In this document: one piece after another, positions 1 through 64,000 of the stretch
How the letters are laid out: each line of letters begins with the position of its first letter
Position numbering within the stretch: the first letter of the stretch is position 1
Assembly (NCBI GenBank): GCA_021295785.1
Contig: JAGWBR010000003.1
Coordinates: forward strand, 65,236 to 129,235
Length of the DNA: 64,000 nt
Reading direction: 5' to 3'
DNA from: Gemmatimonadota bacterium
GTDB lineage: Bacteria > Gemmatimonadota > Gemmatimonadetes > Palauibacterales > Palauibacteraceae
Program-made: the position numbers and the translations under genes
The notes under the pieces: generated by a model
Databases searched by the model: none
Seen by the model: only the letters and a program-made list of their open reading frames with translations
What the model was told of the DNA's origin: nothing

Positions 1-192
1 CATGGGCCCGGCCTGCGTCAATTTCGGTTCCACATCAAGCGCCATGACATCTTCGGGAAACTGCGCCAGCGCAGACCCGATTTCATGGACACGGTACTCC
101 CGCAGGGGTTCTGCATCCCCGCACGCCGTCATCGCCAGCACGGCTGGCGCCACCCACGGCAAGGGCACCCGCGACAGACGAGTGGTTCTCAT
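1..192 (-). CDS. Partial (5' end only) putative lipoprotein; gene continues beyond window edge
   Basis: Reverse complement of 1-192 reads ATG(192) MRTTRLSRVPLPWVAPAVLAMTACGDAEP...: n-region, hydrophobic core and an L-A-M-T-A-C lipobox. No stop before the window edge. Not in the ORF track because it is truncated. Confidence 0.3.
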   Translation of the reverse strand, partial: MRTTRLSRVPLPWVAPAVLAMTACGDAEPLREYRVHEIGSALAQFPEDVMALDVEPKLTQAGPM

Positions 193-323
193 GTCATCTC
201 CCTCTCCCGCGGAAACGTAGGTCGGTGTTTCCAAGGGGATTGGCTGTAGTTCGGGGCTCAGCCCGGAGGCCTGCCGGCCTCCGGACTGAGCGCGGATATT
301 CGTCTAACGTCCAACCGGAGACG

Positions 324-686
324 TCAGATTCCGAAGCTGCAGCCGCCAAGATCGACGTGGACTTGCCAATTGCCGAAATAGATGCACGCGCACAGCTCGC
401 ACTCGAGGTCGAGCCCGCCCGGGAAACTGATGTCAATGACGGTCAAGCAAGCACCTACGACGAGGTCTGCCTCGCAGCCAGGGCCACAATCATAGGTTTC
501 AGCACAACCGGCAGTGCTCGCGGCACCGGACGAGGTTGTTGGTGCCGGAGCGGGCGCGCCGGGGGCCTCTTCCGGGACCACCGGCCCGACGGATGCGGCG
601 TTTGCGGCCACTACACCACCCGCACTGCCCACCGCCAACGCGACTGCGGCCACCGCACCGGAAATAAAGCGCATAGTTCTGCTCAT
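324..686 (-). CDS. Small secreted cysteine-rich hypothetical protein (120 aa)
   Basis: Clear Sec-type signal peptide MSRTMRFISGAVAAVALAVGSAGGVVAANAAS, then a mature part with 9 Cys (CAETYDCGPGCE...CLT...CELCAC...GGC). No recognisable family. The overlapping plus-strand 317-aa ORF looks like an artefact. Confidence 0.3.
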   Translation of the reverse strand: MSRTMRFISGAVAAVALAVGSAGGVVAANAASVGPVVPEEAPGAPAPAPTTSSGAASTAGCAETYDCGPGCEADLVVGACLTVIDISFPGGLDLECELCACIYFGNWQVHVDLGGCSFGI

Positions 687-800
687 AGGAATTTCTCCTG
701 TTGTCGAGATCTCTCGGGGCGGCCAATCCGCCCCGCGGATGTCCCTACTGTGTCGGGAACTCTCAACGGGATCTCAACAACAGGATCGACGCGCCGGGCG

Positions 801-3099
<2,299 letters not shown>

Positions 3100-3103
<4 letters not shown>

Positions 3104-4188
3104 GCCGGGATCAACTCGCCGTCGGACATCTCGTACTGCGGCAGGCCCCTGGCTCCCCTCGGGCCTTCCTCCGCCCTGGACGACGTGAGAATGAGCTGCG
3201 CCGACTCCCGGCCTCCAAACAGCTCAAGCAGCCGGTTGCTGCGCCCGTCATCCAGTTCGGCAAAAATGTCATCCAGCAGGTAGACCGGTTCCCCGGCCAG
3301 GCGGCGCCTGAGCCGTTCGGCCTCGGCCAGCCGCAGGGCCAGCACTGCCGTGCGCTGCTGCCCGCTGGATCCGTAAACGCGCAGATCTCGGGACCCCTCG
3401 GGCCTTTCGGTAATGAACCGGAAATCGTCGCGGTGCGGGCCGATGGCTGTTGCACCCTGCGCCCTCTCTCTGGAACGCATCGAATCGAGGGCCTCCCGGA
3501 AGTCGGCCGCGTCGTCGGGACCCGAAGGTGCGTACGCCAAGACCCCACCCTCCCCGCCCGACACGTGCGCGAAAAACGACACAAAATCGCTCGAACTCTC
3601 CTGGATCCACGACCCGCGCCGCCGCGTCACGAGAGCACCCGCGTCGACCAACCCGTCCGTCCACGCGTCAATCTCCCCTTCGCTCGCGTCTCGCCGCAGC
3701 GCCTCGTTGCGGCGAACCAGCGCTGCCCGGTAGTTCTGGAGCGCACGCACGTATCCGGGGGATTCCAGCGCCAACGCGATATCGAGAAACCGGCGCCTTT
3801 CGACGGGTGAATTCCTGATGATGGACAGGTCTTCCAGACGGAACACCGAGATGCCGATCCGGCCCAGAGCATCCGACACGCGTTGGACGTCAAGCCCGCC
3901 TGCCTGAACCTTCTTGATCCGTTGCTTCCTGTCGTAAGCAGCAGCAACCCTCCCTCCCCCCTCAACCTCCGCCTCGACCCGGAACACATCTTGGTCGAAC
4001 GCCACAAGATCTCGGTCGGCCGCGCCCCGGAACGACCGGAACACCTCAAGATAACCGATGGCTTCGAGCAGGTTGGTCTTGCCCGCTCCGTTTGGGCCAA
4101 CCACGGCCGCGCCGGTTTCCGGGACCTCCCAGTCCAGCGGCGCCAAGTTCCTGAATCCCCTGATCTTGAGCTTCTTGAGGACCGCCAC
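3100..4188 (-). CDS. recF: DNA replication and repair protein RecF
   Basis: GTG start. VAVLKKLKIRGFRNLAPLDWEVPETGAAVVGPNGAGKTNLLEAI has the Walker A. C-terminal LLDDIFAELDDGR signature. 362 aa. Confidence 0.9.
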
Positions 4189-4235
4189 GGGTCAAACCCT
4201 GATACCTGCCGCGGCGCGTATTCTCAAGCTCTCTC

Positions 4236-5144
4236 TTGCATGCCGGAATTTACTCTCCGGGGGAACCCGCCGCAGCACTCGGCCGGCCCCCAACCGGTAT
4301 GTTGGGCAGCAAATGCCGGAGCCGGAATCACCCGGCCAAGAATCAACTCCACCAAAGGAACCTGACGACGGGAATCTCGGCGGGTCGGTGTCTGCGGGGC
4401 GGGCTGGTCGGTGCGGTGGCGCTTGCCGGCATGCCTTCCGGTGCGGCGGCTCAGTGGGACGACGCTTCGATCGGGGCTGCCGTGATCGTGGCAGCCTTCG
4501 TGGCCGACGCCCCCGTGCGCCGCACGGCCCTGGTGGTGCAAAACCCCATGAGCGATGCGATTTCTTCGTTCGGCAATGCCTACGGAGACTGGCACACCAC
4601 GCTGCCGATTTTCGCAGGGGTGGGTATCGCGATCGGAGCGTCGGGGGGCCGTGAGGCCTGGGAATCCGTGGCGGCGGGGGCGGCCGGAGTCGCGGCGGCG
4701 TCGATGGCCAATGAACTGGTCAACCGTGCCATTGGCCGGCACCGTCCCAACGCCGACGAGGGTCCGTGGAGTTTTGCCCCCATGGGCGGGCACGCTTCCT
4801 TCGGTTCCGGCCATGCCACTTACGCGTTCGCAGTCGCGGGTGTGGTAGACGAACTGACCACCGGACGATGGGTGGCCCCGCTCTACGTGGCGGCCGCTCT
4901 CACGGGGGCGTCCCGGATATACTCCGACCGGCACTGGGTGTCGGACGTGGCGTTCGGGGCAGCGGTCGGGATCATGGTGAGCCGCATGGTGGCCCGGACC
5001 GTGGCTGACCGCCTCGGAGCGGTCGGGTCAGATGGGGCCGGCGCGGATGCCGGGGGGGGCCTCGAAGCGGACCATGAGAAGCGGCGGGTGTCGTGGGTAC
5101 TTTCCCCGGGTTTTGCCGGGATTACTTTGAAAGCACCCCGCTAG
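4236..5144 (+). CDS. PAP2-superfamily phosphatase (membrane-associated acid phosphatase/phosphatidic-acid-phosphatase type 2)
   Basis: Three PAP2 signature motifs: GRHRPNADEG (KX6RP), SFGSGHA (PSGH), SRIYSDRHWVSDV (SRX5HX3D). Several TM segments. The true start may be an internal M (e.g. 4299). Confidence 0.75.
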   Translation: MHAGIYSPGEPAAALGRPPTGMLGSKCRSRNHPAKNQLHQRNLTTGISAGRCLRGGLVGAVALAGMPSGAAAQWDDASIGAAVIVAAFVADAPVRRTALVVQNPMSDAISSFGNAYGDWHTTLPIFAGVGIAIGASGGREAWESVAAGAAGVAAASMANELVNRAIGRHRPNADEGPWSFAPMGGHASFGSGHATYAFAVAGVVDELTTGRWVAPLYVAAALTGASRIYSDRHWVSDVAFGAAVGIMVSRMVARTVADRLGAVGSDGAGADAGGGLEADHEKRRVSWVLSPGFAGITLKAPR

Positions 5145-5367
5145 TCCCCGTCGCGGCTCGGTAGCGGTGGATGGAATAGATCGCAAAGACCGGGAGAGCC
5201 AGGGCAATCGCGATCTTCATGGCAAGCTCGCCGCCGAGCACCCGCGCAGGGATTGCTACCAGGACCATGAGCCCGACCCAGTAGGGTGTCGAGATGAGTG
5301 CGACGCGTAACGCACGCCTCCAGACGAATGCTTCGGAATCGCGTCTCTGACCGTGTGAATCCATCAT
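5122..5367 (-). CDS. Small hypothetical membrane protein (81 aa, two predicted TM helices)
   Basis: ORF with two hydrophobic helices (LISTPYWVGLMVLVAIP; IAIALALPVFAIYSI). 4-nt overlap with the downstream lipoprotein gene start region. No known family. Confidence 0.3.
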   Translation of the reverse strand: MMDSHGQRRDSEAFVWRRALRVALISTPYWVGLMVLVAIPARVLGGELAMKIAIALALPVFAIYSIHRYRAATGTSGVLSK

Positions 5368-5891
5368 TTCGGGTCCCCTTCTTGGATGAGCTTCCGGGCC
5401 TTGGCCACGATCTCCGCACGTTCCTCGCTGGAAAGCTTGGCCATCTCCTCGGGCGAGCGCATGAGAGCCATCGCCTTCCGCACACGCGCCAGCTTGTCGT
5501 CAAAGTCGGCTCTTTCTTCCGGCGACAGAGCTGCGAGTTGCTCCGGCGTGATAAGCGGCTGTTTTTCCATCAGATCCGGATCCGGAAGGTTACTGTACGC
5601 CTCCAACGACAGCTCGTATAGCTGGTTAGCGGCATCCGGCAAGTTCTCCGCGTGAACAGTGTAGTCGCCGCTGGGAGTTGAGACGGTAAGGCGCACGGGA
5701 TCACTGAGGTTTGAGAGCTCGCCATAGTCAATGTCCAGGGTGCCCGCGTCGTCTATGCTGATGCTGACCTCAGCGGCGCTGACGCTGACGTCAGGGGCCT
5801 CGGCAGAGTCCAGGGAATCAACCTGCCCGCCACAACCGGCCCAGAGGCACGCCGCCGCGAGCAGGGAACCCAAGCGTGCTGTTCTCGTCAT
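5364..5891 (-). CDS. Hypothetical lipoprotein
   Basis: Internal start MTRTARLGSLLAAACLWAGCGG is a lipoprotein signal with lipobox L-W-A-G-C. The C-terminal half is a charged helical region (SPEERADFDDKLARVRKAM...). Confidence 0.5.
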   Translation of the reverse strand: MTRTARLGSLLAAACLWAGCGGQVDSLDSAEAPDVSVSAAEVSISIDDAGTLDIDYGELSNLSDPVRLTVSTPSGDYTVHAENLPDAANQLYELSLEAYSNLPDPDLMEKQPLITPEQLAALSPEERADFDDKLARVRKAMALMRSPEEMAKLSSEERAEIVAKARKLIQEGDPK

Positions 5892-5993
5892 TTTCCGTGC
5901 GCCTTGTGTTTTGTCAAGGTAAATCGGGCCGGCCCAAGAGCAAGCGTAAGCCCCTAAGAAGATCACCGCAAGTCAGCGGTTTCCAGTCTAGCT

Positions 5994-6902
5994 CTAGCGT
6001 TTCACGAAATCTGAAACGACCGGTTTCTCGCCGCGGTAGTCGTAAAACCCAATCCCCGTCTTCCTGCCGTGCCTGCCGGCCAGGAACAGTCGCCGAAGCA
6101 ACGGGGGCGAGGCATAGCGTTTCTCGCGGTACTCGTCGAACATGATCTCGGTCACGTGGTACAGCGTGTCCAGGCCGACGAAATCCCCCAGGGTGAACGG
6201 TCCCATCGGATAGCCGCAGCCCAGTTTGAGAGCCAGATCGATGTCAGTGATCGAACCAATGCCCTCTTCGTAGGCGCGGATCGCGTCCAGCATGTAGGGC
6301 ACTAGCAGCCGGTTGACGATAAACCCGGTGTTGTCCCGGCAGGAGACCGGTTTCTTCCCGAGCGACACCGCAAACGAGAAAGCTGCGTCCGCCGCGCTGT
6401 CCGAAGTAGCCCCCGAGCGCACCACCTCAACCAGCGCCATGACCGGAACCGGGTTGAAGAAGTGCAGCCCAACGAAGCGCTCCGGCCTCGAGGTTGAGGC
6501 GGCCAGCTCGGTGATCGAGAGGCTGGAAGTGTTTGAGGCCAAGATGGCGTCTGGGAGCAAGGACTTCTCGATGTCGGCGTAGAGGGTCTTCTTGGCATCC
6601 AAGTTCTCGGTGATCGCCTCAATCACAATGTCGCAGCCCCCCAGATCTGCCGCGCTGAGGGTGCCGCTGAGGCGTCCCAGGGCCCCGTCGCGGTCGGCCG
6701 AGTCGAGCTTGCCCTTGTCAACCGCCCGGTCGAGCCGCTTCTCAACGGCGGCCATCCCGCGCTGCAGGAAAGGCTCCCGTGCTTCCAGAACCACCGTCTC
6801 GTAGCCTGCCATCGCCGAGACCTGCGCAATTCCGTTGCCCATGAGCCCGGCCCCGGCCACACCGACCCGCTTGATTCCTCTGCTGTCCGCGTTATTCGTC
6901 AT
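5994..6902 (-). CDS. 3-hydroxyacyl-CoA / 3-hydroxybutyryl-CoA dehydrogenase
   Basis: ATG at 6902. IKRVGVAGAGLMGNGIAQV is the Rossmann GXGXXG. Motifs HFFNPVPVMALVEV, DNTGFIVNRLL, VGLDT; C-terminal 3HCDH_C domain. Confidence 0.9.
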   Translation of the reverse strand: MTNNADSRGIKRVGVAGAGLMGNGIAQVSAMAGYETVVLEAREPFLQRGMAAVEKRLDRAVDKGKLDSADRDGALGRLSGTLSAADLGGCDIVIEAITENLDAKKTLYADIEKSLLPDAILASNTSSLSITELAASTSRPERFVGLHFFNPVPVMALVEVVRSGATSDSAADAAFSFAVSLGKKPVSCRDNTGFIVNRLLVPYMLDAIRAYEEGIGSITDIDLALKLGCGYPMGPFTLGDFVGLDTLYHVTEIMFDEYREKRYASPPLLRRLFLAGRHGRKTGIGFYDYRGEKPVVSDFVKR

Positions 6903-6979
6903 TCGTGCGTTTCTCCGTCGCGTTTCCTGTCGCGTCTGTTTCCGAGTTTCTTCAGGTTCGGGTCCGCAGCTCGAAGCGG

Positions 6980-7813
6980 CTACTGCGGGATCTGCCCCAG
7001 AATTCGTTTGTGCCACGGCTCTCCCCCGTCATCGAGCCTCTCTCCTCTTTCCAAATGGTCAAGGATTCCGTCCAGCTCAAGCAGGGTGCGGGCGCGTCTC
7101 TTGGCCATCTCCCGCCTGGTGGAAAAACCGATTGCAGCCGAGATACCGCCCCACACCACCACCGCCCCGACAATCGGAAGGATCCCGCCGATTGCCGCGG
7201 CCCCGAGGCCGAGGCCGACTCCCGAGAAGCCCACGCCGGTCACCGCACCACCCACCGCGTCGCCCCGGAACTTCGTGAGATCGGCAGTGACGGCCGCCAT
7301 CGACCACCCGTCTTCCAGCGGTTCAACCGAGACCTGAAGGTTCTTGGTCTTGGCGAGCACATAGCCCTTCCCGCTGAAATCGAACGCCATCTTCATCTGG
7401 CTCAACGCCCCCGGTTGGGGTTCCCAAAGACCCTGCCCCTGCCGGGACCTGACCTCCTTCAACAGTTGTTTGCCCCGAAGATGGCCGGCCAGGTTCGCGT
7501 ACACATCCGCCCAGTGGCCGGGAACCGTTCGCGTTGCCTGCACCGTGGCGGGTCCGGTCAAACGAAACAGGAACCCCCCTTCCGCGGGAAGATCCGGTAC
7601 CAGCGCCGACGCCCGGGTCTCGGCCAGAGCGCGCCGCACGTACTGGTCGTCGATCCCGACCTCGGCGGCGATCTGCATTACCTCGGATTCGCTCAGGCGG
7701 TCGGTATCCGTGGCTGACCCGGTGAACTGGAGCTCGGCGGCCCGGCGGATCACCTGCTCCAGCATCTCGGAGCTGATCTGTCGGTCCGGTACCGGTGCGG
7801 GGGGTTGGGTCAC
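6980..7813 (-). CDS. Hypothetical protein with C-terminal glycine-rich transmembrane region
   Basis: 277-aa ORF between hbd and thiolase on the same strand. Soluble N-terminal region followed by GVGFSGVGLGLGAAAIGGILPIVGAVVVWGGISAAIGF. No family recognised. Confidence 0.45.
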   Translation of the reverse strand: MTQPPAPVPDRQISSEMLEQVIRRAAELQFTGSATDTDRLSESEVMQIAAEVGIDDQYVRRALAETRASALVPDLPAEGGFLFRLTGPATVQATRTVPGHWADVYANLAGHLRGKQLLKEVRSRQGQGLWEPQPGALSQMKMAFDFSGKGYVLAKTKNLQVSVEPLEDGWSMAAVTADLTKFRGDAVGGAVTGVGFSGVGLGLGAAAIGGILPIVGAVVVWGGISAAIGFSTRREMAKRRARTLLELDGILDHLERGERLDDGGEPWHKRILGQIPQ

Positions 7814-7834
7814 GTTGGCTCTGTTCTCCCGCGC

Positions 7835-9019
7835 CTAACTGCCGACCTCGACGACCACGGCGATCCCCTGCCCACCACCGATGCAGGCCGCGCCGAGACC
7901 CACGCCGCCTCCGCGACGGCGCAGCTCGTGAAGCAGTGTGCCGGTGATGCGTGCACCCGACATGCCCAGCGGGTGGCTCAGGGCGACGGCGCCCCCGTTC
8001 ACGTTGACCTTTTCCCTGTTTAGCCCCAGTTCGCGTTCGACCGCTGCGTACTGCGGGGCAAATGCCTCGTTGATTTCTACGAGGTCGATGTCTCCCAGGC
8101 TCATCCCGGCCTTCTCCAGCGCGGCACGGGATGCGGGAGCCGGCCCGATTCCCATGATTCGCGGCGGCACCCCGGCGACCGCCCACGAGACGAGCCGTCC
8201 GATTGGACGCAAGCCGTGGGCCCCGGCGTATTCGCCGCTGGCCACCACCAGCGCCGCGGCTCCGTCGCCGATGCCGCTGGCGTTCCCGGCCGTAACCACT
8301 CCGTCGGCCTTGAAATAGGGCCGCAGTGAGGCCAAGCCTTCGGGGGTGGAGTCCGGGCGCAGGTGCTCGTCGCGGTCGAAAGACTTCTCGCGCCCCTTCC
8401 GTCCCACCTTGACCGGGACGACCTCTTCGGCCAGCCGGCCCTGCTCCCAGGCTTCGTGGGCAAGGCGCTGGCTCCGCAGGGCTACGGCGTCGGACTCCTC
8501 GCGGGTGACTCCGTATTCGTCGGCCAGGTTCTCCGCGGTCTCGGCCATCGACAGTCCACAGTAGGAGTCGGTGAGCGCCTCCCACAGCGTGTCCTCCAGC
8601 TTGGGAGAGGGCCCGAGCGGCAGGCCCCAGCGGGCACCGCGAACCACATGGGGAGCCTGGCTCATCGACTCAGCACCGCCGGTCAGGCAGACCTTGGCGT
8701 CGCCGAGCAGGATGTCCCGTGCACCGTCCACTACCGCCTGGAACCCCGAACCGCACAGCCGGTTCACGGCCAGCGCGGGCATGTTCTCGGGGAGACCTGC
8801 CTTCAGGCCGATGTGCCGCGCCAGGTAGATGGCGTCCGGGGATGTCTGCATCACATTGCCGAACACAGAGTGCCCGAAATCGGCCGGATCGGCACCGGAG
8901 CGCTCGACCGCGGCCTGCGCCGCACCTACGCCCAGATCAATGGCGGAAAATTTTCCGAGGCTCCCGCCGAAGGTCCCCATGGCCGTTCTGGCAGCCGACA
9001 GAAACACAACCGTCATCAT
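7835..9019 (-). CDS. Acetyl-CoA C-acetyltransferase (thiolase II)
   Basis: ATG 9019-9017 gives MMTVVFLSAARTAMGTFGGSL. Active-site regions NRLCGSGFQAV (Cys), GNASGIGDGAAALVV, C-terminal NVNGGAVALSHPLGMSGAR and AACIGGGQGIAVVVE. The ATG overlaps the upstream gene's TGA (ATGA). The ORF track extends the frame to 9616, which is not coding. Confidence 0.9.
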   Translation of the reverse strand: MMTVVFLSAARTAMGTFGGSLGKFSAIDLGVGAAQAAVERSGADPADFGHSVFGNVMQTSPDAIYLARHIGLKAGLPENMPALAVNRLCGSGFQAVVDGARDILLGDAKVCLTGGAESMSQAPHVVRGARWGLPLGPSPKLEDTLWEALTDSYCGLSMAETAENLADEYGVTREESDAVALRSQRLAHEAWEQGRLAEEVVPVKVGRKGREKSFDRDEHLRPDSTPEGLASLRPYFKADGVVTAGNASGIGDGAAALVVASGEYAGAHGLRPIGRLVSWAVAGVPPRIMGIGPAPASRAALEKAGMSLGDIDLVEINEAFAPQYAAVERELGLNREKVNVNGGAVALSHPLGMSGARITGTLLHELRRRGGGVGLGAACIGGGQGIAVVVEVGS

Positions 9020-10134
9020 GATGCTCCCCGCGTTGCGATGTGAGTTGCTGTGTGATTTGAAATACGGCGGCACAGCCAGTCGCCGGTTTCCTGCGTCGTG
9101 GAGGATCCCCCCAGGTCGGGCGTGCGGACACCCCCGGCCAGCGCTTCCTCCACCGAGGTCTCTACAACTTGCGCCGCTCCACCGAACCCGTGCCGCCGGA
9201 GCAACAGGGCGCCGCTGAGCACCGCAGCCATTGGATTGGCCTTGCCCTGCCCCGCGATGTCCGGCGCCGTGCCGTGGACCGGCTCGTACAGGGCCGAACA
9301 CCTCGGTCCGCCTGCTCCGGCCGCGCCCCCCTCTGGTCGGAAATTGGCCGAGGGGGCCACGCCGGGCCCCCCAACCAAACCGGTGCCCAGATCGGAAATG
9401 ATGTCGCCCAGCAGGTTGGAGGCCAGCACGATCCCGAACCGCGCCGGGCTGCGGACCATCTCCATCACCAGGGCGTCGATGTGCATCGCTTCGCTCGCGA
9501 CGCCCGGGAAGTCCGGTTGCAGCTCGCCGAAGACACGCCGCCACAGGCCCCACATGTGCGGTACCGCGTTCGCCTTGTCGGCCACCGCCATCGGGCGCTC
9601 CTCTCGCTCCGCCCACTGGAACGCAAATCGCGTGATCCGCTCGACCGCGTGCCGGGTGGCCACTCCGGTCGAGTACGCCACTTCCCTGGGCGTGCCCGCA
9701 CCCTCCACACGGCCCGCGCCCGAGTAGAGGCCCTCGGTGTTTTCCCTCAGAATCTCCATGTGTAGATCGGCGGCCCGGGCATCCTTGAGCGGGGAGAGGT
9801 CGGCCGCCCGCAGCCGGACGGGGCGCCAGTTGACGTACAAATCCAGCCTGGTGCGGAGCCCCAGAAGCAGGTCGCGCGCATGTTCGCCTTTGGGCACCCG
9901 GGGGTCGCCGACCGACCCGAACAGGATGCAGTCAAAGTCGTCGCGCAAGCGGGCAAACGTCTCGTCCGACATCGTTTCGCCCGTGGCGAGGTAGTGGTCC
10001 GCGCCATGGGGGAAACGCGTCATTTCCAGGTCGGCGAGTCCGGCCCCGCGGACCGCCTCGAGTACCCGGCAGGCCTGTTCGGTTACCCCGGGTCCGATCC
10101 CGTCGCCTCCGATGACGGCGACCCGGATGGTCAC
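9016..10134 (-). CDS. Isocitrate/isopropylmalate dehydrogenase-family protein, closest in motifs to tartrate dehydrogenase/decarboxylase or 3-isopropylmalate dehydrogenase
   Basis: VTIRVAVIGGDGIGPGV, ILRENTEGLYSG, GVAPSANFRPEG, YEPVHGTAPDIAGQGKANPMA, TPDLGGSSTT. GTG start overlaps the corC-like TGA (GTGA). Confidence 0.75.
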   Translation of the reverse strand: MTIRVAVIGGDGIGPGVTEQACRVLEAVRGAGLADLEMTRFPHGADHYLATGETMSDETFARLRDDFDCILFGSVGDPRVPKGEHARDLLLGLRTRLDLYVNWRPVRLRAADLSPLKDARAADLHMEILRENTEGLYSGAGRVEGAGTPREVAYSTGVATRHAVERITRFAFQWAEREERPMAVADKANAVPHMWGLWRRVFGELQPDFPGVASEAMHIDALVMEMVRSPARFGIVLASNLLGDIISDLGTGLVGGPGVAPSANFRPEGGAAGAGGPRCSALYEPVHGTAPDIAGQGKANPMAAVLSGALLLRRHGFGGAAQVVETSVEEALAGGVRTPDLGGSSTTQETGDWLCRRISNHTATHIATRGAS

Positions 10135-11516
10135 TCCGCGCCGCCGCCGTCCTGCTGGGAGAGGATCTCCCGGCGGTTGGCGGGCACCCCGTGCAGGGCC
10201 AGCCGGGTGATTCGCTGATCCACCACTTCCAGCACCTCCAGTTCGGCTCCGCCCAGCGGCACCCGGTCGCCCGGCTCCGGAATTCGTTTCAGGGCTCCGA
10301 TCACGTAACCCGCGGCGGTGTCGTAGGCCCCGTTCCCCTCGCTCTCCAGATCCAGCGCCTCGGCCAGGTCCGAGAAAGGAAAGCCGCCTTCAATGGACGC
10401 CGACCCGTCATCAGACCACCGAACGCCCTCTTCTTCTTCGTCGTGCTCGTCGTAAATCTCGCCGACGATCTCCTCCAGCAAGTCCTCGAGCGTAACCAAT
10501 CCGGCCGTCCCTCCGAACTCGTCCACGATCACTGCCATGTGGGTCTTGGCCCGGCGCATCTCGGCCAACAGGTCGTCCACGGGCTTTGCGCCCGGAACGA
10601 AGAAGGCCTCGCGCATCACGTCGCCGGCGGTGCTGGGCGGGGACGAGTGTTTCGCTTCTACCTCGCGTCCTTCCAGCACGTGCGGAATCAGGTCCTTGAC
10701 CACCACCACTCCTACAATATCGTCGAGCGACTCTCCCGTGACCGGGACGCGTGACCGGCCGGACTCGGCTGCTGCTCTCAGGATTTCCGAGATCCCGTCA
10801 TCGGCGGCCACCGCGATGATGTCGGGGCGCGGCGTCATCACCTCGCGGACGGCGGTTCGGGTCAGATCGAAGACGTTGGAGATCATTGCCTGTTCGTCTT
10901 CTTCCACCACCCCTTCGCGAGTGCCCAGATTGACGAGCATCTCAATCTCTTCGGGACTGTGTACCCGGTCTTCGCCGTGGGCGTCGGCGCGGGGCACCCG
11001 GAGCAGGTCCAGGAAACGCCTCGCCGATCCGTTCAGTATCCATATGCCGGGCCGCATCAGGCGGTTGAATGTCAACAGCGGGCCGGCCACGTACCTGCTG
11101 ACCGACTCCGGGCGGAGCAGCGCGACAGTCTTGGGGGCCAGTTCCCCGAGGACGATGTGCAGGTAGGTGATTATCAGGAACGCGATTGCGACCGCGGCCG
11201 AATGGAGCGCGACTTCGCTGGCCTGCACGCCAAGGAACGCCAGCAGGCTCTCGAGCGATGACGCCAGCGCGGGTTCACCGATCCACCCCAGCCCCAGTGA
11301 AGACAGTGTAATTCCGAGCTGAGTGCCCGAAATGCTACGGTCCAGGTCAGACTGGGCACGCTGAACGATTCGCGCAAGCCGGTCGCCTTCCTGGGCAAGC
11401 TGGTTGATGCGAGTGCGCCGGGCACCCACCAGAGCAAACTCGGCAGCAACGAAAAATGCGTTGGCGCCCACCAGGCCCAAGACCGCTGCAAAACGCAGCA
11501 CCAGCCCGAATTCCAT
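10131..11516 (-). CDS. CNNM/CorC/HlyC-family transporter (DUF21 + CBS pair + CorC_HlyC transporter-associated domain)
   Basis: ATG at 11516. N-terminal DUF21 membrane domain (LVLRFAAVLGLVGANAFFVAAEFALVGARRTRI), tandem CBS domains (VREVMTPRPDIIAV...; VVVKDLIPHV) and C-terminal CorC_HlyC (LVTLEDLLEEIVGEIYDEHDEEE...GGAELEVLEVVDQRI). Confidence 0.85.
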   Translation of the reverse strand: MEFGLVLRFAAVLGLVGANAFFVAAEFALVGARRTRINQLAQEGDRLARIVQRAQSDLDRSISGTQLGITLSSLGLGWIGEPALASSLESLLAFLGVQASEVALHSAAVAIAFLIITYLHIVLGELAPKTVALLRPESVSRYVAGPLLTFNRLMRPGIWILNGSARRFLDLLRVPRADAHGEDRVHSPEEIEMLVNLGTREGVVEEDEQAMISNVFDLTRTAVREVMTPRPDIIAVAADDGISEILRAAAESGRSRVPVTGESLDDIVGVVVVKDLIPHVLEGREVEAKHSSPPSTAGDVMREAFFVPGAKPVDDLLAEMRRAKTHMAVIVDEFGGTAGLVTLEDLLEEIVGEIYDEHDEEEEGVRWSDDGSASIEGGFPFSDLAEALDLESEGNGAYDTAAGYVIGALKRIPEPGDRVPLGGAELEVLEVVDQRITRLALHGVPANRREILSQQDGGGAE

Positions 11517-11583
11517 TTAAGCCTTCTGCGGCGGCGGTAGCGGAGCCTGAGTCAGGTCCGCCTCGCCTATGTGTGGCGTGATA

Positions 11584-11826
11584 CTAGTCGGCAGCGCGCG
11601 CCCTGCCGTGGGGGATCACCGGCGCGCAGTACCTGAGGCCAATGGTGCGGAGGACCTGGATATCCGATCCGCTCAGGTCCGGGTACCGCCCCGCCATGTA
11701 CTCAAGCGTGTCATCAAACCACGCCTCGCGCTCGTCAGGTTCAGCCTCCAACACCTGGCAAGCCCGGATGTGGCTGAATAATTCGTCCCGCGCTTTGTCA
11801 ACTTGATTGGTTTGGTGTCCTCCCAC
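11584..11826 (-). CDS. Small hypothetical protein (80 aa)
   Basis: Stand-alone ORF in a 450-bp gap. Acidic helical sequence (DELFSHIRACQVLEAEPDEREAWFDDTLEYMAGRYPDL). No family recognised; could be spurious. Confidence 0.25.
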   Translation of the reverse strand: MGGHQTNQVDKARDELFSHIRACQVLEAEPDEREAWFDDTLEYMAGRYPDLSGSDIQVLRTIGLRYCAPVIPHGRARAAD

Positions 11827-11962
11827 TTACCCTCCTGATATTTGTTTTCGGTATGCCCTTCGCCCCTTGCCGGACGCCGAAAAGGATACTCGCGCAGGCC
11901 TCCCTTCGCAAAGGTCCGCGATGCATGGGAAGGCCCCCGAGTCTGCGCCGGCCGGTGTTGTC

Positions 11963-13684
11963 TTACAGGCTGGGAGGTTGGGCGGCCCCGGTGCCAGGAG
12001 AGTACTCGTCCAGGTACATGTTGATCTGACTGATCCGCGTGTTGAACCTGATCTGGACGATGATCCTCTTATCGTCGTCGCTCAGGTAGACCTCAGAGTC
12101 GTTGTCTTCGCCGAATGAGCTGCTGGACCTGATGATCGGGCGGACCACAATGGTCTGGAAGGTTCCCGCCTCAACCTGGACTCGCTCCCGCCGTAGCACC
12201 TCGACAATCACCGGGTTGTCTTCTTCGTCGAAATGGCGCTGGAGGTTATGGACCTGCCCCACTTCGAGCGGCAGGGTCCTGACCAGGTAAAGCAGCGATA
12301 TCTCGTCCAAGGCTCCTTCCATGACCGTGAACCGCGGCGGGTCCGCCACTTCCGCGTAGACACCGGTTTCCTCGTCCAGTTCGTAGATGATCCCCGTTTT
12401 GCTTTGGTGGTCAATGACCGTGCGCCGGTCCCGGCTGAAACCGGGCTCCCGTACCTTCTCTTCGAACAGGAGGGACCGGAACGGATCCGGGGCGAGCCAG
12501 CTGACCGTGCGCTGTTCGAGCCGGAACCCCAGAACCCTCCCGCTCAGTTCCATTGCCAGGCGCAGGGTCTCGGTTCCGCGAATGAGCTCGCTCGCCTCGA
12601 CGGCGAGGCTGGCCACTCCGATCCGGCCACGGGCCCGGCCCCAGCCGGCCGTCACGGTGTACTGCGCTGTCTCACCAACTCCAAACGGCAGGTCAAGAAG
12701 GAAACCGTCGGGGTCGCGCGGGGGCGTATGGCTCTCAACACCGGCCAAACCGTTTGTCGGAGCCTGGGCGGCGAGGGGCAGCGCCGTCGCTCCCGCCCCC
12801 AGGGCGGCAGCTGCGGCGGCGGCCGACACCATCGCGACACGGGCCGCCGTGCTTCGGGCCGTGCGCCACAACGAACCGTCGCGTGCGGCCGAGGCGAGGC
12901 ACCTCAGTTCGCGCCTGGCCGAAAAACGGCTCGGTCGCAGCCGTCCGTAATCGTGCAGGCGTTGGCCTTGAAGCCTGATTTCGTGCCTGCGGCGTACGAA
13001 GGGCGCTGTGCGGGCCAGCAGTTCGACGTTGGCCGCCCAACCCTTGTGGCGCATCAGAGGGCCGGTGTCGGCCGCCTCGATGACGCGCTCAAGCAGGGTG
13101 AGCCGGTACAACCGGAAAGAACTCCCCGGGTTGCGGTCGCTCAGTCGCCCCCGCGCCCGTGCCGTGCGCCGCAGAGCGGCGCGGACAAGGCGGCGGCGCA
13201 GCCTGCCCCGTTTCGGGCCGGGGATGCGGGCCCCGGGCGGTACGGTGACCAGGTCAACACCCCCCTCAAACCGGCGGACCATCTCGGAAATCAGGTCCGG
13301 CGAATCAGTCAGATCAGCCTGCATGGTCAGAAGCCCATCGCGGCGAGGGTAATCGGAGCGACTCACAGCCGAGCGGATCAGCTGCTCGAGCGCCGCCGCC
13401 CGGCCCGGCCGGGCCGGAGGTTGCACGATCTCAACGGGAACGAGTTTGCTGTACCGCCGCACAATGTCGGTGAGCCTGTTACGGTCTCCGTCTCCACAGA
13501 CCAGAACCGTGTAGGCCGCCCGGTCACGGGCCGCTACCTGCCGCAGCCGCCACAACAGGGGGCCGAGGGTCGCCTCGTCCAGCGTCGGTATTCCGACGTA
13601 TATCAAAAACCGCCCTCCGAACTTTCTTCCGAGTTGTCTTTCGAGCTTTCCGGGGGTGAACCCTTCCAGCGCCGGTGGAACCAA
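11963..13684 (-). CDS. Composite protein: degenerate GT2-like (DPM1-like) N-terminal domain + Arg-rich linker + signal-peptide-like hydrophobic segment + DUF3108 C-terminal domain
   Basis: N-terminal: YTVLVCGDGDRNRLTDIVRRY...PGRAAALEQLI...LLTMQADLTDSPDLISEMVRRFEGGVDLVTV aligns with GT2 signature blocks but with DxD/DAD replaced (GDGD, QAD). Middle: ARVAMVSAAAAAAALGAGATALPLAAQAP. C-terminal: YTVTAGWGRARGRIGVASLAVE...VIDHQSKTGIIYELDEETG...LVRTLPLEVGQV is DUF3108-like. The 5' 80 nt overlap lpxL, so the real start is probably near 13600. Confidence 0.55.
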   Translation of the reverse strand: MVPPALEGFTPGKLERQLGRKFGGRFLIYVGIPTLDEATLGPLLWRLRQVAARDRAAYTVLVCGDGDRNRLTDIVRRYSKLVPVEIVQPPARPGRAAALEQLIRSAVSRSDYPRRDGLLTMQADLTDSPDLISEMVRRFEGGVDLVTVPPGARIPGPKRGRLRRRLVRAALRRTARARGRLSDRNPGSSFRLYRLTLLERVIEAADTGPLMRHKGWAANVELLARTAPFVRRRHEIRLQGQRLHDYGRLRPSRFSARRELRCLASAARDGSLWRTARSTAARVAMVSAAAAAAALGAGATALPLAAQAPTNGLAGVESHTPPRDPDGFLLDLPFGVGETAQYTVTAGWGRARGRIGVASLAVEASELIRGTETLRLAMELSGRVLGFRLEQRTVSWLAPDPFRSLLFEEKVREPGFSRDRRTVIDHQSKTGIIYELDEETGVYAEVADPPRFTVMEGALDEISLLYLVRTLPLEVGQVHNLQRHFDEEDNPVIVEVLRRERVQVEAGTFQTIVVRPIIRSSSSFGEDNDSEVYLSDDDKRIIVQIRFNTRISQINMYLDEYSPGTGAAQPPSL

Positions 13685-14472
13685 AAATACTGCTCGGGCC
13701 GGCGGCGAATCTCACGCTCCAGCGCCGCCATCCAGCGAACGGTCAACTCCCGCGCCGATACACCGGCCGGTACCCCCGCCCCGGTCGGGCCTTTAGATCC
13801 GTCGTCCATGCGTTCGTAGACGAACCTGTACCCCTCCGAGTCTCGCGCGGCATCTCGCACGAGCGCGGCAAAATACAGCGGCACCCCGGCGGCGATGCTC
13901 AGCTTGGCGGGTCCCCGGGAGGCGCGGGCCGGGCGTCCCAGGAACTGCACCCACTCACCACCGGGAGCGTGCTGATCGGCCACGACCGCCGCCACACCGG
14001 TGCGGGCTGCCCGCAGAAGGACCCCGGCCTGCCCGGGTCCCCTGTGGGTTACGCGTATTCCCAGACCCCGGCGCATCCTCCCGAGCAGAGGCCCGGCCAG
14101 CCAGCCCTGTGGCTGTACCGCAGCCACCAATCCCGTCCCGGACTGCGCGGTGGCGGCGGCACCCAGCTCCCAGTTGCCCAGGTGACCCGTCACCACCACC
14201 GCCCCTCCGGTCCCTTCCCGGCGGCCGTAGTCCAGCGACCGTACGAACTCTTCGACCCCTGCGATCCGGGAGAGCGTTGCCTCCAAGGTGCCGGGAGAAC
14301 GCGACGCCCGCCACGAAACGGCCAGTTCCCGACTGAAATGCCGGTAACACTCCCGGGCAACTTCCGCGGCCCAATCGGAGGATCGTTCGGGGAAGCTCGC
14401 CGTGACCTGCGACTGTGCCACCCGCCGCCGCCAGCCCGCCAGACGTGCTGCCTCACCGACCCAGGCTACCAC
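13603..14472 (-). CDS. Lysophospholipid/lipid A late acyltransferase (LpxL/HtrB/MsbB family)
   Basis: GTG start. VVVTGHLGNWELGAAA has the HX4D/E acyltransferase motif. C-terminal ...RRPEQYFWFHRRWK matches the LpxL family. Adjacent to an msbA-like gene. Confidence 0.8.
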   Translation of the reverse strand: MVAWVGEAARLAGWRRRVAQSQVTASFPERSSDWAAEVARECYRHFSRELAVSWRASRSPGTLEATLSRIAGVEEFVRSLDYGRREGTGGAVVVTGHLGNWELGAAATAQSGTGLVAAVQPQGWLAGPLLGRMRRGLGIRVTHRGPGQAGVLLRAARTGVAAVVADQHAPGGEWVQFLGRPARASRGPAKLSIAAGVPLYFAALVRDAARDSEGYRFVYERMDDGSKGPTGAGVPAGVSARELTVRWMAALEREIRRRPEQYFWFHRRWKGSPPESSKDNSEESSEGGF

Positions 14473-14509
14473 GGGGCACCGCCGGCCGTCCTGATTCCGT
14501 GTTCCGTAG

Positions 14510-16350
14510 CTATACGGCCACCGCCGCCAACTGAGGCGAGAACAGTTGCCAGAACTCGCCCCTGGCGGCTAGCAGATCGGCGCAGGTGCCTGACTCGGCA
14601 ATGCGGCCCTCCGAAAGAACCCAGATCCGGTCCACCTCCCGCACCGCGGCCAACCGGTGAGCCACGATCACGACCGTCCCGACATGCGGGTCTTCGGCAA
14701 GCCGGTCCAGCACACGTTTCTCCGACTCGGCGTCCAGGGCGGAGGTGGCTTCGTCCAGAATCAGCAGCGCCGGCCTGCGGTACGCCGCCCGCGCCAACCC
14801 GATCCGCTGGCGTTCGCCTCCGGAAAGGCGGGTGCCCCGGTCGCCAACACGGGTCGCGTAACCGGCCGACAAGCGCCCGATGAAATCGGCCGCACCGGCC
14901 ACCGCCGCAGCTGCCCCGACACGGTCCGTGTCGGGCTCCGCGCCGTAGGCGATGTTCGCGCTGATGGTGTCGTTGAACAGGTGCGTCTCCTGCGTCAGGA
15001 GCGCGACGCGGTTCCGCAGCCGGGACGCCGGGACCACGGAAATGTCACGGCCGTCAACCAGGACCCGACCGCCGTCTGGTTCCCAAAACCGGCAGACGAT
15101 TCCCGCCAGGGCGCTCTTACCCCCGCCGGACGCGCCGACCAGAGCCGCGCTGCTGCCGGCCGGGACCGCCATCGACACGCCACGCAGAACCGGCTTGTCG
15201 CGAGTGTAGCCGAATTCCAGGCCCTCCACCCGCAGGTCGGCGGCATTGGTGCCCCGTGCCGCTCCGTGTGCCGCCACCGTGGCAGGGCCCGACGAGGTCG
15301 CCGGCTCGGGTGCCCGGTCCAGGACCGAGAAGAACCGCCGGGCCGCAGCCAGAGCCGGTGCAGCCGCGGTCCGGTACCCGACCAACGCCTTGAAAGGTGA
15401 AATAGCGCGCAGGGCAATCACGACAAACGCCATGAACTGCTCGGGGGCCAACCCGGTCCCCCCCGACGCCAGGTTGGCGCCGGCCTGCACCAGTATGAGG
15501 GCCACCGCCGAGCCGAGCACCTCCGACAGGGGCGACGCGAGCAGGGCCGCGGACTCGGCGGAAACCGTGCGCTGGCGAACCGATTCGGAGTGTCGCCTGA
15601 ACCTGGCGGTCTCCCATGCCTCGGCACCCCAGGCCTTGACCAGCCTGATCGCGCCGAGCGTCTCCTGGAGGAGCGCCGACATCCGGCCGTGTTCGCGGAA
15701 GACCCGGCCGAAGCGGCCGCGCAGGCCCCTCAGCAACGGGCGGAGGATGAAACGGCTGGCCGGGACCAACAACAAAGCCGCCAGCGCCAGCACCCAAGAC
15801 AGGGCGGCCAGCGCGGCCGCGTAGGCGATCAGAGTCGCGGCGTGGCGGACGGCAGCCGCAAGCAGATCGGTCGCCGCGCTCTTCGCCCTCTCCGTGTCGG
15901 CTAGTACCCTCGCGGCCAGATCGCCGGCGCGGTTTGCCTCCAACCACCCCAGCGGAAGCCGGTGCAGCCGGTCGTGAACCGCATCCCGCATGTCGCGCGC
16001 CGAACGCTCGCGCACCCGCGCGGCCAGAACGGAGCTTCCCCACAGGCAGGCGTTCTTCAGCGCGATAGCCGCAAACACCGCCAGGCAAACCGCGCCCAGA
16101 CCTTCCAGTCCTTCCGCGGACCCAAGCCACCGGCCGGTTACTTCGTCGAGCAGCCGCTCGGCCAGATTTCTGCCCCCGTCGGGCAGGAGGGGGCCCATGT
16201 CGAAAAGCGAACGCAGGAACGGGATTAACAGGAGAAGTCCGAAAGCATCCAGACCCCCTGCCAGAGATCCGAGAACCACCGCCCCCGCGAACGCGCCCCG
16301 GGACGGCTTCGAAAAATGCAGCAGGCGCCGGAGTCCCGGCGGGGCAATCA
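14510..16350 (-). CDS. ABC transporter permease/ATP-binding protein, MsbA-like (lipid A/lipid exporter)
   Basis: 6-TM N-terminal domain beginning around LRRLLHFSKPSRGAFAGAVVLG. NBD with Walker A GASGGGKS, signature LSGGERQRIGLARA, Walker B LLILDEATSALD. The start is not ATG and is approximate; the ORF frame extends to 16483, overlapping the upstream gene. Confidence 0.85.
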
Positions 16351-17922
16351 CCGGGGAGTCAGCAACGCCACCGGCAGCACCATTTCTTCGAGGCTCACGC
16401 CCCCGTGCAGGAAACTGTTCCTGTACCTCCGCCGGTATTCGTTGAGCTTGGTCGGATAGACAAAGAAATAGTCTTCCCGGCACAAAACGTAGCTCTGCCG
16501 CAGCCCCCCCGGCGGCAACCTCAGCTCGTCTGCGTCGCGGGCGGAATACACGTTGTCGGGGTTCTCGGCGCGAATGTCGTTCCCGATCTTGTACCTGAGC
16601 CCGCGCGAGGCGTCCGGCCCGGCAAACACTGTGGTCGGACGGTGGCAGTGGATGGAGCCGTGGTCGGTAGTCACCAGAGTACGCACTCCCAGCCGGGCCG
16701 CCAACCGCAGGGCATCCAGCGCCGGTGATCTCTCGAACCAGGCGGTGGTCAGTGACCTCAGGGCACTTGGGTCGCCGGCAATCTCCCAGAGCAGCCGCGA
16801 CTCCGCCCTGCCGTGGGTCAACAAATCCACAAAGCCAAACACCAGCGCGGTGGCCCCCGGGGTCGACAGTACTCCACCCAGATTGGCCAGGGCCGTCCCC
16901 GCCTCACGCCGGGTAAAGACCCTCTCGTAGTGGGTTTTCACGCGCCGGCCGGCCGCCCGCTCCACCGCGTTCTGGAACAACTCGGCCTCGGGTGAATTGT
17001 CGCCCACGGCCCACCAGTCGGGCTTGACTTCCGCCAACTCGTCGGCAAACAAGCCCGTGAATATTCCGTTGCGAGAAAAGGGAGTGGCAGTCGGCAACAC
17101 CGATGAATACAGCGACTCCTCGATCTCGAAAAAGTCCTCCAGGTGCGGCCGAATCGCCCGCCACTGGTCCAGCCTCATGCAGTCCATCACGATGATCAGA
17201 GTCGATTCGTCCTCCCGCACCAGCGGGCCGAAGAACCGGGGCATGATATCGACCGAGAGCGGCGGGCCGCGCGCCCCGCCCTCGTGCACCCACTGCCCGT
17301 ATCGCTGGGCGACCAGGTCGCAGTACCCGCGGCGTGCCTCGGTCAAAAGACTGTCAAGCGTCTCGGCCAGCCCCGCCTCCCGAGCGGCATCCAGCCTCAA
17401 CTGCCAGTCCACCAGCTGCGAGTAGAGGTTGGCGTAATCCCGCCAAGAGCTGGCCTCCGCCGCCGCTTCCGCCAGCCGGGGATAGAGTCGTGTGAAGTCA
17501 CGGGCCATGAACTCGTGGCGCAGCTCGGGACCCGCGAGCAGGCGGGTCACCACCGAGAGGACCTGACGCGGACTGGTCGGCTTGACGATGTAGTCTTCCG
17601 CCCGGCGCCCGATCGCCTCGCGAAGCGTCGAGTCCTCTTCGCTCTTGGTGACCATTACCACAGGCAGACGGGGAGCCTCGCGCCTCACGCGCTCCAGCAC
17701 CTCGATGCCGCGCAGGCCGGGCATTCGCTCGTCCAGGAGCATGAGGTCGTAGCTCCAGCGCGACAACAACTCGAGCGCGTCGGCACCGTTCATTACGGGG
17801 TCGACAACGTAACCGGCCCGGCGGAGTGTCATTAGATGAGGACGAAGCATGTCGACTTCGTCGTCGGCCCACAGAATCCGTCCGCGGCTCTGGCCGCCCG
17901 CCGGCTCTTCTGAATCTCTCAT
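16348..17922 (-). CDS. Response regulator with C-terminal PglZ (alkaline-phosphatase-superfamily) domain; PorX-like
   Basis: ATG 17922-17920 gives MRDSEEPAGGQSRGRILWADDEVDMLRPHLMTLRRAGYVVDPVMNGADALELL...LLDERMPGLRGIEVL, a CheY-like REC with phospho-acceptor DD...D. Followed by about 400 aa of PglZ-like domain (TLIIVMDCMRLDQW...TTDHGS). No adjacent histidine kinase. Confidence 0.85.
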   Translation of the reverse strand: MRDSEEPAGGQSRGRILWADDEVDMLRPHLMTLRRAGYVVDPVMNGADALELLSRWSYDLMLLDERMPGLRGIEVLERVRREAPRLPVVMVTKSEEDSTLREAIGRRAEDYIVKPTSPRQVLSVVTRLLAGPELRHEFMARDFTRLYPRLAEAAAEASSWRDYANLYSQLVDWQLRLDAAREAGLAETLDSLLTEARRGYCDLVAQRYGQWVHEGGARGPPLSVDIMPRFFGPLVREDESTLIIVMDCMRLDQWRAIRPHLEDFFEIEESLYSSVLPTATPFSRNGIFTGLFADELAEVKPDWWAVGDNSPEAELFQNAVERAAGRRVKTHYERVFTRREAGTALANLGGVLSTPGATALVFGFVDLLTHGRAESRLLWEIAGDPSALRSLTTAWFERSPALDALRLAARLGVRTLVTTDHGSIHCHRPTTVFAGPDASRGLRYKIGNDIRAENPDNVYSARDADELRLPPGGLRQSYVLCREDYFFVYPTKLNEYRRRYRNSFLHGGVSLEEMVLPVALLTPR

Positions 17923-18009
17923 CTGGTCAGCAGGTCTCGGTCCATTGAAATACGGCTCCTCAGCCCGCAAGGCATGACGCGCGCACCGGTCCAAACGTAA
18001 CTTCGCGGC

Positions 18010-19395
18010 GTGAAAACGATCACCCGGTACGTACTCCGCTTGCATGTGGCGCCGTTCTTTTTTTCGGTTTCGGCGCTCACACTGGTCTTCCTGATGGACC
18101 AGGTGGGCGAGAAACTCCCCGACCTGGCCGGCAAGGGCCTGCACTGGACCATCATCGTGAAGGTGTTTGGGCTTTCGCTTCCGTTCATCCTGGCGCAGAC
18201 CGTTCCCATGGGTGTGCTCATCGCCGCCCTTTACGTGTTCAGCCGACTCGAACTGGACCGGGAGATTACCGCGCTCAGGGCGGCGGGGGTCTCAATTGTG
18301 CGGACGGCGGGGCCGCTCTTGGTTGCCGCGGTGATGCTGACCGGGTTCATGGTTTGGTTTTCCGACCGCGTGCTGCCCGAGTCCAATCACGAGCTGACCA
18401 AACTGACGGTTGGGATCCAGAGGAAAAAGCCCCTTTTCTCCATGAGGGAAGGAACGCTCAACGGCGTATTGCCGCGAGTTTACTTGCAGGCGGCCCGGAT
18501 TGACCACGAAACCAACCAGATGTCCGAGGTTCGTCTCTACGACGAGCGGGGCGGTCAGCAGAGCCGGACGGTCTACGCGGACAGCGGCTCCACCACTCCC
18601 GGCAACAAGGGCACCGACCTTTTCCTTCACCTTGGGGACGGGGTGGTGCAGGAGAAACCGTGGCAGCGTTCGGACATGTTCCGGCAGATCCATTTTGACA
18701 ACATGATCATGAGGCTGCCCGATATCGCCAACGACCTGGAAGTTGACTCCGTCCAGGCGCGCGGCGAGCGCGAGATGTCGATTGCCGACATGAGGGTTGC
18801 CGCCGCCGAGGGGGACAAGCGGGCCGAACTGGCCAAGTCGGAAACCGGCGCGTTCACGCACCAGGTCACCCACCGGATCTTGGGGATTGCCGCCCCCGCG
18901 GAGTCCGGAGCGGAAGGGGTCGGGGGCGGAGCGGGCACCACCGAAGAGGCGCTGCAATTGGCCGCTGCCGATTCGACTTTCGCCGAGGCGCTGGGCACGG
19001 TGGTTCAGCGGGGCCGGGACCAGGGCGAGCGCGTGCACAGGACCGTGGAGGTAACCGAGACCTTCAGGCAGCTGACCGCCCGCGAACGCGCCGGCGTCAA
19101 CACCTCCCGGAGATACTGGGTTGAGATCCACAAGAAGGGTTCCATCCCGGCGGCCTGCATTGCATTCGTGCTGCTGGCCGTGCCAGTCGCCATTCGTTAT
19201 CCGAGGGGGGGAGTGGCTCTGGTGGCCGGGGTCAGCTTCACGATATTCGCGGCCTATTACCTGGCGCTCAGCGGCGGAGAGAAGCTGGCCGACCAAGACC
19301 TTGTGACGCCGCTGTGGGCGATGTGGCTGCCCAACGTCCTGTTTGGGGGAGTGGGCCTCTGGATTCTGATGCGCACCCGGACGGCGTTCCGGTGA
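18010..19395 (+). CDS. LptF/LptG-family (YjgP/YjgQ) LPS export permease
   Basis: GTG start. VKTITRYVLRLHVAPFFFSVSALTLVFL is the typical LptF/G N-terminus. Large periplasmic beta-jellyroll region. C-terminal TM helices (YWVEIHKKGSIPAACIAFVLLAVPVAI). Confidence 0.85.
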   Translation: MKTITRYVLRLHVAPFFFSVSALTLVFLMDQVGEKLPDLAGKGLHWTIIVKVFGLSLPFILAQTVPMGVLIAALYVFSRLELDREITALRAAGVSIVRTAGPLLVAAVMLTGFMVWFSDRVLPESNHELTKLTVGIQRKKPLFSMREGTLNGVLPRVYLQAARIDHETNQMSEVRLYDERGGQQSRTVYADSGSTTPGNKGTDLFLHLGDGVVQEKPWQRSDMFRQIHFDNMIMRLPDIANDLEVDSVQARGEREMSIADMRVAAAEGDKRAELAKSETGAFTHQVTHRILGIAAPAESGAEGVGGGAGTTEEALQLAAADSTFAEALGTVVQRGRDQGERVHRTVEVTETFRQLTARERAGVNTSRRYWVEIHKKGSIPAACIAFVLLAVPVAIRYPRGGVALVAGVSFTIFAAYYLALSGGEKLADQDLVTPLWAMWLPNVLFGGVGLWILMRTRTAFR

Positions 19396-19462
19396 GCCCG
19401 CGTGCCGCATTCCGATGAACGTCGCATCGTTCCGGCCGCGCCGGCCCCGGTGGCTGCGAATC

Positions 19463-20551
19463 ATGGATTTGTACGTGGCCGGGCAGTTCATGCAGGTGTT
19501 CATCGTGTGTATGCTGGGCGTTCCGTTCCTGTTCTGGGTCATCAACCTGGTGGACACGCTCGACGTGGGGCGTGCCGGCAACCGTCCGGGCTTCGGCGCG
19601 ATGGCCGTGCAGTACTTCTTCGAGGCGCCCTATCACAGCCTGGTCGCCTTCCCAATCGCCCTTCTGCTGTCTTCGGCGTTCACCGTGTCCAACTTCGCGA
19701 GGCGCATGGAACTGGTCGCCGTCAAGGCAGGCGGCACCTCGTTTTACCGGTTCTCGCTCCCCATTGTCATCTGCGCGGCCGGCCTCAGCGTAGGCGGGAT
19801 TGGGCTGGCCGAGGTGGCCGCGGCCGGCCAGCGCAAGGCTCGCGAGGTGTCGGGCGAGGGACCTTCTCTGACCGGGCGCCGCAGCACTTTCGTGTTCGCC
19901 GGCGACAACGAGACCATGTACAAAGTGCGTTCGCTCGACGCCAACCAGGGACGCATGACCGAGGTGCAGATCGAACGCGCGCCGAGGTCCGCGGGGGATC
20001 CCCGGATGAATGCGGCGGCCGCTCAGGCAATCTATCAACCTGGCTTGGGCCGGTGGCTGATGGAGGACGGCTGGATGCGCCTGATGCCGGCAGAGGGCCG
20101 TGAGACCGCGTTCCAGTTTGCGGAACTGCAAATGCGGAGTTTCGACGCCGACCCCGACGAGCTGCTAGCGACCGAAAACGACCAGCGGCAGGGCCGTATC
20201 GAAGACAAGGAGCTGCGGTACGGGGAGCTAGAGGAGGCGATCCGGGGTATCGAACGGTCGGGGGGAGAGCCGCTGTTGCTGAGGACCCTTCTGGCGCAGC
20301 GCATTGCCTACCCGTTCTCGGGACTCGTAATCACGCTGTTCGGGATTTCGCTTGCTCACACCACCAGGAGGGGCGGCACGCCGACTGCCCTGGCTGTCGC
20401 CCTGCTGACGACATTCCTCTACATCATCCTCATCGAGATAGGGGAAGCGGCAGGCGGCGGCGGACTTCTTTCCCCGGCGGCAGCGGCCTGGATTCCGAAC
20501 ATGGTCTTTCTGGTACTCGGGCTGGTGATGTTTTGGCGGGTCAGGACCTAG
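19463..20551 (+). CDS. LptF/LptG-family (YjgP/YjgQ) LPS export permease (second paralogue)
   Basis: ATG at 19463 gives MDLYVAGQFMQVFIVCMLGVPFLFWVINLVD. C-terminal YPFSGLVITLFGISLAH. Directly downstream of the first permease, the usual lptF-lptG arrangement. Confidence 0.85.
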   Translation: MDLYVAGQFMQVFIVCMLGVPFLFWVINLVDTLDVGRAGNRPGFGAMAVQYFFEAPYHSLVAFPIALLLSSAFTVSNFARRMELVAVKAGGTSFYRFSLPIVICAAGLSVGGIGLAEVAAAGQRKAREVSGEGPSLTGRRSTFVFAGDNETMYKVRSLDANQGRMTEVQIERAPRSAGDPRMNAAAAQAIYQPGLGRWLMEDGWMRLMPAEGRETAFQFAELQMRSFDADPDELLATENDQRQGRIEDKELRYGELEEAIRGIERSGGEPLLLRTLLAQRIAYPFSGLVITLFGISLAHTTRRGGTPTALAVALLTTFLYIILIEIGEAAGGGGLLSPAAAAWIPNMVFLVLGLVMFWRVRT

Positions 20552-21672
20552 CCTCCGACTCAGCCGTCGATCTGGCCGCACCGGCGCATAGCCCCAAACG
20601 GCAGAGCCCGGTCCCGGCCTGGGTGCCCGATCTGCCTGCCGCGCCCGGCGTCTACGAATTCATCGACGAGGCGGGGACAGCCCTCTACGTCGGCAAGAGC
20701 GTCAATCTGCGCCAGAGGGTGCGGAGCCACTTCTACGGCGGTGCCCGTGTTGGCGAACGCCTGGGCGAGATGCTGGCCCTCTCCCGAGGAGTCAGGTTCC
20801 AACCTGCCGGGACGGACCTGGAGGCCCAACTCACCGAGGCAGAGCGGATTATCCGGGAGCGGCCCCCGTACAACCGCGCCCTCAAACGCCGCGCGACCGG
20901 ATGGTACCTGCACGTCCGCTGGCGGGACCCGTTTCCCCGGTTCAGGCTGGCCGGGAGGGTCGGCCCCGCCGGATCCACGTCGTTCGGTCCGTTCGCCGGC
21001 AAACACCTCCCGGACCGCATCCGCCGCCTCTGCGAGAAACTGTTCAGATTGCGAAACTGCGCCGGTCAGATCACTCCTGCCCGGGGCCATACACCGTGCG
21101 TGCAGTTCGACCTGGGGCTGTGCACCGCTCCGTGCGCCGCCAGAGTGGGCGTCGCCCGGTACCGGAGCCAAGCGCGGAAGGCATCGCGGTTTTTGTCCGA
21201 ACGGGAATTTGGGTGGGAAATCCGCGATCGGCTCGAACGCGCCCGCGATGCGGCTGCCAGGGCGCTCGACTACGAACGAGCCGCGGCCATGCAGCTGCGC
21301 CTGAAATGGCTGACCGAACTGGAAGAACTTCGCTGGGCGCTGGACGCCGAGGTGCCCAACCGTTCGTGGCTGATTCTGTTGCCGGCGGCAGACGGTGCCG
21401 GATACGTGTTGCTGCCGGTGGCTGCCGGGAGGTTACTGCGGATGCGCCGGCCGTCAGGTCCCGTCGAGGCGCTCCGGACCGTGTTTGAAGATGCCTGCTA
21501 TGCCGTGGGTGTGGCCGAGTTGCGGGCGACGCGGCCCACCGGCCTGGAGGCCGTTACCTCGTCGATTGTGCGCCGGTGGCTTGAAGAGGGATGCCCGGGC
21601 GGAGAAGCCGTAGACATCGACACACAGCGACCCGGGCTGGCGGTGGAAACGGCGCTCGCCCTGACCGGCTGA
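20533..21672 (+). CDS. GIY-YIG nuclease-domain protein, UvrC-homologue (Cho-like)
   Basis: LPAAPGVYEFIDEAGTALYVGKSVNLRQRVRSHF is the GIY-YIG motif. Downstream Cys cluster (LRNCAGQITPARGHTPCVQFDLGLCTAPCAA) as in the UvrC N-terminal half. No C-terminal RNaseH/HhH domains. Start uncertain (TTG at 20533 overlapping the lptG stop, or an internal GTG). Confidence 0.65.
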   Translation: MAGQDLASDSAVDLAAPAHSPKRQSPVPAWVPDLPAAPGVYEFIDEAGTALYVGKSVNLRQRVRSHFYGGARVGERLGEMLALSRGVRFQPAGTDLEAQLTEAERIIRERPPYNRALKRRATGWYLHVRWRDPFPRFRLAGRVGPAGSTSFGPFAGKHLPDRIRRLCEKLFRLRNCAGQITPARGHTPCVQFDLGLCTAPCAARVGVARYRSQARKASRFLSEREFGWEIRDRLERARDAAARALDYERAAAMQLRLKWLTELEELRWALDAEVPNRSWLILLPAADGAGYVLLPVAAGRLLRMRRPSGPVEALRTVFEDACYAVGVAELRATRPTGLEAVTSSIVRRWLEEGCPGGEAVDIDTQRPGLAVETALALTG

Positions 21673-21723
21673 CGGCGAGCCAGCCGAACGGCCCCCTCCG
21701 GGCGCCGCGAGTTCCGGGGCCGG

Positions 21724-23330
21724 TTAAGCCCCGGCGCCGGCAGTTTCGTCGGTGCCGCCTGCCTCCTCAAGGGCCTTGTTCAGCTCGCGCCGTGCGGTCC
21801 GCGTAACTAACGCCACAACCAAGACCGTGGCGACCAAACCGGCAACCAGCAGTGCGGTCTGTCCCCAATCGGCCGCCCCGCCCGCGGCCGCCGCCACTTC
21901 GGCCCCCGCCGCGCCGAAATAGACGTAGAGCATGGTCCCCGGCAGCATGGCGACCAACGAAGACGCCAGGTAGTGCCGGTGTTTCGCCTTGGTCAATCCG
22001 TAGAAGTAGTTCTGGACATTGAAGGGGAACGCCGGCGACAGTCGGGTCAACACAATTACGCGCCACCCCTGTTTCTCGACCGCGCGGTCCACGGCCTGGA
22101 GCCTCTTCCGACCGGAGAGCCACTTCTCGACCCTGGATCGCAGCAGGTACCGGGCCACCAGGAACGCGAGGTTGGCGCCGAGGTTGGCACCCGCGACGAC
22201 AGTCGCAGTGCCCAGTCCAAACCCGAAGGCCACTCCGGCGCCGATTGTCATCAGGGAGGCCGGAATCAGGCAGACGACCAGTACGGCATAAATGAGGGCG
22301 TATACCACCGGCCCCAACCATCCAAGGTTCGTGACCCATTCACCCAGAGCATCGACCTTCTGGCCCAACCACCCGCGCTCGGACGCCCCTTTTCCCGAAG
22401 CGCCCGATTCCTGGCTGTCCTGGTCGGTCCCCCCTCCGAACGGAAACGGTACCAGCCCGGCCTGAAGCTGCCGGGGTTCGGGCTCCTGCCCGGTGCCCCC
22501 CGTAGCCTGATTGAGGTCCCAATCGTAATCCACAATCTCCACGCGGATTCCCGGGTTGGCCGCTACCGCAGCCCGCACTTCTTCAGTAGCGTACATCGCT
22601 ACGAACCGCGGGATGGTCTCGGCCCGCGGGGTCCACCCCTGCTCCGTGAAATCGGTCCCGTACCAGTCGAAGTAGCTGCTGAGGTACAGTCGCCCGTTAC
22701 GGAGGGTGACATTGGTCGGATCCGTCAGGAAGGACCGGGATCGCTCCTCCAACTGGGACTCCAGTTCGGTCCCGTTGAACGCCCAGTTGGGGAGCGGAGC
22801 GCACGACATGGAGGCGCAGTTGACCGCGAAGTGAATCCGCGGGTCCCGCCAGAACGGCCTGAGCACGTTGTGTTCGATGTTGTCCAGAGTGAGCCGGTGC
22901 CCTCCCACGTTCCATGTGCGGTCGGTCCACACGCCGTCAATCTCGCGGATCGAACTGACGCCCCAATCGTCGAGAATCGCCGCCACCGTGATCGCGTTGT
23001 AGGCATTGATCAAGAAAGCCATCAACTCGTCGGCGGCCAGCGAGGCGAGGTTCGCGGCCGCAATCTGGCCGAGGTAAACGTCCAGCAGATTCCTGTTGTC
23101 GATCATGTACTGGTAGTCCACCAGCCCCTCGCGGGCCCCGCCGCGCAGAAGCTCGTCCCAGATGCTGTGATCGAACGTGGCGGTGCCGCCCTCCAGGGCA
23201 GCTTGGACCTGCTGCGCCACCGGACCCTCGATCGCCTGCGACACCGGGGCCGAACACGCCGGCAGGGGCACGGCGACCAGCACGACGGCGCACGCCGTGG
23301 CACGGGCCCCGCTCCATCTCGAGCGAAACC
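21724..23330 (-). CDS. Fusion protein: DUF547 domain + DedA/TVP38 (SNARE-associated) membrane domain
   Basis: N-terminal lipoprotein-like signal (AVVLVAVPLPACSAP). DUF547 motifs (FLINAYNAITV, SYFDWYGTDF). C-terminal DedA/TVP38 TM region (LGPVVYALIYAVLVVCLIP...VLTRLSPAFPFNVQNYFYGLT). Start approximate; the six-frame ORF extends to 23583. Confidence 0.65.
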
Positions 23331-23366
23331 CCACGGGCCGCTTCCGCGGCCGGCCGCGGGTCGGAA

Positions 23367-24677
23367 TCACCGCGGGATCTCCAGTCGGTCGTGCACTGCC
23401 AGAATACGCTGGATTTCTTCGTGGGGCAGACCGTGCACCACGTTGCCGTCTCGGCCCGTCATGGTCCGGGCCGCCACCATGGCGTTGGTAATAGCTTCCT
23501 CGGTGGCCAGCGCCGTCGCCAGCATGAGCGGCGACATGCGCGGATTTGAAACCATCGATAATCCGGCTCCTTCCTGTGTCCACGCGCCCTCGTTGGCTGT
23601 TGAGAACGCGATGAAGATGTCGCCCGAACTGTCGGCGCCGTAGCCCCCCATCCGCCCGATGCCAACCGGCACCCGGCGCGCGAGACGCTTCAGCTGATGC
23701 GGCAAAAGCGGTGCGTCCGTCGCAACAACCACGATTATCGAGCTTCCGCCCCGGGGTTGGTTTTCCAGCGTCCCGGCGCCTGGTTCACCGGACCCATCTC
23801 CCGCGCCGTTTTCCCTCCCGCCCGCGGGCGGCCAGCCCAGTAGTTCTCGGCCGACGGGCACGCCAGCGATCAGCAGTTCGGGTCTGCGCCCGTAGTTGCA
23901 CTGAACCAGGACGCCCACCGTGTAGGACCCCACGACCCGCGAAGAGGTCCCGATCCCGCCCTTGAACGAGTTGCACACCATCCCGGTGCCGCCCCCGACT
24001 GAGCCCTCGCTGACCGGGCCGCCGGCCGCCGACTCGATGGCCGCGAACACATGCCGCTTGCGGACGTGAAACCCGTTGATGTCGTTCAGCCGCCCGTCCC
24101 AAGTCTCCGCCACGACGGGCAGGCTCCACCAAACCCCCGGCGCATCTGGATTCAGTGCGGCGGCATTCCGCGACCACTCGATGGTGGCCTGATGGACCGT
24201 CCCCACGCTGTGGGTATTGGTGATCATGACCGGACCCTCGAGGAACCCGGACTCCTCCACCCAGGTGGTCCCCGTCATTTCGCCGTTTCCGTTCAGCGAA
24301 TACCAACCCGCGAACACCGGTTCGCTGGTGCCGGTCCGGGGGAAAACAGCCGTGACGCCGGTGCGGACCGGCCCCTGCCCCACGACCAGCGGGCCATCGC
24401 CCTCGATAATGGTGGAGTGCCCTACCCTGACTCCTTCCACGTCGGTAATGGCGTTGAGCGGTCCCGGGACGCCCTGGAACGGGATGCCGAGATCCCTTGC
24501 CCTTGGAGCGCCCGCGCCCGGGTCCTGACCCCGGGCGGCCGACGGCAGCAGCAGGCAGAGGCCAAACAGCAGGCCCGCACTTCTAGCGGAACGCGCTCTG
24601 GATCCCAAGGGTGAAAACCGTGGAAGGGCGGAAACCGAAGCTCCCCGGAAGCGGGGCAAGAAAATCGCTGACAACAT
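23367..24677 (-). CDS. DmpA/OAT (peptidase S58, L-aminopeptidase/D-Ala-esterase-amidase) family protein, secreted
   Basis: ITDVEGVRVGHSTI...GVTAVFP...GFLEGPVMITNTHSVG...GGTGMVCNSFKGGIGTSS...SIIVVVATDAPLL are DmpA family signatures. Signal peptide LLFGLCLLLPSAARGQ. Start uncertain: the ATG at 24677 would give a 95-nt same-strand overlap with the upstream gene. Confidence 0.75.
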   Translation of the reverse strand: MLSAIFLPRFRGASVSALPRFSPLGSRARSARSAGLLFGLCLLLPSAARGQDPGAGAPRARDLGIPFQGVPGPLNAITDVEGVRVGHSTIIEGDGPLVVGQGPVRTGVTAVFPRTGTSEPVFAGWYSLNGNGEMTGTTWVEESGFLEGPVMITNTHSVGTVHQATIEWSRNAAALNPDAPGVWWSLPVVAETWDGRLNDINGFHVRKRHVFAAIESAAGGPVSEGSVGGGTGMVCNSFKGGIGTSSRVVGSYTVGVLVQCNYGRRPELLIAGVPVGRELLGWPPAGGRENGAGDGSGEPGAGTLENQPRGGSSIIVVVATDAPLLPHQLKRLARRVPVGIGRMGGYGADSSGDIFIAFSTANEGAWTQEGAGLSMVSNPRMSPLMLATALATEEAITNAMVAARTMTGRDGNVVHGLPHEEIQRILAVHDRLEIPR

Positions 24678-25989
24678 CCAGCATCCCCCCGATTCTGGCC
24701 TTGAAGCCGAGACTGGCGTTGAGGTAACCGCGGAACGGATCGTTGATTTCAATGGGAGAGACCTCGGTGTTGACGCCGGCCGGTATAATTGCCGGGGGCG
24801 GGGCGGCGGGGCCGCTCCCCCGGAATTCCCAGCCTCCCTGAAGCCCGCCCGAAATCGAAAGTCCCCGCTGGGGCCGGTAGTCCGCACCGACGCCGACCAG
24901 CGCCTGGTCCCTTTCCGGGTTTTCGGCCCGGGCAAGGTAGCCGAGGTTGGCGTGCCAGCTCATCACTTTCGAGCGAGCCGTAAACGCGGCGATCACCCGC
25001 GCCCGCGCCTCGCCCGCACCGAGCAGATCGTCGGCCGCACCCGTTGGCAGCGACACTTCGGCCAGCAGCGCGCCCGTGACACGCGGCGGGCCGCCCGCCG
25101 CGGGCACCCCGTGAGCCCCGCCACCAATGCTGAGCCTCATCCGGGCCGCCAAGTCACCCATCCCGGTGGCAGTTCCCCTGACCTCCCTGCTTGCACCCAG
25201 CACAGGAATTGACGGCGTGCCGCCGAACCGGTGCGGACGACCCGGATCGATGGTTACTATCGCTGCTTCCGACGACGCATTCAGGGTGGTGGTCACCGCC
25301 GGCACCGTCAGGCCGAAGTCCAGAAAATCCGTCAAACCCAGACCGAGGCCGAAGTTGACCCGCATCATGTCCAGAGCAATGGTCGAAGACGCCGAAATGA
25401 CGTCTGTTTCGGAAGACTCGCCGGGCTCCGGCGGACCGTGGACGAAAACCGTCGAAAACCCGGAGGTGGATGTTCCGTTGATTCGGTTGAACCGGGCGAA
25501 ACTCGCGTCAACACCCAGGTTGAAACGGCCCCGGCCCAGCGTCATTGCCCGGAGGAGCCTGGTCGGACCGGGGTCTTCTTCGTCGGCCAGGACCCGCCCC
25601 AGGAACGGCGTGGCCAGGGGCATGTTCCCGGGAACCTCGTTCAGAACACCGGTCAAGAACGAAATCACCGCCGCGTTGGACGGGGAATTCTCCGGCACGA
25701 AATGGCTGTCGTGCCCGCCCGGATCGCCCGTCGTCGGCTGAAGGCACAGCGGCGCGCCGCATTCGATATAGTCGAAAAGGGACTCCAGAAGGCTGCTCAT
25801 CGACTGCCCCCGCACAGACCCGGGCGCTCCAGCGGCCAACAATGCCGGCACCAGGAAGAACTTCGGGACGCGATGTGTTCTCAAGATCTCGTGCCTTCTG
25901 GCGGTGGGGAGCGCATTTTCGGCAATTGAGCGCGTCTCTGGCGGTGAGGCGCCCGTTTCCCGCGGCGCGGAGCTTACATTACACTTCAA
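24583..25989 (-). CDS. Hypothetical outer-membrane beta-barrel protein
   Basis: Signal peptide (FFLVPALLAAGAPGSVRGQ). Alternating amphipathic beta-strand pattern. C-terminal ...VFTLGIQSAFR resembles an OMP terminal strand. No family recognised. Confidence 0.45.
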   Translation of the reverse strand: MKCNVSSAPRETGASPPETRSIAENALPTARRHEILRTHRVPKFFLVPALLAAGAPGSVRGQSMSSLLESLFDYIECGAPLCLQPTTGDPGGHDSHFVPENSPSNAAVISFLTGVLNEVPGNMPLATPFLGRVLADEEDPGPTRLLRAMTLGRGRFNLGVDASFARFNRINGTSTSGFSTVFVHGPPEPGESSETDVISASSTIALDMMRVNFGLGLGLTDFLDFGLTVPAVTTTLNASSEAAIVTIDPGRPHRFGGTPSIPVLGASREVRGTATGMGDLAARMRLSIGGGAHGVPAAGGPPRVTGALLAEVSLPTGAADDLLGAGEARARVIAAFTARSKVMSWHANLGYLARAENPERDQALVGVGADYRPQRGLSISGGLQGGWEFRGSGPAAPPPAIIPAGVNTEVSPIEINDPFRGYLNASLGFKARIGGMLDVVSDFLAPLPGSFGFRPSTVFTLGIQSAFR

Positions 25990-26102
25990 GGGTCACCTTT
26001 GCTTTGGCCGGACGGCAGGTCGCGTCCTTCACCACCGCTGCGACAGGAGGCTGTTGATCAACGCCCACACCGGGAATTGCTAGCCGCCCGCCGGAGGCTC
26101 GG

Positions 26103-27893
26103 ATGACCTCCCCAGCTCCCCTTACACACCAAGATCACGACGTGATTGTGGTCGGCTCCGGCGCGGGGGGGGGGATGGCCGCCTACGTGCTCGCCTGCCA
26201 CGGGGCGAAGGTGCTCCTGCTGGAGGCGGGCCGCGACTACGATCCCGTCACCGAGACGCCGATGTTCCAGCTTCCCCGGGAAGCGCCGCTGAGGGGAGCC
26301 GGCACCCAAGACAAGCCGTTCGGGTTCTACGACGCCACGGTGGACGGCGGGTGGACGGTACCGGGCGAGCCCTACAGCTCTGCCGAGGGGACGAATTTCA
26401 TGTGGTGGCGCGCACGGATGCTGGGCGGACGCACAAACCACTGGGGCCGCATCTCGCTCCGGATGGGTCCCTACGATTTCAAGCCGCGCAGCAGGGACGG
26501 GCTGGGAGCCGATTGGCCGCTTACCTACGACGACCTGGCCCCGTATTACGATCGCACCGAGATGTTCGTCGGGGTCTACGGGTCCAACGAAGGACTGGAG
26601 AACACGCCCAATTCCTCGCCCGGAGTACTCCAGCCACCCCCCGCCCCACGGGCTTACGAACTCCTGACCCGCGACGCGTGCAGGGGGATGGGCATTCCCG
26701 TGATTCCCGCCCACTTGGCCATTCTGACCGAGCGGATGGACGGCGCCGCTTTGGCCCGCGGACTCTGGCCCAACAACGCCACGGCGCGCCGGGTCACCGA
26801 AGAGGCGATGAACGAACGGCTGGCGTGCTTCTGGGCCACGCCGTGCGGCCGGGGGTGTTCGATCAAGGCCAACTTCCAGACGCCGACGGTCTGCCTTCCC
26901 CCCGCGCTCGCGACCGGCAACCTTGACATCGTAACTGACGCGATGGTCCGCGAGGTGACCGTGGACTCGGCCGACCGGGCCTCTGGAGTCCATTACATCG
27001 ACCGCCGTACCCGGGAAGATGTCTGGGTCGGCGGGCGGACCGTCGTGCTGGCGGCCAGCGCCTGCGAGTCGGCGCGCATTCTCCTGAATTCGGTCAGCGG
27101 GCCGTTTCCCGACGGCTTGGGCAACGGAAGCGGTCTGGTCGGCAAATACCTGATGGACACCGTGGGCGCCGGTGTTTACGCACAGATCCCCGCCCTCGAA
27201 AACCTGCCCCGGCACGCGGAGGAGGGCGCTTCGGCGATGCACATGTACATGCCGTGGTGGCTGTACGGAGAGCAGCTTGCCGGGCAGCTCAATTTTGCCC
27301 GCGGCTACCACGTTGAGTTCGGCGGCGGGCAGCGGATGCCCGGATACGGCGCGTTCGGCGGCTTGGAACCACTGACCGACGGAGCCTACGGTCAGCGCTT
27401 CAAGGAAGAGTGCCGGCGGTATTACGGCTCGTTCGTGTTCTTTGACGGGCGCGGAGAGATGATTCCCAACGAAGACAGCTACTGCGAACTCGACACCGAC
27501 CAGCTTGACCAGTGGGGCATTCCCACGCTGCGGTTCCACTGGAAATGGTCCGAGCACGAACTGAACCAGGCCGTGCACATGCAGCACACTTTCGCGGGGA
27601 TTGTGGAAGAGATGGGGGGACAGGTGCTTTCCACCGTGCAGACCGACGGTTCTCGTGCGATTGCGGCCCCCGGCCAGATCATCCACGAGGTCGGCTGCGC
27701 CCGCATGGGCGACGACCCGTCGGACTCGGTCCTTAACCAGTACTGCCAGTCCTGGGAGGTCCCCAATCTGTTCGTCATGGACGGTGCTCCGTTCGTGTCG
27801 AACGCCGACAAGAATCCAACTCTGTCCATTATGGCCCTGGCTTGGCGCTCGTCGGACTACCTGGCCGAACAACTCCGCACGGGGGCACTGTGA
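26103..27893 (+). CDS. GMC-family FAD-dependent oxidoreductase (gluconate 2-dehydrogenase flavoprotein-like)
   Basis: HDVIVVGSGAGGGMAAYVLACHGAKVLLLEAG is the FAD Rossmann fold. GMC_oxred_N/C signatures. C-terminal HEVGCARMGDDPSDSV with the catalytic His region. Confidence 0.9.
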   Translation: MTSPAPLTHQDHDVIVVGSGAGGGMAAYVLACHGAKVLLLEAGRDYDPVTETPMFQLPREAPLRGAGTQDKPFGFYDATVDGGWTVPGEPYSSAEGTNFMWWRARMLGGRTNHWGRISLRMGPYDFKPRSRDGLGADWPLTYDDLAPYYDRTEMFVGVYGSNEGLENTPNSSPGVLQPPPAPRAYELLTRDACRGMGIPVIPAHLAILTERMDGAALARGLWPNNATARRVTEEAMNERLACFWATPCGRGCSIKANFQTPTVCLPPALATGNLDIVTDAMVREVTVDSADRASGVHYIDRRTREDVWVGGRTVVLAASACESARILLNSVSGPFPDGLGNGSGLVGKYLMDTVGAGVYAQIPALENLPRHAEEGASAMHMYMPWWLYGEQLAGQLNFARGYHVEFGGGQRMPGYGAFGGLEPLTDGAYGQRFKEECRRYYGSFVFFDGRGEMIPNEDSYCELDTDQLDQWGIPTLRFHWKWSEHELNQAVHMQHTFAGIVEEMGGQVLSTVQTDGSRAIAAPGQIIHEVGCARMGDDPSDSVLNQYCQSWEVPNLFVMDGAPFVSNADKNPTLSIMALAWRSSDYLAEQLRTGAL

Positions 27894-28579
27894 GCGGCGT
27901 CACCCGCCGGCGGATGCTCAAGACCCTCGCCGCGGGCGCCGCGGGGGCAGCGGGGGCCGTTGGGTCGGCGGGGTGCGGCGGGGACGGGCGTCCCGGAGAC
28001 AGCGGTGGAGCCGCCCGTGGCAGCGGCGCGGGCCGTGCGGCAGGCGGTCCGGGCAATCCCCTCGCTGCCGGCACGCCTACCGACCCTGACCTCATCAACC
28101 CGACCGTCCCGTGGGATTCGGTCCTGACAGAAGACGAACTGCGGCGGCTCGCCGCCCTGTGCGACGTGATAATCCCGGCCGACGACCGTTCGCCTGCGGC
28201 CGCCTCGATCGGTGCCCAGGATTTCATCAACGAATGGGTCAGCGCGCCGTACGAGGGCAACCAGAACGACCTCACTCTGATCCGCGGCGGGCTCGCTTGG
28301 CTCGACCGTGAGGCGACGGCGCGGTTCGGATCGGAGTTCTCCGGGTTGCCCGCGGCGCAGGCCCGCGCGATTTGCGACGACATATGCATGGAGAGCCGCG
28401 CGGCGCCGGAGTTCAAGACGGCCGCCCGGTTTTTTGACCGAGTCCGGGACCTTACGTCGACTGCGTTCTGGACCTCGGCCGAAGGGATGGAAGACCTCGG
28501 ATTCGTGGGGAATCGACCGATGGCCAGCTTTGAGGGTCCGCCGCGGGAGGTCCTGGACCTGCTCGGCATCACCCCGTGA
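27890..28579 (+). CDS. Gluconate 2-dehydrogenase subunit-3-family small subunit with Tat signal
   Basis: GTG at 27890 overlaps the GMC stop (GTGA). VSGVTRRRMLKTLAAGAAGAAGA is a twin-arginine motif. Conserved DELRRLAALCDVIIPADDRSPAAASIGAQDFINEWV. Confidence 0.7.
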   Translation: MSGVTRRRMLKTLAAGAAGAAGAVGSAGCGGDGRPGDSGGAARGSGAGRAAGGPGNPLAAGTPTDPDLINPTVPWDSVLTEDELRRLAALCDVIIPADDRSPAAASIGAQDFINEWVSAPYEGNQNDLTLIRGGLAWLDREATARFGSEFSGLPAAQARAICDDICMESRAAPEFKTAARFFDRVRDLTSTAFWTSAEGMEDLGFVGNRPMASFEGPPREVLDLLGITP

Positions 28580-28626
28580 CCGGGCCACACTGCCAGCCGG
28601 GGACCAGACAAAGGAGAGAACACGGC

Positions 28627-29997
28627 ATGAATCACAAGACACCCAGGGACAATTCCACCATGACCAAGGGTCTGACACGCCGTTCTTTTTTGGGCGCATC
28701 GGCTGCAGGGGCCGGGTTGGCCATTGTTCCCGGGAAGGTGCTTGGACGCTCGGGGCCTGTCCCGAGCGATGTTCTCAACGTGGCCCACATTGGTGTGGGC
28801 GGCATGGGGTCGGGCGATGTTAACGGCATGGCGGACGCCGGCGAGAACATCTACGCCCTGTGCGATGTGGACGAGCACCAGGCCGAGGGGTCGTGGGGCC
28901 GGTACCCGAAGGCTAAACGTTATTCCGATTTCCGCCAGATGCTCGAAACCGAGGCCGGCAACATCGATGCGGTAGTCATTTCGACTCCGGACCACACTCA
29001 CGCCGTCGCGGGAATGATGGCCCTGGGACTGGGCATCCCGACCCGCATCCAGAAACCGCTGGCCATCTGCATCTGGGAGGTTCGCGAGCTGGTTCGGGCC
29101 GCCAACGAGGCCGGCGTCGCCACCCAAATGGGAAACCAGGGACACGCCGACGACGGCACCCGCCTGATGCGCGAATGGTACGAGGCCGGTGCGATCGGCG
29201 AGATTCAGCGCATCGAGTACTGGACCAACCGGCCGATCTGGCCGCAGGCCCTCGACCGTCCCAGCGAGGCGCATTACGTGCCCCCCTGGCTCAACTGGGA
29301 TCTGTGGCTGGGCCCCGCCGCCGAGCGTCCCTACCACCCCGGATACGCTCCCTTCAACTGGAGGGGCTGGTGGGACTTCGGCACCGGCGCGCTGGGCGAC
29401 ATCGCCTGCCACGCCATGGACGCCGCCTTCTGGACGTTCGATCTGGGTACGCCCGAGCGGGTCGCGGGTGAATCCACAACCCTGTTTGACGAGACGGCCC
29501 CGCTGGCGTCGCGCATCGAGTACGACTTCCCCGCCAAGCCGGGCCGCGGACCGATCAAGGTGGTGTGGCGCGACGGGAGTTTCTCGCCGCCGAGATTGCC
29601 GGGGGTGGGCGCCGACGACCAGTGGCCCCCCGAATGGAGCGGGCAGATCTGGGTCGGTTCCGATGGGATGATGCGGTCCGGGATCTACGGCGACAACCCG
29701 AGGTTGATGGACCCCGTGCGCGACGAGGAGATCAAGGCCAATCCGGTGCCCGAGACCTACCCCAGGACGGAGGGCGTCTACGAGGAATTCGCCGAAGCCG
29801 CCAGAGGAGGGACGCCCGCCGGATCCAACTTCCCCGAACACGCTGGCCCCCTGACCGAAATGGTGCTGCTCGGGAACCTGGCCATCCGCAGCGGGCGGGA
29901 ACTGCGCCTGGACCCCGCCACCGGCGAGATCCTCAACGCGGCGGCCATTCCCCCGGAGCAGATTCGCGTGCCGTACCGGGAGGGCTGGGGCTGGTAA
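28627..29997 (+). CDS. Gfo/Idh/MocA-family oxidoreductase with Tat signal peptide (periplasmic)
   Basis: MNHKTPRDNSTMTKGLTRRSFLGASAAGAGLAIVPG is a Tat motif. NAD-binding LNVAHIGVGGMGSGDV. C-terminal GFO_IDH_MocA_C-like region. The alternative ATG at 28660 is also possible. Confidence 0.8.
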   Translation: MNHKTPRDNSTMTKGLTRRSFLGASAAGAGLAIVPGKVLGRSGPVPSDVLNVAHIGVGGMGSGDVNGMADAGENIYALCDVDEHQAEGSWGRYPKAKRYSDFRQMLETEAGNIDAVVISTPDHTHAVAGMMALGLGIPTRIQKPLAICIWEVRELVRAANEAGVATQMGNQGHADDGTRLMREWYEAGAIGEIQRIEYWTNRPIWPQALDRPSEAHYVPPWLNWDLWLGPAAERPYHPGYAPFNWRGWWDFGTGALGDIACHAMDAAFWTFDLGTPERVAGESTTLFDETAPLASRIEYDFPAKPGRGPIKVVWRDGSFSPPRLPGVGADDQWPPEWSGQIWVGSDGMMRSGIYGDNPRLMDPVRDEEIKANPVPETYPRTEGVYEEFAEAARGGTPAGSNFPEHAGPLTEMVLLGNLAIRSGRELRLDPATGEILNAAAIPPEQIRVPYREGWGW

Positions 29998-30020
29998 CCG
30001 GCTGGGGGATTGCTTCCTGA

Positions 30021-31790
30021 ATGCAACTGACCGGGTTGGACTGGTGGGTCCTCGCGGGCTACGGGCTGATGGCCGTTTGCGCCGGATTGTATTTCGCGCG
30101 GAGGGCGGGCCGCAGCCAGGGCGAGTTTTTCCTGGCCGGGCGGAAACTCCCGTGGTGGTTGCTCGGGACCTCAATGGTCGCGACCACTTTCTCCACGGAC
30201 ACTCCGAACCTGGTCACCGACCTGGTGCGCAACGGCGGTGTGAGCCGGAACTGGGAGTGGTGGGCGTTTCTGATCACCGCCATGTGCACCACGTTCTTCT
30301 ACGCGAAGCTGTGGCGGCGGTCCGAGGTGTTCACCGACATGGGGTTCTACGAACTCCGCTACTCGGGGCGTCCCGCGTCGTTCTTGCGGGGCTTCCGGGC
30401 CGTTTACCTGGGCCTGTTCTTCAACGTTGTCATCATGGCCACTGTTACCCTCGCCGCTATCAAGATCGCCGGCATTCTGCTGGGCGCGGACCGATACACC
30501 ACGGTCGTCGTTGCCGGGACCGCCACTGCGTTATATGCCGCCACATCAGGACTGTGGGGGGTCGTTGCGACGGACCTGATTCTGTTTGCGATCGCCATGG
30601 TGGGTTCGGTCGGGGCTGCGTATTACGCCGTTACCCACCCGGCGGTGGGGGGGCTGGCGGCCATGACCGAACACCCCGCCATCGCGGACAGCCTGGCGAT
30701 GGTCCCCGACCCAACCAACTGGTCGGTTTTTGTGCCGGTCTTGCTCGTGCCGATTGCCGTCCAGTGGTGGTCTACCTGGTATCCGGGGTCCGAGCCCGGG
30801 GGCGGCGGATACGCGGCACAGCGGATGCTGGCAGCCAGGACCGAACAGGATGCCATGAAGGCCACGCTGTGGTTCAACATCGCCCACTACGCGCTGCGAC
30901 CGTGGCCGTGGATTCTGGTGGCTCTGGCTTCGCTGGCCGTCTACCCGACGGTCGACGCTCTGGCCGAGGCCTTCCCCGGGCTGGATCCCGCCATCTTGGG
31001 CGACGACTTGGCCTACCCGGCCATGCTAACGCACATGCCGGCCGGCCTGCGGGGGCTGGTGGTGGCTTCGCTGGCGGCCGCGTTCATGTCGACCATCTCG
31101 ACCCATCTGAACTGGGGGTCCAGTTACCTGGTGCACGACTTCTACCGCCGGTTCGCGGCGAAAGACCGGAGCGAGCGCCACTACATCATGGCCGCCCGAG
31201 TCTCGACCGTGCTTCTGATTGTGCTCTCCTCCGTGCTGGCTCTGTTCCTGACCGGCGCGGAACAGGCGTTCCACTTGATCTTGGCACTGCACGCGGGCAG
31301 CGGTCTGGTGTTCCTGCTGCGCTGGTTCTGGTGGAGGGTAAACGCCTGGTCGGAGATCTCCGCGATGGCGGCGTCCGCGGCGACTGCGCTGTGGTTTGCG
31401 CTTTTCCATGAAGCCTTGGGGCTGGGAGCCCTGAACAGCTCGGTCAGGCTGGTAATGGGCGTAGCGATTACCTCCGCCGTCTGGTTGGGCGTGACTTTCC
31501 TGACACCGCCAACCGAGAAGGCCAAGATGCAGGCGTTCCATGACCGGGTCCGGCCATTTTCGGTCGGCTGGCGGCGGGCGGTGGATACCTCGGGAGTCGA
31601 ACCGGGGGGACTGGCGGCGAGCATGCTGGCCTGGGCGCTGGGCTGCGCTACCGTGTACCTGGCGCTGTTCGCGGCGGGAATGGCCCTCTACGGCCGAACC
31701 GGCCCTGCGATCACGTTTGGCGTGTTGACCGCGGCGTCGGGGGTATGGTTGTTCCGCGTTCTGCCCAGGGCGTCGCAGACAACGGCCTAG
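30021..31790 (+). CDS. Sodium:solute symporter (SSS) family transporter
   Basis: 13-14 predicted TM helices. N-terminal LDWWVLAGYGLMAVCAGLYFARRAGRSQGEFFLAGRKLPWWLLGTSMVATTFSTDTP is typical of SSS/SglT-like transporters. Confidence 0.85.
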   Translation: MQLTGLDWWVLAGYGLMAVCAGLYFARRAGRSQGEFFLAGRKLPWWLLGTSMVATTFSTDTPNLVTDLVRNGGVSRNWEWWAFLITAMCTTFFYAKLWRRSEVFTDMGFYELRYSGRPASFLRGFRAVYLGLFFNVVIMATVTLAAIKIAGILLGADRYTTVVVAGTATALYAATSGLWGVVATDLILFAIAMVGSVGAAYYAVTHPAVGGLAAMTEHPAIADSLAMVPDPTNWSVFVPVLLVPIAVQWWSTWYPGSEPGGGGYAAQRMLAARTEQDAMKATLWFNIAHYALRPWPWILVALASLAVYPTVDALAEAFPGLDPAILGDDLAYPAMLTHMPAGLRGLVVASLAAAFMSTISTHLNWGSSYLVHDFYRRFAAKDRSERHYIMAARVSTVLLIVLSSVLALFLTGAEQAFHLILALHAGSGLVFLLRWFWWRVNAWSEISAMAASAATALWFALFHEALGLGALNSSVRLVMGVAITSAVWLGVTFLTPPTEKAKMQAFHDRVRPFSVGWRRAVDTSGVEPGGLAASMLAWALGCATVYLALFAAGMALYGRTGPAITFGVLTAASGVWLFRVLPRASQTTA

Positions 31791-32920
31791 CCTTCGCGGG
31801 CCGGCGACCTGGCCTCAGCGCCGGCCGCGGGTCGGGCAACAAACGGCTCCGCGTCTTCCAGCGATTGCATGACTCGCCGGACTGCCCCTGCCTCGCAGAC
31901 GGCGACGATACAGCCCCCCAGCCCCGCGCCGGTCAGGCGGGCTCCGGAGGCCCCTGCTCCGAGGGCACGGTTCACCAGCTCGTCCAGCCTGGGTGTGCTC
32001 ACCTCGTACAGGTCGCGCAGGCTTGCGTGCGACTGATTGAGCAATTCCCCGAAGCGGCCCGGATCCCGCGCTCTGAGTGCAGCCACGGCCTCGTGGGTCC
32101 TGCGGGCCTCGCCGTTGATGTGGGCGAACCGCTTTTTCAGCACCCCAGGCAACTTGGCCCCGGACACGGGCAGAACCGAACCGAGCGCATTCGCCGCCGG
32201 GCCCGCTCCGAAATACCGGGCGATTTCGTCCGCCTGCGCCACCCGTTCGTTGAACACGCGCCGGGCCGACCCGCCCTTTCTCGCACTCTTCCCGCTCCAT
32301 GCGACCACCAAGCGCCAGTTTTCCGGCAGCGGGACCGGCTGAACCGAAGCGTGCGGCACAAAGCGAATGTGCAGGGCATGCCCGGCCACGCCCATGAGGC
32401 TGGCCGTTTGGTCCATGGCCCCGCCTCTGGTGCCGGCCGACCCGCGTTCTGCTTCGGCAACAACTGACGCCAGCCGAAGCCGGGCAACGGCATCGTCCGG
32501 GGCTGGAACAGATCCCCCTCCGACCTCGAGCGCCACCAAGGTCGCCGCCACCGCCAGCGCCGACGAGGAACTCAGCCCGGCGGCAACCGGCAAGTCGGAA
32601 TGAAACAGAACGTCGGCTCCGGCGGCGCTGGTCGGTTCGCCGGCCGGCCGGAGCCACTCCCGCGCTGCCCGAAACCCGGCCTCGGCATACCGCTCCCACT
32701 CGCTACCGGCCCCGCGCAGCATAGTGTCCACGCACGGCCGCACGGCCGGGGCCGCGGCTGCCCAGACAGCCCGGTCGATCGCCACCGGGAGTACGGGAAG
32801 TCCGCAGTAGTCGACATGCTCCCCGATCAAGTTCACCCTGCCGGGCGCGCGCACCAGCACCGCCGGCGGCCGTCCCCGCCGGTGCTCAAACTCCCGGCAG
32901 ACCTCCGCGGCGGTTGTCAT
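31787..32920 (-). CDS. galK: Galactokinase (GHMP kinase)
   Basis: ATG at 32920. GRVNLIGEHVDYCGLPVLPVAIDRAV is the galactokinase signature. GHMP ATP motif LPVAAGLSSSSALAVA. C-terminal GARLTGAGLGGCIVAV. Convergent 4-nt overlap with the symporter stop. Confidence 0.85.
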   Translation of the reverse strand: MTTAAEVCREFEHRRGRPPAVLVRAPGRVNLIGEHVDYCGLPVLPVAIDRAVWAAAAPAVRPCVDTMLRGAGSEWERYAEAGFRAAREWLRPAGEPTSAAGADVLFHSDLPVAAGLSSSSALAVAATLVALEVGGGSVPAPDDAVARLRLASVVAEAERGSAGTRGGAMDQTASLMGVAGHALHIRFVPHASVQPVPLPENWRLVVAWSGKSARKGGSARRVFNERVAQADEIARYFGAGPAANALGSVLPVSGAKLPGVLKKRFAHINGEARRTHEAVAALRARDPGRFGELLNQSHASLRDLYEVSTPRLDELVNRALGAGASGARLTGAGLGGCIVAVCEAGAVRRVMQSLEDAEPFVARPAAGAEARSPAREG

Positions 32921-33010
32921 GTCGGGTGCCCCCGATAGATTCCCAGCGTTCACTGCCAGCACCATCAAACGCCCAATTCTCCACCTTCGTCCGCCCAGGA
33001 GGACCGCCCA

Positions 33011-34246
33011 ATGCGGATCGCTTTCCGCGCCAATCTACGCTTCGCCAGAGCTCGTTCACCCCTTCCCGGCGCGCGCCCGCCTTCAGCCAGGTCCTGGTTT
33101 CTGGGGGCGGCTGCCGCAGTCGGGCTGGCGGGTGCGTGCGCCAGCCCGGACCCCGCGGCCCGCCTGACGGCAGCCGCCGACGCCATCGGCCAGTTAGAGA
33201 GAGTCTCATACGATTTCAACTATGAGGAATCGGGGAGAGGGCAGGCCGAGTACCGGGGCTGGGTGCGGCTGGTACCGCAGGCAGCACAGGCCCTGCCTCC
33301 CCTCTTTTCGGCTCGCATTCAGCCGTCCCCTTTGTGGGACGGAGTGAGTCCACACTGGGGACCACCGGGCGAACCGGTCCTGCTTGTGTCGGGCGGGTCC
33401 GAGGAAGTCGCGGTCATGGACTACGCCACCAGCCAGATGCGGTTCGGCTCGTTGGACGGCGCCGGCCTACATCTGGCCCATTTCTCCTTGTTTGGAGTGG
33501 TATTCGAGTTCGCCGGCCTGGGTCCGTTTGCGCGCGAACTCGGCAGCGAGCTGAGTTACGCGGGAAGAGGCTCCGTCCGCGGGGTGGCCACCGACATCAT
33601 CCGCAGCGTGCAAAGCGGGGGGGGCGAGCTACTGTGGCACATCGGGGCCGACGACAACCTCCCGAGGGGATACCAGTGGACGGGGCCGGATGGTGAGACC
33701 GTCCGCCTGACGATTGAGAACCTGGACCCCGTGAGGATCGTCCAGTCCCAGGAGCTCGGCCTTGTACCGCCAGAGCGTTTCGCGGTCATTCGGGAAGACG
33801 AGCGGCTGTTCGGCGTCGGCCACCCCGCCCCTCCCCTCTCCGGTGCATCACCCGAGGAAGCCGGGAACGCAGACGGCGGCGGACCGATGATAGTGGAATT
33901 CGGTGCCAGTTGGTGCGGGCCGTGCCGGGACTTGGAAACTGCCCTGGGCGAAGCCGGCGGCGAACTCGCTTCCCTTGGCGCATCCGCGCACGGGCTCAGG
34001 GTCTGGGAACCGGCCGCGACTGCTGATGGGGAGACCCCGGCGGCAGCACCCTACCAGGTCACGCGCAGGGCCGAGGCGGCAGCCCTCGATTACCGCGTCA
34101 GCGAAATCCCGGCGGTGTTTGTGATCGACGGCGAGGGAGTGTTGCGCCTCGCGCTGAACCCGGTCTCCGGTCAGGTGGACGAAGCCGTCTCGGCGGTCTT
34201 GGGCAGCCTGCGGGCGCTGCAGGAATTGAATCAGGCAACCCCGTGA
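33011..34246 (+). CDS. Lipoprotein with C-terminal thioredoxin-like domain
   Basis: Signal/lipobox LGAAAAVGLAGACASP. C-terminal MIVEFGASWCGPCRDL (WCGPC thioredoxin active site). N-terminal about 270 aa of unknown fold. Confidence 0.6.
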   Translation: MRIAFRANLRFARARSPLPGARPPSARSWFLGAAAAVGLAGACASPDPAARLTAAADAIGQLERVSYDFNYEESGRGQAEYRGWVRLVPQAAQALPPLFSARIQPSPLWDGVSPHWGPPGEPVLLVSGGSEEVAVMDYATSQMRFGSLDGAGLHLAHFSLFGVVFEFAGLGPFARELGSELSYAGRGSVRGVATDIIRSVQSGGGELLWHIGADDNLPRGYQWTGPDGETVRLTIENLDPVRIVQSQELGLVPPERFAVIREDERLFGVGHPAPPLSGASPEEAGNADGGGPMIVEFGASWCGPCRDLETALGEAGGELASLGASAHGLRVWEPAATADGETPAAAPYQVTRRAEAAALDYRVSEIPAVFVIDGEGVLRLALNPVSGQVDEAVSAVLGSLRALQELNQATP

Positions 34247-34298
34247 GTCAACGTAAATCACCCCTCGCGAAGGCCCATCCTCGTTTGCCCGGCGGTCT

Positions 34299-35699
34299 CT
34301 AGCGGCGTCCGCCAGTCAGTCGGTCCACGGGCAGCCCGCTGGGCACGGTGTCCGGGGCCAGATCCAGGGTCAGCGCCCTGGGATCCGTCAGCGACTTGAG
34401 AAACTCAACGATGTCCCCGGCATCCCCTTCCTCGAACCGGACGGGGATAAGCAATGTGTCCAGATTCGCCAGGATCTCGTCGAAGTTGTTCAGGAGAGTC
34501 CCCCGTAGTTCCGGAGGGATCTGGCTCACGTCATACTCGCGGAGCCGAGCCTCCACGTTGTTGTAGTGCCGCACGATCGCCTCGAGAGTGGCGAACTGAC
34601 CGGCGTGCCCGTACGGGGCCGTCAGCTCGACGTTGCGCAGCGGCGGCACCTGGAACAGGCGCCTGTCCGCGGGATCCCCGGTGACCCTTTCCCTGCCCAA
34701 GTCGTCGCCCACTCCCGGCTCGTCGGAGAAACCAGGCCCGAACTGCGGAACTCCCGAGTTGTGGAAATCACCCTGCCTGTCTTGGAACGAGTCCGTCTCA
34801 TGGCAACGCATGCACCGGTGCTCGTTCATGAACCTGAGCGCGCCGCGGAGCGCCGGTGTGCTCAGTTGCGTGGTGTCGCCCGCCAAGAACCTGTCGAACG
34901 GCGTGTCGTTCATGGCGAATCCCTCGATCATGAACGCGCCAATCGCGTTGCTGGCGTGCGCGAACGTCATGTCGTCGAACGCCACACCCGGATAGGCGGC
35001 CACAAAAAGGGCGCGGTAGTCCTCAAACTCGACCAAGCGGTCCATCAGTCTTGCCCACACGGCGGTGAACGCCCCGTCCGGCAGGGCCCCAACGGGGTTG
35101 TCGGAGCCGCCCCGCATCTCCTGCCGGTTCTCGACCGGGAACAGAGCCTGGGCGGACGTCACCCCGAACTCAAACACGTCGATCATCTCCGGGGTCAGGT
35201 GCGCTCCCGCATCGGTTCTCAGTTCCCCGTCCTCCAGTTCTTCCAGCCTCCCGTCCCAGAACAGCGACCGGCGCAGGTGGAGGTTGAACAAGGTCGTGGA
35301 GTGACGCGGGCCGAACACGCCGCTGGGGTGGATCCTGTCCGCGCCGAGCCCCTGGCCGCCCTGGCCCACGGTCAGAGAGAGCGCGTCCGAGCCACCGAGC
35401 TCGGGCAGATGGCAGGTCATGCAGGAGATGTCCTTCTCCCCGCTGAGGACGCGGTCGAACGCCAACATGCGGCCAAGTTCAACAAGTTCGGGCCGGATCG
35501 GGTCGTGCGGATCAAGCGGATCAAGGTTCCGCTGGTCGGCCACTAACCGGACGCTGTCGATCAGGATTTCCCGGGAAGTCTCCACCGGATCCGGCGGGGG
35601 AGGCGGCGGGGACGGTGCCACGGGTTCTTCACCACCGCACGCCCCCAGAAAAGCGAGCAGCACGCCCGCGGCGGTCGCTTTCTCCAACTGCGGCACCAT
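34299..35699 (-). CDS. Di-haem cytochrome c peroxidase (CCP/MauG family), lipoprotein
   Basis: ATG 35699 gives MVPQLEKATAAGVLLAFLGACGG (lipobox). Two CXXCH motifs (CMTCHLPE; CMRCHETD). Conserved PLRNVELTAPYGHAGQF. Confidence 0.9.
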   Translation of the reverse strand: MVPQLEKATAAGVLLAFLGACGGEEPVAPSPPPPPPDPVETSREILIDSVRLVADQRNLDPLDPHDPIRPELVELGRMLAFDRVLSGEKDISCMTCHLPELGGSDALSLTVGQGGQGLGADRIHPSGVFGPRHSTTLFNLHLRRSLFWDGRLEELEDGELRTDAGAHLTPEMIDVFEFGVTSAQALFPVENRQEMRGGSDNPVGALPDGAFTAVWARLMDRLVEFEDYRALFVAAYPGVAFDDMTFAHASNAIGAFMIEGFAMNDTPFDRFLAGDTTQLSTPALRGALRFMNEHRCMRCHETDSFQDRQGDFHNSGVPQFGPGFSDEPGVGDDLGRERVTGDPADRRLFQVPPLRNVELTAPYGHAGQFATLEAIVRHYNNVEARLREYDVSQIPPELRGTLLNNFDEILANLDTLLIPVRFEEGDAGDIVEFLKSLTDPRALTLDLAPDTVPSGLPVDRLTGGRR

Positions 35700-35805
35700 T
35701 CGGCGGCTCACCAGGTTGGGCCCTCCAAACAGTCCATGAACACGAAACAATACCGGTATGGTCAAATCCACGGTCTCGCAGCCACCCGCCGGAACCAGGC
35801 CAAGA

Positions 35806-36285
35806 TCAGCTGTCTTCTTCAACCACCTCAATCACCACGTCCATCATGTACTCGTGGTATCGGCAGAAGAACACGTATTTCCCCGGGAGGGGCGGGCGAT
35901 ATTCCCAGGTGCGTCCGGGGCGAAGGTCCCGGCTGTCCGCGTGCTCCACCGTATTCGGGACGGCGCTGAATTCAACGCGGTGGATCTTATTCCCGTTTTG
36001 CGTCCAGGTGACCATTTGCCCGACCTTAACCGACGCGTTGGCCTCCTCGTTGTGGTCGCCTTCTTCGTCAACGAAGGCATCGTCGATGATGTCGAAATTG
36101 GCTACCGACCCGAGGGGTATTTCCACCCGTCCCGTGTCCGGCGGAGCCACAACCGGAGGCGTACGAGGTTGTTCGGGTGTCGGCGGAGCCTCGGGCTCGC
36201 TCTCGGCGCAGGCGTGAAATACCGCCGCGGCCAGGAGCGCGGCCCTGGGTCCGTAAGACGCTGCCGTCGTGAGTGATTGCTTCAT
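35806..36285 (-). CDS. Cupredoxin (type-1 blue copper protein; pseudoazurin/plastocyanin-like), lipoprotein
   Basis: Signal AALLAAAVFHAC. Copper ligands in classic spacing ...H(R)VEF...FFCRYHEYMM (Cys-X2-His-X2-Met). Immediately upstream of cytochrome c peroxidase. Confidence 0.75.
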   Translation of the reverse strand: MKQSLTTAASYGPRAALLAAAVFHACAESEPEAPPTPEQPRTPPVVAPPDTGRVEIPLGSVANFDIIDDAFVDEEGDHNEEANASVKVGQMVTWTQNGNKIHRVEFSAVPNTVEHADSRDLRPGRTWEYRPPLPGKYVFFCRYHEYMMDVVIEVVEEDS

Positions 36286-36344
36286 CACATACGAAATAAA
36301 TGAGTTCGGGGCAGTGACGCAAATGCGGGTTGTCTACCCCTCGG

Positions 36345-37660
36345 TCAGCGTCCGGGGTCTGGGCGCGAGCGCTCCCGCGGGCCTTGATCGGGGTACTCGC
36401 GGTCAGCTGCTCCCGCGCGGACCCCTTCCCCGCTGATGTGGTCCCAGAGCGTGCTAACTCCGGCCTGGTCCGAATACGTCACCAGCGACAGCCCTCCGAT
36501 CGTCCGCGGATAGCTGGGCGGGACCGGCCACGCGAACAGTTCGGTGTCGCCGATGTGGGCGCGCATTGTCGCGTCCTTGATTGAGAACCGCACTTCGGTC
36601 AGTTCGCCCGGAGCGCTCTGGATCAGGTCGGAGTGACCCGACGCCGCGGGGATGCGCTGGAGTGTGATTTCAAAGAGGCTGACCGTGACGTAAAAAGTCA
36701 TGTAGTTGTGTGGTTCGGTTACCCCGTCCTCTTCCCAGCCCGATCCGATGCCAAACGCGTACCCGCTGGTGAGCAGGGCACCGGGGGCGACTGCGATCGC
36801 AGGGAACACACCTTCTTCTTCGGCCCGGCCCATGACCGCCGTGATTTCCCAGTCCGTCCAACTCCCCACCGAGGTTGAAGCAGCCAGAGCCCACGATTCG
36901 GCGTCGGTCTTGGTCAGTTGCATCACCCCGTCTTCGACCGTGCCTTCGGCATCGATGAAAGTCCATCCGTCGGTGCTGGAGAAGTCGCGGTCGATGATCA
37001 CCGACGCAAATACCGACACCTCAGCCGAGAGCGAGGCCATTTCGCCATGAGGGTCCGTGGCGGTGACCGTGACCACGGCGGACCCCGGCCCGGCACCTCG
37101 CACGGTGATTTTTCCGTCAGTCACCTCCGCTTCTACAAACTCCGTGTCGGACTCGGCCTCAAACGTCAGCGGGTCCCGGTCCGGGTCGGAAAAGAGCGCC
37201 CCGGCGTCTGTCTCGAAAGCCGTGCCGGCTTCGAGAGACGTGTCGGGAATCGCACCCACGACCGTGGGACCTCGGTTTGGCTGAAAGATGCTGACCGCCG
37301 CCCCTACCGAGGCGGAAAGTCCGTCCGGATCGGAGGCAGTAATGGTCAGTGGCACGACCACCGTCCCGATTACTTCCACGCCGTCGGCCACCCGCACGAC
37401 CACGCTGGTCCCGGCCACGCTGAGGGCGACCACGTCCTCGCCGCCGGTCGCCGTGATTGTGAGCGCGTCTCCGTCAGGGTCGCTGAAAATGCCGCTCACG
37501 TCAATGGTCAGGGTCTCTCCGGGCAACATCGTCTGAGCGGGAACCTCTCCCAGAACTTCCGGTTGTCGGTTAGGGGTGGGAGGCGGCGGTTCAGGGCCTC
37601 CGCCGCCTTCGCCGCAGGCCACTCCCAGAACCGTGGCGACTGCCCCAACCAACGCCCGGC
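36345..37660 (-). CDS. Ig-like repeat (putative-Ig/He_PIG-like) lipoprotein with conserved approx. 200-aa C-terminal beta-rich domain; paralogue A
   Basis: Lipobox LVGAVATVLGVAC. Three Ig-like repeats carrying FSDPDGD(A/P)LT(I/F) motifs. C-terminal domain shared with the neighbour (GIGSGWEEDGVTEPHNYMTFY...ELFAWP...STLWDHISGEGV). Start approximate; the six-frame ORF extends to 37826. Confidence 0.55.
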
Positions 37661-37702
37661 TCCTGGTGCAGGGGCCGGCGGCGGGGCGTCCGGGGGAAGG
37701 CA

Positions 37703-38995
37703 CTACTGCCGCCGTATTCCCCTGATCACGATGTGATCCCAAATGGAGCTGTTGCCCGCTGTCTCGGTCAGGGTCGCGAGAATTACCGAACCCAGGGTGG
37801 CCCCGTACTCCGCGCCCAGCGTCCACGCGAACAGCTCCTCCTGCTCCACCACGGCCCGCATCACGCCGTCCTTCACCGAAAGGTGAACCACGGTCAACTC
37901 GTCCGCGCCGCTGTCTATCTTGTCCGAGTCGCCCGACGCCTGCGGGATGTAGGTCAGTTCATCTTCGAAATCGCCCTCGGTGTGGAACATCACGTAATTT
38001 CTCGGTTCCTCCGTCGAAGGATCCACCCAACCGGAACCGATGCTGAACATGTAGCCGCCGCCGCCGGTCGCGGTCCCGGTCGGGATCAGCAGAGCCGGGA
38101 AGGTTCTGTCGGTCTGGCCGCGGCCGAATACTACCGACATTTCCCACTCCTCCCAGATGCCCTCAACCGAGGTGACCGCAAGCCCCGGGTTGTTGGCAGT
38201 CTGCGAGGATAGGGTCATCACGCCCGCCTGCGAAACAACCGTGGCGTCAACCGCCGACCAGGCATTGGCGTCGCTGAAGTCGTCTTCAAAAACCGTCTCC
38301 AGGGTGACCGTCACGCTGGCCGACACCGACGCCGCGAGGTTCTCGGGATCGGTCGCGCCAATCGTGATCAGAGCAGTTCCTTGCTTCACGCCGGTCAGGG
38401 TTGCTTCGCCGTCCGCAAGCTCCGCGGTGGCCACGGACTCGTCGTTCGACTGAATCGTGTAGGTGAGCTGGTCGCCGTCCGGGTCGGAGAACAGGGCAGC
38501 CACGTCGACTGTGACCGACCGGCCGGCAAATACGTCCAGTGAGGAAACCGACCCCACAACCTCGGGAGCGCGGTTGGGCTGGATGATGCTCACGTCGACG
38601 GTAGTCGTCGCGGAAAGGCCGTCGGGATCGGTTGCCGTCACCGTCAGGCCCACGTCCACCGTCCCGACGATGTTGACCCCGTCAGCAACCTGAACCGCGA
38701 CGGTCAGGTCCACGACCGTCAAATCGACGGTCCCCTCCCCGCCCGCCGCGGTCAGGGTGAGGGTGTCTTCGTTGGTGTCGGCAAACACGTCGGAAAAATC
38801 GATGACCAAAGTCTCTTCGGGGGTCATGGACTGCTCAGAAACAGACCCCACCACCTGCGGGGCAACGTTGGGACCCGGCGGCGGGGGTTGGGTGGTGGTG
38901 TCATCGCAGGACGTGGCCCAGGCCGCAGCCAGCAGCGTTAACACCGCCGACGTCGAAAAAAATCCGGCCGACGCCAGGGGCTGTGACTGCCTCAT
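37703..38995 (-). CDS. Ig-like repeat (putative-Ig/He_PIG-like) lipoprotein with conserved C-terminal domain; paralogue B
   Basis: Signal/lipobox LTLLAAAWATSC. Repeats with FSDPDGDQLTY and VFADTNEDTLT. C-terminal SIGSGWVDPSTEEPRNYVMFH...ELFAWT...SSIWDHIVIRG is homologous to paralogue A. Confidence 0.6.
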   Translation of the reverse strand: MRQSQPLASAGFFSTSAVLTLLAAAWATSCDDTTTQPPPPGPNVAPQVVGSVSEQSMTPEETLVIDFSDVFADTNEDTLTLTAAGGEGTVDLTVVDLTVAVQVADGVNIVGTVDVGLTVTATDPDGLSATTTVDVSIIQPNRAPEVVGSVSSLDVFAGRSVTVDVAALFSDPDGDQLTYTIQSNDESVATAELADGEATLTGVKQGTALITIGATDPENLAASVSASVTVTLETVFEDDFSDANAWSAVDATVVSQAGVMTLSSQTANNPGLAVTSVEGIWEEWEMSVVFGRGQTDRTFPALLIPTGTATGGGGYMFSIGSGWVDPSTEEPRNYVMFHTEGDFEDELTYIPQASGDSDKIDSGADELTVVHLSVKDGVMRAVVEQEELFAWTLGAEYGATLGSVILATLTETAGNSSIWDHIVIRGIRRQ

Positions 38996-39292
38996 CGCAT
39001 TCTCACTGGGGTTGGGGTTTCCTGGTCAGTCGCATTCTACGGGGCCCGCTCAGGCAGAAAAATACGCAGGCGCAAAAAATAGGCTCTTCCTCCCTCCTGT
39101 GGGTAGCAGGTGATACGGGTAGGCCATCGGGGTAGAGATCGGGGCCGCCCACCAGGGCCTTGCGCGGATACCTCCGGACAAGCATCGATGAGGCCATCGC
39201 CGTAGGAGGTAGCCGCGCCGAATTGATTGGCTTTTTCTTGGGGGACCTTCGGTTTTCCGCCGGTGCCGGAGGCGATTCGGTAGGGAGGTTCC

Positions 39293-41110
39293 TCAGCCGC
39301 CGGCCGCGATCCCCCGCAGCGTGTCCGCCAGCAGGCGGAGGCGGCGCGCATCGCCGGCACCGCGGGCGTTTTCGGCACTGCGGGCCGTGGATTCGAGTTG
39401 GTCGGCCAGAGACACCATGGCATCCCCGTCGACTGATCCCGTTTCAGCCATCTCGAGCAATTCTTCGGCCGCGGACGCCGCCTCGGGCCCGATTCCGCCG
39501 CTGCGCTGCATCTGCTTCAGGTAAGAGCGGGCGACCGGCACCGTGGCCGGCCACTCGACCAAAGGCTGGGTCTGGGCGTTGAATTCGTTCATCCGCACCG
39601 ACCGGGCCGCCTCGATCTCCGCCTCGGAAAGGTGTTCCCCCACGGCCAGCGCCAGCACGTCGATGCCGCGGGCCATCTCGGCTCCGTAGATCGCGCCATT
39701 GTGCCAGTAGGCCGACCAGTATCCGCCCGATAGCATCTCCACCGGATCCAGGGGACCGCGGTCGAAGTATCCGATTTCGTGAGCGTTGGCCGGGTCCGTG
39801 AAATCAAACACCGAGATTCCGCCCTGGTACCAGGCCTGGACCATGATGTCGCGGCCGGGCACCGGAATCAGGGAACCGTTGTGGGCCACGCAGTTCTCCT
39901 GCTCGGTCTGCGGCACCGGCAGCTTGTAGTAGCCGGCCAGCTCCATCTTGCGGTCGCGCACGCGGAAAATGGCGTTTGCCCCCCAGGTGTCGGGGTCGGT
40001 GGACCTGCACCGGGGCGCCCCTCCACCACCCCACTCGTCGGTGAAGACAATCGCGGTGCCATCGTTGTTGAAGGTGGCCGAGTGCCAGTAGGCGAAATTC
40101 GGGTCCGCAACCTGGTCGATCCGGACCGGGTTGGCCGGGTCGCTGATGTCGAGCAGGATCCCGTTACCGGAGCACGCCCCCGCCGCCAGCCCCAGGTCGG
40201 GCCGCACGGTGATGTCGTGACACTGGTTGGTTACCCGCGACCGCTGGGTCATGGGACCGTGGTCGCCCCCTGGCCACAAGCCGGCGATTTCGCCCGTCTC
40301 GGGGTCGGCGAAAATGCGCGGCGCGCTGACAATCCGCGCATCCTCGGGCATTGCCAGGGGCACCTCAATCACTTCGATCCGGAACAGAGCGGTGCCCGGC
40401 TCCTCGTCCGGGGTCCCCGCCACGCAACCGTCGAGTTCCTCGGCCGGGCGCACCCGCCCGGTTCCCGACACGTAAATCCAAACGCGGTCGTCCGCGTCAG
40501 GGTGCGTCACCAACGTGTGGGTGTGGGAGCCGCGGCAGGTCTGCACCGTCTTGACCTGGCGCGGATTGGAGACGTCGCTCAGGTCGAAGATGCGAATACC
40601 CATGAGCCGTTCGCCGCTCACCGGCGGCTCAACCCCTTCGGTTCCACAGTCTTGCCGGGCGCTGGACTGCTGCACCGACGTGAACAGCAAGTGGCCGTGG
40701 ACCGACACGTCGCCCTGGCCGCCGGGGCACACCACGCTGACGGTCAACTCGGGCTCGGCCGGATCTGAAACGTCGTAGATCTGGAAGCCCCAGTAGCTTC
40801 CCTGAATCATGTAATCGCCCAGGAAGGCGATGTCTGAGTTCGTGGGGCCGCGTCCGTCCGCTTCTTCGGTCAGAAACGCGTCGGGCTTGGGCATGCTGAT
40901 GAGCAGCGACAGCCCGTCGATTGCCTCGCCCGCGTCGAACACGCCGGCCTCCAGGCCGATGCGCGGATCGTCGGGATCCCACTGCCAGCTGGTTTCGGGG
41001 ATCTCAACCGGCGGGGGACGCTGTTGGGCTGCAGCATCCGAAGCGGCCACGGCCAGGAGTCCGGCGGCTGCCGCAAGGGTCAGGGGCTTCATCGCTGGTG
41101 TCAACTTCAT
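39293..41110 (-). CDS. Secreted LVIVD-repeat (beta-propeller) protein
   Basis: Signal peptide MKLTPAMKPLTLAAAAGLLAVAASDAAAQ. Repeated L.I.DISDP..P-type motifs (FQIYDVSDPAEPE, IRIFDLSDVSNPR, GILLDISDPANP, ISVFDFTDPANAHEIG). C-terminal helical tail. Confidence 0.55.
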   Translation of the reverse strand: MKLTPAMKPLTLAAAAGLLAVAASDAAAQQRPPPVEIPETSWQWDPDDPRIGLEAGVFDAGEAIDGLSLLISMPKPDAFLTEEADGRGPTNSDIAFLGDYMIQGSYWGFQIYDVSDPAEPELTVSVVCPGGQGDVSVHGHLLFTSVQQSSARQDCGTEGVEPPVSGERLMGIRIFDLSDVSNPRQVKTVQTCRGSHTHTLVTHPDADDRVWIYVSGTGRVRPAEELDGCVAGTPDEEPGTALFRIEVIEVPLAMPEDARIVSAPRIFADPETGEIAGLWPGGDHGPMTQRSRVTNQCHDITVRPDLGLAAGACSGNGILLDISDPANPVRIDQVADPNFAYWHSATFNNDGTAIVFTDEWGGGGAPRCRSTDPDTWGANAIFRVRDRKMELAGYYKLPVPQTEQENCVAHNGSLIPVPGRDIMVQAWYQGGISVFDFTDPANAHEIGYFDRGPLDPVEMLSGGYWSAYWHNGAIYGAEMARGIDVLALAVGEHLSEAEIEAARSVRMNEFNAQTQPLVEWPATVPVARSYLKQMQRSGGIGPEAASAAEELLEMAETGSVDGDAMVSLADQLESTARSAENARGAGDARRLRLLADTLRGIAAGG

Positions 41111-41188
41111 CCTGCAGTCTCCTTTGAGAGTCGCTTCTGGAAAATCACCGTTCAGGTGTTAGCCGGACGGTTGCCATGCGGCCGAAAG

Positions 41189-41986
41189 TCAAAAAATCCA
41201 AACCAGGAGGAACTGGATCGTATTCTCGTCCTCGTCGGTACCGAGTTTGTTAAGCCACAGCTGGTACTCGAACCCGGCGTGCAGGGTGTTGGGCGAACCC
41301 GCGAGCGCTTCTCCCAGATCCCAGCGGAGCTGCGGTTGCGCCAGGACCCACGAGTTCAACTCGCCGCCAAGTTCGTCGCCAACCCCGCTCACATACTCGG
41401 CGTGCCCGGTGAACTGGAACGTCTGGCCCGCGAGGCCGAAAATCGACAGCCAGCTCACGTCCCATCCCCAGCCGTCGCCGGTTTTGGGGACGCCGCCCGA
41501 ATCCACACCGCCGCTGTCGTCCCGGTAGGCCGTGAAATCGGTATTCACGAAAATGAACCCCGGCAGGTCCCACGAGAGCCGGATTCCGGGCAGGTACTTC
41601 CGGACGCGAGAGACGATCCCGATGTTCACACCCGCAATGACCTGGATGTCCCTCACTGGCCCCAGACCCGCCCTTCGCCCGGCCAGGCTACTGATGCTGA
41701 GGGTCGGATACCACTCGCCGTAAATGTCGCGGTCGTTGAATCCGTCGGCGCCCCGGTCGTCGGTGTGGTCCAGAAACAGGAAGGTTTCGCCCAGCGCCCA
41801 GGTGCCGGCGTGTTGGATCGTGGAGACCGCCGTGGAGCGGCTCTCCCCGGTGAAGGGGTTGAGGAGGCCACCGAAGGCGAACTGGGCCTCAAGCTGGGCG
41901 GTTGCGGGGGCCGACCCCACGAGCGCCGCGGCGAACACCGCGGCGACACCCGCTCCGACTCGACTGGTTATCGCCTTATTTGTCAC
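41189..41986 (-). CDS. Outer-membrane beta-barrel protein (porin-like; possibly Tsx/nucleoside-channel-like)
   Basis: Signal peptide VGAGVAAVFAAALVGSAPATAQ. Alternating aromatic and aliphatic strands. C-terminal ...TIQFLLVWIF (terminal Phe). 4-nt overlap with the upstream DUF305 gene. Confidence 0.5.
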   Translation of the reverse strand: MTNKAITSRVGAGVAAVFAAALVGSAPATAQLEAQFAFGGLLNPFTGESRSTAVSTIQHAGTWALGETFLFLDHTDDRGADGFNDRDIYGEWYPTLSISSLAGRRAGLGPVRDIQVIAGVNIGIVSRVRKYLPGIRLSWDLPGFIFVNTDFTAYRDDSGGVDSGGVPKTGDGWGWDVSWLSIFGLAGQTFQFTGHAEYVSGVGDELGGELNSWVLAQPQLRWDLGEALAGSPNTLHAGFEYQLWLNKLGTDEDENTIQFLLVWIF

Positions 41987-42771
41987 CGCGGCGCGCCATC
42001 CGGGCCGGCACCCGGATCCGGGTCGTCCCGCGCCGCGCCGGCGGCGATTTCGCGCAGCAGCAGCGCCATGCGGTCGATCTCCATGCTCTGGTCCGCGTCC
42101 ACGTCCGACGCGAACCGGAAGAGCTCGGTCTCCTGTCCGGCCCCCGGGCTCGCGAACAGCGTGTCCAACATGATCAGCGCCCCCTCGTGGTGCCGGATCA
42201 TGTACCGCAGGAACGCCATGTCGAACTCGGCCCCCGACAGGGAGGCCAGCTGCTCCATCTCTTCGGGCGACAGCATGCCGGGCATGGCCGGATGGTGGGC
42301 AGCCATGTGACCGTCCGCCATGTGGTCGTCTTCCCCGTGGTCCGTGTGGCCCTCTGTCATGTGCTCCGCGTGCATCTCATGCCCCTCGGGAGCCTCGTAG
42401 AGCGGCTCGCCCCGGCGCTCCAGCCAGCGCGACATCAGCGCGATCTCGTCCCTTTGAGAAATCGCGATCCGCTGGCCCAGCAGCCCGATCATGCGGTTTT
42501 GGCTCCGCCCCTCAATCAGAGCCGACATTTCGAGTGCCTGCTGGTGGTGCGGGATCATTCCCTGCATGAACCGAACGTCCGCATCCGTGTATTCCGGTCT
42601 GGGAAGCGCGGCCGCCTCTTCGGCGGTGAGTTCGCGACCTGCCTCGCCGGGGGGCCCCGGTTGAATGGTCCGCGCCTCCGAATCGTCCGCTCCGGAATCC
42701 CCGGCCGGGGCGCAGGCCCCCAGCACCACCAGCACGCCCAGCACTCCCAACGTCATCCGGCGGCTCGTCAA
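41983..42771 (-). CDS. DUF305-domain lipoprotein (duplicated DUF305 four-helix module, metal/copper-stress associated family)
   Basis: Lipobox LGVLVVLGACAP. Two DUF305 repeats (DVRFMQGMIPHHQQALEMS...; DMAFLRYMIRHHEGALIML). His/Glu-rich linker HEMHAEHMTEGHTDHGEDDHMADGHMAAHH. Confidence 0.75.
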   Translation of the reverse strand: MTSRRMTLGVLGVLVVLGACAPAGDSGADDSEARTIQPGPPGEAGRELTAEEAAALPRPEYTDADVRFMQGMIPHHQQALEMSALIEGRSQNRMIGLLGQRIAISQRDEIALMSRWLERRGEPLYEAPEGHEMHAEHMTEGHTDHGEDDHMADGHMAAHHPAMPGMLSPEEMEQLASLSGAEFDMAFLRYMIRHHEGALIMLDTLFASPGAGQETELFRFASDVDADQSMEIDRMALLLREIAAGAARDDPDPGAGPDGAPR

Positions 42772-44498
42772 GAGTCCTGGTCCTGATCGTCGGCCGCCAG
42801 TTGCTCTTTCGCCTCGCGTACCATCCGCCGCACATCGGCCAGAAGCTGCTTGGCGTCGTAGACGATGCCGTCTTTGATCGTGTACTTGATTCCTCCGACC
42901 CTTTCGACCTCGCCGGTCTCGTCGTTCAGCTTCAGGGCCCCGGTTCCGTACAGCACCTTGAGATTCTGGAGCGGGTTCTGGTCAACCACCACGAAATCGG
43001 CCTTCAGCCCCGCGCGGATCAGACCGAAATCGGGCTCGGTCCCCTTCGGATCGTTCAGTTCCTGCGCCCCGTGCAGAGTGGCCGCGCGCACCACCTCAAC
43101 CGGGTGGAAGCCGGCTTCTCTCAGCAGCTCAAGCTCCCGGATGTAATCGAATCCGTACAACTTGTAGATGAACCCGGAATCGGAGCCGGTGGTGACCCGT
43201 CCCCCGCGGTTCTTGTATTCGTTCAGGAATTGCATCCACACGCGATAGAAGTTCTTCCAGGCCACCTCGTCCTCGGTGGTCCAGTAGAACCAGTACGAGC
43301 CGTGGGCCGCGCGGCTGGGCTGGTAGAAATCCTCCAGGCTGGGCAGCGTGTATTCGTCGTGCCAGTCGGCGTTGCGGGCGCGCATTACGTCCCGGCTGGC
43401 CTCGTAAATGGTCATGGTGGGATCGATCCCGAAGCCGAGCTCCAGGAACCGGTCCATCAGCGCATTCCACTTGTCGCTGCCGGGTCCGTCGACCTGATCC
43501 CACAGCCTGGCCACGTTGCCGAACCGGTGCTGCTCGTTCTGGTAGTTGTAGTCGAGGGGCCAGTTCTGAACACTATAGTCAGAGAGCATGGACTCGAACA
43601 GGCCGTAGTAGTGGGTCATCATGTCCAGACCCACCTCGGCCGCGTCCAGCGCGGTCATGCGCGAAACGCCCATTTGCCCCAGGTGGGCCACGGTGCCCAG
43701 CCCGTGCTGGTGGGCCTCGTCGATCAGGGCGGCCATGATGGGGGGATCGTACGACCCCAGCTTGAGACCGTCGATCCGCTGGCCCTCGACCTCCTGCGCC
43801 GCAGCCCAGCGTACCCAGGCGCGGGCCTGTTCGGGTGTGTCGACCGGGCCCTGGTCCCAGGCTTCGCCGGGCCTCACGTAGGTATACATGCGAGGAGCCA
43901 CGATCTCGTTGCGCGCCGCCTTCGCCTTTTCGCCCAGCGACCACATCATGGGGCCGTGTCCGACTCCCCTTGAGGTCGTGATTCCGTGGGCCATCCACAG
44001 CTTGTAGACGTATTCGCCCTGGGGTGCCTTGGGCACGCCGCCGGTATGGGCGTGCATGTCCACAAAGCCGGGCATCGCGTAATGCCCGCTCAGGTCGATC
44101 TCGCGGGTCGATGCGCCGGGGTTGTTTTCGTCGGTCAGGTCGGGGCGGCGGTTTTCGTCGATCGGCAGGCCCGGGTAGCCGACCGTCCGCACCGACGCGA
44201 TCCTGTCGTTCTCAATAACGATGTCCACGGGCCCCATCGGCGGTGCGCCGGTGCCGTCGATGATTGTGACACCCCGGAGGATGAGTCTGTCGAACGGCCC
44301 CTCGCCTTCGTCGGCGTTCCGAGGAGTAGTCTCGGGCCGGCCGCTCTGGGCGGCGACCCGGGCCACGGGGGCGAGCGCCGCAATCAGTCCGGCGGCTGTT
44401 GCAACTGCCACTGCTGTGGCGCGACGAAAATCGGCGCGAGAAGCGCCAGAAAGGATAGACCAGGGTGCCCCGGCCGACGAACAGGGTGTGGCGTGCAT
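42768..44498 (-). CDS. Amidohydrolase-family metallo-dependent hydrolase, exported
   Basis: LRGVTIIDGTGAPPMGPVDIVIENDRIASV...GFVDMHAHTG is the HxH metal site. Central and C-terminal His/Asp motifs. N-terminal Tat-like FRRATAVAVATAAGLIAALAP. Start approximate. Stop overlaps the DUF305 ATG (ATGA). Confidence 0.8.
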   Translation of the reverse strand: MHATPCSSAGAPWSILSGASRADFRRATAVAVATAAGLIAALAPVARVAAQSGRPETTPRNADEGEGPFDRLILRGVTIIDGTGAPPMGPVDIVIENDRIASVRTVGYPGLPIDENRRPDLTDENNPGASTREIDLSGHYAMPGFVDMHAHTGGVPKAPQGEYVYKLWMAHGITTSRGVGHGPMMWSLGEKAKAARNEIVAPRMYTYVRPGEAWDQGPVDTPEQARAWVRWAAAQEVEGQRIDGLKLGSYDPPIMAALIDEAHQHGLGTVAHLGQMGVSRMTALDAAEVGLDMMTHYYGLFESMLSDYSVQNWPLDYNYQNEQHRFGNVARLWDQVDGPGSDKWNALMDRFLELGFGIDPTMTIYEASRDVMRARNADWHDEYTLPSLEDFYQPSRAAHGSYWFYWTTEDEVAWKNFYRVWMQFLNEYKNRGGRVTTGSDSGFIYKLYGFDYIRELELLREAGFHPVEVVRAATLHGAQELNDPKGTEPDFGLIRAGLKADFVVVDQNPLQNLKVLYGTGALKLNDETGEVERVGGIKYTIKDGIVYDAKQLLADVRRMVREAKEQLAADDQDQDS

Positions 44499-44680
44499 TC
44501 CCCTGGCTCCTGTTGTTCTTGTAGCCCGTCTGTCTGGATCGCATCGCTGCCCGCCCCCGGGCAGGCAAAGGCGAGGCAAAACCGGTACCGCGTCTGGTAC
44601 GGCCTTCTGGTGCGGTCATCGGGGCGGGTGTAGCCTGCGGAAGCTAGCGCCGGAGCGGAGGGCTGGCTACTCTCAGAACC

Positions 44681-45727
44681 ATGAAAAACGCCTCCTTTCG
44701 ACGTACCCGATTTCGTCGCATCCGGCGCTGGCTGGCGGTACCGCTTCTGCCTGCCGCGATGGCCGGTGCCGCTAGCGATTTGGGCGCGACTCAGGAACCG
44801 GACCATGCCACGGACCGGGACCCGGACTATCTGGGCACCTATTCCATTATTGCCCGGGACCCGGACACGGGCGAACTGGGCATGGGGGTCCAGTCCAAGG
44901 CCTTCGCCGCCGGCAACCGGGCCATGCACGCCCGGGGAGGGGTCGCCGTGATCGCCCACCAGGCCGCGGCGAATCCCATGTACGGAGGAATCGGGCTGGA
45001 GCTGTTGGAGGCCGGGTATTCACCTGAAGAAGCCCTGAACCAGATGGTCGCCGGCGACGAGGGCCGGGAGCGCCGCCAGGTAGCCATCCTGGACATTCGG
45101 GGACGTACCGCGGCATGGACCGGCACCGGGGCCAGCGACTGGAAGGGACACCGCTGCGGAGTCGATTACTGCGCCCAGGGGAATATTCTCACCGGTCCCG
45201 AAGTCGTGGACGCGATGGCGGAGTCCTTCGAGGGTTCTTCGGGGCCGTTGGCCGAACGCCTGCTCGACGCCCTCGATGCGGCGCAGGCGGCCGGGGGCGA
45301 CGCCCGCGGCATGCAGTCGGGTGCCATTCTTGTTGTCAGACCTCGGGTCGGGGGAGGCTTCAGCGACCGGGCGATCGACATTCGGGTGGACGATCATCAG
45401 CGCCCGTTGGCCGAGCTCAGGCGCCTGCTCGACAAGATCAGATCGGGTGAGATGCTGAGCGGGGCCCGCCGGTTGGCCAGAGAAGGAGAACTGAGCGCCG
45501 CGCTGCGTCAGGCCCAGGAGGCCGCGTTCAGATCGCAGGACAATGACAACGCGTGGATGACCCTGGCCGAAATCCACGCCGGTCTGGAGATGTGGAACGA
45601 GACGATCGAATCGCTCCAGAGGGCCGTGGCCCTTAACCAGTGGCGGCGCGCCGCGCTGGCCGACCACCCCGGCTTCGAGCCCCTTCGCGACGACCCCCGG
45701 TTTCGTGAACTGGTCCGGCCCCGGTGA
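44681..45727 (+). CDS. DUF1028 (Ntn-hydrolase-fold) protein with C-terminal TPR-like helical region
   Basis: GTYSIIARDPDTGELGMGVQSKAFAAGNRAMHARGGVAVIAHQAA is a DUF1028 signature; the first residue after signal cleavage is T/S. C-terminal helical repeats (AWMTLAEIHAGLEMWNETIESLQRAVALNQ). Confidence 0.7.
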   Translation: MKNASFRRTRFRRIRRWLAVPLLPAAMAGAASDLGATQEPDHATDRDPDYLGTYSIIARDPDTGELGMGVQSKAFAAGNRAMHARGGVAVIAHQAAANPMYGGIGLELLEAGYSPEEALNQMVAGDEGRERRQVAILDIRGRTAAWTGTGASDWKGHRCGVDYCAQGNILTGPEVVDAMAESFEGSSGPLAERLLDALDAAQAAGGDARGMQSGAILVVRPRVGGGFSDRAIDIRVDDHQRPLAELRRLLDKIRSGEMLSGARRLAREGELSAALRQAQEAAFRSQDNDNAWMTLAEIHAGLEMWNETIESLQRAVALNQWRRAALADHPGFEPLRDDPRFRELVRPR

Positions 45728-45757
45728 GGGCGCTTTGGGGAGTACGTTCCCGCCAAG

Positions 45758-46003
45758 GTGTTGCCTTCCGCCGGGGACATGATCGCGCGGATCGATCAGC
45801 CTTTTGGAAGCCTGCTGTTCAGCCTGTTGGAGCCTCGGTCCGACGACGGCTTCGCCACCCGGGGATTCTTGGCCGACCGCCTGGAGGCAGGCGCGGTATC
45901 CCGTTTCACGGGTGCCGAGAGGCTGAACGAGCGCACGAAATTTGCGGGGTCCGAGGAATTCTGCCGCCCGATCATGAAGCGCGCGGGACGGAAGGAACCC
46001 TGA
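45758..46003 (+). CDS. Small hypothetical ORF (81 aa) ending 4 nt before the P450 fusion gene start
   Basis: Its TGA at 46001-46003 is followed by cgta and the ATG at 46008. A GGAAGGAA Shine-Dalgarno-like sequence lies inside its 3' end. No family recognised; could be a small operon-leader ORF. Confidence 0.25.
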   Translation: MLPSAGDMIARIDQPFGSLLFSLLEPRSDDGFATRGFLADRLEAGAVSRFTGAERLNERTKFAGSEEFCRPIMKRAGRKEP

Positions 46004-46007
46004 CGTA

Positions 46008-48407
46008 ATGTTTGCCGGACTTCGCGATCTTCGGCGCCGCGTGCGTGATACCACGGGGTTATTCGCCGAGCTGCACCGCCAGGGCGGGGCCATGGCCGAT
46101 TACCGCATCCTCGCCAAACGGTTCAATGTGGTTTTCGACCCGGAAATAATGGAAGAGGCACTGCTCCGGAAGCACGCCTGTTTGGGCAAGGGCAAGCAGC
46201 AACAGCGCACGCTCGACAACCTCTGCATCGTCACCGCCGACGGCGATGATCACAAGTGGCGCCGCAAACTGTTGCAGCCTTCCTTCACGCCGAATGCGCT
46301 GCGCGGCTACGCGGTGGCGATGGTTGAGGAGGCCGTTCGGCAGCGCGACTCGGTTCGTGACGGGCAGGAGCTCGACATCGATCACCTCAGCCACGAACTG
46401 TCCCTTTCCATCACGGCCCGGACGTTCTTCGGGGACGACCTGCACGTTGAGCCTGCGATCATGAAGGAAGCGCTGGCAGGTTACCGGTGGCGGGCCGTCT
46501 TGGGGCTGCTTCCCCTGGGGCGTGTGGTTAAGGCCCTGCCCCTGCCCCGCACCATCGCCAGCGAGAGGGCGATCAAGCGGCTGGACGACCGTGTTTACGA
46601 GGCCATCCGCAAAGCCCGGGCCAGCGCGCAGGAGCGCACTGATCTGATTGCCCACCTTGTGGCCGCCTGGGATGAGGGGCACCCTGCGGGGACATTTCCG
46701 GAAAGCGCGCTCAAAGACGAGGCTTTCGCGATCTTGGTGGCGGCTCACGAGAACACTGCGGTAACGCTGACTTGGTGCTTCTATCATCTGAGCCGTAACC
46801 CCGGGGCCCGCGAGCGCCTCGAAGCCGAGTTGGAAGAGGTACTTGGCCACCGTCTGCCGGACTTCGACGACGTTGAACGCCTGGTGTACACGAAGGCGGT
46901 AATGGACGAGACCATGCGACTGACCCCGACCGCAACGTATTTGGGTCGTACTGCGCTAGAGGATATTGAGTTGGGCGGTCGGCAAATCCCCAGACACTCT
47001 GTGACGCAGTTTTCGATCCGCACTCCGATGCGGGATGCGAAGTACTTCCCCCAACCGGAACGCTTCCGGCCCGAGCGCTGGCTCTCGTCCTCCGCCGACC
47101 TTCCGCGTCTGGCCTACGCGCCGTTCGGTGCCGGCAACCGGTTCTGCAGCGGGTTCAGGTTTGCCACCATCCAGATGGTACTGGCACTGGCGATCATTGC
47201 CCGGCGCTGGCGGTTTGAGCTGGTCTCCAAGGAAGATCCGGCAGTCGTTGATTTCATCATCTACAAATGCAAGGATGGTCTGCCGGTTGTGGCCCGCGAG
47301 CGGACAGGCAAGGCAGAAATTCCCGTTGGTGGCCCGCGAGCGAAACTTCAAACGAGGGGCCAGAAGGGCGGTCGCGTGACCGACATTCCGCCGGTTTTTG
47401 TCTTCAGCACCGGTCGGTGCGGCTCAACCATGGTCTCGGAGATGCTGAACCAGCACCCGGGCGTGCTCAGCATGTCCGAGTTCTTTGCGCAGCTCGGGGT
47501 GGCGGCTTTCACCCGGAAGAAAATCAGCGGCGACGAGATGTGGCGGATGTACAGCGAGCACACGCCCCGAATGCGGATCGTGACGTACGAGGGCCTGACC
47601 GAGGTGCTCTACCCGTTCACAGATCCCGTTGCCCGCTTCAACGCGGAAAACCTCCCGCCGATTCTGGCCGTGACGCTTCCTCACCTGACTGACAAGTACG
47701 AAGAACTGTTCGACGAGCTGGGTCCGGCCGTGCGCGCGATGTCCGACGCCACACCCGCCGACCATATCAGGGCGCTCTGCCAGTGGCTGTGCCAGCGACG
47801 GGGCTCAAGGGTGTGGGTGGAGCGTCATGGCGGCTCACTGATCCTTGCTTCGCGACTGCTGCGCTACTTCCCCGAGGCAAGGATTGTGCATATGTACCGG
47901 GACGGCCGTGAGACGGCGTTGTCGATGGCGAAACACCCTCCGTTCAAGCTGGCGCTGGCTCGGGCCAGGCGGGCCAGGCGTATTGGCCTTGACGCGTACC
48001 GTTTGCTCGAACGGTTCGAGCGGCGGGACCGGCTAACCCAGGCGATTCAGAAGGCCCAGTGGCGGATGACCGACCTGGACGCCTTCATGGCCGAGGAAGC
48101 GACCCTGCCCGAGGCGGCGGAACTCTGGAGCAAGATGATCGAAACCGGGCACCGGGTCTTCGGCCATTTCCCCCCCGACCGGCTGCTGAACCTGCGGTTC
48201 GAAGACATGCAACAGAATCCGGCTGAAGAGGCGCGTCGCCTCATCCGGTTCATTTCGCCGGAACTCGACGACGACGCTTGGGTAGCCGAGGTGGCGAAGA
48301 TCCCGCGCCAGACAGAATCGAAATTTGCGCAGCTGGACTCGGCCCAGCAGGCCGCGATCACGGCCGCGTGCCGCCCCGGGCTCGAGCGGCTGGGGTATTC
48401 GTCCTAG
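46008..48407 (+). CDS. Cytochrome P450 :: PAPS-dependent sulfotransferase fusion protein (799 aa)
   Basis: N-terminal approx. 430 aa has P450 signatures: I-helix VAAHENTAVTLTW, ExxR DETMRLTP, haem-binding loop FGAGNRFCSGFRFA (FxxGxRxCxG). C-terminal approx. 340 aa (from about 47388) has the sulfotransferase 5'-PSB P-loop PPVFVFSTGRCGSTMV and 3'-PB YRDGRETALSM (Sulfotransfer_3-like). Single uninterrupted frame; ATG at 46008. Confidence 0.85.
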   Translation: MFAGLRDLRRRVRDTTGLFAELHRQGGAMADYRILAKRFNVVFDPEIMEEALLRKHACLGKGKQQQRTLDNLCIVTADGDDHKWRRKLLQPSFTPNALRGYAVAMVEEAVRQRDSVRDGQELDIDHLSHELSLSITARTFFGDDLHVEPAIMKEALAGYRWRAVLGLLPLGRVVKALPLPRTIASERAIKRLDDRVYEAIRKARASAQERTDLIAHLVAAWDEGHPAGTFPESALKDEAFAILVAAHENTAVTLTWCFYHLSRNPGARERLEAELEEVLGHRLPDFDDVERLVYTKAVMDETMRLTPTATYLGRTALEDIELGGRQIPRHSVTQFSIRTPMRDAKYFPQPERFRPERWLSSSADLPRLAYAPFGAGNRFCSGFRFATIQMVLALAIIARRWRFELVSKEDPAVVDFIIYKCKDGLPVVARERTGKAEIPVGGPRAKLQTRGQKGGRVTDIPPVFVFSTGRCGSTMVSEMLNQHPGVLSMSEFFAQLGVAAFTRKKISGDEMWRMYSEHTPRMRIVTYEGLTEVLYPFTDPVARFNAENLPPILAVTLPHLTDKYEELFDELGPAVRAMSDATPADHIRALCQWLCQRRGSRVWVERHGGSLILASRLLRYFPEARIVHMYRDGRETALSMAKHPPFKLALARARRARRIGLDAYRLLERFERRDRLTQAIQKAQWRMTDLDAFMAEEATLPEAAELWSKMIETGHRVFGHFPPDRLLNLRFEDMQQNPAEEARRLIRFISPELDDDAWVAEVAKIPRQTESKFAQLDSAQQAAITAACRPGLERLGYSS

Positions 48408-48632
48408 CGCGCTATCGCGGGAATACTCACCGGTGGATGTCCCTGGCGACGCGAAAACCCATTGTGGAGGCGCTATGAGCGAGCCCCTGTCAGTTTGTCG
48501 TCCCGAATCTCCTGCTCGCTCAGCGGCTCGCAAGCGCAGCCAGTGTCCTCACCACCACTTTCACGAAATTCATGCTGCCCGTAACGCCCCACGCTAGAGC
48601 GCTAGTTGAGTTTGCGCAATTCATTGTCTAGA

Positions 48633-49727
48633 ATGCCGCGCCTACGACGCCAAACTCCGAGGTGCGTTTTGCCCAACATCGATACGCCCCCCGTGTTTGT
48701 GGTCAGCACCGGGCGGTGCGGTTCTACGATGGTCTCCAACATGGCCCGGCTGCACCCCCGGATTCTTAGCGTGTCCGAGTTCCTGGCGTGCCTGGCCGAC
48801 AAGGCGCTTGTTGGATCCCATCTTGACGGCGAGGGGTTGTACGAGCGCTTCGCCAATCTGCGCCCCGTTGGGAAGGCCCTGCTCCGCAACAACCTGATCG
48901 TCAGCGAATACCTCTACCCCGTTGGGCAGCCCGGGTCCCGGTTCGGACCCCGGGACGTGCCGGCAATCATGGGAGCTACGCTACCCCACCTGTCGGACGA
49001 CCCGGAAGCCCTCTGGGACGAGCTTGTCCCCGTGATCCGGGCGCGTGGCCGGTACACCTTGCAGGCCCAGTACAGGTTCTTTTTTGAATGGCTGGCCGTC
49101 CGTTTCGGCAAGGATGTGTGGATTGAACGGTCCGGGGCTTCGATTCTCAGCGTCCCGACCCTGGCCAGGCTCTTCCCCGACGCCCGTTTCGTGCATGTCT
49201 ACCGCGACGGCCGCGACACGGCCATCTCCATGCGGGGCCACTACGTGTTCCGCATGTACCTGGGCATGGCGATGCGTGGCAGGCGCGTCGGCATGGATTC
49301 TTTCAGCCCGCGCAACTGGCCGGGGACCAGTCGTTGGGTGCCCTGGTTCACTCCTCTGGTGTTTCGGAGCTTTGACGCCAAAGCCGACAATTTCCGCGAC
49401 AATCCCGCCGCGCTGCACGAGTTCGGGTGGTTGTGGAGCAGTATGATCGAACGGGGTACCAGATACTTGGACGCGCTCCCGAAGGACCGCGTCCTCAACA
49501 TGCGCTTTGAGACTGTACTAGAATCCCCCAAAGATGAAATGCGGCGGTTTGCCGAATTCGTGGGCCCAGGATTCGTGGACGAAGACTGGCTTGAACGGAT
49601 CACCTTGCTTCCCCGCAAGAAGACACCCAGCTGGATGAAGTTGACTTCCGACGAGCATGCCCGCCTGGCCGCAGCATGCACACCTGGACAGCGGATTCTG
49701 GAATACGCCCAAGACGAGCAGTCGTGA
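48633..49727 (+). CDS. Sulfotransferase (Sulfotransfer_3-like), paralogue of the C-terminal domain of the upstream fusion
   Basis: MPRLRRQTPRCVLPNIDTPPVFVVSTGRCGSTMVSNM (5'-PSB) and ARFVHVYRDGRDTAISM (3'-PB). Collinear similarity to residues about 460-799 of the fusion through to the C-terminus (VLNMRFETVLESPKDEMRRF vs LLNLRFEDMQQNPAEEARRL). The ORF track starts at TTG 48606; ATG 48633 is preferred. Confidence 0.8.
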   Translation: MPRLRRQTPRCVLPNIDTPPVFVVSTGRCGSTMVSNMARLHPRILSVSEFLACLADKALVGSHLDGEGLYERFANLRPVGKALLRNNLIVSEYLYPVGQPGSRFGPRDVPAIMGATLPHLSDDPEALWDELVPVIRARGRYTLQAQYRFFFEWLAVRFGKDVWIERSGASILSVPTLARLFPDARFVHVYRDGRDTAISMRGHYVFRMYLGMAMRGRRVGMDSFSPRNWPGTSRWVPWFTPLVFRSFDAKADNFRDNPAALHEFGWLWSSMIERGTRYLDALPKDRVLNMRFETVLESPKDEMRRFAEFVGPGFVDEDWLERITLLPRKKTPSWMKLTSDEHARLAAACTPGQRILEYAQDEQS

Positions 49728-50932
49728 TCACTACCGAGACCCGCGAGTTGGCTCAGTATCCCGAGACGGGACCCGCATGTTACCGCGAGCGTTTCGACCG
49801 GACTGTTGCGAAGGTGGGGCCGGCACTGGCCAGAGAATACGTCATCCAGGCCCAGGTTGGCGACCCGCCGGCCGATGTCGCGGTGCAGGAGCTGCAGCCG
49901 CGCGGGGTGACCGAGATCAACCGGCTGATCCGGGCCGGAATGGACCGCGACAAGGAGACGCTGAAGGAAGCGCCGCGATCACTGATCGACCTCTTTGAAG
50001 AGGTCAACGAACCGCCCGACTGGTGGGATCCCAAGGTGGCACAGGCCGGGATAAGGGCGTTCCATGCTCATTCCGACCTGTTTATTCCGGCCCTCTTCGT
50101 GTCCACGGTCCAGAACGCCTCCACGCTGATCGCGAAGTCGTTCCATGCCACCGGGCGCGTCAATTCACAGTTCGGGCCCAGGCGAATTCGCCAAAACACG
50201 CGCCACTTTATCGAAATCATGATGCCGGGCGGCCTGGACCGCGAGGGAGAAGGCTGGCGCCTGTCGGTGCGTATTCGTCTGGTGCACGCCCAGATTCGGC
50301 GCTTGATCCTGGATTACGGCGAGTGGGACGAAGCGACTTTCGGGGCCCCGATCCACGCCGCTCATTTGGGGGTCGCGGCGGCCAATTTTTCGGCCGGAAT
50401 GCTGCGCCATGCGACCGCGCTGGGTGCATCCCTCAGTGCGGAAGCCCGCGAGGGGTTCATGCATGCCTGGCGATACGCGTCATTGCTGACTGGTATCCCT
50501 GAAAGACTCCTTTTCGAAGGGAACGAAGAGAAGACGCGAGAGCTGTGGCGGACCGCCCGGGCGATTGAACCTCCGCCGGGCGAAGAGTCACTCGTCATCG
50601 CCACGGCCCTGTTCGACGCTCTGCCGAGGATTGCGGGCAAGCGGGAGGGGAAGGAATTCGACCAGGTGCGCACCCACGCCGCCCGCGTAACCCGGGCGCT
50701 AATTGGCCGGAAAACTGCAGACCGCCTGGAGTTGGCCCGGGGCATGCCGGGGGCGATGGCGGCGATGCGAACGCGGCGCAAACTCACCGGGCAACTGCAT
50801 AAGGTTGCGCCGACGGTCGCCGCGGCATGGCGCGCATCGGCCTTTTCCTTCCTGTTGGATGCTGCGCTGCTCGATGACCTGAAGTACACGCTGCCCGACA
50901 AGCTCAAGGCCACCGAGGCTACCCCCTGGTGA
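49724..50932 (+). CDS. MpaB/DUF2236-family (latex-clearing-protein-like) putative oxygenase
   Basis: GTG at 49724 overlaps the sulfotransferase TGA (GTGA). Conserved DUF2236 blocks: PDWWDPKVAQAGIRAFHAHSDL, RRIRQNTRHFIEIMMPGG, WRLSVRIRLVHAQIRR. About 400 aa. Confidence 0.65.
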   Translation: MITTETRELAQYPETGPACYRERFDRTVAKVGPALAREYVIQAQVGDPPADVAVQELQPRGVTEINRLIRAGMDRDKETLKEAPRSLIDLFEEVNEPPDWWDPKVAQAGIRAFHAHSDLFIPALFVSTVQNASTLIAKSFHATGRVNSQFGPRRIRQNTRHFIEIMMPGGLDREGEGWRLSVRIRLVHAQIRRLILDYGEWDEATFGAPIHAAHLGVAAANFSAGMLRHATALGASLSAEAREGFMHAWRYASLLTGIPERLLFEGNEEKTRELWRTARAIEPPPGEESLVIATALFDALPRIAGKREGKEFDQVRTHAARVTRALIGRKTADRLELARGMPGAMAAMRTRRKLTGQLHKVAPTVAAAWRASAFSFLLDAALLDDLKYTLPDKLKATEATPW

Positions 50933-50976
50933 CCGCACCCCGGCACTGGTGAACCGCGCTTCGGCGGGACTGAACC

Positions 50977-51342
50977 GTGCCGCCTGAACTCAAACGGTGC
51001 CCCCGTTATCCGTGGACCTGCGTGAACAGCCACGATACCGTCCGGCCAAGATGTACCATTGCCCCCTTCACGATCGCCGGGGACCCGTGGCAGGAATTCG
51101 GGCGCCTCGCGGAGATCGTGCGCCGTCAGCCCCGCACCAAAATCGATACTGTGACCCAGGACTATCTGAGTGCGCGGTTCAGGACCCGGATCGCCTTCCC
51201 CGACCGGCTCGAACTCGTCTTGTCCCCGGACCAAGGAGTGATTCACGTGCGCTCGATGTCGATTCTGGCCCCGATTTGGGACTTTGGAGCGAATCGCAGG
51301 AGGGTCGAGTCCCTACGTGTCCAGTTTGAAGGCGAACGCTAG
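50977..51342 (+). CDS. Small hypothetical protein, DUF1499-like (tentative)
   Basis: 121-aa ORF between the oxygenase and cysD. C-terminal ...[21 protein letters not shown] resembles the DUF1499 motif. Family assignment is from memory and not certain. Confidence 0.35.
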
Positions 51343-51350
51343 GCCCGCCC

Positions 51351-52253
51351 GTGCGTGACGATCGCGTCCTGGCTGCCCTTGAGGACGAGGCGATCGAGAT
51401 CATCCGCGAGGGAGTGGCCGCGGCTTCCCGCCCCGTCATGCTCTATTCGATCGGCAAAGACTCCTCGGTCTTGCTTCGCCTGGCGCAGAGGGCTTTCTGG
51501 CCGGCCCCGCTGCCGATGCCTCTGCTGCACGTTGACACGACCTGGAAGTTCCGGGAGATGATCCAGTTCCGGGACCGCACGGCTGCCGAGGACGGGATCA
51601 AACTGATCGTGCACACCAATCAAGAAGGCGTGCAGGCTGGCGTCACGCCGTTCACGCATTCTTCGTCGCGCTATACCGAGGTGATGAAGACCGAGGCGCT
51701 GCGGCAGGCGCTCGACGCCGGCGGCTATGACATGATCTTCATCGGCGCCCGCCGGGACGAAGAGAAGTCGCGCGCCAAGGAGCGGATTTTCTCGTTTCGG
51801 AATGCGGCCCACCAGTGGGAGCCGCGGGCCCAGCGCCCCGAACTCTGGAACCTCTACAACACCCGGCTCGGGGCTGGCGAGTCGCTGCGGGTTGCCCCGA
51901 TGTCCAACTGGACCGAGGCCGACATCTGGCGCTACATCGCCGCCCGGGAAATCCCGATCGTGTCGCTTTACCATGCGGCCGAGCGGCCGGTGGTGGAGCG
52001 CGAGGGACAGCTCATCATGGTGGACGACGACCGCATGCCCCTGAATCCCGGCGAGGCGCCTGAGTCCCGGTTGGTGCGTTTTCGGACCCTGGGCTGCTAT
52101 CCCCTGACCGCCGCGGTCGAGAGCACGGCGACCACGCTGGACGCGATTATCGCCGAGACCCTGGCCGCCGACGGTTCGGAGCGCGAGGGACGCCTGATCG
52201 ACCACGATGACGAGGCCTCGATGGAGAAGAAGAAGCGGGACGGCTACTTCTGA
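51351..52253 (+). CDS. cysD: Sulfate adenylyltransferase subunit 2
   Basis: GTG start. [18 protein letters not shown] is the PAPS-reductase-like PP-loop. Motifs [50 protein letters not shown]. 300 aa. Confidence 0.95.
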
Positions 52254-54109
52254 TGGGCCGAGAAGTAACCTCCCCAACCTCCAACCGGCTTGCCCCACTC
52301 CGCCTTGTGCTTTGCGGGAGCGTGGACGACGGCAAGAGCACCTTGATCGGGCGAATGCTGTACGACAGCAACCAAGTCTTCGCCGATCAGCTCGGCAAAG
52401 TCGAAGCTGACTCTCGGCGGTGGGGCACGCAAGGCGAGAACATCGACCTCGCGCTGCTCCTGGACGGTTTGCAGGACGAACGCGAGCAGGGCATCACGAT
52501 CGATGTCGCCTACCGCTCTTTGGAGACGCCGCGGCGGCGGTTCATTGTTGCCGATGTGCCCGGCCACGAGCAGTACACGCGCAACATGGCGACGGGTGCC
52601 TCCACCGCGCAGGTGGCCATAATCCTGGTCAACGCGCGCCGGGGGATTCTGCCGCAAACGGCCCGCCACACGCGGATCGCGGCCATGTTCGGGGTGCGCC
52701 ATGTGGTGCTGGCGGTCAACAAGATGGACCTGGTCGATTGGGACCAGGCAACGTTTGAGGCGCTCGAAGAAGAGTACCGGGAGCTGACGGACGACGTCGG
52801 CGTGCCCGAGGTGGTGGCCATGCCGGTGTCCGGCCTGACCGGCGACAACCTCACGCGCCGCTCGGACAACATGCCCTGGTACGACGGTCCGACCCTGCTG
52901 GAGCACCTCGAAACCGTGCAAGTGACAGACCCGGGCGATGATGCCCCGTTCAGGATGCCGGTCCAGTACGTGAACCGCCCCCATTCGGAGTTCCGCGGGT
53001 ACTGCGGCCGCGTGGCTTCCGGGACGGTTAAACCCGGGCAGCGGATCCGGGTGGTGCCCGGGAGCAGCGAGTCACCGGTGAAATCGGTTCTGGTTGGCCG
53101 GGGCGAGGTCGAGCGCGCGGGCCGCGGCGATTCGGTCACGCTGACCTTTTCCACCGAGATTGACGTGACACGCGGGGACGTGATCGCCGACGCCGAAGAC
53201 GCACCGGCAGTCTCGGACCAGTTCCGCGCCTCGATCCTGTGGATGGGCGAGCAGCCGTTGGTGGCCGGGCGCCTGTACCTGCTCAAGATGCACACCCGCG
53301 AGGTCACGGCGAAGGTCACGTCCATTCGTCACTCGGTGGAGGTGCGCACCGGGGAGCGGCTTGCCGCCAAGCAGCTTGAGCTGAATGAGATCGGCGTGGT
53401 GAATTTGGCCACTTCCCGGCCCGTCCCGTTTGCCCCGTTCGAGGAGAACGGGAAGCTGGGCGGGTTCATCTTGGTGGACCGGGGCAACAACCGAACGGTT
53501 GCGGCAGGCACGATCAGTTACGCGCTCATGCGGGCAGCCAACGTGACGTGGCAACAATTCGACATCAGCCGCGAGGTCCGGGCGCAGCTCAAGCGGCAGG
53601 ATGCCCGGTGTCTGTGGTTCACGGGCCTGTCCGCGTCGGGCAAGTCCACGGTGGCGAATCTGCTGGAGCGACGCCTCTACATCGAAGGGCGGCACACCTA
53701 CCTGCTGGACGGCGACAACGTGCGCCACGGGTTGAACGCCGACCTGGGCTTCACCGAGATCGACCGTACCGAGAACATCCGGCGCGTGGCCGAGGTTGCG
53801 CGTTTGATGGTAGACGCCGGGTTGATCGTGATTGTGTCGTTCATCAGCCCGTTCCGGGCCGACCGCGAGATGGCGCGGGGGCTTTTCGAACCCGGGGAAT
53901 TTCTTGAGGTATTCATTGATGCGTCCGCCGAAGAGTGTGCCCGGCGCGACCCCAAGGGGCTCTACGCCAAGGCCCTGCGCGGCGAGATCAAGAACTTCAC
54001 GGGGATCAGCAGTCCGTACGAGCGGCCAGAGGAGCCCGAGATCCACCTCAGCACCGAGGAATTGTCGCCCGAAGACTGCGTCGAGGAGCTCCTCCGCAAA
54101 CTGAATTAG
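52253..54109 (+). CDS. cysNC: Bifunctional sulfate adenylyltransferase subunit 1 / adenylylsulfate (APS) kinase
   Basis: ATG overlaps the cysD stop (TGATG). N-terminal GTPase LRLVLCGSVDDGKSTLIGRML...DVPGHEQY...NKMD (CysN). C-terminal APS kinase CLWFTGLSASGKSTVANLL...LDGDNVRHGLNADLGFTE...SFISPFRADR (CysC). Confidence 0.95.
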   Translation: MGREVTSPTSNRLAPLRLVLCGSVDDGKSTLIGRMLYDSNQVFADQLGKVEADSRRWGTQGENIDLALLLDGLQDEREQGITIDVAYRSLETPRRRFIVADVPGHEQYTRNMATGASTAQVAIILVNARRGILPQTARHTRIAAMFGVRHVVLAVNKMDLVDWDQATFEALEEEYRELTDDVGVPEVVAMPVSGLTGDNLTRRSDNMPWYDGPTLLEHLETVQVTDPGDDAPFRMPVQYVNRPHSEFRGYCGRVASGTVKPGQRIRVVPGSSESPVKSVLVGRGEVERAGRGDSVTLTFSTEIDVTRGDVIADAEDAPAVSDQFRASILWMGEQPLVAGRLYLLKMHTREVTAKVTSIRHSVEVRTGERLAAKQLELNEIGVVNLATSRPVPFAPFEENGKLGGFILVDRGNNRTVAAGTISYALMRAANVTWQQFDISREVRAQLKRQDARCLWFTGLSASGKSTVANLLERRLYIEGRHTYLLDGDNVRHGLNADLGFTEIDRTENIRRVAEVARLMVDAGLIVIVSFISPFRADREMARGLFEPGEFLEVFIDASAEECARRDPKGLYAKALRGEIKNFTGISSPYERPEEPEIHLSTEELSPEDCVEELLRKLN

Positions 54110-54281
54110 AGCCCGGATGGCGTGATACAGGGTGGTTTCCGTGTTTGCAACGGCATCTGGGATCTGGTTTGCAATCCCCAACCGGACGGCGCCGAGGTCC
54201 GGTTAGGTTCCTCAAGCACCGCACTACCCCATACAGGAGTACGTCATGGTACGCCGCCACACAGCTCAAGTCCGTGGCCGC

Positions 54282-55361
54282 ATGGTGGCTGGCTCAACGG
54301 TCGCACCGGTCCTTGTTTCCGTTCTGGTCGGTCCCGGGACACGGGCCGCCCAGGGCCAGGATCGCGTCGGACCGGAGGTGATCGAGATCACGTCGGGAGT
54401 TGGTGCCGTCCTGCAGGCAGTGAGTCCCGTGTCGGATTCGGTGGTATGGATGAGCGGGCACGAGGGCGTGATCATCAGAACCCTCGACGCAGGAGACCGC
54501 TGGGAACGGGTGAACGCCCCCAGTGGCGACTCGCTTCAGTTTCGGGACGTCCACGGTTTCTCGGCAGCGCATGCGGTGGCGCTGAGCGCGGGCTCGGGAC
54601 CCGCGTCGCGCATCTACCGAACTGCGGACGGAGGCCGGAGCTGGGAGCTCGCGTTCGCCATGGACCATCCGGATGGCTTCCTCGACTGCCTGGACTTCTG
54701 GGACGACGGCCGAGGTTTCGCCTACGGAGACAGCTTTGACGGCGTACCCTACATCCTGGTAACCGCCGACGGAGGCGCGACTTGGGAACGGGCACCGCGG
54801 GACGGGCTGCCGGCCGCCAACGAAGGCGAGGGGGGCTTTGCGGCGAGCGGCACCTGCGCGAGGGCGGTCGGCGACGGACTCGGCTGGATCGGCACCGGGG
54901 CCGGCGGGTCCGCCCGCGTGCTGAGGACCAGCGACTACGGCGCAACCTGGACCGCGACCGATGTGGACATCGCGAGGGGGCCAAGCGCGGGGGTTTACAC
55001 GCTGGCCGTGGATCCGGCGGTGGCATCAGGCACCAGCGGTTGGGTCTTGGCACTGGGCGGAGACTATGCGGCCGATGCCGTCCTGGCCAATGTGGCCGTC
55101 AGTTCGGACCTCGGCGGGAGCTGGCGGCACGGAGAGGACGCCCCCGTCCCCGGGGCCATCTACGGCAGCGCGATCGCCCACGACGAAACGGGCCTCACCG
55201 CGGTGGCCGTTTCCCCCGCCGGCGCGGCTTTCACGACGACTTTGGGAATGTCCTGGACATCTCTGCCCGGCGTTAGCGCATGGGCGGTTGAGGCCGCCCC
55301 AACAGGAACAATGTTCTGGGCCGCCGGAGCGGAGGGCAGGATCTTGCTAATCGCGTTCTGA
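54282..55361 (+). CDS. BNR-repeat (Ycf48/sialidase-like beta-propeller) exported protein
   Basis: Signal peptide MVAGSTVAPVLVSVLVGPGTRAAQGQ. Five S/TxDxGxxW BNR repeats (TADGGRSWE, TADGGATWE, SDYGATWT, SSDLGGSWR, TTLGMSWT). Confidence 0.7.
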   Translation: MVAGSTVAPVLVSVLVGPGTRAAQGQDRVGPEVIEITSGVGAVLQAVSPVSDSVVWMSGHEGVIIRTLDAGDRWERVNAPSGDSLQFRDVHGFSAAHAVALSAGSGPASRIYRTADGGRSWELAFAMDHPDGFLDCLDFWDDGRGFAYGDSFDGVPYILVTADGGATWERAPRDGLPAANEGEGGFAASGTCARAVGDGLGWIGTGAGGSARVLRTSDYGATWTATDVDIARGPSAGVYTLAVDPAVASGTSGWVLALGGDYAADAVLANVAVSSDLGGSWRHGEDAPVPGAIYGSAIAHDETGLTAVAVSPAGAAFTTTLGMSWTSLPGVSAWAVEAAPTGTMFWAAGAEGRILLIAF

Positions 55362-55549
55362 GCAGCAGCTCCGGCTACCCAGCAAATCCATCCACGCGCC
55401 ACCTGCAAGGTGCCAACATCGACCTGAACTGGATCATTCCTGTGTCGTCGGTGTTCCAGTTCAAGACAATCCGAGCTGTTGCGCGACCAAAGGCGCCCGA
55501 CCCGCGCGAAAACATCCAGCGGCCGCCGTCCCGGCCTCGCCCCGCGGGA

Positions 55550-57415
55550 CTAGGTCTCGGCGGCCTCGGCCTCGGATTCGGCCTGGGCGTACAGCTCGTC
55601 AATCTGGTCGCCGAAGCGGGCCATGATTACCCGGCGCTTCACCTTCAGGGTGGGGGTCAGTTCCCCGGTGTCTACGCCAAACGGGCCCGGCACAAGGAGC
55701 ACGGCCCGGGGTTTTTCGTGCCGGGCCGCGTCCGCCACCGCTGCCTCCACCGCTGCCTCCAACACGGCCTGGGTGGCCTCCGACGTCAGCAGTTCGGCGT
55801 CAGACGTTCCCGCGGGAACGTCTGAAGCCGCCCGGAGCGCCGCCATCTCGGGAACCACGAGCACGGCCGCGAACTTCCTTTGGTCGCCGATCAGCACGGC
55901 CTCCTCAATGAGCGAGTGCCGTTTGAGCATGGCTTCGACCGGCTGGGGAGCGATGTTCTTGCCGTAGGCGTTGACGATGATTTCCTTCTTCCGATCTGTA
56001 ATACGCAAGTACCCGTCCTCGTCAATCGTCCCGATGTCACCGGTAGCAAACCACCCGTCGCTGTCGATCGCCTCGGCCGTGGCCTCCGGGTTTTGGTAGT
56101 AACCCCTCATGATCTGCGGACCGCGGGCCAGTATTTCCCCGTCGTCGGCGATCTTGAGTTCGGTTCCCGGGGCAGCCAGGCCGACGGTCCCGACCCTTGG
56201 CCGATCCTCTGGGTTCAGCGTGAGCACCGGCGAGGTCTCCGTGAGGCCATAACCCTCCAGAACCGGCAATCCGGCCGCAAACAGGAAATGCGCCACATCG
56301 GCCCGCAGGGGCGCGCCCCCGCTGACGAATGTCCGGATGCGCCCCCCGGTCAGCGCGCGCAGCTTGGAAAACACCAGTTTGTCGGCCACGGCGTACTGAA
56401 GGTTGAGCCAGGCACCAGGCTTTTCGCCGGCCAGTTTCATCTTGGCGCGGCGCTCGCCGACGTCCCGGGCCCACTTGAAGATGCCGTACTTGGCCGAGCC
56501 CCCCGCGCGGGCCTTGGCCTCGGCCCCCTCGACGACCTTCTCGAATACTCTGGGCACTGCAATCATAACCGTGGGGCGCACCTCCCCCATGTCACGCACC
56601 ACGGTCTCGGGGGCTTCCGCGTAGGCGATCCGATTCCCGGCCAACCACATCACAAAGTGCCCGCCAACTCGCTCGAACACGTGGGCCATGGGCAGAAGCG
56701 CCAGGGCAGTATCCTCCGGCCCGAGTCCCACCGGGCGCGCCGCGAGCGCCGCGTTGGAGTGGACGTTGGCATGGGTCAGCATCACGCCCTTGGGGAGTCC
56801 GGTCGTGCCCGAGGTGTAGATGATGGTCGCCAGGTCGCCCGGGTCGGTGTCGCGGGCGAACTCCTCCCACGAGTCGGCCAACTCTTGGCCGTTTTGTTCG
56901 CCGCGTGCGATCAGTTCGTCCATCGTCACCGCGCCAAACGGGACCTTCTCATCTCCGAGCGCGGCCCTGGGCGATCCGTCAAACAGCACGGCAAGCCGGA
57001 GTTCCGGCAGGTCGGGAGCTATCGACGCCAGCAGGGCCAGCTTCTCTTCGTCTTCCACGAAAACCGCGGAAGCGCCGGAATCCGCCAGGACGTGCTTGAC
57101 CTGATCGGCGGGAAGAATGGGATAGACCGGGACCGACACCGTCCGGGAAGTGATCACCCCCCAGTCGGCCAGCGCCCATTCGAGCCGCGTGGTGGACATG
57201 ATCGCGATTCGGTCACCGGGCTGAAATCCGAGTTCGCGCAGGCGTGTGGCGACGGCCTGCACCAGTCGCTTCACCTCGGCCAGCGGAACGCGGCTCCAGC
57301 CATCGTCTCCGCGGATTGTGTAGGGGTCGGGCCGTTCCATGTTCAGTCCTTCAAAAAACAGGTCGGCCAGGGTGCCGGTCCGGTAATCACGTGGGAGAGG
57401 TGTAGATGTTCTCAT
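55550..57415 (-). CDS. Long-chain-fatty-acid--CoA ligase (AMP-dependent synthetase/ligase, ACSL-type)
   Basis: ATG at 57415. AMP-binding signature IIYTSGTTGLPKGVMLTH. Motifs TGDIGTIDEDGYLRITDRKKEIIV and GKNIAPQPVE. Insertion typical of long-chain ACSL enzymes. 621 aa. Confidence 0.9.
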   Translation of the reverse strand: MRTSTPLPRDYRTGTLADLFFEGLNMERPDPYTIRGDDGWSRVPLAEVKRLVQAVATRLRELGFQPGDRIAIMSTTRLEWALADWGVITSRTVSVPVYPILPADQVKHVLADSGASAVFVEDEEKLALLASIAPDLPELRLAVLFDGSPRAALGDEKVPFGAVTMDELIARGEQNGQELADSWEEFARDTDPGDLATIIYTSGTTGLPKGVMLTHANVHSNAALAARPVGLGPEDTALALLPMAHVFERVGGHFVMWLAGNRIAYAEAPETVVRDMGEVRPTVMIAVPRVFEKVVEGAEAKARAGGSAKYGIFKWARDVGERRAKMKLAGEKPGAWLNLQYAVADKLVFSKLRALTGGRIRTFVSGGAPLRADVAHFLFAAGLPVLEGYGLTETSPVLTLNPEDRPRVGTVGLAAPGTELKIADDGEILARGPQIMRGYYQNPEATAEAIDSDGWFATGDIGTIDEDGYLRITDRKKEIIVNAYGKNIAPQPVEAMLKRHSLIEEAVLIGDQRKFAAVLVVPEMAALRAASDVPAGTSDAELLTSEATQAVLEAAVEAAVADAARHEKPRAVLLVPGPFGVDTGELTPTLKVKRRVIMARFGDQIDELYAQAESEAEAAET

Positions 57416-57448
57416 GGGCGGAATCGTAGACCTGGACAGCAGTGTTCG

Positions 57449-58148
57449 TCAAACAACAGCCGTGTTCCCCACCCAGGCCGTCTGGTCGGCCGCGACTTGC
57501 TGGAAACCTGGTCCGGCCAAACGGGCCAAGTCTTCCCGGCCCGGTTCCAGAACGGCAATGCGTGCACCGAACGCAAGGCACCGGACCGCCTCCTCCAGGA
57601 ACTGCTCGGCAGGCCCCAGAAGGGCGGCCGCGGCGAGACGGCCCGAACGGAGCGGCCAGCAGCCGGGTTGGGCTCCTCGTAACGGGTTTACCCCGGCAGG
57701 GCCGGCGAGGTCCTGGTCGGCCCAGACGATGAACTCCGCCCCGGGGGCGAGGGCCACCAACTCGCCTGCGACAGGCGCCAGTCCCGGGCCGAGAAGGACC
57801 ACGCCGCCGCGCACTTCCTGGAGGCCCAGGAAGGCGGCGACCCTGACGGCTTCCGGCGGCGGATATTCGCCGCCACTCCGGCCGATGGGCGATGTGCTGG
57901 TCGGGCCCTGTGTGTCGGACGGCACGGCAAACTGCATTACGCCCTCGGTGACCCGGAACTCCGCCTCGCACAGCGGGCACCCCAGCTGACCTTCCGAGAC
58001 GCGGCCGTCAACCGCCCTGTGTACCAGGGTCACCAGACCCGTGCCGGACCGGCACCCCGGGCAATCCAGAACTTCGGCCAGTTCTAACAGCACGCGCGCT
58101 TGCCCGGCGCAGGCCGTGGTGGACGGCGCATTGGCTCCGTCGCCACTG
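57449..58148 (-). CDS. Hypothetical protein with Trm112-like CPxC...CPxC zinc-ribbon N-terminus (tentative)
   Basis: VLLELAEVLDCPGCRSG...LGCPLCEAEFRV resembles the Trm112/UPF0434 zinc ribbon. The downstream approx. 150 aa is Gly/Ala/Leu-rich and not assignable. The six-frame ORF (to 58231) overlaps the 5' end of folE, so the true start must be internal. Weak call. Confidence 0.3.
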
Positions 58149-58751
58149 CTAGCGGTCCAGCGGAGAGTGGGCCAGCCGCAGAAACTCCTGGCGGGTTCGG
58201 TGATCGGAACGAAACTGGCCCCGCACGGCACTGGTCACGGTCATGGAGTTCTGCTTTTCGACGCCCCTCATCATCATGCACAGGTGGGCGGCCTCGATCA
58301 CAACTCCCACGCCCTTTGGCTTGAGGATGTTCTCGATCGCGTCGGCTATCTGCTCGGTGAGCCGCTCCTGCACCTGAAGGCGTCGGGCGTACACTTCGAC
58401 AATCCGGGGAAGTTTGCTGAGGCCGACGATTCGCCCGTTGGGGATATACGCAATGTGCGCGCGGCCGAAAAAGGGCAGCATGTGGTGTTCGCAGAGGGAA
58501 TAGACCTCAATGTCCCGGACCGCCACCATGGAGTCGTGGGACCCGTCGAATACGCCCTCGCCGAGGGCTTCCTGGGCACTCTCCGAGTACCCTCCGCACA
58601 AGTAACGGAGCGACGCCGCTACTCTAGCGGGCGTGCGGACCAGTCCTTCGCGTTCGGGGTCCTCGCCCAGCAATCTCAGTTGCGAGGCAACGAGAGGTTC
58701 CAGGGGATCGCCCCCGGGGGGCGGCGCACCATTTTCGGGTGACATCTCCAC
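58149..58751 (-). CDS. folE: GTP cyclohydrolase I
   Basis: Motifs [40 protein letters not shown] (zinc-binding Cys/His), [23 protein letters not shown]. 200 aa. Confidence 0.9.
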
Positions 58752-58789
58752 TCCAATTTCCTAGCGGACGGAATTCCTCGACGGGCAAG

Positions 58790-58816
58790 AAAAAAAGGCG
58801 GCCCACCGGACCGCCC
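58790..58816 (-). terminator. Rho-independent terminator downstream of the oxidoreductase-SelD fusion gene
   Basis: Minus-strand sense GGCGGTCCGGTGGGCCGCC followed by TTTTTTT (plus strand aaaaaaa-ggcggcccaccggaccgcc): 6-7 bp GC stem plus U-tract, about 150 nt after the stop at 58966. Confidence 0.55.
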
Positions 58817-58965
58817 TCTCTTGACACTGGGGGATGTGAGGGCCTTTTGTAGCCCTTCTGAAACAGATGACCCAGGCCGTCGGTGTTCGCAGTCCCCGCG
58901 AGGGGCGTTGCGTCTCCCTCGGGACCTAAGGCGCTAAGGGCAAGTGTTGGCTCAAAAGGTGAACC

Positions 58966-61299
58966 TCACATCCTTACGATGAGATTACCGCCGGCAGGGT
59001 CGCCAGGCAACGCGCCGGCCGGCACGGGGCCCGACCCGTCGTCCGCCGGTGGCGATGCCCTGCCGATGACGGCGGCACCCCGGTCACCGGCTTCGCGGAG
59101 CCTGGCGACGACGGCCGAGGCCTGCCCGGGGGCCACTCCGAACAGAAGACCGCCCGATGTCTGGGGGTCAAACAGGAGTTCGGAGCGCACCGCGCGGAGT
59201 GGATCGCCTGCCCCGCCGCCCTGCTCCCCGGTTTCCGGGTCCACATTCCGGACAAAACGGATCTTGGCACGGAGGCGGGCGTTGTCAGGATGGAACGTGC
59301 TCCGGACTCCGGTCGCCAACAAAGGAAGCGCACCCGGCAAGGCGGGGAGAGACGCCAACCCAACCGTAACAGTGACGCCCGACGCCTCGGCCAGGGTCAT
59401 CAAGTGGCCAGCCAAGCCGAACCCGGTCACGTCGGTGGCTCCCGTCGCGCCCGCATCCCGTGCAACCCGCGCCGCGTTCCGGTTGGTGCGCACCATGGAC
59501 TCAAGCGCCGCCTGGAGCCACGCCCCGCGCGCCAGACCCAGCATGTCGCCGCGCAACACGACCCCGGTCCCCAGCGGTTTGGTGAGGATGATCTCCTGCC
59601 CGGGCAGGATTCCGCTGACGAGCAACGGCTCCTCCGCGCCCAAGAAACCCTCCACGTGGAATCCGACCGAGGTTTGCGATCCGACCACGGTGTGGCCGCC
59701 CACCAGAACGGTCCCGGTGGACGAGAGGACCTCCCGCGCCCCGCTCATTATTTGGTGCAACATCTCTTGCCGGTCGTCCGGTGTCGCCTGTTCGGGCACT
59801 GACACGACCGCCTGGGCAACTCCTGGCCGAACTCCCTTGGCCAGCACGTCCGAAACGGCGTTGGCCGCGGCAACACGCCCGAGCGTGTACGGGTCGTCCG
59901 TGAACTGGCGCACAATATCAACGCTGGCCACGACCGCCTCGCCGCCGGGAGTGCGGTAGGCGGCGGCGTCTTCCAACGGGCTCAGGCAAGGCACTATCGA
60001 GCCGGCCGCCCCCTTGGGGGAACCGAGCCGGTCGAGCACTGATTCCAGCTCGGCACGACCGAGTTTCGCCGCGCATCCACCGCAGGTCTCGTTCATGGAA
60101 GCCAGCATCGCAGCGGGACGCCGGAACTGCCGAGCCACCGCGCCGTCGGGGCCCAACACTTGGAAGCGCTTCATGAAGCGGCGGTCGATAAGGGCCTTCA
60201 GGCGCCAGGCCAGCGCACCCCCAAACACCAGTGACCCCTTTGCGCCGACCGCGCTGCCGTCACCCAGGTTGAGGAGGGTGAGGAACCGCCGCTGCGGCCG
60301 GTAGCGGGCGAACCTGCCGGACGGGCCGCCCGATCCGCCACGCAGCAAGGTCCCGGCGGCGCGGCGCAGGTTCTTGGCGAGCACTGGTCCCTGACGCACC
60401 GCGTACACACCGGCCTTGGGCACCCACGGGGCGACCTCCAACGCGGCGCAGTCCCCCACCGCGAACACCCTCGGATGCCCTCTGGCCTGGAGGGTCGGCC
60501 CCACCAAGACAAATCCGGCCGAATCCACCGCGAGTTCGCCCGGATCGAACCCGGCGGGCGGCGCGGCACCGGTGGTCCACAGCACGACCCTGGCTCGCTC
60601 AAACGCGGGAGTCGGCTCAGACGACGACCGGGACCACTCCAAACTCACGCCGTCGCGAGAGACCGCGCGAACCCGGCAGGACGTCAGAACCCTGATCCCC
60701 CGCCGCCGGGCTTCGGCCCGAATCCGGCGGGCGACCTGCTCCGGGTATCCCGGGAGAATGCGGTCCGAGGCCTCGATGAGAGTCGCCCGGCCCGAGCGAG
60801 CCGCAACCGCGAAGGCCAGTTCCACCCCCCCCGCCCCCGCACCGACCACTACCGCACTGGCGGGCTCAGACGGGTCAAGCGCACTCAGCCTCGCCGCCAG
60901 AGCGTCCCCAAACCGACCGAGCGGCCGCGTGGGAACCACATGCTCGGCAGCGCCCGGAACATCCATACCGCGGACGGAGGACCCGATATCGAAAGACACC
61001 AAGTCATATCGCAGTGCGGGTCGATCGGCCAGCAAGATCCGGCGACCGGCCAGGTCAACGCCCCGTGCCGCGGACAAAACCACGCGTGCCCCCGCCATCC
61101 GGGCCAGGGGCACGATGTCGATTTCCAATTGTTCGGCGGAGTACTGCCCGGCCACCAACCCGGGCACCATGCCCGAATAGACGGCGACCGGCACATCCAC
61201 TACCACGGTCACCCGCACCGCCGCCGGCAGCGACCGCATGACAATGCTTTTCAACACCTGCACGTGGGCGTGACCACCACCCACCAGCACCAGGTCCAC
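58966..61299 (-). CDS. selD: Fusion protein: FAD-dependent pyridine nucleotide-disulfide oxidoreductase (NADH-dehydrogenase-like) :: selenide, water dikinase (selenophosphate synthetase)
   Basis: GTG start. VDLVLVGGGHAHVQVL...AVVVGAGAGGVELA...VFAVGDCAA are the two Rossmann FAD/NAD motifs. From about aa 440: MNETCGGCAAKLG (SelD N-terminal Cys loop, Cys not Sec), then the AIR-synthase-like fold (VVASVDIV...DPYTLGRVAAANAVSDVLAKG; TDVTGFGLAGHL). Confidence 0.85.
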   Translation of the reverse strand: MDLVLVGGGHAHVQVLKSIVMRSLPAAVRVTVVVDVPVAVYSGMVPGLVAGQYSAEQLEIDIVPLARMAGARVVLSAARGVDLAGRRILLADRPALRYDLVSFDIGSSVRGMDVPGAAEHVVPTRPLGRFGDALAARLSALDPSEPASAVVVGAGAGGVELAFAVAARSGRATLIEASDRILPGYPEQVARRIRAEARRRGIRVLTSCRVRAVSRDGVSLEWSRSSSEPTPAFERARVVLWTTGAAPPAGFDPGELAVDSAGFVLVGPTLQARGHPRVFAVGDCAALEVAPWVPKAGVYAVRQGPVLAKNLRRAAGTLLRGGSGGPSGRFARYRPQRRFLTLLNLGDGSAVGAKGSLVFGGALAWRLKALIDRRFMKRFQVLGPDGAVARQFRRPAAMLASMNETCGGCAAKLGRAELESVLDRLGSPKGAAGSIVPCLSPLEDAAAYRTPGGEAVVASVDIVRQFTDDPYTLGRVAAANAVSDVLAKGVRPGVAQAVVSVPEQATPDDRQEMLHQIMSGAREVLSSTGTVLVGGHTVVGSQTSVGFHVEGFLGAEEPLLVSGILPGQEIILTKPLGTGVVLRGDMLGLARGAWLQAALESMVRTNRNAARVARDAGATGATDVTGFGLAGHLMTLAEASGVTVTVGLASLPALPGALPLLATGVRSTFHPDNARLRAKIRFVRNVDPETGEQGGGAGDPLRAVRSELLFDPQTSGGLLFGVAPGQASAVVARLREAGDRGAAVIGRASPPADDGSGPVPAGALPGDPAGGNLIVRM

Positions 61300-61339
61300 G
61301 GCTACGGAACCTGGACGGTGGCCGGGGCCCCGCGTCCGG

Positions 61340-63736
61340 TCAGAACGTCAACTGGTAGGCCAGGCGGATGTCGCGGCCCCGCATCGGTGCAATGTCCTTG
61401 ATGTACGAAGTGTGCATGCGTCCTTCCGCGTTGGTCAGATTCCGTCCGGACAGGACGATCCCGTGCGACATTCTGCCCGAAATGATCGTGTACATGGCCC
61501 GCACGTCGAACATGGTGAAACCGTCGGTCTCGGTCTCGAAATCCGCGAGGCGGTCCTGTGCCGCCGTGGTCCGCATTCCGAACCGGCCGGCCAGGGCGCC
61601 CGACTCAAATGCGAGCCCCGCTCCAAACCGGGTCGGGGTGATGCGGGGCAAGGGATCACCCGTATCCGAGTTCTCCGCTCGCACCATATCCATGGACGCG
61701 TCCAGCGTCACCCGTGCGCCGGGGTGGTTGTGGTAGATGTCATATTCGGCCTGGGCCTCCACTCCGGTGAAACTGGCACCGGCCTGGGACCACAGCACGA
61801 CGGGCAAATGGTCTTCTTCTTCGCCGGTGTACGCCTGATGAATGAAACCGTCAAACGACGTGGTGAAGAAGTTGACCCTGCCGCGGAGCCCCTCGGTAGT
61901 CAGGCGCAGAGACGCATCGAAAGTAAGGCCAATCTCCGGCTCAAGAGTGGCGTCGCCGGTCTCAAACACCAGCGACGCAAGGTGGGGTCCGTCGGCGTAA
62001 AGTTCCTCGGCAGTGGGAAGTTTGGCCGAACGGCTGGCGTTCACCAGGAAGGAAAAATTGTCGGTCAAGGGCAACCGACCGCCCACCGAAGCCGAAAACC
62101 CGCTGTGCACCCGTTCGGTTCCCGGTGCCTTGTTGATCCGTTGTTCGAACCTGGCACCCACTTCCATGCGAAACTGGTCGGTTACCGGGAGGGTCTCAAA
62201 CACAAACGCTCCCCAACCCTGCGTGACGTACGGTGGCACGAAGGCCTCATTGCCCACCGGCTCAAAATCCTTGTCGCCGGCCTGGAACCCGATTGAGCCA
62301 CTCGAACCACTGCCCCAGAACGAATGTTGGAGCTCGACGCGGCCTTCGATTTCGTTGTTGTAGAACTCGGTTTCGATTTCGCGCTCGTCGCCTTCGTCGA
62401 TGACCTCGAAGTGCTGATAGTCCGCGTACCCGACCCGGGCGCTCACAACCTCGTTATCACCCAGCTGCCATTCGGCCTCCATGTCCACGCGCCGCTGCTG
62501 GAGGTCAACCGACACCCCTGCTTCTTCTTCGTCGCCGTGATCGTCTTCGTCTTCCTCTTCCATCCCCTCTTCTTCGCCTTCCTCGTGGGCGTGGCCGGGC
62601 ACACCGTAGTCGCTGTCATAAGCAGACCAGGAGACGCCGATGAAGCCGCGGTCAACCACGTATGACGCGCCCAGTGCCATCCGGCTCGTCTCTACCCCCG
62701 AATTGTGGAGGGTGCCTTCGTCTTCCTCCTCCATCCCCTCTTCTTCGCCCTGTTCATCGTGGTGGGCTTCGGCTTCCCCGGGAATGGCGTATTCACCCGC
62801 GTTGCGCACGAGTCCGCTCGCATGAAAAGCCAGGTTGCCGCTGCCGGCGTCCAACCGGCCGGCGAAGTTTGTCTGGTCGTCCACCGTGCCGGCACGAGCG
62901 CTGAAGAAACCGTTCACCCCGTGCGTCGGGACGCCCCTCGGAATTCGACCGTCCTCAACGTTCACGACGCCCCCGATCGCCGACGAGCCGTACCGAAGCG
63001 TGGCCGGTCCCCGGAGAATTTCGACCTGGTCCGCCAGACCCGCCTCAACGCTGGGCGCGTGGTCGGGGCTTGAAGCCGAAGCGTCTCCAGTGCCCACTCC
63101 CGACTCGAGAATACGCACACGGTCACCACCAAGGCCCCGGATAATCGGGCGCGAGCTGCCTCCGTAGGCAGTGGAAGACACTCCGAGTCGATCGCCAAGG
63201 GCATCGCCAAGCCCGCCCTGGCCCGCACTCCTCAGGTCGTCGCCCTCAACCGCGTCGGCTGCCATGAGAAAGTCAGAAGCGACGCCCCCCGCCACCTCCA
63301 GGACCAGCGGTGCCTCATGGTAGACCCGCGAGACGGTCACCATGACCTCCGTGGTCTCTCCCCCGGCAACCGTGGCGGTTTCAAACCCCCTTCCCCACTG
63401 GTGGGAATTCGCCAGAATCGTGTACGTGCCACCAAGCAGGCCCTCAAACCGGGCTGCGTCGCCCGCCTCTGCGTGACGGGTGACGGGTCTCCGCTGACCG
63501 CCGTGCCCGTCGCCGAGCTGCAGTGCGACCGATACGTCGGCGGCGACAGATTCGCCATCCGCATTGACAACACTAACAACAAGAACGCCCTCCCCGCGGG
63601 TCTCCTGCGCAAACAAACCGACCGGAAGGGCAGCGCCCGCAATGGCCGCGGCAACCGCAATCGCCGCGGCGACAATCAACCGATCCAGAGACCCCTCGGT
63701 ATGAACTCTTGCTATTGTCTTGAACCTCATCATCAC
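61340..63736 (-). CDS. TonB-dependent outer-membrane receptor with duplicated His/Glu-rich insert
   Basis: Signal peptide AAAIAVAAAIAGAALPVGLFAQE. Carboxypeptidase-regulatory-like N-terminal domain, plug and 22-strand-barrel periodicity. C-terminal ...RGRDIRLAYQLTF (TonB_dep_Rec terminal motif). Internal acidic repeats HHDEQGEEEGMEEEDEG and HAHEEGEEEGMEEEDEDDHGDEEE. Confidence 0.85.
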   Translation of the reverse strand: MMMRFKTIARVHTEGSLDRLIVAAAIAVAAAIAGAALPVGLFAQETRGEGVLVVSVVNADGESVAADVSVALQLGDGHGGQRRPVTRHAEAGDAARFEGLLGGTYTILANSHQWGRGFETATVAGGETTEVMVTVSRVYHEAPLVLEVAGGVASDFLMAADAVEGDDLRSAGQGGLGDALGDRLGVSSTAYGGSSRPIIRGLGGDRVRILESGVGTGDASASSPDHAPSVEAGLADQVEILRGPATLRYGSSAIGGVVNVEDGRIPRGVPTHGVNGFFSARAGTVDDQTNFAGRLDAGSGNLAFHASGLVRNAGEYAIPGEAEAHHDEQGEEEGMEEEDEGTLHNSGVETSRMALGASYVVDRGFIGVSWSAYDSDYGVPGHAHEEGEEEGMEEEDEDDHGDEEEAGVSVDLQQRRVDMEAEWQLGDNEVVSARVGYADYQHFEVIDEGDEREIETEFYNNEIEGRVELQHSFWGSGSSGSIGFQAGDKDFEPVGNEAFVPPYVTQGWGAFVFETLPVTDQFRMEVGARFEQRINKAPGTERVHSGFSASVGGRLPLTDNFSFLVNASRSAKLPTAEELYADGPHLASLVFETGDATLEPEIGLTFDASLRLTTEGLRGRVNFFTTSFDGFIHQAYTGEEEDHLPVVLWSQAGASFTGVEAQAEYDIYHNHPGARVTLDASMDMVRAENSDTGDPLPRITPTRFGAGLAFESGALAGRFGMRTTAAQDRLADFETETDGFTMFDVRAMYTIISGRMSHGIVLSGRNLTNAEGRMHTSYIKDIAPMRGRDIRLAYQLTF
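62520..62790 (-). repeat. Intragenic tandem duplication (period about 180 bp) encoding His/Glu-rich acidic loop segments of the TonB-dependent receptor
   Basis: Plus-strand strings ...tcttcctcttccatcccctcttcttcgcc... (about 62545-62580) and ...tcttcctcctccatcccctcttcttcgcc... (about 62725-62760) are near-identical. Each encodes EEGEEEGMEEEDE. Confidence 0.6.
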
Positions 63737-64000
63737 GTCATCCTCCCAGGCTAATAGCCTATATTCCCAACTGCTTCCCCTTTGGGGGCTCCAAGAAACA
63801 AATCACACCTTTCCATCGTTGCGGCCGGCCCGCTCACCAAGCGATTCCGTAGTCATCGCCGTGATGGCTTGATCCGCCCCAAAACGCACCGTTGGCCCAG
63901 TCAAGGAAGATCGCGTTGATCGGCCCGGACGTGCGCGCCGAAAACGTCAGGTCATACCCCATGTCGGACAGGCGGCTCCTGACCCACGGGGACGTGGCTT

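Follow-up and report, generated by a model that had tools for sequence, protein, structure and literature searches.

A run of plus-strand genes at 46008-54109 of the window, the whole 64,000-nucleotide stretch of DNA analysed here, specifies, in this order, a fused P450::sulfotransferase, another sulfotransferase, a haem oxygenase of the MpaB/Lcp family, a DUF1499 protein, CysD and a CysN-CysC fusion. We consider it fairly probable, judging from the sequence and from predicted structures, that these genes constitute a co-inherited oxidation-and-sulfation module whose substrate would be a pre-existing small lipophilic molecule, most probably carrying an isoprenoid or alkenyl chain. Gene identities were assigned from profile searches and motifs, together with confident models of two of the structures, and all domain calls and coordinates of the preliminary description of this DNA were reproduced. 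The organism lives as a symbiont in the sponge Petrosia ficiformis and belongs to the Gemmatimonadota (Longimicrobiales-like); a 99% identical copy of the cluster is present in a Petrosia ficiformis metagenome.

The principal argument for a module is recurrence. Genes for a P450, a sulfotransferase and an MpaB-like protein, with or without cysD/cysNC, are found together in about 23 loci of other uncultured bacteria, with their order shuffled. Since the same families co-locate in so many rearranged loci, their clustering is far beyond chance. Longimicrobiales supply at least eight loci that have the set including cysD/cysNC, and other lineages have it as well, which bears out the earlier proposal that oxygenases, sulfotransferases and PAPS synthesis are linked in one functional unit; comparison of synteny across relatives likewise found the set conserved. 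The syntenic loci are L006-L012 and L014 (Longimicrobiales) together with L025, L027, L028, L029, L031-L034, L110 and L111. The module is present in symbionts of several bacterial phyla, from Petrosia, Sarcotragus and Aplysina sponge metagenomes.

The limits of the cluster are narrower than first supposed. Nine co-oriented genes had been counted, but the interval 45758-54109 holds only seven open reading frames, and nine are reached only by adding a DUF1028 gene (44681-45727) and a BNR gene (54246-55361), both outside that interval and neither conserved with the set. A FadD-like ligase gene does lie downstream on the minus strand (55550-57415), 1.44 kb away and with the BNR gene in between, as described; it too is not conserved with the set in relatives. 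The junctions are also as described: 4 nt separate the small upstream ORF from the P450, the stop codon of the second sulfotransferase gene overlaps the MpaB start (GTGA), and cysD and cysNC overlap by 1 nt (TGATG). The run is not, however, tightly spaced throughout, because a 261-nt gap (48408..48668, plus strand) lies between the fusion and the second sulfotransferase. This gap is 100% identical in the near-identical assemblies L005 and L030, has no Rfam match and holds a promoter-like hexamer pair, TTGAGT-17-TAGAAT, at 48606-48634. The consensus match is weak (three such sites found versus 1.2 expected). As a point against the module, the gap with its promoter-like site splits the cluster into at least two possible transcription units.

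The fusion gene (46008-48407, plus strand) encodes 799 residues, with a P450 match at residues 19-411 and a Sulfotransfer_3/1 match at residues 462-755. Its P450 domain (46008..47330, residues 1 to about 441; PF00067, 208.1 bits against a cut-off of 22.8) has the haem cysteine-ligand motif FGAGNRFCSG at residue 373 (FxxGxRxCxG) and the K-helix ExxR as ETMR at residue 301, both invariant among homologues. The I-helix, by contrast, reads AAHENT instead of the usual (A/G)Gx(D/E)T(T/S). Other members of the clade read HETT, HEST, HVTI or HHTI, the last two, which lack the acid, being those of cluster-linked Longimicrobiales P450s. Natural active P450s without the I-helix threonine exist, so the atypical helix does not exclude P450 membership. 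Given the atypical acid-alcohol pair and the loss of the acid in relatives, the chemistry may nevertheless differ from simple hydroxylation.

By sequence, the nearest solved structures are CYP170A1 (3dbg, 3e-43), CYP97A3, CYP3A4 and BM3, and its closest P450 relatives oxidise terpenes, carotenoids and steroids. Two specific assignments were rejected on NCBIfam equivalog scores, namely CYP170A1 albaflavenone monooxygenase (206 bits, cut-off 700) and PtlI pentalenene oxygenase (178 bits, cut-off 800), each being a nearest neighbour only.

As a further point against the module, the closest P450 homologue (61% identity, from the same sponge metagenome) is not linked to a sulfotransferase. As for the origin of the fusion, in the closest related locus, L025, the P450 (74% identity) and the sulfotransferase (79% identity) are separate adjacent genes 5 nt apart. 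The stop codon of the L025 P450 is absent in the window, where a G/R/K-rich linker joins the two domains. Counted from the point where the alignment with the L025 P450 stops, the linker is about 25 residues long, its last 16 residues corresponding to 47331..47378 on the plus strand. Fusions in the reverse order, ST::P450, occur elsewhere in P0360 and P0370, and P0338 is an ST-cNMP-ferredoxin-reductase-P450 fusion. On these comparisons, P450 and sulfotransferase have been fused more than once, independently. P450 BM3 likewise joins a P450 and a partner domain in one polypeptide, but its partner is a redox partner, whereas here it is the downstream tailoring enzyme; P0338, with sulfotransferase, ferredoxin/reductase and P450, joins both ideas.

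The sulfotransferase domain of the fusion (47379..48407, plus strand, residues 458-799) belongs to the type 1, PAPS-dependent class (Sulfotransfer_3 76.3 bits against a cut-off of 27, Sulfotransfer_1 39 bits). Its 5'-PSB and 3'-PB motifs read STGRCGST and YRDGRETALS. The second enzyme, ST2 (48669-49727, plus strand, 352 aa; Sulfotransfer_3, 66.5 bits against the same cut-off), belongs to a paralogous subfamily, being 39% identical to the fused domain, and has orthologues of 54-68% identity in Longimicrobiales clusters and in L111. The motifs STGRCGST and (H/Y)xYRDGRxTxxS are kept in both enzymes and in 30 homologues. Both proteins thus retain the PAPS-binding motifs and the sulfotransferase fold and are predicted to be PAPS-dependent sulfotransferases. 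The fused domain has 719 homologues, stand-alone among the matches listed and at most 79% identical, and it finds no sequence-level match in the PDB or NCBIfam.

The AF2 model of the fused domain (pLDDT 89) allows a wider comparison. At about 15% identity, Foldseek matched it to TPST1/2, the CurM sulfotransferase, the olefin synthase (OLS) sulfotransferase, Stf9 and Stf1; for TPST, CurM, Stf9 and Stf1 the probability is 1.00 and TM is about 0.45-0.59. The CurM and OLS sulfotransferases, retinol dehydratase and LGS1 use sulfate as a leaving group. The presence of all four (4gbm, 4gox, 1x8k and 22ga) among the best structural matches raises the idea of transient activation, in which the sulfotransferase would turn the P450-made alcohol into a leaving group for elimination or displacement (dehydration, olefin formation, cyclisation), so that the final product would be free of sulfate. 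A tight P450-ST fusion would suit the channelling of such a labile intermediate, and CurM/OLS resemble our fusion in having a sulfotransferase domain of similar fold joined to another biosynthetic enzyme. We nonetheless judge this quite unlikely. Identity in the leaving-group matches is no more than about 12-15%, at a TM of about 0.3-0.5, and equally good scores go to TPST and Stf1/Stf9, whose products are stable sulfates. Moreover, the CurM/OLS domains are embedded in PKS modules that have a thioesterase, while here the partner is a P450 and neither the fusion nor the neighbouring genes contain a PKS or thioesterase domain, on which ground the CurM/OLS activating type was rejected. Two sulfotransferases, a dedicated stoichiometric PAPS supply and the pumps found in relatives better fit a sulfated end product that would be exported.

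The tyrosylprotein sulfotransferases at the head of these structural matches bear on a further possibility, peptide or protein tyrosine sulfation of the TPST/RaxST type, in which the small upstream ORF would encode a precursor peptide and the P450 would tailor it in RiPP fashion. RaxST with RaxPQ is a precedent for a sulfotransferase with PAPS genes, the ORF lies directly upstream of the P450, and the RiPP P450 model ApyO of NCBIfam gives a weak match (131 bits, cut-off 525). But the ORF (45758..46003, plus strand, 81 aa) is a doubtful gene. Its GC content by codon position is gene-like (0.62/0.52/0.79); it has no Pfam match, and its peptide contains one cysteine and no tyrosine. Of three near-identical assemblies that were compared, two (L005 and L030; 99% identical) have a 2-bp insertion that disrupts the frame, and the shifted frame does not lengthen the P450; related loci have no counterpart upstream of their P450. 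The TPST identity of about 15% is comparable to that of small-molecule sulfotransferases, and the MpaB/Lcp family has no peptide chemistry. Tyrosine sulfation is therefore largely refuted and retains hardly any probability. The ORF, at first counted as part of the cluster, is probably a leader or non-conserved sequence and, by the sequence comparisons, falls outside the conserved set, as do the DUF1028, BNR and FadD genes.

The second oxygenase (49724-50932, plus strand, 402 aa) belongs to the MpaB/Lcp family (DUF2236; MPAB_Lcp_cat, PF09995, 51.5 bits against a cut-off of 23), whose profile matches Lcp K30 with an E value of 1e-14. Its characterised relatives, which include Lcp, fungal MpaB' and t-anethole oxygenase, all act by oxidative cleavage of a C=C bond, one that belongs to an isoprenoid or propenyl chain. 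H188, invariant and part of VRIRLVHAQ, falls in the alignment on the Lcp motif VKTRMVHAAVRH, which holds the proximal haem histidine numbered H198 in the Lcp literature. The AF2 model (pLDDT 87.5) matches Lcp (5o1l) with TM 0.65/0.69 and t-anethole oxygenase with TM 0.41/0.53. The protein thus appears to keep the haem histidine and fold of alkene-cleaving haem dioxygenases and is predicted to bind haem. The aligned lysine and threonine of Lcp (K167 and T168 in the numbering of the Lcp literature) are replaced by Q and N. It is not an Lcp rubber oxygenase proper: Lcp is secreted, whereas this protein has no signal peptide, N-terminal hydrophobic segment or TM segment, and its identity to Lcp is only about 16-18%. 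Eight loci have an MpaB of 47% or more identity to that of the window, and in every one of them the examined stretch contains a sulfotransferase, mostly directly adjacent. Against the module, most MpaB paralogues at about 40% identity are not linked to one. The searched literature contains no report of a linkage between the MpaB/Lcp family and sulfotransferases.

Sulfate activation is provided for by CysD (51351-52253, plus strand; sulfate adenylyltransferase small subunit, NCBIfam PRK12563, 477 bits against a cut-off of 413) and the CysN-CysC fusion (52253-54109, plus strand; large subunit plus APS kinase, PRK05506, 926 bits against 715), the latter with a GTP_EFTU domain and an APS_kinase domain at residues 452-599. 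By their sequences both are intact orthologues of the PAPS-forming complex, and CysD orthologues in related clusters are 75-80% identical. Standard orthologues such as these could be ordinary assimilatory genes that lie beside oxygenases and sulfotransferases by coincidence, and the single CysDNC of M. tuberculosis serves both assimilation and sulfation. That reading is very improbable, however. In 12 other loci, with differing gene orders and including non-Gemmatimonadota contexts, cysD and/or cysNC adjoin sulfotransferase, P450 and MpaB genes; one 5.03-Mb chromosome holds two copies of the cluster (L007 and L008), each with its own cysD-cysNC; and no cysH, cysI or cysJ was found near the cluster in the window.

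The arrangement has precedents. In rhizobial nodPQ-nodH a sulfotransferase gene lies next to dedicated sulfate-activation genes. In Bacteroides thetaiotaomicron, BT_0411-BT_0416 places a cholesterol sulfotransferase beside PAPS genes (PMC9417993). In both systems, as in the window, the sulfotransferase adjoins dedicated PAPS genes, which in those two marks the sulfation of one lipid or glycolipid class; they differ in having no oxygenases, their substrates being already hydroxylated, and in their sulfotransferase subfamilies. A further precedent is cyp128-stf3 of M. tuberculosis, in which a P450 is proposed to hydroxylate dihydromenaquinone-9 before a PAPS-dependent sulfotransferase of the same operon acts, giving the sulfomenaquinone S881 (PMC6469627). 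Both loci encode a P450 and a sulfotransferase together and are limited to tailoring, with no scaffold genes. The mycobacterial enzymes, however, are two separate proteins, their operon lacks an MpaB-like oxygenase, a second sulfotransferase and PAPS genes, all of which the window has, and the window sulfotransferase model matches the mycobacterial Stf1 and Stf9 at only 14-15% identity. The preliminary description knew of no comparable cluster; the exact combination, the sulfotransferase subfamily and the P450::ST fusion are indeed undescribed, but the logic was already known from these three systems.

What would be the substrate? Because the MpaB-like protein has retained both the fold and the haem histidine of Lcp, and because the nearest relatives of the P450 are terpene, carotenoid and steroid oxidases, a lipophilic or isoprenoid molecule is the most reasonable guess. 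To this extent the sulfated hydroxy-lipid or isoprenoid product first proposed stands as a guess, but a dedicated metabolite cluster overstates the case: the conserved core of the compared loci contains no scaffold-building enzyme, so this supposed biosynthetic cluster may instead serve to tailor or conjugate a molecule that already exists or comes from the host. By the same reasoning the substrate would be either an endogenous membrane isoprenoid, as for sulfomenaquinone, or a lipid or terpenoid derived from the host or environment, and we rate these as roughly equal.

Accessory genes of the relatives point, by their predicted families, to a hydrophobic carbonyl or alcohol substrate. In L111 an SDR of the cinnamoyl-CoA-reductase (CCR)/aldehyde-reductase type forms one protein with a P450, and such an SDR is adjacent in L008 and L010; a GPP34 lipid-binding domain is fused to a P450 in relatives; AcrB (RND) or MFS pumps are interleaved in L007, L008, L014 and L029; and MMPL/sterol-sensing-domain transporters adjoin MpaB paralogues. 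L110 has a pair of glutathione S-transferases, a regulator of the AraC type and RND parts next to its MpaB-GPP34-P450 and sulfotransferase genes. Such pumps, the contents of L110 and the lack of conserved scaffold genes also suit a variant of our explanation with a broad exogenous substrate, namely phase I/II/III detoxification of host or environmental lipophilic toxins, in which the P450 and MpaB would functionalise, the sulfotransferases conjugate and the pumps expel. The P450 is as CYP3A-like as it is biosynthetic-like, and sponges, in whose metagenomes MpaB genes form a large paralogous expansion, are chemically rich hosts. Against this, both the dedicated PAPS genes and the covalent joining of P450 to sulfotransferase speak for one defined substrate at high flux, and there is no pump or regulator near the window cluster. 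Nothing, on the other hand, separates detoxification from the tailoring of an endogenous lipid, and we regard the variant as possible but somewhat doubtful.

Under the oxidation-and-sulfation reading that we prefer, the P450 would add a hydroxyl, which the covalently joined sulfotransferase would sulfate at once with local PAPS; ST2 would sulfate a second position or a second intermediate, and the MpaB-like oxygenase would cleave or oxygenate a C=C bond of that substrate. The carbonyl so formed would, in relatives, be reduced to a sulfatable alcohol by the SDR that is fused to a second P450 or lies next to it, and the RND or MFS pumps of relatives would expel the anionic product. Against this reading, the window cluster itself lacks a P450 redox partner, an exporter and the SDR.

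It is tempting to go further and propose that the module is the missing genetic basis of sulfated terpenoid, meroterpenoid or sterol-like sponge metabolites, with symbionts oxidising host- or self-made isoprenoids and sulfating them with their own PAPS. We offer this as a speculation that is unlikely as it stands. If it were true, sulfated metabolites classically attributed to sponges would stem from symbiont genes, the P450::ST fusion would be a new kind of bifunctional "hydroxylate-and-sulfate" enzyme, and the atypical I-helix P450s and the Lcp-like dioxygenase would perform undescribed chemistry.

The DUF1499 gene (51022-51342, or from 50977, plus strand; 106 aa, or 121 aa from 50977; PF07386, 79 bits) is absent from the Longimicrobiales loci and adjoins cysNC in L111 and MpaB paralogues in L093 and L031; on this distribution its predicted product is a recurrent accessory.

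The gene run on the forward strand (G+C of the window, about 65%) begins with the fusion of cytochrome P450 and sulfotransferase (ST) at 46008-48407. Its 799-aa product matches PF00067 with 208 bits over residues 19-411 and, in its C-terminal part, Sulfotransfer_3 (76 bits) and Sulfotransfer_1 (39 bits). On the same strand follow ST2 (48669-49727), a second ST that is 39% identical to the fused one; an MpaB-like gene with the MPAB_Lcp_cat (DUF2236) domain (49724-50932); a DUF1499 gene recognized by profile search (51022-51342); cysD (51351-52253; NCBIfam, 477 bits against a cut-off of 413); and the cysN-cysC fusion (52253-54109; NCBIfam, 926 bits against 715). A mechanical ORF listing combined with profile searches reproduced the domain calls of the preliminary description, and its junctions, namely the 4-nt gap before the P450, the GTGA overlap of ST2 with MpaB and the TGATG overlap of cysD with cysNC, are all real. 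The fusion gene and ST2 are separated by a 261-nt gap (48408-48668) that holds a promoter-like hexamer pair, a weak match to the consensus. The gap shows no difference (100% identity) from L005 and L030, the two sister assemblies compared; the flanking genes diverge by 0.5-0.9%, and the upstream leader diverges by 2.5% and has an indel; the substitutions are too few for the contrast between gap and flanks to be statistically meaningful. A regulatory RNA was considered and dropped, since an Rfam search of the whole window gave no match.

In the closest relative with separate genes, L025, the nearest P450 (74% identity) and ST (79% identity) lie 5 nt apart; in the window, the P450 stop is absent and a linker of about 25 aa bridges the two domains. 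Among the top matches in a search of 1.84 billion representative proteins, there was no other protein with a P450 followed by an ST. Fusions in the reverse order were found: P0360 (791 aa) and P0370 (827 aa) are both ST::P450, and P0338 (1607 aa) runs from an ST through two cNMP-binding domains, a BFD-like [2Fe-2S] domain and a FAD_binding_6 reductase to a P450. All three come from other metagenomic lineages. From its domain content, P0338 is possibly a self-sufficient, nucleotide-regulated hydroxylase-sulfotransferase. That a P450 and an ST have fused independently, in either order, is evidence of the classic kind for a shared pathway, and as "Rosetta-stone" evidence it ties together two large, poorly annotated enzyme subfamilies.

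The P450 domain keeps the Cys-ligand loop FGAGNRFCSG and the ExxR motif. Its I-helix (window 46740-46760, residues ~245-250) reads AAHENT, where AGxET(T/S) is canonical, and the I-helix acid is absent from the cluster-linked P450s of Longimicrobiales, which have ASHVTI or GHHTI (homologues compared: P0006, P0007, P0009, P0010, P0012, P0014 and P0015). This non-canonical I-helix suggests that the oxygen activation or chemistry of the P450 clade may differ from ordinary hydroxylation. Among characterised P450s, the nearest are oxidases of terpenes, carotenoids and steroids/xenobiotics (CYP170A1, PtlI, CYP97A3 and CYP3A). Genomes were scanned for P450 relatives with a seven-sequence P450 alignment. 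In the Petrosia ficiformis metagenome, an Amidohydro_2 gene (ACMSD-type decarboxylase/hydrolase family) directly follows a 61%-identical stand-alone P450 (L002, L003 and L004), with an RND pump nearby in L002; upstream of its cysD, L028 has a weaker Amidohydro_2 protein.

Both the fused ST and ST2 keep the PAPS 5′-phosphosulfate loop STGRCGST and the 3′-phosphate motif YRDGRxTxxS. The fused ST domain, as modelled with AlphaFold (pLDDT 89), matches TPST1/2, the CurM ST, the olefin-synthase ST and mycobacterial Stf9 and Stf1, at ~15% identity and TM ~0.45-0.59. Sequence and profile searches of the two STs against solved structures gave nothing or motif-level matches; NCBIfam has no model for ST2, and its matches to the fusion protein include no sulfotransferase model. 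Thus, by sequence, the STs appear to form a subfamily without a characterised member, in two paralogous types. The fold matches are compatible with the sulfate being a transient leaving group, in the style of CurM/OLS, retinol dehydratase or LGS1. This less likely reading lacks the PKS/TE context, and it agrees less well with the presence of two STs, a PAPS supply of their own and pumps.

The profile of the MpaB-like family matches the latex clearing protein Lcp with E 1e-14, and the invariant His of its VRIRLVHAQ motif aligns to an Lcp motif that we take to hold the proximal haem ligand H198. The model of the MpaB-like protein (pLDDT 87.5) can be superposed on Lcp (TM 0.65/0.69) and, less closely, on t-anethole oxygenase. 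To our knowledge, every characterised relative (Lcp, fungal MpaB' and t-anethole oxygenase) is a haem enzyme whose reaction is the cleavage of a C=C bond in a chain of isoprenoid or propenyl type. Since it lacks a signal peptide, the MpaB-like protein is not Lcp proper. For a large branch of DUF2236/MpaB proteins in bacteria, the cluster provides a first genomic context. A role of DUF2236 as a tryptophan-modifying "P422" enzyme was rejected, because the source paper is on DUF6875 and cites DUF2236 merely as a known haem family. Many MpaB/DUF2236 paralogues of ~40% identity, mostly not linked to STs, occur in sponge metagenome contigs (L035-L109; LXNJ, LXNI, MKWU and Ga02090xx/Ga02095xx). A paralogue adjoins a 761-aa MMPL-family transporter, sterol-sensing/Patched-like, in 19 loci by clustering and 15 by tblastn, the transporter being directly downstream in one example examined; LytB/IspH is near a paralogue in four loci and adjoins the MpaB gene in the example examined.

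The same families stand side by side, in differing orders and orientations, in the eight Longimicrobiales loci compared (L006-L012 and L014; L011 and L014 nearly duplicate L006 and L007, respectively). These loci contain a P450 52-57% identical to that of the window, usually a second P450 type, one or two ST2-type STs (54-66%), an MpaB-like gene (26-53%), cysD (75-80%) and, where the fetched stretch covers it, cysNC (66-68%). The 5.03-Mb Longimicrobiales chromosome OZ244837.1 carries two clusters, L007 and L008, each with its own cysD-cysNC, MFS and AcrB; L008 has no second P450, and its first P450 is seemingly split into two ORFs. Other arrangements are cysD-cysNC-MpaB-ST with a convergent P450 (L028, 3.97-Mb contig); RND pump-MpaB-ST-ST-P450-P450 (L029); SDR::P450-ST-cysD-cysNC-DUF1499 facing STAS-MpaB-permease-P450 (L111, 3.24-Mb circular contig); cysNC-ST-GPP34::P450 in a Gammaproteobacteria MAG (L027); and AraC-MpaB-GPP34-P450, then ST-GST, in a Holophagales MAG (L110). 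All eight loci with an MpaB at least 47% identical to that of the window have an ST in the fetched stretch, mostly adjoining. The clustering exceeds chance, and the core proposed in the preliminary description as a linked unit is borne out by the recurrence of its families in shuffled order. The view that a housekeeping cysDNC adjoins the STs by coincidence is contradicted by synteny in 12 other loci.

Some variants add further genes. A FabH-like KAS III gene lies between cysD and cysNC in one Longimicrobiales cluster (L010:11952-13205), whose product may thus contain a building block of fatty-acyl or alkyl type. An SDR and the second P450 type form one fused protein in L111:6819-9221 (-); at L010:4986-6125 the SDR adjoins and overlaps the second P450, and at L008:20140-21264, where the second P450 is absent, it is next to MpaB. 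By their gene arrangement, the SDR and the second P450 make up a second Rosetta-stone pair in the cluster family. The Pfam list for L111 had suggested a 3β-hydroxysteroid dehydrogenase (3Beta_HSD fused to P450); this lead was rejected, as the Epimerase profile outscores 3Beta_HSD and the best PDB match is 5tqm (1.7e-52). The SDR is of the cinnamoyl-CoA-reductase/DFR/aldehyde-reductase type, and the sterol-specific hint was therefore dropped.

Two genes named in the preliminary description, the small ORF before the P450 (45758-46003, +) and the FadD ligase, are not conserved in relatives. The small ORF has gene-like codon-position G+C; it matches no family, relatives lack a counterpart, and in L005 and L030 a 2-bp insertion disrupts its frame. 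This shift of frame does not lengthen the P450, there being a stop 30 nt before the P450 ATG in the P450 frame. With one Cys, no Tyr, the broken sister-strain frame and this in-frame stop, the ORF was rejected as a ferredoxin, as a RiPP precursor and as an N-terminal P450 extension, and as a gene it appears doubtful. Since it lacks Tyr and no peptide gene is conserved, tyrosine sulfation of a peptide is essentially excluded. The FadD ligase, a BNR protein and DUF1028 were likewise rejected as members, being found only in same-strain copies. DUF1499 recurs, adjoining cysNC in L111, in L093 and weakly in L031, and may be a genuine accessory. The neighbours upstream (sugar oxidoreductases, a symporter, galactokinase, cytochrome c peroxidase and an amidohydrolase) and downstream (GTP cyclohydrolase I, a Pyr_redox::AIRS protein and a TonB receptor) are unrelated to the cluster. 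In a 777-aa protein at 58966-61299 (-), a pyridine-nucleotide-disulfide oxidoreductase domain at the N terminus is joined to the N- and C-terminal domains of an AIR-synthase-related (SelD/ThiL-like) protein.

Sequence and structural models show, as predicted capacity, PAPS synthesis, two PAPS-type STs, a thiolate-haem P450 and a His-haem oxygenase of alkene-cleaving fold, with conserved linkage and a fusion. We propose that the P450 would make a hydroxyl group that the attached ST would sulfate, while ST2 would add a second sulfate or work on another intermediate. The MpaB-like enzyme would cleave or oxygenate a double bond of the same substrate; in relatives, the SDR would reduce the cleavage-derived carbonyl to a sulfatable alcohol, and the AcrB/MFS pumps interleaved in several of them would export the anionic amphiphile. 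A hydrophobic substrate of isoprenoid-like nature is suggested by the nearest P450s, by the GPP34 lipid-binding domains fused to P450s in relatives, and by the MMPL/sterol-sensing-domain transporters and IspH beside MpaB paralogues. In the loci compared, the gene set is conserved without a PKS, NRPS, terpene synthase or prenyltransferase; it therefore looks like a module for tailoring or conjugation rather than a complete biosynthetic cluster. With about equal probability, its substrate could be endogenous, as it is for sulfomenaquinone, or could come from the host or environment, in a detoxification-like manner. GSTs, an AraC regulator, pumps and the large expansion of MpaB paralogues in sponge metagenomes speak for the latter.

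Rhizobial nodPQ-nodH joins an ST to PAPS genes. The same is true of Bacteroides BT_0411-0416, and the cyp128-stf3 operon of M. tuberculosis, which makes sulfomenaquinone, joins a P450 to an ST. The logic of the cluster combines that of cyp128-stf3 with that of the two ST-PAPS systems; it is likened to CYP128, Stf3, NodH and BT_0416 as working like them, not as a member of their families. Given these precedents, the preliminary interpretation was right in its core but overstated the uniqueness of the cluster, as it did its peripheral genes. What is new is the covalent P450::ST enzyme, the uncharacterised ST subfamily with two paralogous types, the obligatory linkage to an Lcp/MpaB-type haem oxygenase and the sponge-symbiont distribution. 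In the literature searched, we found no description of any of these, and nothing relevant on P450-sulfotransferase fusions, MpaB with a sulfotransferase, or sulfotransferases of Gemmatimonadota or sponge symbionts. As biocatalysts, the P450::ST fusion and the fusions of reverse order would be of use in hydroxylating and sulfating a substrate in one pot.

Among the metabolites of sponges, sulfated lipids and terpenoids are abundant and bioactive. According to a review, the biosynthetic pathway of sponge meroterpenoids has not been identified, and host or symbiont could do the sulfation. A conserved, PAPS-self-sufficient oxidation/sulfation module in sponge symbionts, which occurs also in other Longimicrobiales MAGs, is a concrete, clonable candidate. 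The whole gene run is present, exact or 99% identical, in three other assemblies: L001 (a Logan contig), L005 (a 143-kb ENA contig) and L030 (LXNJ01000325.1), LXNJ being the metagenome of the sponge P. ficiformis (PMC5099237). The closest genomic relatives of the P450, ST2, CysD and CysNC are in MAGs labelled Longimicrobiales or Gemmatimonadetes, and we infer that the source is probably a Gemmatimonadota symbiont of P. ficiformis. Since the window also has gyrB, recF, LptF/G, an MsbA-like ABC transporter and a lipid A acyltransferase, it is chromosomal DNA of a diderm. A plasmid or mobile-element origin was rejected, as plasmid matches are limited to distant cysD/cysN and the window has gyrB and recF. 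These two genes, at the start of the window (801-4188, -), suggest that the region is near the chromosomal replication origin.

What the first reader, a model, noticed from the sequence alone, without database searches (positions are those of the whole stretch)
46008..48407. Single-polypeptide cytochrome P450 fused to a PAPS-type sulfotransferase
One uninterrupted 799-aa frame contains a complete P450: I-helix A-H-E-N-T, ExxR as ETMRL, and the Cys-ligand loop FGAGNRFCSG. It is followed by a complete sulfotransferase with a 5'-phosphosulfate-binding P-loop (PPVFVFSTGRCGSTMV) and a 3'-phosphate-binding YRDGRETALSM. I do not know of a characterised P450-sulfotransferase fusion. The architecture implies hydroxylation of a substrate followed at once by O-sulfation of the new hydroxyl by the same polypeptide. 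Two outcomes are possible. One is a sulfated end-product. The other is installation of sulfate as a leaving group for elimination or cyclisation, by analogy with the sulfotransferase-thioesterase logic of CurM/olefin synthases. The short connecting linker (KCKDGLPVVARERTGKAEIPVGGPRAKLQTRGQKGGRVTD) and a stand-alone paralogue immediately downstream argue against a simple assembly frameshift.
Basis: partly seen in the sequence, partly recalled or inferred. Interest (0 to 1): 0.88.

Follow-up and report, generated by a model that had tools for sequence, protein, structure and literature searches.

The report
Natural P450–sulfotransferase fusion in sponge symbiont
A sponge-associated bacterium really does encode one 799-residue protein joining a cytochrome P450 to a PAPS-type sulfotransferase; it arose when a 40-base duplication merged two neighbouring, translationally coupled genes of a "hydroxylate-then-sulfate" gene cassette that is widespread but unstudied in marine-invertebrate symbionts.

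Summary

It is not an assembly artefact. The same fused junction occurs in four independent DNA assemblies and six alleles, including a Petrosia ficiformis sponge metagenome.

It is lineage-specific. Every other relative has separate genes of about 440 aa (P450) and 343 aa (ST). These are often adjacent, and two have the P450 stop overlapping the ST start (GTGA). Removing 40 nt (47303-47342, a diverged copy of the preceding 39 nt plus one G) restores exactly that arrangement. One +1-shifting duplication therefore made the fusion.

The pair belongs to a cassette of P450 + ST + MpaB/Lcp-like haem oxygenase, usually with CysD/CysNC for PAPS supply. I found it in 13 of 16 related loci from Gemmatimonadota, Nitrospirota and Gammaproteobacteria. 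Independent ST-to-P450 fusions also exist.

The most likely function is hydroxylation followed by O-sulfation of a hydrophobic, possibly isoprenoid, substrate. The substrate is unknown. The closest known logic is M. tuberculosis cyp128/stf3. I found no published P450-ST fusion. Interest is moderate.

The parts
46008..48407 (+). Fused P450-sulfotransferase ORF, 799 aa, ATG start with GGAAGGAA 9-16 nt upstream
   Evidence: The same ORF is present in L004, L005 and L024.
46008..47315 (+). P450 domain (aa 1-436): I-helix AAHENTA (247-250), ExxR E301/R304, PERW 355-358, Cys loop FGAGNRFCSG with C380
   Evidence: Pfam 2.9e-61. Motifs are invariant in the subfamily alignments. 73% identical over its full length to the stand-alone 436-aa P450 of L006. 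Nearest PDB sequences are 3dbg, 7wzl, CYP97A3, CYP3A4 and BM3.
47264..47302 (+). Source copy of the duplication: last 13 conserved P450 codons (KCKDGLPVVARER)
47303..47342 (+). 40-nt insertion: a diverged tandem copy of 47264-47302 plus one extra G. It shifts the P450 frame by +1 into the ST frame.
   Evidence: Local alignment score 18; 0 of 2000 shuffles reach it, maximum 14. Exact 14-mer GTGGCCCGCGAGCG at 47289 and 47329. Deleting it restores a 443-aa P450 that ends at TGA overlapping the ST GTG.
47316..47375 (+). Linker, aa 437-456 (EIPVGGPRAKLQTRGQKGGR). It is made of the duplicated copy and the frame-shifted former P450 tail (+1 frame: ...VARERNFKRGARRAVA*).
   Evidence: It is the most variable stretch among the alleles but is always open. 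pLDDT is below 50 in the full-length model, which is itself poor.
47376..48407 (+). Sulfotransferase domain (aa 457-799), the former stand-alone ST gene. GTG start (ATG in allele L004) with GAAGGG upstream. 5'-PSB GRCGST (469-474), invariant E491, 3'-PB RDGRETALS (631-639).
47376..47379 (+). GTGA: relic of the ancestral overlap between the ST start (GTG) and the P450 stop (TGA, now in the +1 frame)
   Evidence: The same GTGA overlap is intact in L018 and L022.
48669..49727 (+). Stand-alone sulfotransferase paralogue ST2 (352 aa from TTG 48669; the longest ORF starts at 48606)
   Evidence: Orthologues lie in the Longimicrobiales cassettes.
49724..50932 (+). MpaB/Lcp-like (DUF2236) haem oxygenase, 402 aa as called in L004 (the longest ORF starts at 49676)
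   Evidence: Pfam PF09995 1.9e-13. PDB rubber oxygenase Lcp 1e-6. Co-occurs with the P450 in 13 of 16 loci.
51022..51342 (+). DUF1499 small protein; an occasional cassette member
   Evidence: Pfam hit in L004/L005. Also present in L017 and L023.
51351..52253 (+). CysD, sulfate adenylyltransferase small subunit
   Evidence: NCBIfam NF009214, 477 bits against a cut-off of 413
52253..54109 (+). CysN/CysC, sulfate adenylyltransferase large subunit fused to APS kinase (makes PAPS)
   Evidence: Pfam. NCBIfam NF004035, 926 bits against a cut-off of 715.

Best explanation
This is a genuine, lineage-specific gene fusion in an uncultured sponge-associated Gemmatimonadota bacterium.

Ancestrally, a 443-aa P450 gene and a 343-aa PAPS-dependent sulfotransferase gene lay head-to-tail, with the P450 stop overlapping the ST start (GTGA, translational coupling). 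A tandem duplication of the last 13 conserved P450 codons plus one extra base (40 nt in total) shifted the P450 frame by +1. It now reads past its old stop straight into the ST frame. The result is one polypeptide with an unstructured linker of about 20 aa. This step is shown by sequence reconstruction.

The two enzymes belong to a conserved cassette: P450 + ST + MpaB/Lcp-like haem oxygenase, usually with CysD/CysNC. The cassette makes its own PAPS. This is shown by comparative context.

Inferred mechanism: the P450, with a ferredoxin/reductase encoded elsewhere, hydroxylates a hydrophobic small molecule. The ST domain then O-sulfates that hydroxyl with PAPS from CysDNC. The product is a sulfate ester, which the paralogous ST2 and the MpaB-like oxygenase may process further. 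An isoprenoid or lipid-like substrate is the best guess, but it is only a guess. Fusion enforces 1:1 stoichiometry and proximity for two consecutive steps.

Confidence, by part: about 0.9 for the structural and evolutionary part (real fusion, origin, cassette), and about 0.6 for the consecutive hydroxylation-sulfation mechanism that gives a stable sulfate ester.
For: Real fusion:
- Open 799-aa frame.
- Six alleles and four independent DNA assemblies share the identical junction.
- One of these comes from the P. ficiformis metagenome LXNJ.

Both domains complete and motif-intact.

Origin:
- Stand-alone relatives end and start at residues 436 and 457.
- The GTGA overlap is intact in L018 and L022.
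- Deleting 47303-47342 restores it.
- The duplication is significant, with 0 of 2000 shuffles reaching its score.
- The lengths add up: 1332 + 1032 - 4 + 40 = 2400.

Functional coupling:
- An ST lies within 10 kb of the P450 in 14 of 16 distinct related loci.
- An MpaB-like gene is also present in 13 of the 16.
- CysD/CysNC is present in 10 of the 16. The loci span three phyla.
- Independent reverse-order fusions exist: P0245, P0255 and P0223. They share the ST family (33-41% identity) but have a different P450 family (24-26% identity).
- CysD and CysNC pass the NCBIfam cut-offs.

Substrate hint (weak):
- The nearest P450 models are terpenoid oxidases: albaflavenone monooxygenase, pentalenene oxygenase and CYP97A3.
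- The MpaB/Lcp family cleaves isoprenoid C=C bonds (family description in PMC6311187 as listed).
- P0255 sits with FAAL and MMPL lipid genes.
Against: - There is no expression, protein or activity data.
- The substrate is unknown.
- No ferredoxin or reductase lies in or near the cassette in any locus.
- The P450 scores far below the equivalog cut-offs of the terpene oxidases (206 against 700 bits), so the isoprenoid idea is weak.
- The conserved I-helix Thr is Asn249 here.
- The ancestral ST start with an SD-like motif persists at residue 457, so the ST may also be made separately.
- The alleles are too similar for a dN/dS test.
- The full-length AF2 model is poor (pLDDT 60), so nothing can be said about domain contacts or channelling.
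- The fusion is restricted to one lineage, so it may be merely tolerated rather than advantageous.
Confidence: 0.6

Rival explanations
1. Sulfate is installed as a leaving group, not as the end product. The P450 makes an alcohol and the ST activates it. Elimination or cyclisation then follows, spontaneously, in the ST active site, or assisted by the MpaB-like protein. Precedents are CurM/OLS ST-TE, retinol dehydratase and LGS1.
Against: - There is no thioesterase, ACP or PKS in the fusion or in any cassette.
- Many cassettes carry two STs and two P450s, and some lie next to RND exporters. That fits a poly-sulfated exported product better.
- Fold similarity at 12-21% identity does not predict the chemical outcome.
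Confidence: 0.13
2. The two domains act in the same pathway but not consecutively on the same atom. The ST sulfates a pre-existing hydroxyl, or one made by another enzyme. The P450 oxidises a different position. The role could be a phase I / phase II style detoxification of host (sponge) metabolites rather than biosynthesis.
For: - The window cassette has two STs but only one P450.
- Relatives have variable numbers of each.
- RND efflux pumps are adjacent in L001/L002, L007, L021 and L022.
- The P450 also resembles CYP3A4, E about 4e-31.
- Habitat: the fusion itself is from a sponge metagenome. Most related loci are uncultured MAGs whose names suggest host-associated projects; I confirmed the host only for LXNJ and LXNI.
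Against: - The P450 and ST are immediate, translationally coupled neighbours in several genomes.
- They have been fused at least twice independently, in both orders.
- That pattern is the classic signature of directly consecutive steps.
Confidence: 0.17
3. The fusion is real DNA but functionally neutral or degenerate. The ST is mainly translated on its own from the retained GTG/ATG at 47376. The P450 with its abnormal C-terminal extension is impaired or irrelevant.
For: - The internal start codon is conserved (GTG or ATG) and has GAAGGG 8 nt upstream.
- NCBI's own annotation of the source MAG calls only a 410-aa 'sulfotransferase' from an internal Met.
- The fusion is confined to one lineage.
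- Non-synonymous and synonymous counts among the alleles are uninformative.
Against: - All haem and PAPS motifs are intact.
- No stop or frameshift occurs in any of the six alleles.
- The duplicated copy has diverged about 27% from its source while the frame stayed open. This suggests the fused frame has persisted much longer than the allele coalescence (under 1% divergence).
- P450 relatives naturally carry C-terminal tails of 7-16 residues beyond GLPV, so an extension there is tolerated.
Confidence: 0.1
4. Assembly or sequencing artefact: a chimeric join or an erroneous indel creates a false continuous frame.
For: Only one 90%-identity cluster among 5.8 billion carries the architecture. The exact 799-aa window sequence is not in the protein collection.
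Against: - The same 40-nt insertion and open frame occur in four independent assemblies from different projects and years: window, ERZ15614335, ERZ23495298 and LXNJ01.
- They carry 13-19 scattered codon differences.
- A 40-nt duplicated segment is not a sequencing-error type.
- Synteny is conserved on both sides.
Confidence: 0.01

Closest known systems
M. tuberculosis cyp128-stf3 operon (sulfomenaquinone S881)
   Same: A bacterial P450 gene and a PAPS sulfotransferase gene sit in one operon. They are proposed to hydroxylate a hydrophobic isoprenoid chain (MK-9(H2)) and then O-sulfate it (PMC6469627). This is the same two-step logic. Mycobacterial Stf1 and Stf9 share the ST fold.
   Different: - There the proteins are separate; here they are fused.
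- The window P450 is nearest to CYP170-, CYP183- and CYP97-like enzymes.
- The cassette here also contains an MpaB/Lcp-like oxygenase, a second ST and CysD/CysNC.
- The host is a marine sponge symbiont (Gemmatimonadota), not an actinobacterial pathogen.
CurM / olefin synthase (OLS) ST-TE didomain
   Different: - There the fusion partner is a thioesterase inside a PKS, and the substrate is an ACP-bound beta-hydroxyacyl group.
- There sulfate serves as a leaving group.
- Here the partner is a P450, with no PKS, ACP or TE.
- Identity is only about 19%.
Tyrosylprotein sulfotransferases (TPST1/2; Pfam Sulfotransfer_3)
   Different: - TPSTs are eukaryotic Golgi enzymes that act on protein tyrosines.
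- The ST here has large helical insertions (343 aa, about 210 aligned) and a small-molecule context.
- Identity is 19-21%.
Natural P450 fusion proteins (P450 BM3/CYP102, CYP116B; GPP34-P450 of sponge symbionts)
   Same: A P450 is covalently joined to a partner domain. GPP34-P450 is reported as exclusive to sponge symbionts (PMC11706023). One such gene lies next to an ST of this family in L008.
   Different: - BM3 and CYP116B fuse the redox partner. Here the partner is the next catalytic enzyme and no reductase is present.
- GPP34 is a lipid-binding domain, not a catalytic one.
- The L008 P450 is only distantly related.
Reverse-order ST-P450 fusions found here (P0245, P0255, P0223)
   Same: Same ST family (33-41% identity) joined to a P450 in one polypeptide. 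P0255 lies in a lipid-type cluster.
   Different: - The domain order is opposite.
- The P450 family is different (24-26% identity; JGI calls P0255 'CYP135').
- P0223 additionally carries cNMP-binding, 2Fe-2S and FNR-like reductase domains.
- All three are uncharacterised metagenomic singletons.

Membership tests
Cytochrome P450 (PF00067) | Profile match above Pfam's gathering score over the whole fold | tested here: met
   208 bits against 22.8, aa 19-411 of the protein and positions 26-442 of the 462-position profile
Cytochrome P450 (PF00067) | Cys-ligand loop FxxGxRxCxG, ExxR and PERF motifs | tested here: met
   FGAGNRFCSG (C380), E301-x-x-R304 and PERW 355-358. All are invariant in the subfamily alignments.
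Cytochrome P450 (PF00067) | I-helix acid-alcohol pair (A/G-G-x-D/E-T-T/S) | tested here: inconclusive
   The sequence is AAHENTA. The acid E248 is present. The canonical Thr position is Asn249, followed by T250. Relatives vary (HETT, HVTI, HHTI). From memory, Asn at this site is known in P450cin, so this does not disqualify the protein.
Cytochrome P450 (PF00067) | Haem-thiolate spectrum and monooxygenase activity with a redox partner | not testable with these tools
   No redox partner is encoded in the cassette.
PAPS-dependent sulfotransferase (Sulfotransfer_3 / TPST-like) | Profile match above the gathering score | tested here: met
   PF13469 76.3 bits against 27. PF00685 39 bits against 22.
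PAPS-dependent sulfotransferase (Sulfotransfer_3 / TPST-like) | 5'-phosphosulfate-binding loop and 3'-phosphate-binding RX7S motif | tested here: met
   GRCGST (469-474) and R631...S639 are invariant in 27 family members. They align to TPST1 PRSGTT and RDGRASVHS.
PAPS-dependent sulfotransferase (Sulfotransfer_3 / TPST-like) | Sulfotransferase fold | tested here: met
PAPS-dependent sulfotransferase (Sulfotransfer_3 / TPST-like) | Catalytic base (Glu or His) after strand 2 | tested here: inconclusive
   E491 (E35 of the ST half) is invariant. It lies 21 residues after the PSB Arg. From memory this is the same spacing as R78/E99 in TPST2. I did not verify it by structural superposition.
cyp128/stf3 sulfomenaquinone system | P450 and ST co-operonic and acting consecutively | tested here: met
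   They are adjacent or overlapping genes in relatives, and fused here.
cyp128/stf3 sulfomenaquinone system | P450 is a CYP128 orthologue, ST is an Stf3 orthologue, and the substrate is menaquinone | not tested
The nearest models are albaflavenone and pentalenene oxygenases. The substrate is not testable here.
CurM/OLS activating ST-TE | ST followed by a thioesterase within a PKS module | tested here: not met
   No TE, ACP or KS domain is in the ORF, the window cassette or related loci.
Self-sufficient P450 (BM3 / CYP116B type) | Fused FMN/FAD or FMN/2Fe-2S reductase domain | tested here: not met
   Only p450 and sulfotransferase domains are present. The distant P0223 does carry a reductase.
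Sulfate activation CysD / CysNC | NCBIfam equivalog or subfamily score above the curated cut-off | tested here: met
   CysD 477 against 413. CysN/CysC 926 against 715.
MpaB / Lcp (DUF2236) haem oxygenase | Profile match above the gathering score and similarity to rubber oxygenase Lcp | tested here: met
   PF09995 51.5 bits against 23. PDB 5o1l and 5o1m at 1e-6. Haem ligands were not checked.

The most novel reading that the evidence does not exclude
The P450 / ST / MpaB-like / CysDNC cassette is a shared, horizontally spread pathway of sponge and coral symbionts. It would make, or modify, sulfated lipophilic metabolites of the holobiont. Examples would be the sulfated sterols and terpenoids long isolated from sponges, whose sulfation enzymes are unknown. 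The natural fusion would then be a single-polypeptide hydroxylase-sulfotransferase that channels its intermediate, usable directly as a one-enzyme C-H to C-OSO3 biocatalyst.
Probability: 0.15. Interest if true: 0.8.

Novelty: new variant of a known kind. Interest (0 to 1): 0.55.

Why it matters
P450-then-sulfotransferase is a familiar two-step logic. It is seen in animal phase I/II metabolism and proposed for mycobacterial sulfomenaquinone. I could not find a natural single-chain version in the literature.

This one comes with a clean evolutionary 'before and after'. Translationally coupled neighbours became one protein through a single 40-nt duplication. That makes it a ready-made experiment on what fusion buys in stoichiometry, proximity and channelling: delete 40 nt and compare.

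The conserved cassette may matter more than the fusion. It has its own PAPS supply and occurs in three phyla of uncultured bacteria, many apparently from marine-invertebrate hosts. It points to an unrecognised sulfated metabolite, or sulfation-based handling of host metabolites, in sponge and coral holobionts. The fusions serve as Rosetta-stone evidence that the P450 and the ST work together.

Practically, public annotation of the source MAG lists only a 410-aa 'sulfotransferase'.

Tried and rejected
1. Exact-word scan of GTDB species genomes with the fusion found nothing. The 19-sequence P450 profile was too diverse for pattern design. An 8-sequence profile worked.

2. Full-length MSAs A5-A8 were scrambled by MAFFT, with the P450 rows aligned onto the ST half. 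A4 contained a disallowed row. A11 aligned correctly, but the AF2 model was poor (pLDDT 60, pTM 0.47). I made no inference on domain packing.

3. A search for an unfused ancestral allele in JGI metagenomes (pattern GTTGTGGCCCGCGAGCGAAACTTC) gave 0 hits.

4. The idea that the linker derives from an L006-type stop/intergenic/start junction, or from a copy of the ST 5' end, is not significant (p = 0.17 and 0.93). I dropped it. Simple stop-codon loss is not needed either, once the 40-nt duplication is recognised.

5. The small ORF 45758-46003 as a ferredoxin: rejected. It has one Cys and no Pfam hit.

6. The 'cytochrome P422' preprint as a clue to the MpaB-like function: irrelevant. P422 is DUF6875.

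7. dN/dS among the alleles: too few differences, 13-19 codons.

8. The ST half against PDB by single-sequence phmmer gave no hit. It needed a profile and fold search.

9. The AFDB50 fold library was unavailable.

10. DUF1028, BNR, acyl-CoA synthetase and amidohydrolase as cassette members: rejected, because they are not conserved in related loci.

11. Rfam and tRNA scans of the window: nothing.
Full report
**1. Observation**

Window 46008..48407 (+) is one uninterrupted ORF of 799 codons with an ATG start. Pfam gives three matches:
- PF00067 p450 over aa 19-411: E 2.9e-61, 208 bits, cut-off 22.8.
- PF13469 Sulfotransfer_3 over aa 462-669: E 5.4e-21, 76 bits, cut-off 27.
- PF00685 Sulfotransfer_1 over aa 622-755.

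The P450 signatures are present and invariant in the subfamily. They are the Cys loop FGAGNRFCSG (C380), ExxR (E301/R304) and PERW (355-358). The I-helix reads AAHENTA: the acid E248 is present, and the usual Thr position is Asn249.

The ST half carries an invariant GRCGST loop, an invariant Glu (E491) and an RDGRETALS (RX7S) motif. In a profile search these align residue for residue with TPST1's PRSGTT and RDGRASVHS.

An AlphaFold2 model of the ST half is confident (pLDDT 88.7, pTM 0.88). It matches only PAPS sulfotransferases at the top of both fold searches:
- Foldseek: E 4e-7 to 1e-5.

Identity to these structures is only 12-21%. A single-sequence search of PDB found nothing. The ST is therefore a divergent, uncharacterised subfamily.

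The stand-alone paralogue downstream is real and 40% identical to the ST half.

**2. Is the join real?**

In a search of 5.8 billion protein clusters, only one cluster carried both domains. All other P450 relatives (up to 61% identical) were stand-alone, at about 450 aa.

That one cluster holds five distinct 799-aa sequences (98-99% identical) from ENA, NCBI, JGI and Logan assemblies. It also holds a 410-aa NCBI entry, 'sulfotransferase [Gemmatimonadota bacterium]'. That entry is 100% identical to the window from an internal Met (M390). The window is therefore probably that MAG, and the public annotation lists only this C-terminal piece.

At the DNA level, the junction is the same in four assemblies: the window, L004 (ERZ15614335), L005 (ERZ23495298) and L024 (LXNJ01000325). 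LXNJ is the Petrosia ficiformis sponge metagenome sequenced in 2013 (PMC5099237). The alleles differ at 13-19 scattered codons and none has a stop or frameshift. An assembly or sequencing artefact is excluded for practical purposes.

**3. How the fusion arose**

The closest ST relative, P0089 (79% identical), lies in L006. There it sits 5 nt downstream of a separate 436-aa P450. That P450 is 73% identical to the fusion's residues 1-436 and ends exactly at residue 436.

The L006 ST start codon aligns with residue 457 of the fusion. This codon is GTG in the window and ATG in allele L004.

In L018 and L022 the P450 stop overlaps the ST start as GTGA. In L021 the overlap is 8 nt.

In the window, the +1 frame of the linker reads ...PLVARERNFKRGARRAVA*. 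Its TGA overlaps the GTG at 47376, again as GTGA.

The segment 47308-47342 is a significant diverged copy of 47268-47302. The local alignment score is 18, and 0 of 2000 shuffles reach it (maximum 14). The two copies share an exact 14-mer, which is rare in this window: 3 of 213 tiles have a nearby direct repeat of at least 13 nt.

The duplicated unit is the last 13 conserved P450 codons (KCKDGLPVVARER, 39 nt). The second copy carries one extra G, so 40 nt were added.

Deleting 47303-47342 restores a 443-aa P450 that ends in a TGA overlapping the ST's GTG. The arithmetic closes: 1332 + 1032 - 4 + 40 = 2400 nt.

The linker (aa 437-456) is therefore made of a drifted copy of the P450 C-terminus plus the frame-shifted old P450 tail. 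The copy has diverged about 27% from its source, while the alleles differ by less than 1%. So the fused frame seems to have stayed open for much longer than the sampled population has existed. This is an inference, because imprecise duplication is an alternative.

An exact-match search for an allele without the insertion found none.

**4. Context: a conserved cassette**

In the window and in L004, L005 and L024, the gene order is: fusion, ST2, MpaB/Lcp-like (PF09995) oxygenase, DUF1499, CysD, CysN/CysC.

I built a profile of the P450 subfamily and found 11 loci in species-representative genomes. They come from Longimicrobiales and other Gemmatimonadota MAGs, a Nitrospirales MAG and two Gammaproteobacteria MAGs. 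Further contexts came from protein look-ups.

I annotated these loci with phmmer. Among 16 distinct non-self loci:
- 14 have an ST of this family within 10 kb of the P450.
- 13 also have an MpaB-like gene.
- 10 have CysD and/or CysNC.
- 2 have DUF1499.

DUF1028, the 81-aa ORF, BNR, the acyl-CoA synthetase and the amidohydrolase do not recur.

A typical relative is L021: P450-ST-MpaB-ST-P450-CysD-CysNC in one operon. In none of these loci are the P450 and ST fused.

The exhaustive HMMER search of 1.84 billion representatives, followed by Pfam, found three further fusions in the opposite order:
- P0245: 791 aa, ST-P450.
- P0255: 827 aa, ST-P450. It lies in a cluster with a fatty acyl-AMP ligase, an MMPL exporter, glycosyltransferases and other STs.
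- P0223: 1607 aa, ST-cNMP x2-2Fe2S-FNR-like reductase-P450.

Their ST domains are 33-41% identical to the window's, and their P450 domains only 24-26%. These are independent fusion events. Recurrent adjacency, translational coupling and repeated fusion in both orders are the classic evidence that the two enzymes act together.

**5. What it most likely does**

Shown: both catalytic domains are intact, and dedicated PAPS synthesis is co-encoded. CysD and CysNC are above the NCBIfam cut-offs.

Inferred: the P450 hydroxylates a hydrophobic substrate, and the ST O-sulfates that hydroxyl.

Three hints on the substrate are all weak:
- The nearest characterised P450 models are terpenoid oxidases. Albaflavenone monooxygenase scores 206 bits and pentalenene oxygenase 178 bits, both far below their 700-800-bit cut-offs. 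The nearest PDB sequences are 3dbg, 7wzl, the carotenoid hydroxylase CYP97A3, CYP3A4 and BM3.
- The MpaB/Lcp family comprises haem oxygenases that cleave isoprenoid double bonds (Pfam description). Its similarity to rubber oxygenase is 1e-6.
- P0255's neighbours are lipid genes.

RND efflux pumps flank the module in several loci. FGE-sulfatase-domain genes flank it in three.

The rest of the window is ordinary chromosome (gyrB, icd, LptF/G, LpxL/MsbA-like and so on). It has no terpene synthase, PKS or NRPS, and no ferredoxin or reductase. The redox partner must be encoded elsewhere.

**6. Comparison with what is known**

The closest known logic is the M. tuberculosis cyp128-stf3 operon. CYP128 is proposed to hydroxylate MK-9(H2), and Stf3 sulfates it to give S881 (PMC6469627). 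This locus works like that system, but membership was not tested, because no CYP128 or Stf3 sequences were available here.

The CurM/OLS ST-TE didomain shares the fold and the principle of an ST fused to its pathway partner. Its defining TE/PKS context is absent, so that membership test is not met.

It is not a self-sufficient P450, since it has no reductase domain.

P450 fusions to accessory domains do recur in sponge symbionts (GPP34-P450, PMC11706023). One such gene sits beside an ST of this family in L008, from the Sarcotragus foetidus metagenome.

Full-text searches found no paper describing a P450-sulfotransferase fusion.

**7. Verdict**

The fusion is real, but it is young and narrow in distribution, and it was produced by a small duplication. 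Its functional meaning (channelling versus merely tolerated) is untested. The ST may also be translated on its own from the retained start codon, which has an SD-like GAAGGG upstream.

The finding of more general interest is the cassette, which I did not find described in the literature I searched. It spans three phyla of uncultured bacteria, and the fusions give Rosetta-stone support for its two-step logic.

I rate it a new variant of a known kind, with interest 0.55.

The full-length AF2 model was too poor to use (pLDDT 60).

Noticed in passing
window 47175-48407 (aa 390-799 of the ORF): The public NCBI protein for this locus (MCE2422105.1, 'sulfotransferase [Gemmatimonadota bacterium]', 410 aa) starts at an internal Met inside the P450 L-helix. 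The only public protein I found for this gene is this truncated piece; I could not see how the MAG's own record treats the P450 half.
   Followed up: partly
window 46746-46757 (aa 247-250); alignment A9: The P450 I-helix is unusual in this subfamily. The window and L006 have HENT, with Asn in place of the conserved Thr. Other members have HVTI or HHTI, with no acidic residue, and others the canonical HETT. This may indicate atypical oxygen activation or substrate-assisted catalysis.
   Followed up: partly
P0223 (Logan, 28 kb contig): A 1607-aa mega-fusion: sulfotransferase, two cNMP-binding domains, a BFD-like 2Fe-2S domain, an FAD/NAD (FNR-like) reductase and a P450. It would be a self-sufficient, possibly cyclic-nucleotide-regulated hydroxylase-sulfotransferase. 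It is a singleton, and neither its origin nor its gene-call reliability was checked.
   Followed up: no
L008 4308-6332 (LXNI01001030, Sarcotragus foetidus metagenome): A GPP34-P450 fusion (674 aa), an architecture published as exclusive to sponge symbionts. It lies directly downstream of an ST 67% identical to the window's ST half, and upstream of two FGE-sulfatase-domain genes. This links the GPP34-P450 proteins to sulfation, which the GPP34 paper does not mention (no occurrence of 'sulfat' in its main text).
   Followed up: partly
L006 6403-8511; L008 6366-8765; L022 7297-9907: SH3-fused FGE-sulfatase-domain (PF03781) genes recur next to the P450/ST module in three loci. Their role is unknown; possibilities include sulfatase maturation or EgtB-like chemistry.
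   Followed up: no
L001/L002 1-4359; L007 1446-5816; L021 17579-21410; L022 1323-5699: RND efflux systems (ACR_tran with a periplasmic adaptor, and OEP in some) flank the P450 or the P450/ST module in several loci. This is compatible with export of an amphipathic sulfated product.
   Followed up: no
L011 9797-11287; L018 7146-8376; L007 7051-8219: Some cassette genes in related MAGs are split. The L011 P450 is broken by an in-frame stop, the L018 MpaB-like gene is in two ORFs, and a second ST in L007 is in three pieces. These are pseudogenes or long-read indel errors.
   Followed up: no
L001-L003 (P0002; P. ficiformis metagenome, LXNJ01 and JGI PetF): The closest stand-alone P450 in the protein search (61% identical) comes from the same sponge metagenome as one fusion allele. 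It has no ST nearby. It is followed by an Amidohydro_2 gene and preceded by an RND pump, so this P450 subfamily is not always ST-linked.
   Followed up: partly
window 58966-61299 (-): A 776-aa fusion of a pyridine-nucleotide-disulfide oxidoreductase (Pyr_redox_2) with AIRS/AIRS_C domains (SelD/ThiL-like), next to GTP cyclohydrolase I.
   Followed up: no
window 16348-18144 (-): A response-regulator receiver domain fused to a PglZ (alkaline-phosphatase-like) domain, 598 aa.
   Followed up: no
window 44681-45727 (+): A DUF1028 protein with a C-terminal 'TPR end-of-group' match lies immediately upstream of the fusion. It is syntenic in the fusion-bearing strains L004 and L005 (L024's flank does not reach it) but absent from all other cassettes.
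   Followed up: partly

What the first reader, a model, noticed from the sequence alone, without database searches (positions are those of the whole stretch)
47388..49727. Tandem sulfotransferase paralogy: fused C-terminal domain and the downstream stand-alone enzyme are duplicates
The fused domain and the next gene align collinearly over their whole length. Examples: PPVFVFSTGRCGSTMVSEMLNQHPGVLSMSEFFAQLG vs PPVFVVSTGRCGSTMVSNMARLHPRILSVSEFLACLA; ARIVHMYRDGRETALSMAKH vs ARFVHVYRDGRDTAISMRGH; the C-terminal LRFEDMQQNPAEEARRLIRFI vs MRFETVLESPKDEMRRFAEFV. This suggests a local duplication followed by fusion of one copy to the P450. It raises the possibility of two sulfation events (bis-sulfated product) or two regiospecificities. 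The 225-bp gap between them (48408-48632) is relatively AT-rich for this genome. It contains TTGAGT-17nt-TAGAAT directly abutting the ATG, which may be an internal promoter.
Basis: seen in the sequence. Interest (0 to 1): 0.6.

Follow-up and report, generated by a model that had tools for sequence, protein, structure and literature searches.

The report
P450-sulfotransferase fusion beside ancient paralogue
In an uncultured sponge-associated Gemmatimonadota bacterium, a hydroxylating enzyme (P450) has recently become joined to a sulfate-adding enzyme that sits next to an old relative of itself, inside a gene cluster that makes its own activated sulfate; the two sulfate-adding enzymes are related, but they are not a recent local copy of each other.

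Summary
The C-terminal domain of the 799-aa ORF (46008-48407) and the next gene are collinear sulfotransferase paralogues (39% identity over 342 aa, E 2e-83).

- **Old paralogy.** Each copy has hundreds of closer homologues in other phyla (ST1 up to 79%, ST2 up to 75%). A tree separates two clades in 100/100 bootstraps, and synonymous sites are saturated.
- **Recent, real fusion.** At least three independent sponge-metagenome assemblies (99.3-99.5% identical DNA) carry the same 799-aa ORF. All other homologues found are stand-alone, and no other fusion in this order turned up.
- **Likely origin.** A ~40-nt tandem duplication at the 3' end of the P450 gene shifts the frame. This bypasses a TGA that overlapped the GTG start of ST1. 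That start codon survives as GTG or ATG in all six variants.
- **Promoter.** The promoter-like motif exists, but its -10 box overlaps the proposed ATG. It fits a TTG start at 48669 instead.
- **Context.** The cluster holds P450-ST1, ST2, an MpaB/Lcp-like oxygenase, DUF1499, CysD and CysNC. Versions of it recur across many phyla, apparently sponge symbionts.

The substrate is unknown; an oxidised lipophilic, possibly isoprenoid, acceptor is inferred.

The parts
46008..48407 (+). Continuous 799-aa ORF: cytochrome P450 fused in frame to sulfotransferase ST1
   Evidence: ORF list. Pfam p450 aa 19-411 and Sulfotransfer_3/_1 aa 462-755. The same 799-aa ORF is called in L085, L086 and L091, which are independent assemblies. 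Five distinct 799-aa variants are in the protein collection.
46008..47282 (+). P450 domain, up to the conserved ...YKCKDGLPV end of the fold
   Evidence: All columns invariant among 7 close P450s are kept. These include the heme-ligand C380 in FGAGNRFCSG and E301/R304 of ExxR. Nearest solved structure is 3dbg, E 3e-43; I know this entry as CYP170A1, which the tool output does not state. The nearest homologue P0121 (73%) is a stand-alone 436-aa protein ending 13 aa after GLPV.
47263..47342 (+). Two tandem ~40-nt units (47263-47302 and 47303-47342), with a 14-nt exact repeat at 47289-47302 / 47329-47342. Proposed duplication that shifted the frame and created the fusion
   Evidence: The units align at 28/40 positions; 0 of 2000 shuffles reach that score. 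Only two places in the 64 kb have a 13-mer repeated within 100 nt. Deleting one unit gives ...GLPVVARERNFKRGARRAVA*.
47283..47375 (+). Linker of the fusion (aa 426-456), made of the duplicated unit plus the old P450 tail read in a new frame
   Evidence: The AlphaFold2 model of the whole ORF has pLDDT below 50 for aa 424-457 and pTM 0.56 despite mean pLDDT 83.9, so it is a disordered tether with no confident domain interface. Both SNPs in this stretch among the strains are non-synonymous.
47376..47379 (+). GTGA: GTG (codon 457) is the ancestral ST1 start codon; the out-of-frame TGA (47377-47379) is the inferred ancestral P450 stop
   Evidence: The GTG aligns with Met1 of ST1 orthologues (M[NS][DE]IPPVF...). 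Codon 457 is ATG in 2 of 6 variants and GTG in the other 4. The frame-0 translation ends at this TGA. The same GTGA overlap occurs at the ST2/MpaB junction.
47376..48407 (+). ST1 sulfotransferase domain (343 aa counted from the ancestral start)
   Evidence: The best 120 homologues are all 289-422 aa, most about 343 aa, and none carries a P450 domain; identity is 79-47%. It keeps all 50 positions that are at least 95% conserved in both clades, including TGRCGST, SxSEF and RDGR...S...H. The AF2 model has pLDDT 88 and a PAPS-sulfotransferase fold.
48408..48668 (+). Intergenic region between the fused gene and ST2; AT-rich relative to the genome
   Evidence: GC 58-59% against 65.8%. No Rfam family. 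RNA folding z-score -0.10. One SNP among the three strains.
48606..48634 (+). Sigma-70-like motif TTGAGT-17-TAGAAT. The predicted transcription start near 48641 lies downstream of the ATG at 48633
   Evidence: The TSS position is inferred from the usual distance of about 7 nt after a -10 box.
48404..48415 (.). Palindrome CTAGCGCGCTAT overlapping the stop codon of the fused gene; first of two copies
   Evidence: The pattern CTAGMGCGCTAG (up to 1 mismatch) occurs only at 48404 and 48594 in the window, against 0.21 expected. The copies are part of an 18-nt inverted repeat that is 83% complementary.
48594..48605 (.). Palindrome CTAGAGCGCTAG immediately upstream of the -35 hexamer; second copy. Candidate operator (inferred)
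48669..49727 (+). ST2, stand-alone sulfotransferase. Likely TTG start at 48669, with GAGG at 48659-48662. Alternative in-frame starts are the ATG at 48633 and the TTG at 48606
   Evidence: The 99%-identical protein P0238 is called at 352 aa, which corresponds to a start at 48669. Orthologues carry a short lead, under about 20 aa in most, before the PVF motif, so the start is not settled by homology. Pfam hits. It keeps all 50 family-conserved residues.
49724..50932 (+). MpaB/Lcp-like oxygenase gene; its GTG start overlaps the ST2 stop (GTGA)
   Evidence: Pfam MPAB_Lcp_cat 51.5 bits, cutoff 23. Rubber oxygenase 5o1l, E 1e-6. Gene call in L085 and sequence. A homologue lies within 10 kb in 65 of 80 related loci and immediately upstream on the same strand in 45.
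51022..51342 (+). DUF1499 gene
   Evidence: Called with PF07386 in the 99%-identical L085 and L086. It recurs next to homologous clusters in L087, L088 and L090.
51351..52253 (+). CysD-like sulfate adenylyltransferase subunit 2
   Evidence: Pfam PAPS_reduct 178.6 bits. 61-80% identical homologues lie in related clusters.
52253..54109 (+). CysN-CysC fusion (GTPase subunit plus APS kinase). Together with CysD this is a PAPS-synthesis module
   Evidence: Pfam GTP_EFTU, GTP-eEF1A_C and APS_kinase (220.8 bits).

Best explanation
The region is part of a sulfation gene cluster of an uncultured Gemmatimonadota bacterium found in marine sponge metagenomes. The cluster holds P450-ST1, ST2, an MpaB/Lcp-like oxygenase, DUF1499, CysD and CysN-CysC.

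ST1 and ST2 are PAPS-dependent sulfotransferases from two old subfamilies of one large, uncharacterised family. They are paralogues, but they did not arise by a recent duplication at this locus.

The P450-ST1 fusion, in contrast, is young and specific to this species. The P450 gene originally ended at a TGA that overlapped the GTG start of ST1 (GTGA, a translationally coupled pair). A ~40-nt tandem duplication near the 3' end of the P450 gene then shifted the frame by +1. Translation now runs past that TGA through a ~30-residue disordered linker into ST1.

Inferred function: the P450, and probably the MpaB-like oxygenase, create an oxygen function on a lipophilic, possibly isoprenoid or steroid-like, acceptor. 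ST1 and ST2 then sulfate it using PAPS made by the adjacent CysD/CysNC. The fusion tethers the hydroxylation and sulfation steps.

ST2 and the downstream genes are probably transcribed from the AT-rich intergenic region, with ST2 starting at TTG 48669.

Shown: the paralogy, its age, the reality and rarity of the fusion, the repeat at the junction, intact motifs, and cluster conservation. Inferred: the order of events, the substrate class, channelling, and promoter use.
For: Paralogy: 39% identity, E 2e-83, collinear.

Age of the paralogy:
- The best 120 ST1 homologues listed are 79-47% identical and the ST2 homologues below its own-species 99% hit are 75-47% identical; none is fused.
- An NJ tree of 80 sequences splits into two clades with 100/100 support; ST1 and ST2 are sisters in 0/100.
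- dN 0.64, dS 1.5, third-position identity 39%.
- L033 carries both types.

Fusion is real:
- L085, L086 and L091 come from three different assemblies, are 99.3-99.5% identical in DNA, and carry the same 799-aa ORF.
- Five distinct 799-aa variants exist.

Fusion is rare and recent:
- All 117 P450 homologues lack a sulfotransferase domain; the nearest is 73% identical, 436 aa, with its own stop.
- A scan of 1.84 billion representative proteins shows no other P450-then-ST protein among the best 150.
- AF2 gives a disordered linker (aa 424-457, pLDDT below 50) and pTM 0.56.

Mechanism of fusion:
- Two 40-nt units align at 28/40 with a 14-nt exact core; 0/2000 shuffles match this.
- Removing one unit restores a P450 tail of 16 aa after GLPV, ending in a TGA that overlaps the GTG. 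The sister P450 has 13 aa after GLPV.
- That GTG aligns to Met1 of the orthologues and is GTG or ATG in all six variants.
- The same GTGA overlap is used at ST2/MpaB.

Competence of the enzymes: all 50 family-conserved ST residues are kept in both copies. The P450 heme-Cys and ExxR motifs are kept.

Pathway logic:
- CysD and CysN-CysC lie in the cluster.
- MpaB-ST adjacency occurs in 45 of 80 loci.
- The same gene set surrounds ST2 orthologues.
- Independent ST-P450 fusions in the reverse order exist (P0399, P0409, P0378).
- P450 affinities are to a Streptomyces P450 structure (3dbg), the carotenoid hydroxylase LUT5, CYP3A and BM3, and to the NCBIfam albaflavenone-monooxygenase and pentalenene-oxygenase models. 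The MpaB-like protein resembles rubber oxygenase.
- An analogous characterised layout exists in Bacteroides: the cholesterol sulfotransferase BT_0416 lies next to a sulfate importer and PAPS genes (PMC9417993).
Against: - The junction of the sister lineage could not be retrieved. The ancestral GTGA-overlap state, and even P450-ST1 adjacency in that lineage, are therefore reconstructed and not observed.
- The two 40-nt units are only 70% identical, so part of the similarity could have another origin. A simple stop-codon loss cannot be excluded.
- Polymorphism in the fused gene is enriched in non-synonymous changes: 13 non-synonymous to 10 synonymous, against 17 to 44 in six neighbouring genes (Fisher p 0.02; p 0.06 without the linker). 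The window strain also has changes at conserved glycines (G285D, G595C). This may mean relaxed constraint rather than a newly optimised enzyme.
- No redox partner for the P450 was identified.
- The substrate is unknown. All matches to characterised enzymes are remote: NCBIfam 209 bits against a cutoff of 700, and 14-15% identity to TPST.
- The promoter motif is not statistically enriched.
Confidence: 0.7

Rival explanations
1. One reading: a recent local tandem duplication produced ST1 and ST2, and one copy was then fused to the P450.
For: The two genes are adjacent, on the same strand, and collinear at 39% identity. No third copy is in the window.
Against: ST1 and ST2 are never sisters (0/100 bootstraps) and the clade split has 100/100 support. 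At least 119 homologues of each copy from other genomes are closer than the two are to each other. Synonymous sites are saturated. Both types co-occur in a Nitrospirales genome. ST2 orthologues have their own conserved context without ST1.
Confidence: 0.04
2. The fusion is an assembly or sequencing artefact, and P450 and ST1 are really two separate genes.
For: Every homologue outside this species is stand-alone. The NCBI annotation of what appears to be the source MAG lists only a 410-aa 'sulfotransferase' (P0360) that begins inside the P450 part.
Against: The same uninterrupted 799-aa ORF is found in three assemblies made from different samples (ENA ERZ15614335, ENA ERZ23495298, GenBank LXNJ01) plus further variants. 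They differ only by SNPs and have no indel at the junction. A 40-nt duplication is not a typical read error.
Confidence: 0.04
3. The ORF is continuous but behaves as two proteins. ST1 is still translated on its own from the retained internal GTG/ATG (47376), and the full-length fusion is a minor, neutral or mildly deleterious by-product, possibly on the way to decay.
For: Codon 457 is a start-competent GTG or ATG in all six variants, and the GTG/ATG polymorphism is itself non-synonymous. An AAGGG purine stretch lies 7 nt upstream. The linker is disordered and no interface is predicted. There is an excess of non-synonymous polymorphism in the fused gene, and the window strain has changes at conserved glycines.
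Against: There are no stops or frameshifts in any of six variants at about 0.5-0.7% DNA divergence. All conserved catalytic and motif residues are intact. Ribosomes translating the P450 cannot terminate before ST1, so the fusion protein must be produced whenever the P450 is. SNP counts are small (p 0.02-0.06).
Confidence: 0.2
4. ST1 arrived next to ST2 by horizontal transfer or rearrangement, as an insertion of a P450-ST1 or ST1 cassette upstream of an ST2-MpaB-Cys operon. The AT-rich intergenic region bounded by inverted repeats would be a scar of that event.
For: The closest ST1 homologues with a named source are in other phyla (Nitrospira, Bacteroidetes, Gammaproteobacteria, Rhodothermales; 61-65%). 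In L088 and L090 the ST2 orthologue directly follows a P450 with no ST1 between them. The intergenic region has low GC and 18-nt inverted repeats at its ends.
Against: No transposase or other mobile-element gene was noticed among the products annotated around the cluster, and the intergenic sequence has no other copy in the window or in the loci held at that point, L001-L084. GC3 of ST1 (0.82) and ST2 (0.78) is similar to that of neighbouring genes. This explanation is compatible with, rather than opposed to, the main one.
Confidence: 0.3

Closest known systems
PAPS-dependent sulfotransferases of the Sulfotransfer_3 type: tyrosylprotein sulfotransferases TPST1/2, the CurM and olefin-synthase ST domains, and mycobacterial Stf1/Stf9
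   Same: Same fold (Foldseek probability 1.0, E 6e-8 to 6e-4). Same three motif regions: a 5'-phosphosulfate loop (TGRCGST against RSGTT), a 3'-phosphate motif (RDGR...S), and a C-terminal segment.
   Different: Only 12-17% identity and TM-scores of 0.4-0.6. There is no NCBIfam model and no characterised member. ST1 and ST2 are about 60-80 residues longer than most of the closest solved chains. The acceptor is unknown.
Bacteroides thetaiotaomicron cholesterol sulfotransferase cluster (BT_0411-BT_0416)
   Same: A symbiont sulfotransferase lies directly next to genes for sulfate uptake and PAPS synthesis and sulfates a lipophilic alcohol (PMC9417993). In the window, CysD and CysN-CysC follow the sulfotransferases; homologous clusters add a STAS protein and a Xan_ur_permease-family gene that I read as a possible SulP-type sulfate permease.
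   Different: That cluster is not described with a P450, an MpaB-like oxygenase, a second sulfotransferase or a fusion. Sequence relatedness to BT_0416 was not tested here.
Natural P450 fusion proteins (P450 BM3/CYP102 with its reductase; other P450 fusions seen in the related loci)
   Same: A P450 is covalently joined to a partner enzyme of the same pathway. In homologous clusters P450s are also fused to a 3beta-HSD/epimerase domain (L088, 800 aa) and to a GPP34 domain (L001, 674 aa). ST-P450 proteins in the reverse order exist (P0399, P0409, P0378).
   Different: Here the partner is a downstream tailoring enzyme rather than a redox partner, and the order is P450 first, ST second. No other example of this order was found among the best 150 of 1.84 billion representatives. 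The fusion is confined to one species-level population.
Terpenoid- and carotenoid-oxidising P450s: Streptomyces structure 3dbg (CYP170A1 by my own knowledge), NCBIfam albaflavenone monooxygenase and pentalenene oxygenase models, LUT5 (CYP97A3 by my own knowledge)
   Same: These are the best sequence matches of the P450 domain (3dbg E 3e-43; LUT5 E 2e-33; NCBIfam albaflavenone monooxygenase 209 bits).
   Different: The scores are far below the equivalog cutoffs (700-800 bits). CYP3A and BM3 score similarly, so only a broad clan-level resemblance is shown.
MpaB / latex-clearing protein (Lcp) oxygenases
   Same: The neighbouring gene matches the MPAB_Lcp_cat domain and rubber oxygenase structures. 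From general knowledge, this family cleaves C=C bonds of isoprenoid chains.
   Different: The similarity is remote (E 1e-6). Coupling of this family to a sulfotransferase, seen in 45 of 80 loci, was not found in the literature searched.

Membership tests
PAPS-dependent sulfotransferase superfamily (Pfam Sulfotransfer_3 / Sulfotransfer_1) | Profile match above the curated threshold | tested here: met
   ST1 domain 76.3 bits and ST2 66.6 bits against a cutoff of 27. Sulfotransfer_1 gives 39 and 36 bits against a cutoff of 22.
PAPS-dependent sulfotransferase superfamily (Pfam Sulfotransfer_3 / Sulfotransfer_1) | 5'-phosphosulfate-binding loop and 3'-phosphate-binding motif are conserved | tested here: met
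   TGRCGST and RDGR...S...H are at least 95% conserved in both clades and are present in ST1 and ST2. They align to the TPST motifs.
PAPS-dependent sulfotransferase superfamily (Pfam Sulfotransfer_3 / Sulfotransfer_1) | Sulfotransferase fold | tested here: met
   The AF2 model (pLDDT 88.4) matches TPST1/2, CurM ST, Stf9 and Stf1 with Foldseek probability 1.0.
PAPS-dependent sulfotransferase superfamily (Pfam Sulfotransfer_3 / Sulfotransfer_1) | PAPS-dependent sulfuryl transfer to an acceptor | not testable with these tools
   This needs an enzyme assay. The adjacent PAPS-synthesis genes are circumstantial support.
Tyrosylprotein sulfotransferases (TPST) | Close sequence and structural similarity, including the peptide-binding groove | tested here: inconclusive
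   TPSTs are the best PDB hits, but at E 5e-5, 14-15% identity and TM 0.44-0.60. The gene context (P450, MpaB-like) argues for a small lipophilic acceptor. I do not file ST1 or ST2 as TPSTs.
Cytochrome P450 | Profile match, heme-thiolate Cys motif FxxGxRxCxG, and ExxR motif | tested here: met
   PF00067 208 bits. FGAGNRFCSG with C380, and E301/R304, are invariant among close homologues.
Albaflavenone monooxygenase (NCBIfam NF051859) / pentalenene oxygenase equivalogs | Score above the NCBIfam equivalog cutoff | tested here: not met
   208.7 bits against 700, and 180.3 bits against 800. This is a resemblance only.
Recent tandem gene duplicates | The two copies are each other's closest relatives | tested here: not met
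   They are sisters in 0 of 100 bootstraps, and the two clades separate in 100 of 100. Homologues in other genomes reach 79% and 75% identity, against 39-40% between the copies.
Recent tandem gene duplicates | Unsaturated synonymous divergence | tested here: not met
   NG86 dS is 1.5. Third-position identity is 39%, against roughly 34% that I estimate for chance at this GC3. YN00 fails on saturation.
Genuine gene fusion (Rosetta-stone type) | Uninterrupted ORF reproduced in independent data | tested here: met
   L085, L086 and L091, plus five 799-aa variants.
Genuine gene fusion (Rosetta-stone type) | The components are separate genes in relatives | tested here: met
   All listed ST1, ST2 and P450 homologues lack the partner domain. 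The ancestral start codon is identifiable at 47376.
Genuine gene fusion (Rosetta-stone type) | A full-length bifunctional protein is made | not testable with these tools
   This needs proteomics or heterologous expression.
Sigma-70-type promoter upstream of ST2 | -35/-10 consensus with 16-18 nt spacing | tested here: met
   TTGAGT-17-TAGAAT, 9 of 12 matches.
Sigma-70-type promoter upstream of ST2 | More matches than chance, and geometry compatible with the proposed start codon | tested here: not met
   2 hits against 0.9 +/- 0.9 expected. The -10 box overlaps the ATG at 48633. The geometry is compatible only with the TTG at 48669.
Sigma-70-type promoter upstream of ST2 | Experimentally mapped transcription start | not testable with these tools
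   This needs 5'-RACE or metatranscriptome data.
MpaB/Lcp oxygenase family (neighbouring gene) | Profile match above threshold | tested here: met
   PF09995 51.5 bits against a cutoff of 23. Rubber oxygenase 5o1l, E 1e-6.

The most novel reading that the evidence does not exclude
The MpaB-like oxygenase / sulfotransferase / P450 / PAPS-synthesis module is an uncharacterised pathway shared horizontally among sponge symbionts of more than ten phyla. It would oxidise and sulfate a host-derived or symbiont-derived isoprenoid lipid (a sterol or terpenoid), giving sulfated lipids of the kind sponges are known for. The P450-ST1 protein would then be a newly born single-chain 'hydroxylate-then-sulfate' enzyme, caught within one species shortly after its creation by a 40-nt duplication.
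Probability: 0.2. Interest if true: 0.7.

Novelty: new variant of a known kind. Interest (0 to 1): 0.42.

Why it matters
The tandem paralogy itself is ordinary. Three other things are worth attention.

First, this is a P450-sulfotransferase single-chain enzyme in an order not seen elsewhere, and the mutational event that made it can apparently still be read from the sequence. That makes it a clean case study of how a translationally coupled gene pair becomes a fusion protein.

Second, independent fusions of the same two enzyme types in the reverse order support the idea that this sulfotransferase family works together with P450s.

Third, the surrounding module (MpaB-like oxygenase, sulfotransferase, P450, DUF1499, CysD/CysNC) recurs in MAGs from many phyla, many of which appear from their names to be sponge symbionts. 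It has no characterised member. It is therefore a concrete candidate for the bacterial origin, or bacterial modification, of sulfated lipophilic metabolites in sponges. It also gives two paralogous enzymes whose substrates and regiospecificities could be compared directly.

Tried and rejected
- **Sister-lineage junction.** Exact-protein look-ups for P0001, P0121, P0124, P0122 and P0364 all returned nothing. The metagenome scan with a P450 alignment returned only the same species plus distant P450s. The ancestral junction therefore stays reconstructed.
- **Source genome.** The genome-contig scan did not recover it; the best hit was 65% identical.
- **Structured RNA in the 261-nt intergenic region.** No Rfam hit in the whole window. 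The folding energy is no better than shuffles, z -0.10. Rejected.
- **Mobile element in the intergenic region.** No other copy in the window or in the loci held at that point, L001-L084. Not supported, although the terminal inverted repeat remains unexplained.
Computed, but uninformative beyond showing saturation.
- **Residues fixed differently in the two clades.** None at the 95% level, so there is no sequence argument for or against different regiospecificities.
- **Named families for ST1, ST2, the MpaB-like protein and DUF1499.** NCBIfam gave nothing.
- **Literature.** Searches for P450-sulfotransferase fusions, for DUF2236 with sulfotransferase, and for sponge-symbiont sulfotransferases found nothing relevant.
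- **Assembly artefact.** Considered and rejected.
- **Domain docking in the fusion.** AF2 of the full-length protein gives no confident interface, pTM 0.56.

Full report
**1. What is at the coordinates**

The + strand carries one 799-aa ORF (46008-48407). It is followed by a 373-aa ORF from TTG 48606, which has further in-frame starts at ATG 48633 and TTG 48669 and ends at 49727. In Pfam the long ORF is a cytochrome P450 (aa 19-411, 208 bits) followed by Sulfotransfer_3/Sulfotransfer_1. The next ORF is a sulfotransferase of the same type.

There is no third copy in the window.

**2. The surroundings**

Downstream on the same strand lie:
- an MpaB/Lcp-like oxygenase (49724-50932), whose GTG start overlaps the ST2 stop as GTGA;
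- a DUF1499 gene (51022-51342);
- CysD (51351-52253);
- a CysN-CysC fusion with an APS-kinase domain (52253-54109).

The sulfotransferases therefore sit in a cluster that makes its own PAPS.

**3. The paralogy is old**

A search with the ST1 domain returned 855 homologues. The best 120 are all 289-422 aa, most about 343 aa, none has a P450 domain, and they are 79-47% identical. A search with ST2 returned 1309. Apart from the 99%-identical copy from the same species, the best listed are 75-47% identical and 318-384 aa long.

I built a neighbour-joining tree of 80 sequences: both window copies plus every third hit of each search that is 300-400 aa long. It splits into an ST1 clade (39 sequences) and an ST2 clade (41). 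The bipartition has 100/100 bootstrap support, ST1 and ST2 are sisters in 0/100, and ST1 pairs with its nearest orthologue P0001 in 100/100.

Codon analysis gives dN 0.64 and dS 1.5, with 39% identity at third positions. That is saturation. A Nitrospirales chromosome (L033) carries an ST1-like gene, a P450 and an ST2 orthologue (59%) in one cluster.

So the two genes belong to different, long-separated subfamilies. 'Local duplication' is not supported.

**4. The fusion is real**

ST2's 99%-identical database twin (P0238) led to contigs from two ENA assemblies (L085, L086). A metagenome scan led to GenBank LXNJ01000325.1 (L091). All three are 99.3-99.5% identical to the window over 21 kb and carry the same 799-aa ORF. 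They differ only by SNPs.

The protein collection holds five distinct 799-aa variants. It also holds a 410-aa NCBI entry, 'MAG: sulfotransferase [Gemmatimonadota bacterium]', which is exactly the C-terminal 410 residues of the window ORF. This suggests the taxon and shows that the public annotation misses the fusion. LXNJ is the Petrosia ficiformis sponge metagenome (PMC5099237).

**5. The fusion is recent and rare**

All 117 homologues of the P450 part lack a sulfotransferase domain and are 340-606 aa long. The nearest is P0121 (73%, 436 aa), which ends 13 residues after the conserved GLPV. It lies on a contig of the same length as the one that carries the nearest ST1 orthologue P0001, which begins MSDIPPVF.

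A HMMER scan with the whole 799-aa protein against 1.84 billion cluster representatives found no other P450-then-sulfotransferase protein among the best 150. It did find three reverse-order fusions:
- P0399, 791 aa, ST-P450;
- P0409, 827 aa, ST-P450;
- P0378, 1607 aa, ST, cNMP-binding, ferredoxin/FAD and P450 domains.

P0409 lies among glycosyltransferase, FAAL-like and MMPL genes.

AlphaFold2 on the full ORF gives two well-folded domains (mean pLDDT 83.9). The linker is disordered (aa 424-457, pLDDT below 50) and pTM is only 0.56, so no evolved interface is predicted.

**6. How the fusion probably arose**

The GTG at 47376 aligns with Met1 of the ST1 orthologues. It overlaps a TGA in the +1 frame, giving GTGA.

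Just upstream, two tandem 40-nt units (47263-47302 and 47303-47342) align at 28/40 positions with a 14-nt exact core. None of 2000 shuffles does as well. Only two places in the 64 kb have a 13-mer repeated within 100 nt.

Because 40 is not a multiple of three, the second unit shifts the frame. Removing one unit yields a P450 ending ...GLPVVARERNFKRGARRAVA*, whose TGA overlaps the ST1 start. This is the same coupled-gene architecture seen at ST2/MpaB.

I infer that a ~40-nt duplication converted a coupled P450/ST1 gene pair into one ORF. This step is inferred, because the sister-lineage DNA could not be retrieved.

**7. Is the fused gene healthy?**

Both sulfotransferase copies keep all 50 positions that are at least 95% conserved in both clades. 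These include TGRCGST, SxSEF and RDGR...S...H. The P450 keeps its heme-thiolate and ExxR motifs.

Codon 457 is GTG in four variants and ATG in two, so internal initiation of ST1 remains possible.

Among three strains the fused gene has 10 synonymous and 13 non-synonymous SNPs. Six neighbouring genes have 44 and 17 (Fisher p 0.02; p 0.06 without the linker). The window strain also carries G285D and G595C at conserved glycines. Constraint may therefore be somewhat relaxed. The numbers are small.

**8. The intergenic region and promoter**

The region 48408-48632 has 58% GC, which is in the lowest 1.5% of windows of that size.

TTGAGT-17-TAGAAT occupies 48606-48634, and its last two bases are the AT of the ATG at 48633. 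A transcript from it would start near 48641 and could not encode that ATG.

It does fit the TTG at 48669, which is preceded by GAGG at 48659-48662. This is the start chosen by the gene caller for the 352-aa twin P0238. Orthologue N-termini vary in length and do not settle the start.

The motif count is not above chance: 2 against 0.9 expected. No Rfam family and no unusual RNA fold is present. A palindrome, CTAG(C/A)GCGCTA(G/T), occurs only twice in the window, at the two ends of this region.

**9. What the cluster is likely to do**

Of 80 related loci from species-representative genomes:
- 65 have an MpaB-like gene within 10 kb;
- 45 have it immediately upstream of the sulfotransferase on the same strand;
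- 13 have CysD or CysNC;
- 20 have a P450;
- 3 have a second family member.

ST2 orthologues sit with MpaB, P450, DUF1499, CysD and CysNC. In two of the three contexts examined there is also a STAS-domain protein and a Xan_ur_permease-family gene, which I read as a possible SulP-type sulfate permease. In one case the orthologue lies directly after a 3beta-HSD/epimerase-P450 fusion.

The record titles span Nitrospirales, Rhodothermales, Alpha- and Gammaproteobacteria, Binatia, Dehalococcoidia, Acidobacteriota, Latescibacterota, Gemmatimonadota and Entotheonella. Many carry sponge-symbiont names or bin codes. That host assignment is my reading of the names. It is verified only for LXNJ and LXNI.

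The P450 resembles the Streptomyces P450 structure 3dbg (which I know as CYP170A1), LUT5 (a carotenoid hydroxylase), CYP3A and BM3, and the NCBIfam albaflavenone-monooxygenase and pentalenene-oxygenase models. The MpaB-like protein resembles rubber oxygenase. All of these matches are remote.

The sulfotransferase fold is closest to TPST, CurM-ST and Stf1/9, at 12-17% identity.

The most economical reading is oxidation of a lipophilic, possibly isoprenoid or steroid-like, acceptor followed by PAPS-dependent sulfation. The layout resembles the Bacteroides cholesterol-sulfotransferase cluster, where BT_0416 lies beside sulfate-import and PAPS genes (PMC9417993). The substrate is inferred, not shown. 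Nothing relevant was found in the literature searched.

**10. Verdict**

The evolutionary interpretation needs correcting: the paralogues are ancient, and the fusion is young and appears to come from a frameshifting duplication. The promoter proposal is plausible only with a different start codon.

The paralogy is unremarkable. The fusion is a new domain order for a known kind of event. The conserved, uncharacterised MpaB-ST-P450-PAPS module in apparent sponge symbionts is the most interesting by-product.

Noticed in passing
L005-L084 (genome loci); window 48669-54109: An MpaB/Lcp-like oxygenase gene lies immediately upstream of a sulfotransferase of this family in 45 of 80 loci, drawn from more than ten phyla of mostly sponge-associated-looking MAGs. 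CysD/CysNC, a P450 and DUF1499 are often nearby. No characterised member or publication was found.
   Followed up: partly
P0399, P0409, P0378; L095:8001-10484: Independent fusions of the same two enzyme types exist in the reverse order (ST then P450). One is a 1607-aa protein that also carries cNMP-binding, Fer2_BFD and FAD-binding domains. P0409 sits among glycosyltransferase, FAAL-like and MMPL genes.
   Followed up: partly
L088:5535-7937; L001:4308-6332: P450s in homologous clusters are fused to other partners: a 3beta-HSD/epimerase-P450 protein (800 aa) directly upstream of an ST2 orthologue, and a GPP34-P450 protein (674 aa) downstream of an ST1 orthologue.
   Followed up: no
window 48404-48415 and 48594-48605: The palindrome CTAG(C/A)GCGCTA(G/T) occurs only twice in 64 kb (0.21 expected), at the two ends of the ST1-ST2 intergenic region, within an 18-nt inverted repeat. 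It could be an operator pair or an insertion scar.
   Followed up: partly
window 46861, 47790, 48067 (codons 285, 595, 687 of the fused ORF): The window strain differs from other 799-aa variants at conserved positions: G285D and G595C against all five, R687M against four. The fused gene as a whole shows an excess of non-synonymous polymorphism compared with its neighbours (Fisher p 0.02).
   Followed up: partly
window 46008-48407 against NCBI protein MCE2422105.1 (P0360): The public annotation of what seems to be the source MAG lists only a 410-aa 'sulfotransferase' that starts at Met390 inside the P450 domain. The P450-sulfotransferase fusion is therefore not recorded there.
   Followed up: yes
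L090:6939-8004: In one related genome the P450 upstream of the ST2 orthologue is split into three short ORFs (115, 170 and 70 aa). It looks like a decaying P450 in an otherwise intact cluster.
   Followed up: no
window 58966-61299 (- strand): A 777-aa ORF combines a pyridine-nucleotide-disulphide oxidoreductase domain with AIR-synthase-related N- and C-terminal domains. This is an unusual two-enzyme fusion and is unrelated to the finding.
   Followed up: no
window 54246-55361; L088:16180-17089: A BNR/Sortilin-Vps10-repeat protein gene lies just downstream of the PAPS genes, both in the window and in a distantly related cluster. It may belong to the module.
   Followed up: no
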